A stretch of 32,000 nt of DNA, from the NCBI RefSeq assembly GCF_947498515.1, contig NZ_CANMKO010000010.1, positions 130,137 through 162,136 on the forward strand. The letters are read 5' to 3'. The first letter of the stretch is position 1. Every line of letters begins with the position of its first letter. The translations under genes and the position numbers were made by a program. Below the pieces are notes generated by a model. That model made no database searches and was not told the origin of the DNA. It saw only the letters and a list, made by a program, of their open reading frames with translations. Below, piece by piece: positions 1 to 32,000 of the stretch. Source of the DNA: an uncultured Pelagimonas sp. (GTDB lineage Bacteria > Pseudomonadota > Alphaproteobacteria > Rhodobacterales > Rhodobacteraceae).

Positions 1-54
1 ATTTGCACAGCGCCGCCATGCCGCCGGGGTTAATCGCCCCGACAACGATCCGGA

Positions 55-1251
55 TTAGCCGACCTCGGCACTGATCTGACACGCGGCGGCCGTGACGCCG
101 CCGGATTGGTGTGGAATGTCCAAGGCATGTAGCCCGGCTTCGACACTGCCCAGCATACCCAACACCATTGTGGCATTTAGATGCCCCATATGACCAAAGC
201 GAAACACACCCGACGCGGTTGGATCATTCTTATCGCCCATGCCAAGCCCGATCCCAAGGGTCACGCCCGCATTGGCGCTACACCATTCGCGCAATCGGTC
301 CCCGTCTGGCGGGCTGATCCGAACGGCCGTCACTGCACAGGACCGATGCGCCGGATTGGCGACATTCAACACCATCGGTGCGCCCCAATGATCAACGGCG
401 GCCCAGATCGCGCGCGCCAAGGAGCGATGCCGCGCCCAGACACCTTCGATGGTTTCGGCGCGGATCATGTCCAAAGCCACACGCAGGGCCCAAAGGTGGT
501 GGGTTGGTGCAGTGCCGCCAAAATACTGATAGAAGATTTCCGGCTCGACCCGTGGGGCCCAATCCCAATAGCCCGACACACGTGGCATAGCGGCCCGAAC
601 CGCCGCGGCGCGCTCATTGAACCAGACAAAGCCAAGGCCGGGCGGCACCATCAGGCCCTTTTGGCTGGCCGATACCAAAACATCGACGCCCCAGGCATCC
701 ATACGCATTTCTTCGCATCCCAGTGACGCCACACAATCCGCCATCAACAAGGCCGGATGCCCGACCTCGTCCAATACTTTGCGCAGGGCGGCAATGTCGC
801 TCCGCACCGAGGTTGAGGTATCGGTATGCACCGCCAAAACGGCTTTGATCTTTTGCCCGCCGTCCGCCAACAAGGCTTGGCGCACCCGATCTGGATCAAT
901 CGGCGTGGTGCGGCCGTGTTCCAAAACCTCAACCTCGGCCCCAATGCTGCGGGCCATTTCAGCCCAGCCATGGCCAAAAATCCCGGTGGTCGGCACCAGA
1001 ACCGTCTCGCCGGGCGCAATGCAATTGCTCAGCGCCGCCTCCCAAGCCCCATGACCATTGGCAATATAGATCGCCGCATGGCCGTCTGTTTGCGCCACAT
1101 ATCGCAAGTCCCGGATCAACCCTTGGGTCAGCTCGTTCAACTCGGGTGCATAAATATCAGGCGCAGGACGTTGCATGGCCTGCAACACAGCATCCGGCAT
1201 AACAGAGGGGCCCGGCAGGGCCATATGAAGGCGCCCATTGGCGAGTGACAT
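55..1251 (-). CDS. Class V (AGXT/SGAT-like) PLP-dependent aminotransferase
   Basis: ORF 55..1479. It has class V aminotransferase-like sequence throughout, with the PLP-lysine motif SASQKG. Start trimmed to the ATG at 1251 (MSLANGRL...), which has AGGAGA 7 nt upstream. The 76-codon upstream extension is R/S/C-rich and not protein-like. Confidence 0.85.
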   Translation of the reverse strand: MSLANGRLHMALPGPSVMPDAVLQAMQRPAPDIYAPELNELTQGLIRDLRYVAQTDGHAAIYIANGHGAWEAALSNCIAPGETVLVPTTGIFGHGWAEMARSIGAEVEVLEHGRTTPIDPDRVRQALLADGGQKIKAVLAVHTDTSTSVRSDIAALRKVLDEVGHPALLMADCVASLGCEEMRMDAWGVDVLVSASQKGLMVPPGLGFVWFNERAAAVRAAMPRVSGYWDWAPRVEPEIFYQYFGGTAPTHHLWALRVALDMIRAETIEGVWARHRSLARAIWAAVDHWGAPMVLNVANPAHRSCAVTAVRISPPDGDRLREWCSANAGVTLGIGLGMGDKNDPTASGVFRFGHMGHLNATMVLGMLGSVEAGLHALDIPHQSGGVTAAACQISAEVG

Positions 1252-1405
1252 TTGATATTCTCCTGAAAATCCCCAGTTACAGGTTAAGTGATCCGGGGTG
1301 ATTTGACGCCAGAGTATCGCGGCGAACCGCATGGTCAATAGCGCGCATGCTTGCCAGCCGCCGCCAGACCCCTTAAACCGCGCCCTTGAACCAAAAGGAC
1401 ATCGC

Positions 1406-2116
1406 ATGCTGGCGAAACTCTGGACCAAACTTGACGATGCCGAACGCCGCTTGCGCCGTTCCTTTGGCAAAGACATCACAGATTCGTCTGCACGCCGGTG
1501 GTCCCGGCTCCACTATCATGTGTTTGATCACGCGTTTTTGCGGGTCTTCTGGACCAACTTTTACCAGATCGCGCCGAATGTCTGGCGCTCGAACCAACCG
1601 ACCCATGCCCGGTTCAAGAAATATGCCGGAATGGGGATCAAAACCGTGATCAACCTGCGTGGCGAAGACAAGTTTTCGTACTATCTTTTTGAAAAAGAAA
1701 GCTGCGATGAGCTTGGGCTGACGTTGGTGAATGCCAAACTATGGGCCCGCGAAGCCGCGCCGCGCCGCCGTATCATAGCGGTGATTGATGCCCTGCGCGC
1801 CGCCGAACGCCCGATGATGTTTCACTGCAAATCGGGTGCGGATCGCGCTGGGTTTGTTTCGGCGTTGTATGTGTTGATCTTTGAAGGCGCGTCTATCGAA
1901 GACGCCAAGAAGCAGCTTAGCCTAAAATACATCCACCTCGATTTCACCAAGACAGGCGTTCAGGATTACATCTTGCGTATCTTTGAAGCCCGCCAAGAGA
2001 TTGGCCCCATTGGGTTTGAGGATTGGATCCGCACCGAATATGACGCCAAACCCATTCAACGCGCTTGGGACGCCCGGCGCACCGAAGCCGACATTGCCGC
2101 CGAGCTTATGGTATGA
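1406..2116 (+). CDS. Protein tyrosine/dual-specificity phosphatase family protein
   Basis: CX5R active-site loop HCKSGADRAG. ATG at 1406 (MLAKLW...) is preceded by AAGGA; the longer ORF start at 1331 is possible. The stop overlaps the next gene start (ATGA at 2113-2116). Confidence 0.7.
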   Translation: MLAKLWTKLDDAERRLRRSFGKDITDSSARRWSRLHYHVFDHAFLRVFWTNFYQIAPNVWRSNQPTHARFKKYAGMGIKTVINLRGEDKFSYYLFEKESCDELGLTLVNAKLWAREAAPRRRIIAVIDALRAAERPMMFHCKSGADRAGFVSALYVLIFEGASIEDAKKQLSLKYIHLDFTKTGVQDYILRIFEARQEIGPIGFEDWIRTEYDAKPIQRAWDARRTEADIAAELMV

Positions 2117-3861
2117 GCGAAGACGAGCACACATCGTCTTGGGTTTTGTTCAAATGGCTGTGGCACGGCTATCTGCGCCGCTATGTGTGGTTTCTCGCCG
2201 TTGCCTTGTTTTTCATGATGCTCGAAGGCGGGCTAACGGCCAGTTTCAGCGTCATGATGCAGCCGCTGTTTGATGATGTGTTCCTTGGTGCCAAACAAGA
2301 AGCGCTGCTTTGGGTCGGTCTGGCTGTGCTTGGGATATTTGTGGCACGCGGCTTGGTTAGCCTTGCGCATAAGGTCATTTTGACCTGGGCGTCACAACAA
2401 TCCATGGCCGATATTCGCAGTGACATGCTTGCCCATCTGATGACGCTGGACGTGGATTTTCATAGCCTTCATGGCCCCGGTCAGCTTATCCAACGCGTCG
2501 AAGGTGATGTTGGTGCAATTGCCAAAGTCTGGAAAACGCTGGTCACCGGCGCGGGTCGCGATGCGGTGACATTTGTTGCGCTCTTGGCTGTGGCCTTTTG
2601 GACCGATTGGGTCTGGACCCTTGTCGCCCTAGTTGGCGTGCCGTTGATGATCGGGCCAACCGCATTTTTGCAGCGCTTTGTGCGCAAAAATTCGCGCCGT
2701 GTTCGTCAGATTGCAGCAGATCAATCCACCCGCCTGAACGAAGTCTTTCACGGTATTTTGCCGGTCAAATTGAACCAGCTTGAAAAACACCAGTCCAAAA
2801 ACTTTACCAAGCTTCAGCATCAACGCGTCAAAACCGAAGTGCGCGCCGCCGCGGGTCAGGCCTCCTTGCCGACCCTAATCGATGTGATGTCAGGGCTTGG
2901 GTTCTTTGGCATTCTTTATATGGCCGGGAACGAAATCCTTGCCGGTGAAAAGACGGTCGGCGAGTTCATGACCTTTTTCACCGCCATTGGCATGATGTTT
3001 GAACCCCTGCGCCGGTTGGGTGCCGTGAGTGGGGCTTGGCAAATGGCCGCCGCCGGGATCGAACGCGTCAAGGCGATGCTTGAAACGCCCTCCAACCTTT
3101 TGGACCCCGCGCACCCCACCCCCGCCCCGATGGGCACCCCCGGCATTGTCATGCACGACGTGGCACTCAATTACGGCGATGCGAAAATCTTGCGCGGTCT
3201 AAGCTTTGACGCCGAGGCCGGGAAAACAACGGCTTTGGTTGGAGCCTCTGGGGCCGGTAAATCAACCGTGTTCAACCTGTTGACCCGTTTGGTCGATCCG
3301 GCCTCTGGTGAGGTTCTCATCGGCGGAATTGCCCCGTCGAAGATGACGTCACATGACCTGCGCGGAATGATTTCGGTCGTTAGCCAAGACGCCATGTTGT
3401 TCGATGAAACACTACGCGAAAACATCGTTCTTGATCGCGAGGTGAGTGAAGAAAACCTTCAAGCAGCGCTTGAAGCGGCCTTTATCACCGATTTCCTGCC
3501 CCGCCTCGAAAACGGGTTGGACACCGCCGTTGGACCACGTGGCTCGAACCTATCGGGTGGGCAACGCCAACGGGTCGCCATTGCTCGCGCGCTCTTGCGC
3601 GACACGCCGATCTTGTTGCTTGATGAGGCCACCAGCGCGCTTGATGTGCAGTCCGAAGCCAAGGTCCAAGCCGCGCTTGATAGGCTGGCAATCGGGCGGA
3701 CAACGCTTGTCATTGCCCACCGCCTGTCAACCGTGCGTAACGCCGACAAGATTGTGGTGATGGATCAGGGGCGCGTTGTCGAAGAAGGCACACACGAAGC
3801 ATTGATGGGCAAAGGCGGAGCCTATGCCGAGTTGTGCCGCCTGCAATTCGACCGTACGTAA
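2113..3861 (+). CDS. ABC transporter, fused permease/ATP-binding protein (MsbA-like exporter)
   Basis: N-terminal six-TM-type hydrophobic half. Walker A GASGAGKST, signature LSGGQRQR, Walker B ILLLDEATSALD, H-loop IAHR. Start set at the ATG at 2113 (MSEDEH...), overlapping the upstream stop. Confidence 0.88.
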   Translation: MSEDEHTSSWVLFKWLWHGYLRRYVWFLAVALFFMMLEGGLTASFSVMMQPLFDDVFLGAKQEALLWVGLAVLGIFVARGLVSLAHKVILTWASQQSMADIRSDMLAHLMTLDVDFHSLHGPGQLIQRVEGDVGAIAKVWKTLVTGAGRDAVTFVALLAVAFWTDWVWTLVALVGVPLMIGPTAFLQRFVRKNSRRVRQIAADQSTRLNEVFHGILPVKLNQLEKHQSKNFTKLQHQRVKTEVRAAAGQASLPTLIDVMSGLGFFGILYMAGNEILAGEKTVGEFMTFFTAIGMMFEPLRRLGAVSGAWQMAAAGIERVKAMLETPSNLLDPAHPTPAPMGTPGIVMHDVALNYGDAKILRGLSFDAEAGKTTALVGASGAGKSTVFNLLTRLVDPASGEVLIGGIAPSKMTSHDLRGMISVVSQDAMLFDETLRENIVLDREVSEENLQAALEAAFITDFLPRLENGLDTAVGPRGSNLSGGQRQRVAIARALLRDTPILLLDEATSALDVQSEAKVQAALDRLAIGRTTLVIAHRLSTVRNADKIVVMDQGRVVEEGTHEALMGKGGAYAELCRLQFDRT

Positions 3862-3862
3862 T

Positions 3863-4540
3863 CTAGCGCCGGTAGGCTTGGGCAAGCGTCTCGGAATCGG
3901 TTCCTGACAAATGCCGTGCTAGGGTGATCAAATTGCGTGAACCGCGTTTGATCCAGCCTTGATTTTGGTATTTTTTCGCAGAGGTGACCGCTTGGATCGG
4001 CAGCTCAGCAAGCTTTCCGCGCAAAGCCCGCACCATTTCGACGTCTTCCATCAACGGCATAGCCCGAAATCCACCGACACCGTCATAAGTTTCGCGATCA
4101 ATCAACAGACCCTGATCGCCATAGGGCAGCCCAAAGCGGCGTGACCGAAAATTGGCCCACGCCGCGACAAAACGCGGGGCAAACCCCGTTGCATCAAACC
4201 GCAACTGGGCGTGATACCCGCCGGGTTTTGTCAGGGAATGTGATACCGGTCCGCTCCAGCCTTCGGACAAGACCGTGTCCGCATGTAAGAAGAACAACCA
4301 CTCGCCTTGCGCGGCATCTGCGCCTCGCTTTAACTGCTCGCCACGCGAGGCAGGTCCTTTGACAACCACACCTCCGGCGGCCTCGGCAATCTTGATCGTT
4401 GCATCAGATGACCCACCATCAGACACCAACAATTCGCGGATCAACCCGGCCTGCAACCCCTCGCCCAAGGCCGCCAAACAGAGCGGCAAGGCATCGGCTG
4501 CGTTCAGAGTTGGGATGATGACAGAGATCGGAGCGCGCAT
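3863..4540 (-). CDS. Family 2 glycosyltransferase
   Basis: GT2 N-terminal signature ISVIIPTLNAADAL...VSDGGSSD and a DxD-like HAD region. Start at the ATG at 4540 (MRAPISVIIP) is typical for this family; the alternative ATG at 4579 adds 13 aa. Confidence 0.72.
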   Translation of the reverse strand: MRAPISVIIPTLNAADALPLCLAALGEGLQAGLIRELLVSDGGSSDATIKIAEAAGGVVVKGPASRGEQLKRGADAAQGEWLFFLHADTVLSEGWSGPVSHSLTKPGGYHAQLRFDATGFAPRFVAAWANFRSRRFGLPYGDQGLLIDRETYDGVGGFRAMPLMEDVEMVRALRGKLAELPIQAVTSAKKYQNQGWIKRGSRNLITLARHLSGTDSETLAQAYRR

Positions 4541-4601
4541 GGGGCCTGTTCGTTTGGGGTTTCTCGGCCTATATGGCAATCACGAACAGAAGGAAACGGT
4601 G

Positions 4602-5339
4602 ATGAGCAACAAGACACGCAAAGTGCTGCGGCTGAGCGGCAGTGACGTGACGCATTTTTTGCAAGGCTTGGTCACAAACGATGTGGACCGTCTCGCAGAT
4701 GGGATCGTCTATACAGCGCTTTTGACGCCACAGGGTAAATACCGCGCCGATTTCTTTTTGGTACCGGACGGCGACGATGTTCTGATTGACGTGCAGGAGG
4801 ATCTGGCCGCCGCCCTCGCGCAGGTGCTTGGCATGTATAAGCTGCGCTCGGATGTGATCATTGCAGAGACCGACATAACCGTGACCCGTGGTGTTGGCGA
4901 GACGCCAGAGAGGGCTTTTGCCGATCCGCGCCATGCCTCCTTGGGTTGGCGTGGTTATCATGGGCAACCGGATCAGGATGTGGATTGGGACGCCCTGCGC
5001 GTCGCGGCTTGTGTTCCGCAAACCGGAGTTGAGCTTACACCCGACACTTTCATCCTGGAGGCGGGTTTTGAGCGTTTGAACGGCGTTGATTACAAAAAGG
5101 GCTGTTATGTTGGGCAAGAGGTAACCGCCCGCATGAAGCACAAGACCGAATTGCGCAAAGGCTTGGCAACGGTCGGTATTTCGGGAAGCGCCCCGGTCGG
5201 GACCGAGATCAAAGCCGGCGACAAAACCGCCGGCACCTTATTCACGCAATCGGGCAGTCAGGCCATCGCCTATCTCCGATTTGACCGCGCGACCGGTGAT
5301 ATGAGCGCAGAGACCGCAACGGTAACCTACAGCGGCTAA
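4602..5339 (+). CDS. ygfZ: YgfZ/CAF17-type folate-binding protein (GcvT-like fold)
   Basis: Conserved C-terminal motif KGCYVGQEVTARMKHK. ATG at 4602 is preceded by AGAAGGAA. The upstream 109 codons of ORF 4275..5339 are antisense to the GT2 gene and P/S/A-rich. Confidence 0.8.
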   Translation: MSNKTRKVLRLSGSDVTHFLQGLVTNDVDRLADGIVYTALLTPQGKYRADFFLVPDGDDVLIDVQEDLAAALAQVLGMYKLRSDVIIAETDITVTRGVGETPERAFADPRHASLGWRGYHGQPDQDVDWDALRVAACVPQTGVELTPDTFILEAGFERLNGVDYKKGCYVGQEVTARMKHKTELRKGLATVGISGSAPVGTEIKAGDKTAGTLFTQSGSQAIAYLRFDRATGDMSAETATVTYSG

Positions 5340-5363
5340 ACTACGGTTTCTGTGGCCTGTCGA

Positions 5364-5822
5364 TCAAAGGGTTTTGCGCAAAACCAAATACTGATCGACG
5401 GCCCCAACCGCATGATAAAACGGTTTTGCACCTTGGTTTGTGGCGTCCTGTGTCACCACCCAATTGGTAATCCCTTGCGCCCGCATCTCCGTTTCCATCG
5501 CGTCAACCAAACGATGGCCTAACCTTTGGCCACGATGGGTTGGGGCAATGTAGAGGTGGTCAGTTTTCATCCGGCGACCACCCCACCTAAGGCCGTCGGT
5601 TTGGATATCCTCTGGCAGTGCAAGAAGATAGGCGACCAAGCCCCAGCCCGCATCAATCGCATAGGTGATGGCCCCACGGTCCGCGAGTGTTTGCAGATGG
5701 GATAGATAGTCGGCGTCGCTCCCTTCGGCATGGTATTTGAACGGCGACAGGCACACGTGGAAATTGTGTAATGCCCGAAACAGGGGCAGCACATTGTGCA
5801 AGGGTGGATTTACAACAAGCAT
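5364..5822 (-). CDS. GNAT family N-acetyltransferase
   Basis: Acetyl-CoA binding motif A-like HRGQRLGHRLV followed by the PFYHAVGA region. ATG at 5822 has AGGAGG 8 nt upstream; the ORF-track start at 5825 is a TTG. Confidence 0.65.
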   Translation of the reverse strand: MLVVNPPLHNVLPLFRALHNFHVCLSPFKYHAEGSDADYLSHLQTLADRGAITYAIDAGWGLVAYLLALPEDIQTDGLRWGGRRMKTDHLYIAPTHRGQRLGHRLVDAMETEMRAQGITNWVVTQDATNQGAKPFYHAVGAVDQYLVLRKTL

Positions 5823-5858
5823 CAAAAAAGCCTCCTAAGCTTGCGCCGGAGGCTTTTA
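5823..5858 (-). terminator. Rho-independent terminator downstream of efp
   Basis: Minus-strand hairpin AAGCCTCC-(12 nt loop)-GGAGGCTT followed by TTTTTTG. The 3' arm contains the GNAT gene's AGGAGG. Confidence 0.65.
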
Positions 5859-5910
5859 AGTCAATTCTACACCCCCGGCTGTTCGGGGGATATGCGCGCG
5901 GGCCCCGAGG

Positions 5911-6474
5911 TCAGGCGCGCTCGGAATATTCCATGGTCTCGGTGTTGACGACAATAGCCTCGCCCTGGCCCACAAACGGTGGCACAGAGACACGCACGCC
6001 ATTGTCCAGCAGCGCTGGCTTAAAGCTATTCGCCGCCGTTTGGCCTTTGACGACCGGCTCGGTCTCTTCGATCACACAGGTGACTTTCTGAGGCACAGTC
6101 GCGCTTAGCGCTTCTTCCTCGTGGAACTCCACAACAATGGTCATGCCGTCCTGCAGAAACGGGCGACGCTCGCCTAGAATGGCGGCTGCGATCTGAACTT
6201 GATCGTAGGTTTCAGTGTCCATAAAGATCAGCTGACCGTCGTCTTCGTACAGGAACTGCATGTCCTTTTGCTCAAGGCGAACTTTCTCCACCTTGTCGGC
6301 GCTGCGAAAGCGTTCGTTAAGTTTGGACCCATTGCGCAGGTTGCGCAGCTCGACCTGAGCAAAGGCACCACCCTTGCCGGGTTTGACGTGGTCGACCTTC
6401 ACGGCGGCCCAAAGGGCGTTGTTGTGCTCGAGCACGTTTCCGGGGCGGATCTCGTTTCCGTTGATCTTTGGCAT
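5911..6474 (-). CDS. efp: Elongation factor P
   Basis: [17 protein letters not shown]...[17 protein letters not shown] is classic EF-P. It is 187 aa from the ATG at 6474; the 14 upstream codons of the ORF are not conserved-looking. Confidence 0.95.
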
Positions 6475-6690
6475 GTGACAAAACCTTGACAAAAGGTTGA
6501 AGGAAAGTTGACGCACCCTATATCTGGCAGGTCACCGCAAAGCAAGGCAACGATATGTCGTAGTCAACACGTTTAAGCTATGCGTTAACGGAATGGGTGC
6601 TATGCATTTGCGGGGTATCCGAATCGGTTTGAATAGGTCATAACCGCCCTCACGCCGAAAAAGACAAGAGCAATAATTATAGGTCGAGAT

Positions 6691-7011
6691 ATGAGAGATT
6701 TCGTTGACGGCACCGCCTTTAATGCAGAGCAGGGAAACCGTGCTCGCAAGCTGTTCGCAGCGGTGGTGCTTGCTGCCCTAGACGACGCAATCGCTGACGA
6801 CAAGAAATACGGCAATGGTCCGGAACAAATCGCCCGTTGGGCACGCTCGCGCGATGGTCGCGAAGTGCTGTCTTGCGCGGGTATTGATCCGAACGAACGT
6901 GTTGTTTCTGGTTTGATGGATTTTGTTTCCAAAGGTGTCCGCACCTCTGTTGCGCTTTCGCGTGAAGAGAGCGAACGCCGCAATGCAGCACAACAGGCTG
7001 AAGCCGCATAA
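6691..7011 (+). CDS. Hypothetical protein (106 aa)
   Basis: ATG start, protein-like composition, immediately followed by a strong terminator. No family recognised. Overlapping minus-strand ORFs 6600..6983, 6719..7009 and 6778..6993 look like shadows. Confidence 0.5.
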   Translation: MRDFVDGTAFNAEQGNRARKLFAAVVLAALDDAIADDKKYGNGPEQIARWARSRDGREVLSCAGIDPNERVVSGLMDFVSKGVRTSVALSREESERRNAAQQAEAA

Positions 7012-7029
7012 ACGCGGATCAGACTGATG

Positions 7030-7062
7030 AAAAAAACGCGCCCTTTTGGGGCGCGTTTTTTG
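7030..7062. terminator. Bidirectional rho-independent terminator between convergent genes
   Basis: AAAAAAA-CGCGCCC-TTTTG-GGGCGCG-TTTTTT: a 7-bp GC stem flanked by an A-run and a T-run. Confidence 0.8.
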
Positions 7063-7115
7063 TTTATGGGTTCGATCTCCCTCAGAAAACCTTAAAGGGG
7101 GTTGCCCCCTAGAAC

Positions 7116-8300
7116 TTAGTCGAAATCCTGGCTCATCAGAACACGATGAATTTCACGACGTACAAGTTTGCGTACATTGCGGGTAATTCGTTCGCCCAAG
7201 GCACCTTGCAATTCTTGGCGCACAATTTCCGATACCATACCGCGCAATGTTTCTTCGTCGATCGTCAGCGCATCACTGGCACTTGTGCCAATATCGGTAT
7301 CACCTGTCCCGGCCGTTTCGCTTGCAGGTTGATCATCGGCATCAGGCAAGTCGCCCATTTCATCCGCCCCCTCGGGCGTCTCGGGCAAATGATCCTGCCA
7401 TTCCAATACATCCGAGGACCGCTGAAAGACCGGCGCGTCAGGCTCAGATTGTTCGGGCTCCCACTCTTCTTCGTGGCTCCGTCCAACCAATTCTTCCAAA
7501 GCCGCAATTTTGCTTTCAAGGCTCTCTTCGGCAACCGGCTCAATCTCTGCCTTTTCCTCAACCAGCGCGGCGACAGCCTCATCTTCCTCAGTGAGTACAT
7601 CAGACACAACGTCTAACACATCGTCTTCCGGCTCGGCTTTGTCCGCTTCGAGGGTTTCAGTTACGTCATCCGCAACATCACTGTCGAAATCTACTTCGCT
7701 TAGCGCTTGCTCGACTTCTTCCTCGACAAGTTGGCTTAGCAAATTCGACGTTAGCTCTTCGACGGCATCGGTGTCAGTGTGATCTTGATCGGAGACATCC
7801 GTCGGCTCAGGTTCATCAAGATCAGCCTCGTGGACCAACGCCACGTCATCATCGGCATTCGGCGAAGACGAAACCTGATCTTCGGGCTCTTCTAAAATCT
7901 CGGTATCGACAGCCTCGATCACATCAGCGGCGTGCTCAAAAGACACATCTTCGATGTCATTTTGAGAAAAATCGTTGGTGGTTTCTAAGCCCTGCTGTTC
8001 CGGCGTGGCCTCTTCAACCAAGGGTGCCAAATCTGTCAACAGAATCGGAGCACCGTCCTCCCCCTGCGATTCGGAGGGTTCGCACACCTCGGGAACAGGG
8101 CCGGTTGCTTCGACCACAGACACGATTGGCGCGTCATCGGCGTCATCACTGCTGACCCGCAAAGCAGGCGTCAAAACCAACCTGTCAGGCTGTTTTACAG
8201 CAGTCGGCCGCGGTTTCACAACGCGCGCGTCGTCGGAAACAAGCCGACGAATAGAGGATAGAACATCCTCGATTTCAACATTCGTTACAGGGTCGGTCAT
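7116..8300 (-). CDS. Highly acidic PopZ/DUF2497-like protein
   Basis: N-terminal VEIEDVLSSIRRLVSDD resembles the PopZ N-terminus (MEEILASIRRIISED). A long D/E/P-rich linker follows. The conserved-type basic C-terminus is LRGMVSEIVRQELQGALGERITRNVRKLVRREIHRVL. Synteny with tolC and pcm is typical for alphaproteobacterial DUF2497 genes. Start set at the ATG at 8300 (MTDPVTN). Confidence 0.6.
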   Translation of the reverse strand: MTDPVTNVEIEDVLSSIRRLVSDDARVVKPRPTAVKQPDRLVLTPALRVSSDDADDAPIVSVVEATGPVPEVCEPSESQGEDGAPILLTDLAPLVEEATPEQQGLETTNDFSQNDIEDVSFEHAADVIEAVDTEILEEPEDQVSSSPNADDDVALVHEADLDEPEPTDVSDQDHTDTDAVEELTSNLLSQLVEEEVEQALSEVDFDSDVADDVTETLEADKAEPEDDVLDVVSDVLTEEDEAVAALVEEKAEIEPVAEESLESKIAALEELVGRSHEEEWEPEQSEPDAPVFQRSSDVLEWQDHLPETPEGADEMGDLPDADDQPASETAGTGDTDIGTSASDALTIDEETLRGMVSEIVRQELQGALGERITRNVRKLVRREIHRVLMSQDFD

Positions 8301-8372
8301 TCTTTGTACCACTCTTGCCTCAGGCCAGAGTGTAGCCCCGCCGCCTGATTCAGACAACAGATGCTGAAAAAG

Positions 8373-9800
8373 TTACTCTTTTCCCAGAGCACGCAGGACA
8401 CGGTCCAAATCACGGCCCTGCTTGCTAACAGCCGAGGGCGCATCTTTGACGAGGTTGTAGTAAGCCGCCGGGTCATATTTGGGAACGTTCAGCTGAAGCG
8501 CATCTGTCGTCAAAAGACCGATCGAGGCCAAAATCGAATAAGCCGCAATAGTTTCATCAACCTGCGCCGAAATCAGATTGGCACGAGCGTCAATCAAATC
8601 CTGTTCGGCATCCAACACGTCAAGCGTGGTTCGCGCCCCGAGCTTGGCTTCTTCACGCACACCTCGGAAAGCAACCGTTGCGGCACGCACCTGCGATTCA
8701 AAGGCCTCTCGGCTCGCATCTGCAACGGCACGCTGAACAAAGGCGTTCCCGACATTCTGCTGAACCGAGTGACGCACAACATGGAGGTTCCCTCGCGACG
8801 CATCACGATTGGCGCGTGCTTGACGCACAACGGAACGCAGCTTGCCACCCTGGTAAATAGCACCACCCGCGCTCAGCCCGATTGACCCACCATGCGTAAA
8901 TGACGGATTGTCGATATCTTCGGTGACGCCATACCGCCCCTCTAGGGAAACCGTTGGTTTCATCGATGCTTCGGCGATCTGAATAGCAATTTCGTTTGCT
9001 GCCACCTGATGCTGAACCGTAATCATGTCGGGATGGATACGCACGGCTTGTGCTTTTGCAGAATCCACCGACGACGGCAATTTCGGATCACGCTTGGGGC
9101 GGACCAGATTGCCCGGCTTGCGCCCTACGGCAGCGCGATATTCTTCCTCGGCGGAGACCAACTGACCACGTGCAGATGCCAAAGCAGATTCGCCCTGAGC
9201 AAGGCTCGCCTCAGCAAGAGCCACATCAGTTCGAGTAACCTCACCAACTTCAAATCGATCTTTGGCGGCGCGCACTTCTTGTTGGAAAACGCGCACACCA
9301 TTACGGCGCAACGACACGATTTCTTTGGCGCGCTCAACTTCCATAAACGCATTTACAGCACGAAGCAGCACTTGTTGTTCAATCGAAACCAGCCCAGCCC
9401 GCGTGGCCAAAACAGCCTCTTTGGCGGCTGAAATGCGCAGTCGATTGGCACCGCCGGCATAAAGCGTGATTTCGGCGATGAGGCTCATCCCGACTTCGTT
9501 GGTCGCCCCGCCGCTCGTAACATACGCATTGGCAAGGTTATTGAACGAACGTTGGTTGGCAAAGTCACGCGTGATGCCACCCGCCCAGGAAATAACGGGC
9601 CGCAGGTCTGCAATTGCCTGCGATACATCTTCGTCTGCTGCGCGCAACACAGCCCGATTTTGTTCGATCAATCCGCTGTGTTTATACGCTCCGATGAGCG
9701 CATCAGCCAAGCTTTCAGCCCAAGCAGGAGCAGTACCGGAAACTGATAAGGCGAGTGCCGCAGCACTCCCCACGAAAAACCGTCGAAACCCAAATGTCAT
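8373..9800 (-). CDS. tolC: TolC family outer-membrane channel protein
   Basis: Signal peptide MTFGFRRFFVGSAAALALSVSGTAPAWA. Two OEP-type repeats, with sequence typical of alphaproteobacterial TolC (LADALIGAYKHSGLIEQNRA...). Confidence 0.88.
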   Translation of the reverse strand: MTFGFRRFFVGSAAALALSVSGTAPAWAESLADALIGAYKHSGLIEQNRAVLRAADEDVSQAIADLRPVISWAGGITRDFANQRSFNNLANAYVTSGGATNEVGMSLIAEITLYAGGANRLRISAAKEAVLATRAGLVSIEQQVLLRAVNAFMEVERAKEIVSLRRNGVRVFQQEVRAAKDRFEVGEVTRTDVALAEASLAQGESALASARGQLVSAEEEYRAAVGRKPGNLVRPKRDPKLPSSVDSAKAQAVRIHPDMITVQHQVAANEIAIQIAEASMKPTVSLEGRYGVTEDIDNPSFTHGGSIGLSAGGAIYQGGKLRSVVRQARANRDASRGNLHVVRHSVQQNVGNAFVQRAVADASREAFESQVRAATVAFRGVREEAKLGARTTLDVLDAEQDLIDARANLISAQVDETIAAYSILASIGLLTTDALQLNVPKYDPAAYYNLVKDAPSAVSKQGRDLDRVLRALGKE

Positions 9801-9824
9801 CCTGCCCCCGTTTCCGCCCCAGTT

Positions 9825-10478
9825 CTAGAGAGCGAACGCCGTTTCTTTTTCAAAGCCTTGCAGTACTGGCGCGATACCATTGAAGGCATGTCGCCACGCA
9901 ATACTACCGTCCCATTTATGACCGACTTTAACGGTTCCAAGAGCGTTCTCAACGAAAATACACGCGATGCGTCCACCTTCTTTCAACTGACTCTCAATTG
10001 CATCGGGCAAGGTTTCGATCCCGCCTTCAACGATGATAACATCATATGGGCCATGCTCTGCAGCACCCTCGGCCAATGGACCGGTGTGCAGGATCACATT
10101 GTCGGAATGGTTTTCCGTCAACAATCCTTGGGCTTCTGCGACTTGGTCTTCGTCATCCTCAACCGCAACGACCGCCTCGGCAATTCGCGCAATCACAGCG
10201 GAGGAGTACCCCAGCCCTGCCCCGATATCGAGCACAAGGTCATCATTCCCAAGGTCAAGAGACTCGAGCATTTTGGCAAACAATCGCGCATCCAAAAGAT
10301 GCCGGCCGGGCCAAAGCTCGACATGGTCGCCGGCATAGGCCGCTTCGACCTTCTCTCCGGGAACAAAAATCTCACGCGGCACGGTGAGCATGGATTCAAT
10401 AATGGGGAACTCGGTCACATCCGAGGGACGAACCTGTGTATCAACCATCATGCGGCGGCGGGTGGCAAAATCTGTCAT
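9825..10478 (-). CDS. pcm: Protein-L-isoaspartate O-methyltransferase
   Basis: SAM motif VLDIGAGLGYSSAVIA and N-terminal RRMMVDTQVRPSDV, typical of the alphaproteobacterial Pcm encoded next to tolC. Confidence 0.82.
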   Translation of the reverse strand: MTDFATRRRMMVDTQVRPSDVTEFPIIESMLTVPREIFVPGEKVEAAYAGDHVELWPGRHLLDARLFAKMLESLDLGNDDLVLDIGAGLGYSSAVIARIAEAVVAVEDDEDQVAEAQGLLTENHSDNVILHTGPLAEGAAEHGPYDVIIVEGGIETLPDAIESQLKEGGRIACIFVENALGTVKVGHKWDGSIAWRHAFNGIAPVLQGFEKETAFAL

Positions 10479-10663
10479 GCACTAAACTCTTTCGTTCAGA
10501 TACTTGCCCTATGTATTGCCACATCTGCACACAGTCGGCAATGACCGAGGTCGTTCAATATTGCGATATGCGTCAGCGTGACCAATTTTTATTTCCCTTG
10601 GCATTTTTTCACAGGTATGTGCTTGACGCCAATCGCCCAACCTCCTAATCAGGCCACCACTCT

Positions 10664-10737
10664 GGCGAGTTGGCGGAGTGGTTACGCAGCGGATTGCAAA
10701 TCCGTGTACACCGGTTCGATTCCGGTACTCGCCTCCA
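10664..10737 (+). tRNA. tRNA-Cys (anticodon GCA)
   Basis: Hand-folded cloverleaf. The 7-bp acceptor stem pairs GGCGAGT with ACTCGCC. The anticodon stem GCGGA/TCCGT carries loop TTGCAAA, and the T arm is ACCGG-TTCGATT-CCGGT. Discriminator is U73 and CCA is encoded. Confidence 0.9.
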
Positions 10738-10738
10738 A
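10724..10738 (+). repeat. attL core: 15-bp direct repeat GGTACTCGCCTCCAA (3' end of tRNA-Cys)
   Basis: Exact copy at 24743..24757. Confidence 0.8.
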
Positions 10739-10862
10739 ATATTCTATCAAGGTGCTGATTTTACTGATTATTTCAGCAAGACACCTAACCTCCCCGCAAC
10801 CTACCCCCCATCTTGTATGCATTTGATTGCAACAGATTGACACGGATCATGCTGCCTTTTCG

Positions 10863-13800
10863 TCACGAAATCTGGCCGCCAACTCCTTTGAATTTCTCGA
10901 CAAAGGCAGAAATCTTCTCGAAGACAGTCGCCTTCTTAGTCCGAAACTGTGGATTTAGTGGGCTCATTTTGGGGAGTATGGCATTTAAGTCGGCACCGTT
11001 TTCACTGGCAAATTCACGCTTTATGGAAGCCGAAATATAACGCTTTGCGGCGTCAGAGTTAAGGTGTTCTGACTTGATAAGCTCCTCTACTTCCTTGCGT
11101 TGCTCTGCTTGGGCAAATGAAAAAAATGCGTCAATCACGCCAGCCTTGTCATCAATCTGATCGAGATCAGTTCGGTTGATGTACTCCACTATCAGACTCT
11201 CTTTTGCCCTGTTGCCAAGACTGCCGCGAATGACACGGCGAGCATCTTCAATCAGATCTCCCTTGCTCTTCATTTTCTTGTTCTTGTCGAAAATTAGTTC
11301 AAGGATGTAATCGAGGTTGATCTCTTGCGATTTAAGAAGGTCGACCTCAAATACGACGTCATCCCACTCGATAGTGTTCTGTTCTTGCTCAACCGACGAC
11401 TTTTCTCGACGTATCCAATCGCGAATATCATTGTACGACGATCTATAATCTTGAACTGCTCTCTCTGAAGGTAGATCTATCGCCTCCAAGTCACGAAGGT
11501 CATCATCGTTCAGGTGGTGCTTTTGCTTAAACTCTTCGACGATATCCGCGTCTTTTGGGTCTAGGCCCCTATAGGCCTTCAGAGCTGAAAATTCATCATA
11601 GTTCCGAAGCACATTTTCGACCCTCAGATACTCACCGAAGAGCCTTGCAAACTCCTTCTTGTCTTCTTCTTTGACGATCTCGTCCGGATTGGGAAAGCGT
11701 TCGGTTAGCTCCTTAACAACATCTATGAACCCGCGTCGCGCCGCACCGGTATCCTGATCAACAAAACCATTCATGTACTCGTCGTAGCTCTTTTCCAGCA
11801 CGACGTTCTTTGTGTTCTTGTCACCGAACAACGTGATCGCATCAACTGTCGCTTGCTCAAGGTCCCTGAACGCTACAATATTGCCGAATGTCTTGGTCGC
11901 ATCGTAGATTCGGTTGGTCCTGGAGAATGCCTGCATCAAGCCATGGTAGCGGAGGTTTTTATCAACAAACAAGGTATTGAGCGTCGGAGCATCGAAGCCA
12001 GTAAGGAACATGCCGACGACAATTAACAGGTCGATATCCTTAGAGCGAACCCGGCTGGCAAGGTCGCGGTAGTAGTTCTGAAAACCACTGCTATCGACAC
12101 TGAAATTCGTCTTGAAAAAAGCATTATAGTCTTCGACTGTGGCGCTCAAAAATTCCTTCGCAGTGCTATTCATCGCTGAGATATCAAAGCTCTCGTCCTG
12201 AATGTCCCCGATTGCGTCTTGCTCTTCGTTGGCCGCAAACGAGAAGATCGTCGCGATCTTCAGCGGCTTTTCACTGTCTGCCTGCAGAGCGTTTAGGGTT
12301 TCGTAGTAGAGTTTGGCCGCATCTACACTACTGACGGCGAACATAGCGTTGAAGCCACTGCTTCCCGCATGCATTCGGTGGGTTTTCTGACGGAAATTGT
12401 TTAGAATGTACTGCGAAACTTCTCGAATACGTTCCGGATGAAGAAGCGCTTCTTTGCTCTCGGCAGCGCTGAGCTTCTTTTCATCTTGCTCCGTTTCAAT
12501 CGCCTTGAACTGAGGGCGTACGTCGTTGTAGTCGACCTTGAATTTCAGAACCTTTTCGTCGCGTATGGCGTCAGTAATCACATAGGAGTGCAGCTCACGG
12601 CCAAACACGCTGGCGGTCGTTTCAGCCCCTAGTGCATTCTCAGGAAAGATCGGCGTTCCGGTGAAGCCAAACTGATAAAATCGCTTGAACTTCTTTTTCA
12701 GGTTCTTCTGCGCCTCGCCAAACTGACTGCGATGGCATTCATCGAAGATGAAAACCACCTGCTGATCATAGACCGGCAAATCACCTTCCGATTTCATTAG
12801 GTTATTCAACTTCTGGATCGTCGTGACGATAATTCTATTATCGTCTTTGCCCAAATTGCGCTTCAACCCGGCGGTATTGTCAGAGCCGTTGACACTGTCA
12901 GGGGAAAATCGCTGGTATTCCTTCATGGTCTGGAAGTCGAGGTCCTTACGGTCCACGACGAAGAAGACCTTGTCGATGAATTTTAGGTCAGACGCTAACC
13001 GCGCAGCCTTGAAACTCGTCAGCGTTTTGCCGGAACCTGTGGTGTGCCAAATGAAACCACCGCTCTCCGGCTTCCTCCAGTTTTTGGCCTCATATGAGCT
13101 TTTGATCTTCCACAGAATGCGCTCAGTCGCTGCAATCTGGTAAGGGCGCATGATCAGCAACGTGTCGCTGACATCGAAAACCGAATACTGCAACAGAACG
13201 TTCAGCAGCGTGCGCTTCTGAAGGAAGGTCGCGGTGAAGTCCTTGAGATCTTTGATCAGTTCGTTGTCAGACTTCGCCCAATTCATGGTGAAGTCGAAGC
13301 TGTTCTTGTTGCGCTTGGTCGTGTTGGCGAAATACCGAGTGTCGGTGCCATTCGAAATCACGAAGAGCTGCAGGAATTTGAAGAGGGAGTGTTCAGTGTT
13401 GAAGCTTTCTTTGCTGTACCGGTGAATTTGGTTAAACGCCTCGCGAATGGCCACACCGCGCCGCTTTAGCTCGATCTGCACAAAGGGCAGACCATTGACC
13501 AAGATCGTCACATCATAGCGGTTGGCATGGGTGCCCACCTGCTCAAATTGTTTAATCACCTGCAGCTTGTTTCGCGCTTTGTTTTTCTTATCAAATAGAT
13601 AGATGTTCTGGATGCGTCCATCATCAAAGACAAAATCAAGGATGAAGTCATCATGAATTTTTCGCGCTTTGTCGGTAATACTGTCGCTGGGATTGTCCAG
13701 ATAGCTGTCATTGAACCGCTGCCATTCATCATCGGAGAAACGGACGTTGTTCAAAGCCTCTAGCTGTACCCGTACATTGGCCAGCATGGCTGCGGGGGTG

Positions 13801-13967
13801 GTCAGGGCGGGTAGGAATTCATAGCCTTGGTTCTGCAAATCCTGTACCAGTTCGCGCTCTAAATCATCTTCGCTTTGGTACTGCTCAGCAGCCTTCCAGT
13901 CCTTGGTGTATTTTTCAAGAACGATGTAATTAGGTGTCTCGGCAATCGGCGTTGTCTGCTCAGGCAT
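10863..13967 (-). CDS. hsdR: Type I restriction enzyme R subunit (IC family-like)
   Basis: PD-(D/E)xK nuclease motif D152...E166-x-K168 ([18 protein letters not shown]). SF2 helicase motif I TTGSGKT and motif II DECHRSQ. At 1034 aa it is comparable with EcoR124I HsdR. Its ATG overlaps the upstream stop by 8 nt. Confidence 0.93.
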
Positions 13968-15168
13968 TCTGTTCTTCCTGGCTAAAATATCCGTAGTTGT
14001 TAATGAGGTTCTTGAGCAAAATATCTATGTCTTGCTTCTGCTGATCTGTCGGCTCCGCCACTTCTTCAAACGAAAGCTCGCGGTGGCTGTAATGGTTGGT
14101 GAGTTTCTTCAAATAGTCCGCGCGGTCATCGGGGACCGATTTCAGCAACTTGGTCCAATGCTCGTAACCCAAGAAGTTTGCGGTCTTTTCGTAAAGGTTT
14201 CGAAGAAGGTTAAAATGAAACTTCTGGATGTTATCCTCAGAAATCGCCTTTTCTAGAATCTGCCTCAAATACAGATGATAGGAAAAGCTCTTGTTGGCCG
14301 CGCCCCTCTTTTCCTCAAGAACGAAAGACCCATCCTCCTTGCGCTCCAAGAGGTGGCCCGCTGGATTGGTGATCTCTTTGTGCAGAACGTTGTAAAAAAG
14401 TGGGTTGTGGGTCGTCAAAATGAACTTCACACCGGCACCGCCTTCAAAACGGCTGGAGTTGATCAGACCAGCCAAATCGAACGCCAGCTCTATCAGATGG
14501 TTTTCATCCAGAGAGCTTACCGGATCGTCGATAAAGACATACTGCAAGCCATCAAATTGATCATCTTCACGCTTGGTCTGGTCCGGTTCCTCCAAGATGC
14601 CAACCACCTCTTGCAGCAAGGTCAGGAAAACACTCCAAACAAAGTTGCTTTCTTCGCCTTTGGAAATCTTGATGTTGGTTTTTAGCTCGCCACCACCACC
14701 ATGTGAGAATTTCACTTCGGGATAGGTGGTTCGGTTTTCCCTTCTGCCTTGCTCGTTGGTGATCTGTACCACCTTTGGAGGGAACTCAGGCGTCAGCTTC
14801 TCATCCGTGTAGCGCCGGAAATTTTTGACAATCCCTTCATCCCCTTGAAAATTCAAAATCCAATCGGTGAAATCGTTCGGCTGGATGTCGATTTTGCGAA
14901 CTTCATCGTTATCCCGATCATTGTCCCAAACGAACAGGTCTTCGGTAAAGGCGCTGTAGTAAAGGATCTTGCGCCGAGTGAGTTCTTCCTCTTCACCATT
15001 CTCGGCCTTGGGCGCGACCAGATCTTTCACTGCACGGGACAGACGGGTTTTTCCGGTGCCGTTGAACGCATAGATCAGCTGCACCTTCTTGTCAGATTCG
15101 ACGAGCTTTTCTGCAACTGCCTTGATCTTGTCTTCTTGCATTTCTTGGGCTTCTACCTGCTCAGGCAT
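13960..15168 (-). CDS. prrC: PrrC-like ABC-type ATPase / anticodon nuclease (AAA_13-type)
   Basis: 402 aa, sited between hsdS and hsdR as in the E. coli prr locus. Walker A AFNGTGKT, signature-like ISKGEES, Walker B/D-loop [15 protein letters not shown], switch LTTHN. The C-terminal R323-x3-E327-x31-H359 has the same spacing as the reported EcoPrrC R320/E324/H356 triad. GAGGAGG lies upstream of the ATG. Confidence 0.72.
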
Positions 15169-16290
15169 CTATGCGACCTCCTCAGGTTTTGGGAAACTTA
15201 AGAGCAGATCGCGGTAGTATTCATATTGCTGCTGTCGCAACTTGATTTCGCGCGGCAGGCCCTCGCTGAGTGATGTAGTCAGCGTGTCGAACTTGTCGAG
15301 GATGGCAACGATGCGGGTTTGTTCTTCAAAAGAGGGAACCGGAATTTCTAGCTTCGATAAATCGGATTTATTGACAGCAGGAACACCCCCCTCTTTCTTA
15401 AGGGAGAGTAGCAACGCCGCCTTTGACTGAAAAAAATAGTATAGGTATTTATTGATCAAGAAGCTCTTATCCAGGGCTTGCAATTTGTAGCAGAGCGGAC
15501 CCAACCAAAATGGATCCCGCTGATACCCAACAAAGCCAATTCCTCCTTGCCCTCTAGAGGGCGTGGTGACTGTGTCGCCATCACAATTGCTAGCCGCTGC
15601 ATAACCTGATCGCGTGGTCCCTGCATTGATGTAGTCGAACTCGGTTGTCCTATCGAGAATTTCGGATGGCTTTTGCCCTGTTTTGATCTCGGTGATATCA
15701 CCCAAAATCTTCCATTCCACATCATCATCTTCAAAGCTCAAAAGCTGGTCGCGGTAATGGTTGTATTGTTGTTTGCGGGCCTTAAGCTCGGCTGTCAGCT
15801 CGGCTGTCAGCTCGGTGAAGCTGTCCAAAATCCGAACAATCTCTGCCTGTATCGCCAGCGATTTTTCTGGGTCTTCAGGGCATGGGACGGGGATCTCCAG
15901 CCTGTTCAGAATAGCTTGCGTTAGGCTAGGCCTTCCTGACCCAGTATCGAGCGCCATCAAGTCAATAGTCTTGATAAAGTGATACAGATACTTGGGAACC
16001 ACCTGACCCGTGTCGATATCTGTGTAGTAAATAGTGTCTACATTCCAAAATGGCTCTTCGACGTAAAAGATATTTGTGATCGAACCTTTTCTAGGAATTA
16101 GGACGGTGGGTCTATCATGCGAAAATGTATCAACGTACCCCATGATCCCGCCCGAACCGTAAACAGGGACATCACCTTCGTCCAGCTTTTTCCAATCCTT
16201 GCCGTGCTTGATTTTTGCAACTTTCTCTAACGGCAGCCATTCCACCGCAGCCCCATCCAGCAGCTTTTCCAGAAAGCCCAGATCGCTCAT
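15169..16290 (-). CDS. hsdS: Type I restriction-modification specificity subunit
   Basis: Two variable TRDs are separated by central conserved region [27 protein letters not shown]. The C-terminal conserved region is [24 protein letters not shown] overlap with hsdM. Confidence 0.9.
15785..15815 (-). repeat. 12-bp tandem repeat (about 2.6 copies) encoding (TAEL)n in the hsdS central conserved region
   Basis: Coding strand reads ACC GAG CTG ACA GCC GAG CTG ACA GCC GAG CTT, which translates to [11 protein letters not shown]. Confidence 0.9.
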
Positions 16291-17837
16291 GCCTCGATCT
16301 CCGCAACGATGGCATCGATGTCCGAACGTAGTTTGTTGATGTTGGCAACCGTTGTGACCAGCTCTGCATTCAGCTCGGTGATGTTGATTGCTTCGCGAGT
16401 GTCTTTAGGCTCCACATAGGCGCTGACCGACAGGTTGTAGTTGTTCGCGTCCGATGAGATTCTCTCGTAAGGTACGGTCTCGGCGACATGGGCCACGTTT
16501 TCTTTGCTGTCGAACAGATCGATGATCGCTTTAATGTGATCAGCATCCATGACGTTGTTGTTGGTTTTTTTGTCAAAGAACTGCTCGCCCGTTGCATCAA
16601 TGAACTGCACGGCAGTGTCTGTTTTGTTCTTAGCCAGCACCAGAATAGTCACCGCAATCGTCGTGCCGTAAAACAAGTTGGGCGCAAGCGCGATCACGGT
16701 TTCAACATAGTTGTTATCCACCAGATACTTGCGGATCTTTTGCTCTGCGCCGCCACGATAGAAAATACCCGGGAAGCAAACAATCGCCGCGCGGCCTTTG
16801 GCGGAAAGATAGCTGAGCGCGTGCAACACAAAGGCAAAATCCGCCTTGGATTTCGGGGCGAGCACGCCAGCGGGCGCAAAGCGTTCATCGTTGATCAAAG
16901 TCGGATCATCCGCCCCCACCCATTTCACCGAATAAGGCGGGTTAGACACGATGGCATCAAAGGGTTTGTCATCACCGAAATGAGGATCAATCAGGGTGTT
17001 GCCCAGCTGGATGTTGAACTTGTCATAGTTAATGTTGTGCAAGAACATATTCATGCGGGCTAGGTTGTAGGTGGTGTGGTTGATTTCCTGCCCGAAGAAA
17101 CCGTCTTCGACCACGTGATTTTTAAAGTGATCTTGGGCCTGCAACAGCAAAGAGCCTGAACCACAAGCAGGATCGTAAATTTTGTTGACCGTGGTTTGGC
17201 CGTGCATGGCAATCTGCGCGATCAGTTTGGACACATGGGTTGGGGTAAAGAACTCGCCCCCTGATTTGCCCGCATTGGCGGCGTAGTTCGAGATCAGGAA
17301 TTCATATGCATGGCCAAACATGTCTTCTTCGGTGTCATCAAAGTCCAAAGGCAGGCCTGCGACACCTTTGAGAACATCGCCCAAGCGCTTGTTTTTGTCT
17401 TTGACAGTGTTGCCAAGGCGGTTACTGGTGGTGTCGAAATCAGCAAACAGGCCTTTGATGTCTTCCTCAGACGGGTAACCGCTGGCCGATGCCTCAATCG
17501 CGGTGAAGATGGCTGCCAGATCGGTATTCAGGCTTTCATTGGTATTCGCCGCAGCGACCACGGTTGAAAACAGCTGGCTGGGATAGATGAAGTAGCCCTT
17601 GGTTTTAACCGCATCAATAACAACTTCGTCAGGAATGTCGGCGTCGGATATACTAGCATAGTTGACACTATCGTCACCCGCTTCGATATAGTTGGTAAAG
17701 TTCTCGCTGATGAACCGATAAAATAGAGCGCCAAGAACAAACTGTTTGAAGTCCCAACCATCGACGGCCCCGCGCACGTCGTTTGCGATCGCCCAGATTT
17801 GACGGTGTAATTCGTCGCGTTCTTGCTGGCCTGTCAT
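16287..17837 (-). CDS. hsdM: Type I restriction-modification N6-adenine DNA methyltransferase subunit
   Basis: SAM motif [12 protein letters not shown] and catalytic motif IV NPPY ([11 protein letters not shown]), with an HsdM N-terminal domain. ATGA overlaps with both neighbours. Confidence 0.93.
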
Positions 17838-18028
17838 TTCCCTGCCCCTTCTTGTTTTTGTTCTTGCTCAGCGATCCAGCGATCAATTTCGCTTTTGCGA
17901 AACCGCCATGCGCTGCCCACCTTGAAGCCCGGAACCTTGCCCTCTGACGCAAACCGGTATGCTGTTTTCTCAGCGATTTTGAGATACTCGGCGAGCTCTT
18001 TCACGGTCAAAATGTCGCCGCTGGCCAT
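17834..18028 (-). CDS. Small excisionase/MerR-type (HTH_17-like) DNA-binding protein, first gene of the R-M operon
   Basis: [46 protein letters not shown] is the typical excisionase-family HTH. GAGAGGA lies upstream. Its stop overlaps the hsdM ATG. Confidence 0.75.
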
Positions 18029-18057
18029 TTCGGAAATGTCCTCTCTGGGGGAAACAC

Positions 18058-18074
18058 GTTGAAACTAGTTGAAA
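18058..18074. promoter_or_regulatory. Candidate operator: GTTGAAA direct repeat at 10-bp spacing, containing palindrome AACTAGTT
   Basis: GTTGAAA at 18058-18064 and 18068-18074. It lies 30-46 nt upstream of the HTH gene start on the minus strand. Confidence 0.3.
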
Positions 18075-18192
18075 GGAGGAGAAGCAGCAAGCGTCCGCGT
18101 GATGGGGTCATCGTCGCACGTCATACATGGTAGACTGGCGAGAAACCAATGATTTCAGGACTTTGATGGTTATTGTAGAATAATGCAGAAGT

Positions 18193-18420
18193 TCACGACG
18201 CTTCCGGGAACAGACGCCTCACTGCTATCTCATTAATTGCCAAATCGAAGATTTCATAACAGTGGGCGGCGAGGTCCACACGGTCCTCGAACTCGTCAAT
18301 CAACACCATGCTGGGAAGCTCTTTAAGGCTCCCTGCGCGGCTGAGGACAACCTCGAAAGCCTCCAGCGCTTCGGGTCCATAACCTTCAAGGCTTGTCTCA
18401 TAGTCAAAAAGACTTTTCAT
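18193..18420 (-). CDS. Hypothetical small acidic protein (75 aa)
   Basis: ATG start, 16 D/E versus 6 K/R, no recognisable family. Confidence 0.5.
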   Translation of the reverse strand: MKSLFDYETSLEGYGPEALEAFEVVLSRAGSLKELPSMVLIDEFEDRVDLAAHCYEIFDLAINEIAVRRLFPEAS

Positions 18421-18488
18421 CTATTACTCTTCCTGCGCGAAATCTACGCCCCACTATAAACGTGACGCACAGCCCATAGCGGCGCTGA

Positions 18489-18851
18489 TTAGGGCTGATG
18501 CCCTCGCTGGATTTTGTCTTGAAACAAATCAGGGTGCTTCAACTCAATCGCACCCATTCCCTCATCCTCAATGACGCTGTACAGCAAGTCCACAGCTTGA
18601 AAGGGCGGAGACAAGGGAAGCCGCGCAGCGGTCAAGTTCTCTACCATGGCTCGTGTAAGCGTCGTTGCGCGCTCTACTGGGCTCTTCTTGGGATCCGCGA
18701 TTTCGTTCTCAGCTGTGATGCCATAGCAGGTCGCATGGGCAAGCCAGGCTGCGGCGCTCCCAGTTGTCAGACGGTCAAGAGGGGAGGCATTCTCGCTCAC
18801 GGCGAAAGCACGCAAACGAATAAAGGCGGCGAGGGTCGGGTTGTACGTCAT
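18489..18851 (-). CDS. Hypothetical protein (120 aa)
   Basis: ATG start, same strand as its neighbours and 17 nt after the upstream gene. Protein-like composition, no family recognised. Confidence 0.5.
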   Translation of the reverse strand: MTYNPTLAAFIRLRAFAVSENASPLDRLTTGSAAAWLAHATCYGITAENEIADPKKSPVERATTLTRAMVENLTAARLPLSPPFQAVDLLYSVIEDEGMGAIELKHPDLFQDKIQRGHQP

Positions 18852-18868
18852 GGCTAAATCCGTTTTGA

Positions 18869-19264
18869 TTACATCAGGCGAAGGGCTGCGAGGACACCCA
18901 AGAGGCCACCGGAAAACCCCGCGGAGAAAGCGACTAACGTTATCATTATTGTGAATTGCCGCGCGGACCTTGATGCCTTCTGCAATTCGCTCACCAGAGG
19001 AGAGGTCACAGTCGAAACCTTGGCTATGTGGGCCTTGAGATCAGCATCGATATGCACGGCCACACCCTTTTCGAGTTGCGTCTGAAGGTTCTGCAGGATT
19101 CGCCCAATTGCCCCCTCTTGCGATTTCATATGGCTGGTGGAGCTGGCCATCGCTTTGGAGATTTTATTCAAGGAGGCTTGCTGGTCATGAGCATTGTGCA
19201 GAAACCGGCGCAGATCGTGAAGGAGCAGGTCAGCCGGTTCGGCAGGATCTTTGAGATTTGTCAT
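18869..19264 (-). CDS. Hypothetical coiled-coil protein with C-terminal transmembrane helix (131 aa)
   Basis: C-terminal FTIMITLVAFSAGFSGGLLGVLAAL. Starts 13 nt after the relaxase stop. No clear SD. Confidence 0.5.
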   Translation of the reverse strand: MTNLKDPAEPADLLLHDLRRFLHNAHDQQASLNKISKAMASSTSHMKSQEGAIGRILQNLQTQLEKGVAVHIDADLKAHIAKVSTVTSPLVSELQKASRSARQFTIMITLVAFSAGFSGGLLGVLAALRLM

Positions 19265-19277
19265 AGTGTCATTTATC

Positions 19278-20975
19278 CTAGGGTTTCGGTGTTAGGCCGA
19301 CCGAGGGGGGTGAAATCTTTCGAGACAGAGGCCGACGGGGCCGTTGGAAAGGCATTAAAAGCGGTTGTTTGTGAGTGGGGGCGGATTGCTCTTGCTGAGC
19401 AGCAACTATGCCGGTTAGGCGTGCCATGGTTGCGCCCTTCTTCTGCAGGTGCCGACACCTTAGCTCTGCTTCAGCTTTTCTTCGGCGGCCTTCGCTAATT
19501 GCAAACTCTTCTGCAGTTGATCGTCCAGCACGCTGCAGCTCGCCTCTTCGCTGAGCAAGCCACGCAATGACTTGATAGACACGGCTTGAGAACGCATGAG
19601 CAAGCTTACGCAATCGAACAAGCAAGATATCTGTCTCCCAGTCCTGCTGGTCGAACGCGCTTCCAAGCCGTTCAATTCGACTGTTGATGCCTCGCAAGCC
19701 TTCACCAACCGCTCGACGCAAGTGAGCAAGTCGCGCTCTAAGGGCGTTAGGGTCGCCTTCATTCACCTCTCCATGATCTTGATGCAGTTGAGCGTCTTGC
19801 CCGCAATCTTGCAGCGGCTGAGCTTGACCCTGTCGGGGTCTAGTGTCATCCAGACCTGCCCCCTCTGCTCGATCTTGGTCAGGCCAAGTTCCGTAAACTC
19901 CGAACGTGTCAACAGCACCGTCCAGAGCCAACTCGCAGCCATCATCGAGGTAACCCCCATCAAGATCAGACCCGAGATCAGCAAGGGTGAGATCGCCAGC
20001 CAGTGCCGGATCGAACGAAGTTGCGTCTCGAAAATGTTCGCCATCTCGATCTGAAAGCTTCGGGTATCTCTTTCGATTGTAACCTGCGCGTTTCGCGCAA
20101 TTACTTTCAAATTGCGCCTGAAGTCCTTCTGTTGTGCAGCGATCAAGCCGATGTGCTCTTGGCGCATGGCCTCCAACTCCTCGTTCAACTTCTGGCTCAG
20201 ACGGATCTGTTTGCCAGCCCTCATTAAAAACCTCCCCTTTCATTCGCCAGCGCTCCCCGGTTTCAGGGTCCCTAACGGTCAAGTAAGCTTTGCCCAAACG
20301 TGGAAGGTCGAAGCCTGCATCATGAAGCGCCTCAAGCAAGCTATTGCGGTCGGTGATCAGGCCGACACTCACTAAGTCGAGGATCCACGCGTGCAATTCG
20401 TCGCGACCATGGGCGCGGATCGGGGCCTCAATGGTGTCGCGCACCTCCTGGGCGCGCTCTAACTCCATCGGATCGGCCCAACCGTGGCACCGGTTCATAA
20501 CGTCCCGCAGGCTGTCATAGGCGTCCTGGTAGCCGGGCGGCGCGATGTTGAAACTCTTACCTGTCGTCAGCTCCAGGCGCGGCGTGCAGAAATGCAGCTC
20601 GACCCGGCCTTCGTGGCGATGGCGGACCCAGAGCACCTCATATTGCTCAGGGTCCAGCCCCGCGAAGGCCAGACGCTCGAACTCGTCCATGACCTCGGCC
20701 TGTTGGTCTTCGGTCGGGTCGTCAGTGTCGGCAAAGCTGATCACGCCCGCGCGGTAGGTCCACTGATGGCGGCTGGCGTCGATCAGGGCCTCGGTGCGCT
20801 CGGGGTTGCCGCGCAGGACCTCGGGCAGTGGGTCGCGCGTGACGGTGACTGGCTGGCCATTGGCATCACGGATCAGGTCACGGTTGCCGTCATAGGCCAG
20901 CACGCGATCTGCCACGAGGTAACCGACCGGACCCGCGCCCGCGCCTTTGCCATTAGAGAAGAACTTGATCAGCAC
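19278..20975 (-). CDS. Relaxase/mobilization nuclease, MbeA (ColE1, HEN-motif)-like
   Basis: N-terminal candidate catalytic Tyr Y19 (GPVGYLV). Metal-binding motif H119-x6-E126-x-H128 (WVRHRHEGRVELHF) has the spacing of the MbeA H97/E104/N106 motif. The GTG start overlaps the mobC stop. The first 250 codons or so have very high GC3. The remaining 315 codons or so are open but have low GC3 (see findings). Confidence 0.8.
   Translation of the reverse strand: MLIKFFSNGKGAGAGPVGYLVADRVLAYDGNRDLIRDANGQPVTVTRDPLPEVLRGNPERTEALIDASRHQWTYRAGVISFADTDDPTEDQQAEVMDEFERLAFAGLDPEQYEVLWVRHRHEGRVELHFCTPRLELTTGKSFNIAPPGYQDAYDSLRDVMNRCHGWADPMELERAQEVRDTIEAPIRAHGRDELHAWILDLVSVGLITDRNSLLEALHDAGFDLPRLGKAYLTVRDPETGERWRMKGEVFNEGWQTDPSEPEVERGVGGHAPRAHRLDRCTTEGLQAQFESNCAKRAGYNRKRYPKLSDRDGEHFRDATSFDPALAGDLTLADLGSDLDGGYLDDGCELALDGAVDTFGVYGTWPDQDRAEGAGLDDTRPRQGQAQPLQDCGQDAQLHQDHGEVNEGDPNALRARLAHLRRAVGEGLRGINSRIERLGSAFDQQDWETDILLVRLRKLAHAFSSRVYQVIAWLAQRRGELQRAGRSTAEEFAISEGRRRKAEAELRCRHLQKKGATMARLTGIVAAQQEQSAPTHKQPLLMPFQRPRRPLSRKISPPSVGLTPKP
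19460..19762 (-). CDS. Second nested same-strand ORF inside the relaxase gene (100 aa, coiled coil); MbeD-like position
   Basis: Starts immediately after the stop of the 153-aa ORF (AGG TGA ATG), with GGAGAGG upstream. GC3 is about 70% in the sampled C-terminal 45 codons. Confidence 0.5.
   Translation of the reverse strand: MKATLTPLERDLLTCVERLVKACEASTVELNGLEARSTSRTGRQISCLFDCVSLLMRSQAVSIKSLRGLLSEEASCSVLDDQLQKSLQLAKAAEEKLKQS
19763..20224 (-). CDS. Nested same-strand ORF inside the relaxase gene (153 aa, coiled coil plus TM); MbeB-like position
   Basis: The ATG is preceded by GGGGAGG with a 6-nt spacer. GC3 is about 76% by hand count, versus about 40% for the relaxase frame over the same bases. 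Hydrophobic segment WLAISPLLISGLILMGVTSMMAASWLWTVLL. Confidence 0.6.
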   Translation of the reverse strand: MRAGKQIRLSQKLNEELEAMRQEHIGLIAAQQKDFRRNLKVIARNAQVTIERDTRSFQIEMANIFETQLRSIRHWLAISPLLISGLILMGVTSMMAASWLWTVLLTRSEFTELGLTKIEQRGQVWMTLDPDRVKLSRCKIAGKTLNCIKIMER

Positions 20976-21442
20976 CGCCGCACCTCATCGAGGAGTGCGT
21001 CAAGCTGGCGTTCAATCACCACGAGGTGACGCGCGAGGGCCAGCGTGTCGAGGTCCGTCCGCCCGATCTTCATGGCTTGATTCAGCCAACGGGCGATCTG
21101 GTTGAGGTTGCCACCGATGCGCCCGACGGCTAGCACAAAGGCCGGATCGACGCGCGGGATGGGCTTGCGGCGGCGCGCTTCGGTGAGGCCAAGCGCCTCG
21201 CGCAAAAGCGTCGAGGCAGGCAGGCCAGCAGCCTCGGCCTTGGCGCGCAGTTGGGCCTTCTCGGACGCGGTGCAGCGGAAGACGAAGGTCTCGGTCAGCA
21301 GCTCTTTGGTGGGGGCGTTGCCCACGCCGGTGGGGTTCGAAGGGGAGGCTTGCCGCCACTCGCAAGGTCCCGTGTCATCGGCGCAGCCGTATGACATGGG
21401 TCGCCTTGCTGATGGCGCTTTGGTCGCTCTCGTGGTGCTCAT
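20969..21442 (-). CDS. mobC: MobC-type relaxosome accessory protein (RHH plus MobC domain)
   Basis: FVFRCTASEKAQLRAKAEAAGL (RHH-like) and GRIGGNLNQIARWLN (MobC signature). Start set at the ATG at 21442, which forms an ATGA overlap with the upstream gene. The ORF-track extension to 21658 lies inside the upstream gene. Confidence 0.8.
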   Translation of the reverse strand: MSTTRATKAPSARRPMSYGCADDTGPCEWRQASPSNPTGVGNAPTKELLTETFVFRCTASEKAQLRAKAEAAGLPASTLLREALGLTEARRRKPIPRVDPAFVLAVGRIGGNLNQIARWLNQAMKIGRTDLDTLALARHLVVIERQLDALLDEVRRC

Positions 21443-22329
21443 ATTTTGAGACCCGCCGCACGGATTTGCGCCTTGGTCACGAGCTTGGAAGCCAAGAGCG
21501 CGTCGATCTGGCTGGGTGTGATGAGGCGGCAAAGTGCATGTTTTTCGGCAATCCAATTCGCCAATCCGGCCAGCATCTCGGCTTCCTTTGCTTTTCTCTC
21601 CTCTCGGCCTTTGGTGATGTCCCCGACGTAGGCACGCCAGCGCTCCGATTTGAACCAATTGTCCGAAAAACAGACCTTCGAGCGGGTAAAGTCCGCGCTT
21701 TCGGTGGCGTAGGCTTTCACAGCATCCATGAAGTCTTTGGGGCTGACACCTTCGTCCAACGCGGCCCTGATCTTCCTCAGACAGTCCGCCTTCCCGCGCT
21801 GACGGTCGCTCGGATAGACAGCCAAGACTTTATCAGCCAATTCATCCTCCACCGCCACGCGCTCGCGCATGGGAGGTTTATGGATGGTTTTAGGGTGGTT
21901 TGGGGGGCGCGGTGACCCCAGAACCTCGGTCACTCCGCCTCCCATTCTGGGTTCAGTCAGGACGGGGCCCACCGAGGATTCCATCTCAGTATCGAGCCCA
22001 GTGATCGGTTGAAGCGTTCTTACTCTTCCAAGATCGATCTGGTAAACGACCGTGAAACCATTCTTGCATCTCCGCTTACCAGTCTCGACCAAAATGCCTT
22101 CTTGCAAGAAGGCCCGGATAGTTCGTTTGACCGTCGTCTCGCCAAGCTCGGTATGCTGACGGATCGTCCCCTTCGAGCACCAAATGTCAGAGCCATCATC
22201 CGAGGCCTTGTCCGCAAGGAACATGATGATCTGCTTTCGCGGCGCACTCCCGAACTTCCTGGCAGTGCAGGCCTTTTCCACTCGCCAGCTCATCGGACTA
22301 CTGGGAGCGACCCCAACTTGGCGAGGCAT
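21439..22329 (-). CDS. Winged-helix DNA-binding protein of unknown role (296 aa)
   Basis: N-terminal wHTH-like KQIIMFLADKASDDGSDIWCSKGTIRQHTELGETTVKRTIRAFLQEGILV. The C-terminal domain is unrecognised. Translationally coupled to mobC. Confidence 0.6.
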   Translation of the reverse strand: MPRQVGVAPSSPMSWRVEKACTARKFGSAPRKQIIMFLADKASDDGSDIWCSKGTIRQHTELGETTVKRTIRAFLQEGILVETGKRRCKNGFTVVYQIDLGRVRTLQPITGLDTEMESSVGPVLTEPRMGGGVTEVLGSPRPPNHPKTIHKPPMRERVAVEDELADKVLAVYPSDRQRGKADCLRKIRAALDEGVSPKDFMDAVKAYATESADFTRSKVCFSDNWFKSERWRAYVGDITKGREERKAKEAEMLAGLANWIAEKHALCRLITPSQIDALLASKLVTKAQIRAAGLKI

Positions 22330-22499
22330 TCTTTTACGTTGGACATTTTGTGATTTTCCGCTGCGTGGCGCAGTATTTCAGTGGGCTTGGACCATACGCT
22401 AGTCCAGGTTTTTAGAGGTAAGGCTTTCTCGCCCCACAAGCAGAAAAAGAAAGCTGGATTGTGTAAGCGCGATGCCAACAATTCACTTGGCATGAGAAC

Positions 22500-22688
22500 T
22501 CACCCTACAGAGCGGTTGGCTGAGCTGAGTTCTTCGAGCCAATCATCCACTTCAGCCTTCTTCCATCGCTTACAGCCAGGAGAAAGGGCGTGTGGCTTTG
22601 GGAATGAGTTACGTTCTGCCGTCCAGCGCCAGACCGTGGCACGTGAAATCGATAGAAAAGCTGCAAGCTCTTTGTCGGAAAGGAACAT
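22500..22688 (-). CDS. alpA: AlpA-family HTH regulator / putative excisionase
   Basis: FLSDKELAAFLSISRATVWRWTAERNSFPKPHALSPGCKRWKKAEVDDWL is AlpA-like. ATG at 22688 has GAGGA 7 nt upstream; the ORF-track start at 22721 is a TTG. Confidence 0.75.
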   Translation of the reverse strand: MFLSDKELAAFLSISRATVWRWTAERNSFPKPHALSPGCKRWKKAEVDDWLEELSSANRSVG

Positions 22689-22744
22689 TAAGACATCCTC
22701 GTTTTTTTGGATGTCTCCCAATCTTCACGCTGCGGGCATCAAAT

Positions 22745-23335
22745 CTATGCCTGATTTAACAGAAGCAGTAGGTCAATTTGCGAAAAAGTGTTCCTCTTGT
22801 CCCTGATATCCCTTTCGCGCCGCTCCCAAATCGCCCTTATACCATTGGCTGAATTAGGCTTTTTGCCCAAATTCCGATTTGCTTGAGCGACAATCTCATA
22901 GGCGAAGAAAAAACCACTGCTTACAGTTTCGGAGCGCGGAACCCCTCTTTCTTCGAGCTCGTTAACGATCAAATGGATCGTCCTGTCGCGCTCGAAATTC
23001 TCTCCGGGAAATGCTCTTCGGGATCTCCGATTACGTTTCGGCTTCGGTAACTTACCGGCTAAGTATTTCCCCAGCCATTCCTCCATAAGCTTGGGTACCG
23101 GCTGAGCTGTTCGCACCAAATGCGCAATTGTCAGCTGTACGGCCTCATAGGACAAAGGCTCTGTTGATGCGGTGACGAGGAGCGACTGCAGCGATGCACT
23201 ATCTCCCGACTGAATGGTGTGGCGATTGAACAGATCCATAATCTCAACTTGACTGTATTGTTGCTCGAAATCCAGCAACGCATCAATTGCGTACTTCAGT
23301 GCTTCAAACTCTCCAAACGTGCTAGTTTCCTGCAA
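22745..23335 (-). CDS. Hypothetical protein (up to 196 aa)
   Basis: The ORF overlaps the integrase stop by 14 nt. Its start is uncertain (TTG at 23335 or ATG at 23239). No family recognised. Confidence 0.45.
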   Translation of the reverse strand: MQETSTFGEFEALKYAIDALLDFEQQYSQVEIMDLFNRHTIQSGDSASLQSLLVTASTEPLSYEAVQLTIAHLVRTAQPVPKLMEEWLGKYLAGKLPKPKRNRRSRRAFPGENFERDRTIHLIVNELEERGVPRSETVSSGFFFAYEIVAQANRNLGKKPNSANGIRAIWERRERDIRDKRNTFSQIDLLLLLNQA

Positions 23336-24587
23336 GAAAGCCTCCCCAATCTGTCATCATCGCTCGCCTCTTTTCGATGAGATCCGAGCGGGCATATGCG
23401 CGCTCGACCTTAGTGCCAAGAAAATGCCAAAGCGCGGCTTCAGATAGCGTCCACTCGTAAGAAGTACGTTCGGAAGCCCAATCCTTGAATGTCGAGCGAA
23501 AACCGTGGGCTACGGCCACTTTGCCCGTTTGGGCATCTAAGAAACCACTGCGTTCGCATTTTACATCTTCAGTATGGACGGATTTCAAAACCTTACCGAT
23601 TGAAGCGTCGGACAACGCTCCACCACGCGGCGCAGCGAACACGTAAGGTGAGTCCGAGCGTCTCGGAACTTGATCCAAAACTATTTGCATCTGTGGCGTA
23701 ACGGGAACTCGGCGCGCGCCCATCTTCCTTGTTACCTTCGAAGACTTCCTTAGTGGCTGTACTGTCCAGACTTCCTCCGTAGTGTCGAGCTCGTCCCAAG
23801 TCATAAACCGAACCGCTCCCGTGCGTGTTGCAGTTAGGAGTTGAAAAGATAGTGCGAGCTTTGAAATGCCCGACCTCCTTTGTATTGCGGCCCAACACCT
23901 CTGCGCGTCCTTCAACTGTACTGCCGGGTAGTTACTTTCATCCGAACCGTCGGCCGGACGCGGCAAAATCTTTGAGAGCTCATTCGACCAGACTGCTGGG
24001 TTGTCGCCAACAAAATACTCTTTGGCCTTGCAGAAATCCAACGTCTCGCTGAGCTTTCGGCGCAATTTGTCGGCTGTCGGTCGCTTTTCCTCCCAAATGG
24101 GGACGAGCACCTCAACGATGTCTTCTCTGGTTAGCTCCGCAACGGACTTATTGCCCAAGATTGGAAGCGCATATTCATCAACACTATTTCGCCAATTCTT
24201 CCGATAGCTCGTATCCTTCGCTAGCATTTTTTCTTTTATCGGAACGAACTCTTCGAAGGCTTTTTGAAATGCCACACACCGCTTCGTTTTTGCGACAAGC
24301 TCTTTCCGGAGGTGCCTCCTCTCCTCCACCGGATCGACGCCATTCCTGATCGTTGACTTCATCTCAGACGCAGAAACGCGAGCATTTTTGAGTGACACTT
24401 CCGGGAAGCCGCCCAAACCAATTTCACGGCGCCTTCCACCCACAATCGTGCGAAGTAGCCATGAACGCGCTCCTGTGCATGAAACTTGAAGGCATAGACC
24501 GGAAACCCCTCCAACCGCATGCAGTCCTGGAGCATTTAATCTTTTCACTTCGATCGCCGATAATTCTTTAGCCAGTTTCGGCATCAT
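23322..24587 (-). CDS. int: Tyrosine recombinase/integrase (P4-type with DUF4102-like arm-binding N-terminus)
   Basis: N-terminal LSAIEVKRL...GLHAVGGVSGLCLQV...SWLLR. Catalytic residues R (LLTATRTGAV), HxxR (HGFRSTFKDW) and Y (ERAYARSD). Confidence 0.9.
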   Translation of the reverse strand: MMPKLAKELSAIEVKRLNAPGLHAVGGVSGLCLQVSCTGARSWLLRTIVGGRRREIGLGGFPEVSLKNARVSASEMKSTIRNGVDPVEERRHLRKELVAKTKRCVAFQKAFEEFVPIKEKMLAKDTSYRKNWRNSVDEYALPILGNKSVAELTREDIVEVLVPIWEEKRPTADKLRRKLSETLDFCKAKEYFVGDNPAVWSNELSKILPRPADGSDESNYPAVQLKDAQRCWAAIQRRSGISKLALSFQLLTATRTGAVRFMTWDELDTTEEVWTVQPLRKSSKVTRKMGARRVPVTPQMQIVLDQVPRRSDSPYVFAAPRGGALSDASIGKVLKSVHTEDVKCERSGFLDAQTGKVAVAHGFRSTFKDWASERTSYEWTLSEAALWHFLGTKVERAYARSDLIEKRRAMMTDWGGFLAGN

Positions 24588-24742
24588 TCCTACCCACCAA
24601 AAAACCCATCATAAACAATACTACTTGATGCGATTTATTGCAACAGCATGAGAGGGGAGAGGTACTCCATTTCAATTATAAATTACCATTATCAGTACGT
24701 TATGAGCGCGATTGCGCCCAGATAAGACTATACTGCGGAGTT

Positions 24743-24757
24743 GGTACTCGCCTCCAA
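24743..24757 (+). repeat. attR core: second copy of GGTACTCGCCTCCAA
   Basis: Exact match to the last 14 nt of tRNA-Cys plus 1 nt, located 156 bp beyond the integrase start. Confidence 0.8.
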
Positions 24758-24932
24758 TAAAATCAATGACTTAGAGCACCACCCTTCAATTGGGGTGTGA
24801 ATGCCTAAACATCTGTTTTTGTTCCATTCTTTTCTACCACTTTGGCGCGCCGCCGGCTTTCGCACAGATTGACGCTACTTTTGAGACACGAAATCTGATT
24901 TTTAACGTTCGCTGGCTCTGGTCGGACACGCC

Positions 24933-24965
24933 GAAGACAAGAAAACCCGGCCAAATTGACCGGGT
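24933..24965 (-). terminator. Possible rho-independent terminator (minus strand)
   Basis: ACCCGG-(9 nt)-CCGGGT followed by TTTTCTTGTCTT on the minus strand. It lies about 280 nt downstream of the acyl-CoA dehydrogenase stop. Confidence 0.35.
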
Positions 24966-25240
24966 CACATTGGGAATGTTTCCTAATTTGGGAAGACGCT
25001 ACAAGCTGAGACAACGATCTTCGACTACATTTCTGGCTTTTACGATCCGTGATGCCGACACTCGGAACTGGGCTGGAAAAGCCCCCTCGCATTCGCACCA
25101 ACAAATGCCAAAATGAGCCCCCGAGCGGCAAACCGCGACAGGTCCAAACCCCTCATATCCATTGCGCAACAGAGCCCATCACCGTAGCAACGCCGCTGAC
25201 ACACATCAGAGCATTCAATTGCCGTTTATCTCAGCCGAAA

Positions 25241-26797
25241 CTAGCAATGATATCCACTGCAATGGGCGGCTACGGCGCGTGCAACTCGTTCGGGGTCATT
25301 GTGATGCCTCGTGGCGCTGCTCAGGCGTGCGCCCATACAAGCCACAAGCACCGCAATACTGGCTTTCAAAAACCGATCTGCCAATATCGATGGGTCCGTC
25401 CCCTCTAAAAGCTCGGCACGAATGGCCCTCCATGGCTCTAATGCCTGCAAAACGTCGCCGTTTCCTGACTGCTCGGCCTCTTGCAACGCAAAACTTTCAA
25501 ATGCAGCGCCCGCCGCACCGCCAGCCAGCCTTGTCGCCAATACGCGGGCATGGATGCCGTTGGCCCCTTCGTAGATCGCCGTGATACGTGCATCGCGATA
25601 GGTTTGTTCCAACCGGTATTCCCGCAAATACCCATAACCGCCAAGGACTTGAATACCAAGGTCGGCTCCTCGCATACCTGCTTCGGTGCAATAGACTTTG
25701 GCAACAGGCGTTAGAAACTCAACCAGATCAGGCGCATCGCCACGTTCCATCATGACAAAAGCCAAATGCGCAATCGCCCGTCCAATCAAAGCCAACCCAT
25801 CAATTTCATCCAGCATGCGGCGCACGTCAGCATGTTGATCCAAGGTAACCTCTTGTCCATCTGCGCCACGGCCCTGAACCCGATCCGCGGCATAGGCGCT
25901 AGCAACATCATAGGCGCGGGCCGCGTGGGCCACTCCCTGCAGGGCAACATCTGCACGGGCGTGGTTCATCATGGTGAACATCGCGGCAAGACCCTTGCCC
26001 TCTTGGCCAATCAATTCCGCTTCAGCACCATCAAACGCCAGCTGGCATGTGGGCGAGGCATGTAGGCCCATCTTTTCCTCAATCCGGGTCACAGTCACAG
26101 CATTTCTGGCCCCATCAGAGCGGGTACAGGGGCAAAGGAACAGCGACAGACCCTTGACACCATTGTCAGATGTTCGGGCCAAGACCAGATGCAAAATGCG
26201 ATCACTCATGTCTTGATCGCCACCTGAGATGAAAATCTTTTCACCGTTGATTGACCAGCCATCACCGTTGCGTTCGGCCTTGCAGCGTACTCGGCTTAGG
26301 TCAGATCCGGCCCCCGGCTCGGTCAAACACATCGTTGCCAGCGTTTCCCCCGAGGCAAGCGGCGGAATATGGCGGGCTTTCTGCGCATCGGTCCCAAAAC
26401 GCAACACGGTGCGGATCGCGCCGGGAACGAGCCCGGTCACCATTTGCATACTGTGATTGGCACCCGAGAAAATCTCAGAAGTGATCGCCAGCATCAGCGC
26501 GCCCATTCCCTGACCGTCGAATTCCTCCGGCGCGGTCAGCGACGGCCACCCCTGCTCTGCGTAGGCGTTGTAAGCCTCAGCGAACCCGTCGGGCATCGAA
26601 ACACGCCCATCCTCAAGACGGCATCCTTGTTGATCACCGGGCTCATCCAGCGGTGCAATCTCACCTTCGGCAAAAGCGGCAAAATACCCGCCCAATTCAC
26701 CGGCAAGCTCAGGGTCCCAATCAGGCAGCTCCGCCGCACGGGCCACATGGGTCAACGAGAACAGGATGTCATCAAGCGGTGCTTGGAATGGTTTCAT
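25241..26797 (-). CDS. Acyl-CoA dehydrogenase (long AidB/FadE-like type)
   Basis: N-terminal MKPFQAPLDDILFSL, then ATMCLTEPGAGSDL, GEKIFISGGD and IYEGANGIHA, all typical ACAD signatures. Confidence 0.85.
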   Translation of the reverse strand: MKPFQAPLDDILFSLTHVARAAELPDWDPELAGELGGYFAAFAEGEIAPLDEPGDQQGCRLEDGRVSMPDGFAEAYNAYAEQGWPSLTAPEEFDGQGMGALMLAITSEIFSGANHSMQMVTGLVPGAIRTVLRFGTDAQKARHIPPLASGETLATMCLTEPGAGSDLSRVRCKAERNGDGWSINGEKIFISGGDQDMSDRILHLVLARTSDNGVKGLSLFLCPCTRSDGARNAVTVTRIEEKMGLHASPTCQLAFDGAEAELIGQEGKGLAAMFTMMNHARADVALQGVAHAARAYDVASAYAADRVQGRGADGQEVTLDQHADVRRMLDEIDGLALIGRAIAHLAFVMMERGDAPDLVEFLTPVAKVYCTEAGMRGADLGIQVLGGYGYLREYRLEQTYRDARITAIYEGANGIHARVLATRLAGGAAGAAFESFALQEAEQSGNGDVLQALEPWRAIRAELLEGTDPSILADRFLKASIAVLVACMGARLSSATRHHNDPERVARAVAAHCSGYHC

Positions 26798-26800
26798 GGG

Positions 26801-27268
26801 TTAGGTCACTTTGTAATAGGCTATTTCAACGGCATCTGCGCGGCGTATCCCAGCACAGACAAAGAGGGTGTGATTGACCCAAGCGTAGCGGTCATCCCCG
26901 GTTTCAAGACGCGCGGCGGTGCGCATGTAGTATTTTCTGGCGTCAACATCCTCGCCCAAAGCAAGGCGTTTCATGACGTCGTCGGGGCCATGGCGCACGC
27001 CGATATTGACGATTTCAATGACCGCTCCGTCATCAGAGCGCAGCGCATAACGCGTGTCCAAATGGGCCGCCCCATCCGCGTGTATTGTCTGCCAATCCGC
27101 CCCAAGGTTCATAACCTCGCCGGTGATGTCCGGCCCCAAGGCCGCACCACCGATGATCGGAATAATCCGACGCTGCCCGGCCCGCCCTTGCCCCATCTCG
27201 ATTGGTGCCGAAAGATCGACCCGCAAGCTAAAGGAATGGACCAAAGCCGGAACCGGGCACGTCATCAT
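26801..27268 (-). CDS. DUF3237 (UPF0311) family protein
   Basis: Pattern GQRRIIPIIGGAALGPDITGEVMNLGADWQ...LDTRYALRSDDGAVIEIVN matches my recollection of DUF3237. ATGATGA overlap with the upstream gene. Confidence 0.65.
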   Translation of the reverse strand: MMTCPVPALVHSFSLRVDLSAPIEMGQGRAGQRRIIPIIGGAALGPDITGEVMNLGADWQTIHADGAAHLDTRYALRSDDGAVIEIVNIGVRHGPDDVMKRLALGEDVDARKYYMRTAARLETGDDRYAWVNHTLFVCAGIRRADAVEIAYYKVT

Positions 27269-28137
27269 TCGACCCCCAACAGACGGGCGGCATTGCCTTT
27301 GATGATGTCTGGGCGGATCTCATCCTTGATGTTGATTTTCTCGAAATCAGACAACCAGCGCTCCGGTGTGATCATCGGCCAATCAGACCCGAACAAGACC
27401 TTCTTTTTCAGGATAGAATTGCAGTATTTCACCAGAATTTCCGGGAAATACTTCGGGCTCCACCCGCTTAGGTCGATGTAAACATTGGGCTTATGCTGAG
27501 CGACCGCAAGCGCCTCTTCCTGCCAAGGAAAACTTGGATGTGCGAGGATGATTTTCATGTCCGGAAAATCCACCGCAACATCGTCCATATACATCGGGTT
27601 GGAGTATTTCAGACGCATGCCATTGCCCCCGGGCATGCCCGATCCAACTCCGGTTTGGCCGGTGTGAAAGAGTGCAATCCCGCCCTCTTCGGCGATGGCT
27701 TCGTAGAGCTCATAGGCCATGCGATCATTGGGGTAAAACCCCTGCATGGTGGGATGGAACTTGAACCCCTTGATGCCAAAATCTTTCATCAGGCGGCGCG
27801 CTTCGCGGGCCCCTAATTTGCCTTTGTGCGGATCGATCGATGCAAAGGGGATCAGAACGTCATCGTTTTCGGCAGCCAACTCAGCCACTTCTTCGTTCTT
27901 ATAGCGGCGATAGCCCGTTTCACGCTCGGCATCGACCGGGAAGATGACCGCTGCAATGTTTTGCTCGCGGTAGTGGGCGGCGGTTTCAGGGATTGTTGGC
28001 GGGTGCTCCCACGGCGCGCGAAAATACTTGGCCATTGTGGCCTGCAAATCGTCATAGCCGTCATCCGAGTGACAGCCGCAGGGTTCTTCGGCATGGGTGT
28101 GAATATCGATCGCACGGATTTTGGAAAAATCAACCAT
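27265..28137 (-). CDS. Amidohydrolase-2 (ACMSD/metal-dependent hydrolase or decarboxylase) family protein
   Basis: N-terminal metal-binding IDIHTH motif and a TIM-barrel amidohydrolase-like sequence. GAGAGGAAG lies upstream of the ATG. Confidence 0.75.
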   Translation of the reverse strand: MVDFSKIRAIDIHTHAEEPCGCHSDDGYDDLQATMAKYFRAPWEHPPTIPETAAHYREQNIAAVIFPVDAERETGYRRYKNEEVAELAAENDDVLIPFASIDPHKGKLGAREARRLMKDFGIKGFKFHPTMQGFYPNDRMAYELYEAIAEEGGIALFHTGQTGVGSGMPGGNGMRLKYSNPMYMDDVAVDFPDMKIILAHPSFPWQEEALAVAQHKPNVYIDLSGWSPKYFPEILVKYCNSILKKKVLFGSDWPMITPERWLSDFEKINIKDEIRPDIIKGNAARLLGVE

Positions 28138-28148
28138 TGCGCTTCCTC

Positions 28149-29966
28149 TCAGAGTTTCGCAATGCCGCTGGCGGCATCGTCATACAGGCGTTTCAAAAGG
28201 GCCTCACGGCGGGTGAGTACTTTGCGGAAATTGAGGTTGCCCTTGGCGGTCACCTCGGCATCGGTCAGCGACGGAGGCTCGGCCAAAACGATGGCGCGTG
28301 CCACACGGGTCGATGACCCCGAAATGCGCCCTGCCCGTTCGTTCAACCGGTGATGTAATTCCGCCAAAAGCTGCGGACATGTCAGCGCGCCTTCGTCCTC
28401 TTCGTCCGAATACCCGGCCGCCTTTAGGCCATCGCGGTTGGGGAATATCATGACCCCGATTTCATTGCGGTCTTGCCCGGTGACAACAAGGTCTGCCGCC
28501 AACGGCGCAAGGGTCGCCAGCAAATCGATCCGAAGGCCAGCTGCCCGAACCCATGTCCCGGTTAGCAATTTGAAATCTTCGGAAATCCGCCCATCGAAAC
28601 GCATCCCCTTGTTCATGTCCTCCTTGTCGACGAAAACCATCGCATCGCCGGTGATGAAATACCCCTCGTCATCAAAGGCATCTGCGGTTTTGTCGGGGGC
28701 CTCGAAATAGCCGGGCATAACATTGGGGCCTTTGATGCGCATTTCACAGCGCATGTCCGCGTCCGGGATAAGCTTGAGCGTGATGCCAGTCATCGGGACG
28801 CCAACAACACCGGAACGTTCTGTTGGTTCCTGTTGCATCATCGTGGCCGGGGCGGTTTCGGTTAGTCCCCAGCTGGAGGTCATCAAAGGGATTTCACCTT
28901 TGACCTCCATCGCCATTTGTTCAAACCCTTGCCAAACATCCTGCGGAAGCGAAGCCCCCGCATAGAAAATCAGATCCAACTCTTCAAAGAAGCGCCGCTT
29001 TAGCGCGTCGTCCTTTTGCAACGCGTCGAGCAGCATGGAAAATCCGAGCGGCACGTTGAAAACCAATGTCCCTGTTTTCATCGACAGGTTTTCGAGTGTG
29101 CGATCAAACAGACCTTTGACCGGTTTGCCATCGTCGATGTAGAAACTGCCGCCATTGGCCAGCATCATGTTGAAGTTATGTGACCCGCCGAAAACGTGGT
29201 TCCACGGCAACCAATCCATCACACGCGGGGGTCGTTCGCGCAGAAACGGCAATGAATCGGCCAGCTGTGTCTGGTTCACACACATCATGCGCTGGGTCGT
29301 CATCACCCCTTTGGGGGCCGAGGTCGAGCCGCTGGTCATCAGGATTTTGGCAACAGTATCAGGTGTCACCGTAGCGTATGCGGCATCAACATCAACGCCG
29401 CCGTCCCCTTTGATCAGATCATCAAATGCGGTCACGCCCGGGTTGCTTCCGGGGCGGCTGGCAACGATTTCAACACCGTTCAATGCGTCAAGTTTCAACG
29501 CCTCCCCATAATGATCGGCGTCAATCACATAGGCCATCTTGGGATGGATCAGTTCAATCGCGTGCTGCAACCGGCCATGGGCACCGTGGATGAGCGAATA
29601 TTGTTCAGCAACGGGCGCAACGGGAATGCCGACATATTGCGCCGCCAGAGATAGAAGCCCGTGATCAACTCCGTTACCCGACATAATAATAATCGGCGTG
29701 TCAGGCCCCATTCCGCGTGCCAAGAGCGACGCGGCAATTGCGCGGGTTTTTTGTAAGGTTTCAGCATAGCTTTCTTCGCGCCACCCGGCCCCATAGCGTT
29801 CCGCAAGAAAGACTTGCTCGGGGCTTTGGTCGGCCCATTTATGCAACCATTCGCCAGTGTTATTGGCAACCGGACCCAAATCGTAGTCTGATCGCAACAA
29901 CATCGTGCCGTCGGCTCGGGTTTCGCGGGTGACCGAATGCGGTAAAAACTCAGTGGTTCGTATCAT
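28149..29966 (-). CDS. Feruloyl-CoA synthase-like AMP-dependent acyl-CoA ligase
   Basis: AMP-binding motif ILMTSGSTSAPKGV and YFITGD. Its 605-aa length and N-terminus resemble feruloyl/hydroxycinnamoyl-CoA synthases. Confidence 0.75.
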   Translation of the reverse strand: MIRTTEFLPHSVTRETRADGTMLLRSDYDLGPVANNTGEWLHKWADQSPEQVFLAERYGAGWREESYAETLQKTRAIAASLLARGMGPDTPIIIMSGNGVDHGLLSLAAQYVGIPVAPVAEQYSLIHGAHGRLQHAIELIHPKMAYVIDADHYGEALKLDALNGVEIVASRPGSNPGVTAFDDLIKGDGGVDVDAAYATVTPDTVAKILMTSGSTSAPKGVMTTQRMMCVNQTQLADSLPFLRERPPRVMDWLPWNHVFGGSHNFNMMLANGGSFYIDDGKPVKGLFDRTLENLSMKTGTLVFNVPLGFSMLLDALQKDDALKRRFFEELDLIFYAGASLPQDVWQGFEQMAMEVKGEIPLMTSSWGLTETAPATMMQQEPTERSGVVGVPMTGITLKLIPDADMRCEMRIKGPNVMPGYFEAPDKTADAFDDEGYFITGDAMVFVDKEDMNKGMRFDGRISEDFKLLTGTWVRAAGLRIDLLATLAPLAADLVVTGQDRNEIGVMIFPNRDGLKAAGYSDEEDEGALTCPQLLAELHHRLNERAGRISGSSTRVARAIVLAEPPSLTDAEVTAKGNLNFRKVLTRREALLKRLYDDAASGIAKL

Positions 29967-29969
29967 GGT

Positions 29970-30452
29970 TTATCCCCTTCCAGCGCCCTGTTCGATCGCT
30001 CTCATCGCCGCCTCAATGGAGGCCCGCGCATCCTCATTCAAATGCGTCAGCAACCGGTCTTCATGGGCTGTGACCGCGGCAACGGCCTTGTCACACAACT
30101 GCCGACCCGCCAAAGTCGGCTTTAGCGCATAGGCCCGCCGATCTGTCGGAATTCGTTCGCGCAAAATCAAATCACGCCGTTCCAATTCATCAATAATCAC
30201 CACAAGATTTGGGCGTTCGATATCCATCGCTTTGGCAAGTTGTGACTGACGAATGCCGGGATTATCGGTGATCAAAACCAGTGCTGTATAGGTCAGCATT
30301 CGTAGCTCGAACGGCTTTAACGTGCGCACAAGATCGGCTTGAACAACGTTAAACGCCCGCTTCATGTGATAGCCCAAAAACTGACGCAACGTCGCATCGT
30401 TGACGCGGGTCACATCTTGGTTGATTGGGTCGGTTTCCATAGATTTCTTCAT
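29970..30452 (-). CDS. MarR family transcriptional regulator
   Basis: The winged-HTH core QSQLAKAMDIERPNLVVIIDELERRDLILRERIPTDRRAYAL is MarR-typical. Start set at the ATG at 30452 (MKKSMETD), 4 nt after the upstream stop. The ORF-track extension overlaps the hydratase gene. Confidence 0.82.
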   Translation of the reverse strand: MKKSMETDPINQDVTRVNDATLRQFLGYHMKRAFNVVQADLVRTLKPFELRMLTYTALVLITDNPGIRQSQLAKAMDIERPNLVVIIDELERRDLILRERIPTDRRAYALKPTLAGRQLCDKAVAAVTAHEDRLLTHLNEDARASIEAAMRAIEQGAGRG

Positions 30453-30456
30453 CACA

Positions 30457-31224
30457 TCACCGGAATTTTGGGGCGCGTTTTTCAAGGAAAGCACGAAGGC
30501 CTTCCTCGGCATCTGGGGTGGTTTGCGACAGAGCCGCCGCCAAGGATTCCGTGAACAACCCATCGCTGTGCGACATGTCATTGATCCGCGAAATCGATTG
30601 CACCATCAGATAGTTAGACATCGGCGCATTTCTCGAAATCTTGCCCGCCAGGGTTTGGGCCAAATCCTGAGACTCTCCCTCGCCAACCGAATAATGAGCA
30701 AGGCCGAGGGCCAACCCTTCATCCGAGCTATACTTGCGCCCGGTCAGCATCATTTCGGTCATTCTGTCAGGGCCAAGCAATCGCCCAACACGCGCCGTCG
30801 CCCCACCGCCAACAAAGATGCCACGCCGCCCCTCAGGAAGCTGAAAAATAGTCGAGGCTTCGGCAATGCGTACATGTGTGGCCGCCGCAAGCTCTAGCCC
30901 ACCACCAATCACCGCGCCAAACATCGCGGACACAGTGATCAACCCGCCAAACTGGATCTTTTCCATCACCCCATGCCAATGGCGGGAATGATACAGGTTC
31001 TCTTCGGCAGAGCGATGCACATGTTCCGACAGATCAAGCCCAGAGCAAAAATGCCCCTGGACACCCGTAAGAACCACCACCCGAACCCCGTCTGGCGGTG
31101 CAAAGTAAAAGTCCTGAAGCGCAACCAATAACTCTTCGCACATGGCGTTGCGTTTGTCGGGACGGTTCATCGTCAAAGTGGCGATCGCACCATTGATTTC
31201 GACCTTGAGAATGGGGTCAGACAT
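30457..31224 (-). CDS. Enoyl-CoA hydratase/isomerase (crotonase) family protein
   Basis: ATLTMNRPDKRNAM...FCSGLDL...GGGLELA crotonase signatures. Confidence 0.85.
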   Translation of the reverse strand: MSDPILKVEINGAIATLTMNRPDKRNAMCEELLVALQDFYFAPPDGVRVVVLTGVQGHFCSGLDLSEHVHRSAEENLYHSRHWHGVMEKIQFGGLITVSAMFGAVIGGGLELAAATHVRIAEASTIFQLPEGRRGIFVGGGATARVGRLLGPDRMTEMMLTGRKYSSDEGLALGLAHYSVGEGESQDLAQTLAGKISRNAPMSNYLMVQSISRINDMSHSDGLFTESLAAALSQTTPDAEEGLRAFLEKRAPKFR

Positions 31225-31235
31225 AGGAAATTCCC

Positions 31236-32000
31236 TTATCGCGGAGGAAGGCGGGTAGCGCCATCCAACCGGATTGTTGTGCCGTTCAAGAACGGGTTTG
31301 AAACGATGTGCGCCGCCAAAAGCGCATATTCATGCGGATCGCCGAGACGGGCCGGAAACGGGATGTTGGCGGTGATTTTGGCGGTTACGTCGTCGGGCAA
31401 CCCTTCCATCATTGGAGTGTTGAACAGGCCCGGCGCAATTGACATGACGCGGATGCCCAATTGCGCAAATTCACGCGCAGCCGGTAGGCACATGGCGGCA
31501 ATTGCCCCCTTAGACGCGGAATAGGCCGCCTGCCCCAATTGTCCGTCTTCCCAAGCCACCGACGCGGTGTTGATCACAACGCCACGTTCACCATCCGCTA
31601 GTGTCGCACGCTCGGCCATGCGACGTGCCGCATGGCTCATCACGTTATAGGTGCCAAATAGATTGACCCGAAGGGTCTTTTCAAAGACGTCAAAGGACAG
31701 CTTTCCTTCACGCCCAACTATGCGAGCTGCCGTGCCAACACCGGCGCAGCTGATGGCAATCCGCGGGGAAGCGCCAAACTGCTGCTCAACTTGATCAAGT
31801 GCTGCATTCACCGCCGCCTCATCGCTGACATCGGCCTGCACAGCGATACCGCCAATTTCTTCAGCCACGTCACTGGCCCGCTCCAAGTCGAAATCTAGGA
31901 TTGCGACCTTGGCCCCTAGCGCCGCCAGATGCCGAGCGGTCGCAGCCCCAAGGCCACTGCCGCCTCCGGTGACTAATGCGATCTGATTTTCTATCTGCAT
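31236..32000 (-). CDS. SDR family 3-hydroxyacyl-CoA dehydrogenase-like oxidoreductase
   Basis: TGGGSGLG cofactor motif and the YSASK catalytic motif. The ATG lies exactly at the window edge (31998-32000), so upstream context is unseen. Confidence 0.82.
   Translation of the reverse strand: MQIENQIALVTGGGSGLGAATARHLAALGAKVAILDFDLERASDVAEEIGGIAVQADVSDEAAVNAALDQVEQQFGASPRIAISCAGVGTAARIVGREGKLSFDVFEKTLRVNLFGTYNVMSHAARRMAERATLADGERGVVINTASVAWEDGQLGQAAYSASKGAIAAMCLPAAREFAQLGIRVMSIAPGLFNTPMMEGLPDDVTAKITANIPFPARLGDPHEYALLAAHIVSNPFLNGTTIRLDGATRLPPR

What the first reader, a model, noticed from the sequence alone, without database searches (positions are those of the whole stretch)
13960..15168. PrrC-like anticodon nuclease gene wedged between hsdS and hsdR: a prr-type suicide/backup defence locus on a marine-type alphaproteobacterial mobile element
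The gene order HTH-hsdM-hsdS-X-hsdR reproduces the E. coli prrA(hsdM)-prrB(hsdS)-prrC-prrD(hsdR) arrangement. X is 402 aa; EcoPrrC is about 396 aa. Its N-terminal half is an ABC-type NTPase, with A-x4-GKT at aa 34-41, [22 protein letters not shown] and LTTHN. Its C-terminal region has R323, E327 and H359 at exactly the spacing I recall for the EcoPrrC ACNase triad R320/E324/H356. All five genes are translationally coupled (ATGA, ATGA, TAGATG and an 8-nt overlap), which fits a stoichiometric complex in which the R-M enzyme keeps the nuclease latent. The host R-M looks type IC (see the hsdS and hsdR motifs), the family PrrC is known to associate with. The activating phage signal, the tRNA target and any phage repair countermeasure in this lineage are unknown.
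Basis: partly seen in the sequence, partly recalled or inferred. Interest (0 to 1): 0.75.

Follow-up and report, generated by a model that had tools for sequence, protein, structure and literature searches.

The report
PrrC anticodon nuclease in type-IC restriction operon
This is an ordinary member of the long-known PrrC "backup" defence, a tRNA-cutting suicide enzyme embedded in a type I DNA restriction operon, here carried on a small mobile island in a marine Roseobacter-group bacterium.

Summary
The 402-aa ORF (13960-15168, minus strand) matches the PADLOC PrrC profile end to end (E = 8e-128). It is 51% identical over its full length to the E. coli anticodon nuclease. It lies between hsdS and hsdR of a type IC restriction-modification operon; HsdR is 75% identical to the E. 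coli prr-locus HsdR and matches EcoR124I HsdR over its full length. All 80 related genomic loci examined keep hsdS-prrC-hsdR in this order.

One correction: the catalytic histidine equivalent to EcoPrrC His356 is H362, not H359. A 3-residue insertion shifts the register, and H359 falls in a variable hydrophobic column.

The protein keeps 29 of EcoPrrC's 33 experimentally essential residues. Its alphaproteobacterial clade replaces Arg349 with Lys (K355) and alters the substrate loop (GDSN to GAAN). The tRNA target and the strength of activity therefore remain open.

The operon is cargo of a ~14-kb integrase/relaxase island in tRNA-Cys, bounded by 15-nt direct repeats. Identical protein sequences are already public; RefSeq lists a 393-aa short-start form from uncultured Pelagimonas as "AAA family ATPase".

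Verdict: new member of a known kind; low interest.

The parts
13960..15168 (-). prrC: 402-aa anticodon-nuclease homologue. The N-terminal part is an ABC/Rad50-type NTPase domain (about aa 1-268); the C-terminal part is the nuclease domain (about aa 269-402).
   Evidence: PADLOC PrrC PDLC02360, E = 8.3e-128, residues 7-401. Pfam AAA_13, E = 3e-17. 51% identity over the full length to E. coli anticodon nuclease WP_032251799. A GAGGAGG Shine-Dalgarno sequence lies 8 nt before the ATG at 15168, and the N-terminus is conserved in P0002/P0003, so the 402-aa start is favoured over RefSeq's 393-aa call.
15046..15069 (-). Walker A / P-loop, AFNGTGKT (aa 34-41). K40 and T41 correspond to EcoPrrC K46 and T47.
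   Evidence: K in 101 of 103 and T in 100 of 103 family representatives.
14647..14667 (-). ABC signature (C-loop), ISKGEES (aa 168-174). K167 and K170 correspond to EcoPrrC K168 and K171.
14497..14541 (-). Walker B plus D-loop, [15 protein letters not shown] (aa 210-224). D214/D215 correspond to Eco D215/D216, and D221 to D222.
   Evidence: D214 and D215 are invariant in 103 of 103 representatives.
14404..14418 (-). H-loop (switch), LTTHN (aa 251-255). H254 corresponds to EcoPrrC H251.
   Evidence: H in 103 of 103 representatives.
14278..14310 (-). Equivalent of the EcoPrrC 'LARP' substrate-recognition stretch: [11 protein letters not shown] (aa 287-297) against Eco KYGDSNKSFSY. Asp287/Ser288 are replaced by Ala290/Ala291.
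   Evidence: The role of Asp287/Ser288 in tRNA-Lys recognition is taken from PMC1484252 and PMC1950546.
14188..14202 (-). RNLYE (aa 323-327). Catalytic R323 and E327 correspond to EcoPrrC R320 and E324.
   Evidence: R in 101 of 103 and E in 99 of 103 representatives.
14083..14106 (-). KLTNHYSH (aa 355-362), the HEPN-type R-x6-H motif with Lys in place of Arg. H362 corresponds to EcoPrrC H356 (true triad His), K355 to Eco R349, and H359 to Eco F353 (not the triad His).
   Evidence: the H362 column is H in 100 of 103; the H359 column is L/I/V/F; the K355 column is R 67 / K 22 / Q 6.
10863..13967 (-). hsdR (prrD equivalent), type IC restriction subunit, 1034 aa. It overlaps prrC by 8 nt.
   Evidence: TIGR00348, E = 6e-203. 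Pfam EcoR124_C, T1R_D3-like, SWI2_SNF2 and HSDR_N. 75% identity to the E. coli prr-locus HsdR. 1756 bits to EcoR124I HsdR, PDB 2w00.
15169..16290 (-). hsdS (prrB equivalent), specificity subunit, 373 aa, with the central [11 protein letters not shown] repeat. Its stop codon abuts the prrC ATG.
   Evidence: Pfam Methylase_S, E = 1e-47, two TRD stretches. PADLOC Specificity_I, E = 2e-113. 12-nt tandem repeat at 15784-15823 (family D1).
16287..17837 (-). hsdM (prrA equivalent), N6-adenine methyltransferase subunit, 516 aa.
   Evidence: TIGR00497, E = 2e-185. Pfam N6_Mtase, E = 2e-112, and HsdM_N.
17834..18028 (-). 64-aa HTH_17 (excisionase/MerR-like) gene, overlapping hsdM by ATGA.
   Evidence: Pfam HTH_17, E = 1.5e-17. 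A homologue sits upstream of hsdM in 13 of 80 related loci.
10664..10737 (+). tRNA-Cys(GCA), the integration target. Its 3' end forms attL (10724-10738).
   Evidence: ARAGORN. 15-nt exact repeat GGTACTCGCCTCCAA (family D10).
24743..24757 (+). attR: the second copy of the 15-nt repeat, 156 nt beyond the integrase gene. The bases that follow it (TAAAATCAATGA) are the ones that directly follow tRNA-Cys in related marine contigs.
23322..24587 (-). Tyrosine integrase of the island, 421 aa.
   Evidence: Pfam Arm-DNA-bind_3, Phage_int_M and Phage_integrase.
19278..22329 (-). Mobilisation and replication module: MobA/VirD2-type relaxase (19278..20975), NikA/MobC-like protein (20969..21658) and a replication-initiator-like protein (21439..22329).
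   Evidence: Pfam Relaxase, NikA-like and MobC. phrog_270 replication initiation protein, E = 3e-16. 75-78% DNA identity to Ruegeria and Neotabrizicola plasmid mob genes.

Best explanation
The gene encodes a PrrC-family anticodon nuclease, the 'second-strike' partner of a type IC restriction-modification enzyme.

Shown here:
- A five-gene, translationally coupled operon, HTH-hsdM-hsdS-prrC-hsdR.
- A PrrC protein with an intact ABC/Rad50-type NTPase domain and a C-terminal nuclease domain carrying R323, E327 and H362.
- Location of the operon as cargo on a ~14-kb integrative mobilisable island in tRNA-Cys of a Roseobacter-group (Pelagimonas-like) bacterium.

Inferred from the E. coli prototype (Kaufmann and Shuman laboratories):
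- PrrC is made together with HsdM/S/R and is held latent by association with the R-M complex.
- When a phage anti-restriction factor disables the R-M enzyme, and nucleotide pools change (GTP hydrolysis, dTTP binding at the NTPase domain), the nuclease is released.
- It then cuts a host tRNA in the anticodon loop, leaving 2',3'-cyclic phosphate and 5'-OH ends. This stops late phage translation and aborts the infection.
- The most likely target is tRNA-Lys(UUU) or a closely related tRNA, because 8 of the 11 substrate-loop residues are kept. The two residues implicated in wobble-base recognition (Asp287, Ser288) are both Ala here, so the exact substrate preference probably differs.
For: - PADLOC PrrC profile: E = 8.3e-128, covering residues 7-401.
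- 51% identity and E = 4e-139 to an E. coli 'anticodon nuclease'. That protein's numbering matches the published K46, K168, K171, D222, H251, R320, E324 and H356.
- Named homologues include 'anticodon nuclease PrrC [Ruegeria sp. R11]' and others.
- In 103 family representatives clustered at 50% identity, the columns of R323, E327 and H362 are 98%, 96% and 97% conserved. All NTPase catalytic residues are present.
- 29 of the 33 residues shown essential in EcoPrrC are identical, and a further one (D223E) is a tolerated change.
- 80 of 80 related loci from many phyla keep hsdS-prrC-hsdR on one strand.
- HsdR is type IC.
- The structure model places the N-domain with Rad50/SMC/RecN/PtuA ABC heads.
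- The junctions are ATGA / ATGA / TAGATG / 8-nt overlap, the last shared with E. coli.
Against: - No biochemical data exist for this protein or its clade.
- Three EcoPrrC-essential nuclease-domain positions differ: H297 to Y300, K299 to R302 and R349 to K355. K299R and R349K each abolished EcoPrrC toxicity.
- Some natural PrrCs (Neisseria, Xanthomonas) were non-toxic when expressed alone. Activity or its triggers can therefore not be assumed identical.
- The isolated C-domain model has no significant structural match in the PDB. The catalytic-His loop is modelled with pLDDT below 50. I could therefore not show that R323, E327 and H362 converge in space.
- No Stp-like activator is known for roseophages.
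Confidence: 0.85

Rival explanations
1. It is a PrrC-family member with a remodelled active site and substrate loop, a clade-specific variant. It would cleave a different tRNA (or a differently modified tRNA-Lys), or respond to a different trigger, than the E. coli prototype. This refines the main explanation rather than replacing it.
For: The window's clade (about 20 proteins, 58-89% identical) jointly carries [10 protein letters not shown] in place of GDSNKSFSYH, and YLKKLTNH[YF]SHR in place of YLxRIIxFxSH. That amounts to D287A/S288A + R349K + F353H. Asp287/Ser288 are the residues implicated in tRNA-Lys wobble recognition. R349K kills EcoPrrC, yet Lys occupies this column in 22 of 103 family representatives. 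The family was proposed from the start to have diverse specificities.
Against: 8 of 11 LARP residues, including the essential Phe and Tyr, are kept. LARP conservation did not predict toxicity in the Shuman study. The co-variation may simply reflect shared ancestry.
Confidence: 0.3
2. It is a catalytically attenuated or inactive PrrC that persists as a structural or regulatory accessory of the type IC enzyme and does not act as a suicide RNase.
For: K299R and R349K substitutions individually abolish EcoPrrC toxicity. NmePrrC and XcaPrrC are non-toxic in yeast and in E. coli.
Against: The R-E-H triad and all other essential histidines (H298, H318, H362) and asparagines are intact. The variant motif is conserved across proteins only about 60% identical, which indicates purifying selection on this region. 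The ORF is intact and tightly coupled within the operon. The columns of K299 and H297 are variable across the whole family.
Confidence: 0.07
3. It is not PrrC but another AAA_13/ABC-ATPase defence protein, such as RloC, Septu PtuA, Gabija GajA, PARIS AriA or Lamassu LmuB, that happens to sit in an R-M operon.
For: The Pfam hit is only the generic AAA_13. RefSeq calls the protein 'AAA family ATPase'. Foldseek lists PtuA and GajA among the ABC-head matches.
Against: The PrrC profile scores 424 bits. The next best scores are 50 bits for PDC-S06, 17.5 for AriA and 12 for LmuB. The length of 402 aa is like PrrC (396 aa); the roughly 800-aa size of RloC, with its coiled-coil and zinc-hook insert, is from my own recall, not checked here. 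The PrrC-specific 'PrrC box' ([15 protein letters not shown]) and the C-domain align with EcoPrrC.
Confidence: 0.02

Closest known systems
EcoPrrC / EcoprrI (the prrA-prrB-prrC-prrD locus of E. coli CT196 and related strains)
   Same: - Same four-gene order and strand.
- Same 8-nt prrC/hsdR overlap.
- Similar size (402 against 396 aa).
- 51% identity end to end.
- All NTPase motifs, the PrrC box and the R-E-H triad are conserved.
- The partner R-M enzyme is type IC, with HsdR 75% identical.
   Different: - A 15-residue insertion in the N-domain (around aa 137-151) and a 3-residue insertion before the catalytic His.
- Arg349 to Lys355, Lys299 to Arg302, His297 to Tyr300 and Asp287/Ser288 to Ala/Ala.
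- An extra upstream HTH_17 gene coupled to hsdM.
- The locus lies on a tRNA-Cys integrative mobilisable island in a marine alphaproteobacterium.
Roseobacter-group PrrC proteins with the alternative C-domain (e.g. 'anticodon nuclease PrrC [Ruegeria sp. R11]', P0071, 462 aa)
   Same: The N-terminal NTPase domain is 66-82% identical to the window protein, and the R-E-H residues are present.
   Different: The C-domain is only 31-42% identical, with a different substrate loop (NDSPFSYH) and a canonical R-x6-H (SRIVNLSSH). Many carry an Ala-rich insertion of about 60 aa after the H-loop. This looks like exchange of the nuclease domain between lineages.
RloC (wobble-nucleotide-excising anticodon nuclease)
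   Same: An ABC-type NTPase followed by a HEPN-type nuclease domain with the same Arg-Glu-His residues (literature).
   Different: RloC is about twice as long and has a Rad50-like coiled-coil/zinc-hook insert (size from my own recall). It is rarely linked to R-M genes and excises the wobble nucleotide (PMC3458546 abstract). The window protein has none of these architectural features.
PARIS (AriA/AriB) and other 'R-M guardian' systems
   Same: Conceptually the same strategy: an ABC ATPase senses anti-restriction and releases a tRNA-directed nuclease (review PMC12707154).
   Different: PARIS uses a separate TOPRIM nuclease (AriB) and is not embedded in an hsd operon. The AriA profile scores only 17.5 bits here.

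Membership tests
PrrC anticodon nuclease family | Full-length match to a PrrC-specific profile | tested here: met
   PADLOC PDLC02360 PrrC: E = 8.3e-128, 424.5 bits, protein residues 7-401 on profile positions 15-353 of 372.
PrrC anticodon nuclease family | N-terminal ABC-type NTPase motifs: Walker A, Walker B, D-loop, ABC signature and linchpin His | tested here: met
   K40/T41, K167/K170/E172, D214/D215, S218/S219/D221 and H254 all align with the essential EcoPrrC residues and lie in near-invariant family columns. The model's N-domain matches Rad50/SMC heads.
PrrC anticodon nuclease family | 'PrrC box' (EcoPrrC residues 68-94), unique to the family | tested here: met
   [17 protein letters not shown] aligns with Eco ILYYNAFTEDLFYWDND. 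Y70, A73, T75-F79, W81 and N83 are invariant in 72 sequences. The definition is from PMC1484252.
PrrC anticodon nuclease family | C-terminal Arg-Glu-His catalytic triad (Eco R320/E324/H356) | tested here: met
R323, E327 and H362 align with the triad.
PrrC anticodon nuclease family | Genetic linkage: the gene is embedded between hsdS and hsdR of a type IC R-M operon | tested here: met
   Window gene order. The same order in the annotated E. coli locus and in 80 of 80 related loci.
PrrC anticodon nuclease family | All 33 residues found essential for EcoPrrC toxicity are conserved | tested here: inconclusive
   29 are identical and D223 to E is tolerated. H297 to Y, K299 to R and R349 to K differ; K299R and R349K were inactive in EcoPrrC. 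These three columns vary across the natural family (K in 22 of 103 at the R349 column), so they are not family-defining.
PrrC anticodon nuclease family | tRNA-Lys recognition stretch (LARP, Eco 284-294), present only in the tRNA-Lys-specific subset | tested here: inconclusive
   [11 protein letters not shown] against KYGDSNKSFSY: 8 of 11 residues are identical, and Asp287/Ser288 are both replaced by Ala. The target tRNA cannot be deduced from this.
PrrC anticodon nuclease family | Anticodon-loop cleavage of tRNA; latency imposed by the R-M enzyme; activation by an anti-restriction factor plus GTP/dTTP | not testable with these tools
   Requires expression, tRNA northern blot or tRNA-seq, and pull-downs.
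HEPN superfamily RNase domain (Anantharaman et al. 2013) | R-x4-6-H catalytic motif | tested here: inconclusive
   The motif reads K355-x6-H362. The His is conserved and the Arg is replaced by Lys. Sixty-seven of 103 PrrC representatives have Arg here and 22 have Lys.
HEPN superfamily RNase domain (Anantharaman et al. 2013) | All-alpha HEPN fold | tested here: inconclusive
Type IC restriction-modification (EcoR124I / EcoprrI family) | HsdR with the EcoR124-type C-terminal domain and full-length similarity to EcoR124I HsdR | tested here: met
   PF12008 EcoR124_C, E = 6e-68. 1756 bits to PDB 2w00 over residues 2-1033. 75% identity to the E. coli prr-locus HsdR.
Type IC restriction-modification (EcoR124I / EcoprrI family) | HsdS central conserved region with tandem TAEL repeats (a type IC hallmark; from my own knowledge of EcoR124I and EcoR124II) | tested here: met
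   The HsdS sequence contains [11 protein letters not shown]. The corresponding 12-nt tandem DNA repeat lies at 15784-15823 (family D1).
Integrative mobilisable element (IME) at a tRNA gene | Tyrosine integrase, relaxase and accessory mobilisation protein, and direct repeats of which one is the tRNA 3' end | tested here: met
   Integrase, relaxase and NikA/MobC. tRNA-Cys. 15-nt exact repeats 14,019 bp apart. G+C of 47-51% inside against 52-62% outside. Related Rep-Mob modules lie next to tRNA-Cys 3' halves in 5 metagenome contigs. A strict empty site with the same right flank was not found.
RloC | A protein of about 800 aa with a Rad50-like coiled-coil and CXXC zinc hook inserted in the ABC domain; usually not R-M linked | tested here: not met
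   The window protein is 402 aa with no long coiled-coil insert in the model, and it is embedded in an hsd operon.

The most novel reading that the evidence does not exclude
The window protein represents a distinct alphaproteobacterial PrrC clade. In it the HEPN Arg is naturally Lys (K-x6-H, with an extra His at -3), and the wobble-recognition residues Asp287/Ser288 are both Ala. This clade could have a re-wired active site and cleave a tRNA other than the mnm5s2U-modified tRNA-Lys, or it could need a trigger from marine roseophages unrelated to T4 Stp. Neighbouring Roseobacter lineages keep nearly the same NTPase domain but carry a very different nuclease domain. Together these would point to modular swapping of tRNA-targeting 'warheads' on a constant R-M-docking module.
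Probability: 0.25. Interest if true: 0.4.

Novelty: new member of a known kind. Interest (0 to 1): 0.18.

Why it matters
It matters little beyond annotation.

- The prr system has been known since the late 1980s and appears in current reviews as the textbook "R-M guardian".
- Relatives occur in more than 550 species genomes, always in this gene order.
- The practical value is a corrected annotation. RefSeq lists this protein as a generic "AAA family ATPase" with a start codon 9 residues too short.
- The locus is also a clean example of a complete type IC + PrrC module travelling as cargo on a small tRNA-Cys-targeting mobilisable island in marine Roseobacteraceae.
- The natural R349K / D287A / S288A variant clade would be a convenient test case for what sets PrrC's catalytic requirements and tRNA specificity. 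No PrrC structure has been solved.

Tried and rejected
- NCBIfam has no model that hits the protein, which explains the generic RefSeq name. This is not evidence against PrrC.
- A sequence search of the PDB found no solved PrrC relative.
- The exact-sequence contig look-up returned nothing. Identity to an NCBI record was obtained from the cluster look-up instead.
- Foldseek with the whole model only recovers the ABC head.
- An isolated C-domain model gave no significant PDB match, so the HEPN fold could not be confirmed structurally.
- The promoter/terminator scan of the operon found fewer sites than shuffled controls and says nothing about transcription units.
- The empty-site search found the predicted junction string in 44 marine contigs. 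None carried the window's right-flank genes. Some are att sites of related elements rather than unoccupied sites. They support tRNA-Cys targeting but are not a strict empty-site proof.
- I tried to retrieve Neisseria PrrC to see which residue it has at the Arg349 position. The Neisseria gonorrhoeae type IC locus that I fetched has no prrC at all.
- The idea that H359 is catalytic was rejected on alignment and conservation.
Full report
**Observation**

The window holds a 402-aa ORF at 13960..15168 on the minus strand. AFNGTGKT is at residues 34-41, ISKGEES at 168-174, [15 protein letters not shown] at 210-224 and LTTHN at 251-255. R323, E327 and H359 are all present.

- 16287..17837 is HsdM (TIGR00497, E = 2e-185).
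- 15169..16290 is HsdS (Methylase_S, two target-recognition stretches).
- 10863..13967 is HsdR (TIGR00348, E = 6e-203).
- A 64-aa HTH_17 protein is encoded at 17834..18028.

The four junctions read ATGA, ATGA, TAGATG and ATGCCTGA, the last being an 8-nt overlap.

**What it is**

The PADLOC PrrC profile matches residues 7-401 with E = 8.3e-128 (424 bits). The next-best defence family scores 50 bits. Pfam sees only the generic AAA_13 domain and NCBIfam has no matching model. That explains why RefSeq lists this protein, from uncultured Pelagimonas (WP_299937613.1), as "AAA family ATPase" with a start codon nine residues downstream. The ATG at 15168 has a GAGGAGG Shine-Dalgarno sequence 8 nt upstream, and close homologues conserve the N-terminal extension. 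I therefore keep the 402-aa start.

A word-indexed search of 5.8 billion proteins returned 8000 relatives, the cap on the number scored. Those with names are called "anticodon nuclease", "anticodon nuclease PrrC" or "wobble nucleotide-excising tRNase". An exhaustive search of 1.84 billion cluster representatives found 144 clusters at E ≤ 1e-30.

**Comparison with the prototype**

A distant DNA search of complete E. coli genomes found six loci annotated "anticodon nuclease". One of them, in E. coli strain B1, shows hsdM-hsdS-anticodon nuclease-hsdR, with an 8-nt overlap between the last two genes. The E. coli protein is 396 aa. It carries K46, K168, K171, D222, H251, Y294, R320, E324 and H356 at exactly the published positions, so it serves as EcoPrrC for numbering.

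BLASTP gives 51% identity over the whole length (E = 4e-139), including the C-terminal nuclease domain. R320 and E324 align with R323 and E327. The window protein then has three extra residues (K343-S344-V345), so His356 aligns with H362.

An alignment with 103 near-full-length representatives confirms this:
- the R323 column is Arg in 101 of 103;
- the E327 column is Glu in 99 of 103;
- the H362 column is His in 100 of 103;
- the H359 column is Leu/Ile/Val/Phe.

**How complete the catalytic machinery is**

Meineke et al. (PMC3025547) list 33 EcoPrrC residues whose alanine substitution abolishes toxicity.
- The window protein is identical at 29 of them, including all 21 other NTPase-domain positions.
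- It has the tolerated D223E change.
- It differs at three nuclease-domain positions: H297 to Y300, K299 to R302 and R349 to K355.

K299R and R349K each inactivated EcoPrrC. Arg349 is the Arg of the HEPN R-x4-6-H motif. These columns are variable in nature, however. The R349 column is R 67 / K 22 / Q 6, and the K299 column is mostly Leu/Lys/Ile.

Within the window's own clade (about 20 proteins, 58-89% identical, mostly alphaproteobacterial) the motif YLKKLTNH[YF]SHR is well conserved. It co-occurs with [10 protein letters not shown] in place of the E. coli GDSNKSFSYH. Asp287 and Ser288, the residues implicated in tRNA-Lys wobble-base recognition, are thus both Ala. I read this as a conserved clade-specific variant rather than decay. 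It also means that neither the exact substrate nor the activity level can be read off the sequence. Two natural PrrCs (Neisseria, Xanthomonas) were non-toxic when expressed alone.

**Structure**

An AlphaFold2 model of the whole protein has mean pLDDT 79 and pTM 0.75. Foldseek places its N-domain with Rad50, SMC, RecN and defence ABC ATPases such as PtuA and GajA. This agrees with the literature description of PrrC as an SbcC/Rad50-like ABC NTPase.

**The partner R-M system**

- HsdR carries the EcoR124_C domain.
- It matches EcoR124I HsdR (PDB 2w00) over residues 2-1033 at 1756 bits.
- It is 75% identical to the HsdR of the E. coli prr locus.
- HsdS contains [11 protein letters not shown], encoded by a 12-nt tandem repeat. 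This is the type IC hallmark.

PrrC (51% identity) has diverged far more than HsdR (75%) between the same two loci.

**Conservation of the arrangement**

A scan of one genome per species found at least 553 loci encoding relatives. In all 80 loci fetched, from Proteobacteria, Firmicutes, Bacteroidota, Actinobacteria, Spirochaetes, Planctomycetes and others, prrC lies between hsdS and hsdR on the same strand. hsdM is visible in 74 of them, and an HTH homologue lies upstream in 13.

About 15 loci have an extra gene between prrC and hsdR (RhuM or a YhcG/DUF1016 PDDEXK protein). Others have Fic/DOC or Bro-N genes between hsdM and hsdS, as noted by Anantharaman et al.. The window has the minimal form. 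A Neisseria gonorrhoeae type IC locus with HsdR 73% identical has no prrC, so prrC is an optional insert in this R-M family.

**Mobile-element context**

tRNA-Cys(GCA) lies at 10664..10737. Its last 14 nt plus one (GGTACTCGCCTCCAA) recur exactly at 24743-24757, 156 nt beyond a tyrosine integrase gene (23322..24587).

Between the repeats lie the prr/hsd operon, three small unknown ORFs, a MobA/VirD2-type relaxase, a NikA/MobC-like protein and a replication-initiator-like protein. G+C is 47-51% across the hsd/prrC part of the island, against 52-62% in the flanks. The mob genes are 75-78% identical in DNA to Ruegeria and Neotabrizicola plasmids.

In 44 marine metagenome contigs, tRNA-Cys or its 3' half is directly followed by TAAAATCAATGA, the sequence that in the window follows attR. 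At least 20 of these keep the TolC-PCMT-tRNA-Cys synteny of the window's left flank. Five have Rep-MobC-relaxase modules beside a 45-48-nt tRNA-Cys 3' half. One of these (L115) is a complete ~9.6-kb related island without hsd or prrC.

This supports a family of tRNA-Cys-targeting mobilisable islands with variable cargo. No contig had the window's own right flank, so a strict empty site was not shown.

**Mechanism**

The anatomy described above is shown. The following steps are inferred from the E. coli system.
- PrrC is co-translated with HsdMSR and kept latent in the complex.
- A phage anti-restriction factor, with GTP hydrolysis and dTTP binding at the NTPase domain, releases the nuclease.
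- The nuclease cuts a tRNA anticodon loop and aborts the infection.

I put 0.85 on PrrC-family membership with this general logic, and about 0.5 on tRNA-Lys(UUU) as the actual target.

**Verdict**

This is a correct identification of a well-known system and a new member of a known kind. Homologues in related roseobacters are already named PrrC. The protein sequence is already in public databases, and a 393-aa short-start form is in RefSeq. Interest is low. The only mildly unusual points are the clade-specific K-x6-H / GAAN variant and the apparent swapping of nuclease domains among Roseobacter PrrCs.

Noticed in passing
Proteins P0015, P0024, P0033, P0037, P0040, P0042, P0050, P0056, P0071, P0075, P0083 and P0113 (relatives of window 13960-15168): A group of Roseobacter PrrCs has an N-domain 66-82% identical to the window protein but a C-domain only 31-42% identical, in the seven measured (P0015, P0040, P0042, P0050, P0056, P0071, P0075; 407-462 aa). 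The loop differs (NDSPFSYH) and the R-x6-H is canonical. The longer ones (457-475 aa) carry an Ala-rich insertion of about 60 aa after the H-loop. This looks like exchange of the nuclease or specificity domain on a constant NTPase module.
   Followed up: partly
window 15784-15823 (within hsdS): A 12-nt tandem repeat encodes the [11 protein letters not shown] central spacer of HsdS. In type IC enzymes the copy number of this repeat sets the spacer length of the recognition sequence (from my own knowledge of EcoR124I and EcoR124II). It is therefore a potential specificity switch.
   Followed up: no
window 15157-15168 and 13956-13967 (minus strand): prrC and hsdR begin with the same 12 nucleotides, ATGCCTGAGCAG (both proteins start MPEQ). 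I do not know whether this is chance or a shared translation-initiation context.
   Followed up: no
window 15142-15168: RefSeq (WP_299937613.1, uncultured Pelagimonas) starts the protein at Met10 (393 aa) and names it 'AAA family ATPase'. The upstream ATG has a GAGGAGG Shine-Dalgarno sequence and abuts the hsdS stop codon, so the 402-aa form is more likely. No NCBIfam model exists for PrrC.
   Followed up: yes
window 10738-24757: A ~14-kb integrative mobilisable island in tRNA-Cys, bounded by the 15-nt repeat GGTACTCGCCTCCAA. It contains an integrase, a relaxase, NikA/MobC and a Rep-like protein. Several of its ORFs have no family hit: 18193..18420, 18489..18851, 18869..19264 and 22745..23335.
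   Followed up: partly
L115 (metagenome contig Ga0316205_10005889), 207-9922; also L103, L110, L113 and L125: Related Rep-MobC-relaxase modules lie next to 45-48-nt copies of the tRNA-Cys 3' half. L115 appears to be a complete ~9.6-kb island with different cargo, no hsd/prrC and no detectable homologue of this integrase. This would make a family of tRNA-Cys-targeting elements with variable cargo.
   Followed up: partly
L016, L020, L023, L044, L047 and L055 (prrC-hsdR gap); L024, L026, L039, L053 and L063 (hsdM-hsdS gap): Many prr loci in other phyla carry an additional gene inside the operon. RhuM or YhcG/DUF1016 PDDEXK nuclease lies between prrC and hsdR. Fic/DOC or Bro-N lies between hsdM and hsdS, and the unscanned L026 and L039 gap ORFs resemble the YhcG and RhuM proteins by eye. 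The window locus lacks these.
   Followed up: partly
L126 (Neisseria gonorrhoeae NZ_CP119140.1), 59-7284: A type IC hsdM-hsdS-hsdR locus with HsdR 73% identical to the window's has no prrC; only about 240 nt separate hsdS and hsdR. The record is a 2.17-Mb chromosome filed as a plasmid in PLSDB.
   Followed up: yes
window 10863-13967 against 13960-15168: Between this marine alphaproteobacterium and E. coli, HsdR is 75% identical but PrrC only 51%. The nuclease evolves much faster than its restriction partner, and the whole module is clearly horizontally spread.
   Followed up: partly
window 7116-8357 (minus strand): A 413-aa ORF with an extremely acidic (Asp/Glu-rich), low-complexity central region lies in the chromosomal left flank, upstream of a TolC-like gene. 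It was not examined.
   Followed up: no

Follow-up and report, generated by a model that had tools for sequence, protein, structure and literature searches.

In ColE1-like plasmids, the mobB and mobD genes are located wholly inside the relaxase gene mobA (PMC5935869, PMC6118388). The genes of ColE1 itself (NC_001371) are arranged as mbeC-mbeA[mbeB,mbeD]: a ribbon-helix-helix (RHH) gene overlaps the start of the relaxase gene, and two open reading frames (ORFs) follow each other in the 3' half of the relaxase gene, read in the +1 frame. MOBP5/HEN modules have also been described in the Paracoccus plasmids pMARC2 and pAES4, where three overlapping ORFs (mobA/mobB/mobC) are found with an oriT upstream of mobC, and these modules were said to resemble that of Aeromonas pAsal2 (PMC3832669). 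The locus described here has the same gene order as ColE1, and its relaxase gene likewise contains two ORFs in tandem, both in the +1 frame and within the 3' half.

The window analyzed was a stretch of 32,000 nucleotides from an uncultured Pelagimonas sp. (contig NZ_CANMKO010000010.1, positions 130,137 to 162,136), and all coordinates given below are positions in this window. Judging from its sequence, it very probably carries a ColE1-type (MOBP5/HEN) mobilization operon with a dual-coding relaxase 3' half, located inside an integrative mobilizable island at tRNA-Cys. The island was delimited to about 14 kb (10724..24757) from the tRNA call, a direct repeat, and Pfam matches. At each end is a copy of the 15-bp direct repeat GGTACTCGCCTCCAA, one in the 3' end of the tRNA-Cys gene (10724-10738) and the other at 24743-24757. 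Besides the mobilization genes, Pfam identified type I restriction-modification genes (10863-17837), an AlpA-like gene (22500-22721), and an integrase (23322-24587) within these limits.

The genes of the operon are all encoded on the minus strand. A MobC/NikA-like RHH accessory gene (20969..21442; Pfam NikA-like 7.9e-13, MobC 5.3e-5) was found directly upstream of the relaxase gene, both here and in 80 of the 82 related loci, and the two genes overlap by 7 nt at its stop. This gene is open in frame to 21658; it probably starts with the ATG at 21442, where it overlaps the gene upstream through ATGA. That upstream gene (21439..22329) is an ORF of 296 aa whose match to Pfam HTH_36 (E = 0.026) is below the cutoff; it was found at a fixed offset in 60 of the 82 loci, and in two of them, L001 and L002, the annotation of its counterpart reads 'helix-turn-helix domain-containing protein'. 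Alignment of the 500 nt upstream of the 296-aa gene from 15 loci, as a search for oriT, revealed no common non-coding block, only tRNA genes. Three ORFs downstream of the relaxase gene (131, 120, and 75 aa, 18193-19264) were rejected as members of the module because they were absent from all 82 related loci.

The MbeA-like (MOBP5/HEN-type) relaxase gene (19278..20975, minus strand) is an ORF of 565 aa with a GTG start. Its product matched Pfam PF03432 (MobA/VirD2-type relaxases) over aa 74-150, scoring 27.7 bits against a cutoff of 24.6, and NCBIfam NF047848 (relax_MbeA_E1) over aa 1-308 at 1.2e-36. The score of the second match, 126.9 bits, is below the curated cutoff of 500 and only positions 1-285 of the 497 in the profile were covered, so the protein is regarded as a homolog of MbeA and not as an equivalog. 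BLASTP against ColE1 MbeA showed 30% identity (E = 5e-36), and profile-profile comparison of the N-terminal part with MbeA gave 99.8%. A search of PDB sequences with the relaxase profile gave no match, and megablast against plasmids returned two records only.

The initial annotation had described the relaxase N-terminus as MbeA-like, with Y19 and H119/E126/H128, and alignment of these catalytic residues to ColE1 MbeA bears this out. GPVGY19LV of the relaxase aligned with GPVDY19LL of MbeA, so that the motif I Tyr matches, and H119/E126/H128 aligned with H97/E104/N106. Motif III thus reads H119-x6-E126-x-H128, in which His replaces the Asn of the H-x6-E-x-N (HEN) pattern that gives the clade its name and is present in ColE1 MbeA. 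The three residues were invariant among 38 relatives. Because the spacing and the Glu are retained, H-E-H is considered a variant of the HEN motif. The N-terminal nuclease domain (aa 1-250, 20225..20975) is single-coding, with a GC3 of 0.77 and a dN/dS of 0.14, and the other two frames contain 12 and 15 stops across it.

The rest of the relaxase gene has a different character. As had been claimed from the sequence, two ORFs of 153 and 100 aa, each preceded by a Shine-Dalgarno (SD) sequence, are nested in the +1 frame, and their coordinates and signals were reproduced. The first, MbeB-like gene B (19763..20224), starts 751 nt into the relaxase gene, which places it in the +1 frame, and the second, gene D (19460..19762), is predicted to be helical and occupies the position of MbeD. 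The SD sequence of B, GGGGAGG (20231..20237), is located 6 nt before the ATG (20224) and inside the relaxase codons for K-G-E. At the junction of the two genes (19760..19772), GGAGAGG (19772-19766) is followed by the TGA of B (19765-19763) and immediately by the ATG of D (19762). The B protein has a helical N-terminal part, one hydrophobic and putatively transmembrane segment (aa 76-105, 19910..19999), and two invariant Cys (C138 and C147) in its C-terminal part. Beyond D, the relaxase gene has a single-coding tail (19278..19459) of 60 codons plus the stop.

Analysis of codon usage showed that, as first noted from a hand count, the signature of the relaxase collapses where the nested frame begins. 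GC3 in the relaxase frame falls from its N-terminal value to 0.40 over 19763-20224 and 0.44 over 19460-19762, while the nested frame has 0.76 and 0.69 over the same two intervals, and a 150-nt sliding window placed the switch between frames at about nt 680-750 of the relaxase. Across 19460-20224 the relaxase frame had no stops and the third frame had 22; those in the nested frame were just the two that end B and D. The earlier estimate of 5-10 chance stops in the relaxase frame agrees with simulation: shuffling the order of nested codons predicted 4.9 + 3.6 (P(0) = 0.003 and 0.010), and permuting synonymous codons predicted 5.0 + 2.4. The converse calculation, in which relaxase codons were shuffled, predicted 2.3 stops in the +1 frame of this sequence alone, and 2 were seen. 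The openness of the nested frame in the window is therefore unsurprising given the relaxase-frame codons, and the case for nested genes has to be made from comparative data and not from the window by itself.

This calculation is also what might lead one to dismiss the nested ORFs as not being genes at all, open by chance since the composition of the relaxase frame disfavors +1 stops. Neither ORF matches a family model: comparison of B and D with Pfam and NCBIfam, singly and as families, gave no meaningful match, and Pfam PF04899 (MbeD_MobD) was not found in 10 members of the D family. Related loci contradict such a dismissal, and hardly any credence can be given to it. In about 80 loci from different Rhodobacterales species, which share descent so that per-locus counts are not fully independent, a relaxase of 507-520 aa is accompanied by B at 153 or 142 aa and D at 99 or 100 aa, and 21-29 stops interrupt the third frame. 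One of the two B lengths was seen in about 79 of 81 loci and one of the two D lengths in 79 of 81, and the ATG of D abuts the stop of B in 80 of 81. Single disabling stops were found in only four of about 81 loci, in the relaxase (L004 and L054), in B (L060), or in D (L082). The start signals are conserved as well. AAAGGAG is present at the SD site of B in about 75 of 80 relatives, written with the relaxase codons AAA-GGA; elsewhere in the N-terminal part of the relaxase, just 3% of Gly codons are GGA. A conserved relaxase motif, (L/M)KGE(I/V)F(H/N)E, contains both the SD and the ATG of B, and the junction of B and D is conserved among relatives as GAGGAG-N3-(TAG/TGA)ATG. Overall, about 79 of 81 loci retain the ATG, the SD with its rare GGA codon, the ORF lengths, and the direct passage from stop to ATG.

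Further evidence that the nested ORFs are genes came from their products. A hydrophobic stretch was found at the site of B aa 76-105 in all 30 aligned members of the B family, and this segment and the two Cys are kept even in relatives with only 20-25% identity. The NCBI annotation pipeline (PGAP) calls both ORFs in L002, and a distant metagenomic relative (L093), found in a scan with a 4-sequence alignment, has the same nested pair in the same place. ORFs antisense to the overlap, such as that at 19596-20054 on the plus strand, were also considered and were ruled out, as each antisense frame has on average about 4-5 stops in relatives; in all 79 loci, two or more stops interrupt the antisense frame whose codons pair one-to-one with those of the relaxase.

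Selection was estimated with an overlap-aware dN/dS, for which the N-terminal half served as control. In the control, dN/dS was 0.14 in the relaxase frame and 0.87, not significant, in the +1 frame. Within the overlap, the nested frame had a dN/dS of 0.46 (95% CI 0.37-0.57), with 0.50 for B and 0.43 for D, and the relaxase frame had 0.81 (CI 0.65-0.99), which is only marginally below neutrality. Per-phase diversity showed the same shift. At codon positions 1/2/3 of the relaxase N-terminal part it was.086/.064/.307, and in the overlap the wobble-position maximum moves to the nested frame. Wobble variability and dN/dS thus track the nested frame, which chance openness does not account for, and they point to clear purifying selection on that frame and to weak selection on the amino acids encoded in the relaxase frame. 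With its genome-like GC3, its own wobble position the most variable, and a dN/dS of about 0.46, the nested frame appears as the dominant constraint in the overlap. The claim that both frames are under selection therefore holds, since nested features are kept and only one relaxase-frame stop was found in 79 loci, with the qualification that amino-acid selection in the relaxase frame is weak.

Weak amino-acid selection raises the possibility that the overlap is of use only for its nested genes, the functional relaxase being the N-terminal domain of 250 aa and the last 300 residues a tolerated read-through tail with no role of its own. The upper limit of 0.99 on the relaxase-frame dN/dS and the GC3 of 0.40-0.44 would fit this explanation, as would the absence of detectable likeness to the C-terminal half of ColE1 MbeA. 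An AlphaFold2 model of the relaxase, built with 38 homologs, gave a pLDDT of 27-34 for aa 303-410. Overall, however, it was of poor quality (mean pLDDT 43.5, pTM 0.26), and because even the known nuclease fold was poorly modeled, the low C-terminal values cannot be read as disorder. Against this explanation, a neutral tail would gain stops: the nested codon content predicts about 3.1 relaxase-frame stops per locus across the overlap, against the single one in 79 loci. Nor does the relaxase end early in relatives. It has homologs in at least 766 protein clusters, and the best 120 of 766 were all 505-568 aa, which rules out termination near aa 250. The relaxase stop follows shortly after the D stop in all related loci; in most relatives it lies about 13 codons further on, giving proteins of 517-518 aa, and the long tail ending ...TPKP is found in a minority only. 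ColE1 retains the same full-length extent. The missing stops, the constant length, the position of the stop, and the extent in ColE1 indicate that the open relaxase frame is itself under selection, and a functionless tail is considered unlikely. The C-terminal sequence drifts almost freely while the frame stays open, which suggests a need for a certain length or composition and not for a precise sequence.

A programmed +1 frameshift was also considered, by which a membrane-anchored fusion of the relaxase domain to B would be made instead of, or besides, separate products. The suggestion is speculative and comes from an SD-like element, AAAGGAG, that lies within the gene, shortly upstream of the point where the codon signature changes frame. 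It is very improbable, as there is a conserved ATG for B itself, normally spaced from the SD, no shift-prone site was identified, and the relaxase frame is open for 300 codons further, which a frameshift does not require. In addition, the PGAP annotation of ColE1 lists MbeB and MbeD as separate proteins.

Separate genes nested as in ColE1 also agree with the start signals there. The nested ATG of ColE1 is found at the equivalent aligned relaxase residue (aa 251 here and aa 230 in ColE1), and the two loci share the nested-start motif LKGxF[Y/H]E, encoded as CTGAAAGGAG..ATTTT.ATG, with CTGAAAGGAGCATTTTATG at the SD site of B in ColE1. An SD-like element is located at the B stop in both, GAGGAG in the relatives of the present locus and GAAGGAG in ColE1. 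BLASTP of B against ColE1 MbeB found nothing, as did BLASTP of D against MbeD. B and MbeB are nevertheless alike in architecture, and comparison of 30 B-family sequences with 14 MbeB sequences in hhalign gave 92.9% (E = 3.8e-7) over 137 columns, with the two hydrophobic segments aligned and a score of 47; no reversed or shuffled control scored above 21. This match, which chance openness of the frame would not predict, indicates that B is likely to be homologous to MbeB, although no curated MbeB or MbeD model detects B or D. The match of D to MbeD was weak (11.8%, E = 0.0025, score 21 against at most 16 for controls) and limited to the N-terminal 48 columns, around an LTxLExxLLxxxExL stretch, and D is the equivalent of MbeD by position only.

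The comparative sequence data thus indicate that the dual coding is real, and the arrangement itself has long been known from ColE1. The first 250 codons of the relaxase would encode the nicking domain in one frame only, and nearly all of the 3' half would be read in two, with the relaxase frame running to 19278 and the +1 frame encoding a predicted single-pass membrane protein, MbeB-like B, and then the helical D at the MbeD position. A single mRNA would give relaxase, B, and D, with B initiated independently at the internal SD and ATG, and D translated by coupling at TGA-ATG. By analogy with ColE1, the relaxase and MobC may nick an oriT and pilot the DNA to a helper conjugation system, and B and D may act as accessory or entry-exclusion proteins.

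It is possible, though we hold this tentatively and put it at somewhat less than an even chance, that the overlap is ancient and asymmetric. The mobB/mobD-type genes would occupy the older frame, and the C-terminal half of the relaxase would be a younger, overprinted extension that drifts near neutrality, its frame having been held open since before the lineages split. The genome-like GC3 of the nested frame, and the fact that it can still be aligned by profiles between alpha- and gammaproteobacterial elements, suggest that it is the older of the two. A frame that stays open despite divergence beyond recognition suggests a role dependent on length or composition, for example as a disordered linker or a secretion signal. 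If this is true, several hundred nested genes in Rhodobacterales islands are almost absent from annotations, Pfam, and NCBIfam.

Annotation of these loci is uneven. The relaxase is reported in L001, which is the usual case in the family, and in L002 and ColE1-like contigs the nested pair is annotated and the relaxase dropped. B and D are missing from most Rhodobacterales island annotations because gene callers report one of two overlapping genes. An exhaustive search found 63 representative B proteins, against the at least 766 relaxase clusters, and a word-index search found one B homolog among 5.8 billion clusters. With hidden Markov models made from the B and D family alignments, such mobilizable islands could be given a proper annotation. 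What is known of ColE1-type mobilization is unchanged by this locus, which provides a clean, deeply sampled case of unequal selection in a bacterial gene overlap, one in which the start signals of a nested gene form part of the coding sequence for a conserved motif of the host protein.

Among known systems, RSF1010/R1162 is similar in layout, as an accessory mobilization gene is nested inside its relaxase gene. There, mobB lies wholly within mobA in a different frame; the plasmid is of the MOBQ family, with one nested gene, a divergent mobC, and a relaxase-primase fusion. The Paracoccus plasmids pMARC2 and pAES4 can be likened to the present locus by description, as they have Rhodobacterales hosts and an MbeA-type relaxase, but they differ in that the modules are plasmid-borne and no mobD was reported (PMC3832669). 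The initial annotation had suggested that the ColE1-like layout may be analogous but unrecognized. The layout does match mbeA/mbeB/mbeD, and the relationship is one of homology and not mere analogy; the arrangement has gone unrecognized in annotation, but not in the literature, where the mobA/mobB/mobC modules of Paracoccus were described (PMC3832669). Compared gene by gene with ColE1, the present locus shows several differences. The ColE1 genes are carried by a small enterobacterial plasmid, whereas the present operon is located in a chromosomal island of Rhodobacterales, and the C-terminal halves of the two relaxases are not detectably similar (0.2%). MbeB is without the two Cys that are invariant in B, and MbeD has 77 aa, compared with the 100 aa of D. 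At the junction of the nested genes, ColE1 has GAAGGAG-TGA-N6-GTG with a 6-nt gap, while here the stop and the start abut as TGA-ATG.

The dual coding of 19460-20224 that the initial annotation read from the sequence is real, and its reading is supported. The relaxase ORF (565 aa, 19278-20975, minus strand) contains ORF B (153 aa, 19763-20224, minus strand), which starts 751 nt into the relaxase gene and hence lies in its +1 frame, and directly after it ORF D (100 aa, 19460-19762, minus strand). By reading of the sequence, B begins with GGGGAGG-N6-ATG and the B/D junction is GGAGAGG-TGA-ATG; all features claimed for two SD-preceded nested ORFs were present. The relaxase tail beyond the overlap (19278-19459, ending in ...TPKP) is approximately 48 aa longer than in the 517-518 aa majority, and a minority of homologous proteins share such a tail (P0003, P0005, P0023, P0104, and P0116).

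GC3 in the relaxase frame was 0.77 over codons 1-250. Over 19763-20224 it was 0.76 in the nested frame versus 0.40 in the relaxase frame, and over 19460-19762 it was 0.69 versus 0.44. A sliding window located this switch at the nested start, where the relaxase codon signature had been claimed to collapse. There were no stops in the relaxase frame over 19460-20224 and 22 in the third frame, while 4.9 + 3.6 relaxase-frame stops were expected with the nested codons shuffled and 5.0 + 2.4 with synonymous codons permuted, so the earlier estimate of 5-10 chance stops was sound. Given the relaxase codons, merely 2.3 nested-frame stops were expected in the window sequence, and therefore the window alone is no proof that the nested ORFs are genes.

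At E <= 1e-10 the relaxase had homologues in 766 protein clusters. All of the best 120 were 505-568 aa, those named by organism were Rhodobacterales, and none ended near residue 250, the termination in relatives that the initial annotation had named as counting against dual coding. A one-genome-per-species scan confirmed 306 loci; 80 of them were retrieved, and two plasmid loci, L001 (Ruegeria) and L002 (Neotabrizicola), were added. In the 81 sequences with a placeable relaxase start the relaxase was 507-520 aa. The +1 frame of the relatives held an ORF of 153 or 142 aa starting at the same codon, followed by a second of 99 or 100 aa, and the ATG of D came directly after the stop of B in 80 of 81 sequences. 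Stops in the third frame numbered 21-29. Over 79 loci the relaxase frame had a single stop in total within the overlap; approximately 3.1 per locus were expected with the synonymous codons of B and D permuted. Both frames were open in the orthologues except for one disabling stop each in L004 (relaxase aa 445), L054 (relaxase aa 243), L060 (in B), and L082 (in D). The other frame was intact in each, and decay of the copy or a sequencing error is the likely cause. The distant metagenomic locus L093 had the same nested pair in the same place; its B protein was 43% identical to the homologue P0168, which is 23% identical to B of the window.

Nucleotide diversity at relaxase positions 1/2/3 was.086/.064/.307 in the N-terminal half,.222/.159/.166 in the overlap with B, and.255/.148/.159 in the overlap with D. 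The most variable phase in the overlap was relaxase position 1, the nested-frame wobble position, which was damped relative to a free wobble position. Overlap-aware dN/dS was computed with our own OLGenie-style estimator on 400 sequence pairs, with bootstrapping over codons. The estimator behaved correctly in the N-terminal control, with 0.14 in the relaxase frame and 0.87 (CI 0.68-1.12) in the +1 frame. Over B and D together the nested frame gave 0.46 (CI 0.37-0.57) and the relaxase frame 0.81 (CI 0.65-0.99). Purifying selection acts on B and D as on ordinary proteins; the C-terminal half of the relaxase is weakly constrained in amino acids and strongly protected from stops. The proposal that both frames are under selection therefore held for the nested frame and for the openness of the relaxase frame, with weak selection on relaxase amino acids. 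The nested start signals are also under selection: the SD of B in the relatives is AAAGGAG, encoded by relaxase codons Lys-Gly-Glu, and GGA, which makes up 3% of the Gly codons in the rest of the relaxase gene, is used at this site in approximately 75 of 80 loci. Nested GC3 is genome-like and the C-terminal half of the relaxase is composition-driven and fast-drifting, patterns which suggest that in the overlap the relaxase frame may have arisen later.

The module lies within an island of approximately 14 kb, bounded on both sides by a 15-bp direct repeat from the 3' end of tRNA-Cys (GGTACTCGCCTCCAA; 10724-10738 and 24743-24757, the distal copy just outside the integrase gene). The tRNA-Cys gene is at 10664-10737, and the repeats probably served as att sites for an integrative mobilizable island. 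The island encodes a tyrosine integrase, an AlpA-like gene, a conserved 296-aa gene, and a type I restriction-modification system (10863-17837; hsdM 16287-17837, hsdS 15169-16290, hsdR 10863-13967). A 402-aa AAA_13 ATPase gene (13960-15168) inserted between hsdS and hsdR may be an extra defence component. Three small ORFs 3' of the relaxase, of 131 aa with a C-terminal hydrophobic segment (18869-19264), 120 aa (18489-18851), and 75 aa (18193-18420), matched no family and were without counterparts among the 82 related loci. Across these relatives the 296-aa gene (60/82), the MobC-like gene (80/82), and the relaxase with its nested pair travel together, and nothing else does. No conjugation genes were found in the island, for which integrative mobilizable element is the most fitting description. 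In L093 the relaxase and nested pair precede an ORF of 619 aa (4060-5919) that contains a Walker A-like motif (AGTRAGKGVS) and by eye looks like a putative type IV coupling protein. Many relatives have a tRNA gene (GGCCCCGTGGCTCAACTGGATAGAGCAG...) approximately 200-300 nt from the module start, upstream of the 296-aa gene (L005, L006, L009, L024, L058, L070, L076, and L079); in those the mobilization module is at the tRNA-proximal island edge, whereas the window has its tRNA at the opposite end of the island.

Beyond the observed anatomy, conservation, and selection pattern, B would be initiated independently at its internal SD and ATG, and D would be translationally coupled at the stop-ATG junction. 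The relaxase and the MobC-like protein would act at a putative oriT, and a helper system would carry out the transfer. By analogy with ColE1 roles (PMC5935869), B may be an accessory factor associated with the membrane, and D may have an accessory or an exclusion role.

The relaxase matched Pfam PF03432, and the ColE1 MbeA model matched it at 1.2e-36, under that model's strict cutoff. The likeness to MbeA noted earlier for its N-terminus was borne out by alignment (30% identity, E = 5e-36), with Y19 on MbeA Y19 and H119/E126/H128 on H97/E104/N106. Motif III (20591-20621, relaxase aa 119-128) is H-x6-E-x-H where MbeA has H-E-N, and because it was invariant in 38 relatives it is taken as a distinct subclade signature. 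The gene upstream is MobC/NikA-like. By annotation and ORFs, ColE1 (NC_001371) has mbeC at 1867-2190, mbeA at 2180-3733, mbeB at 2868-3386, and mbeD at 3393-3626, a gene order identical to that of the window module. The nested offset is likewise +1 (688 nt), the nested start falls at an aligned relaxase residue (230 in ColE1, 251 in the window), and the nucleotides there agree (ColE1 CTGAAAGGAGCATTTTATG, Rhodobacterales consensus CTGAAAGGAGAGATTTTCCATG), all of which supports the suggested parallel with mbeA/mbeB/mbeD.

B and MbeB are built alike, with a helical N-terminal part, a single hydrophobic segment, and a small domain at the C-terminus. Thirty B-family proteins collected by an exhaustive search were aligned, and comparison of this alignment with one of MbeB gave a profile match of 92.9% (E = 3.8e-7, 137 columns) with a score of 47, versus 21 for the reversed control and <=21 for column- and block-shuffled controls. 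D matched MbeD weakly (11.8%, score 21 versus <=16 in controls) and solely in an N-terminal LTxLExxLL stretch. The relaxase C-terminal halves of ColE1 and the Rhodobacterales lineage showed no similarity (0.2%), which fits the asymmetry of selection. The homology to ColE1 is one of position and, in part, of sequence, with B a likely homologue of MbeB and D equivalent to MbeD in position.

RefSeq calls for this arrangement were inconsistent (L002 3385-4155 versus L001 3952-5514). The PLSDB gene table for L002, which omits pseudogenes, lists the nested ORFs as two hypothetical proteins and no relaxase; for L001 the relaxase is the sole listed gene of the arrangement. In the ColE1-like contigs L084-L091, MbeB and MbeD are called and the relaxase is not. 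The main value of these data lies in annotation and in a well-sampled case of a gene overlap whose two frames are unequally selected. Nesting is established in ColE1-like plasmids (PMC5935869, PMC6118388), and a study of Paracoccus plasmids has reported overlapping modules of the MOBP5/HEN type (PMC3832669); the module described here is the ColE1 arrangement, mbeC-mbeA[mbeB,mbeD], now in a lineage and a setting that are new for it.
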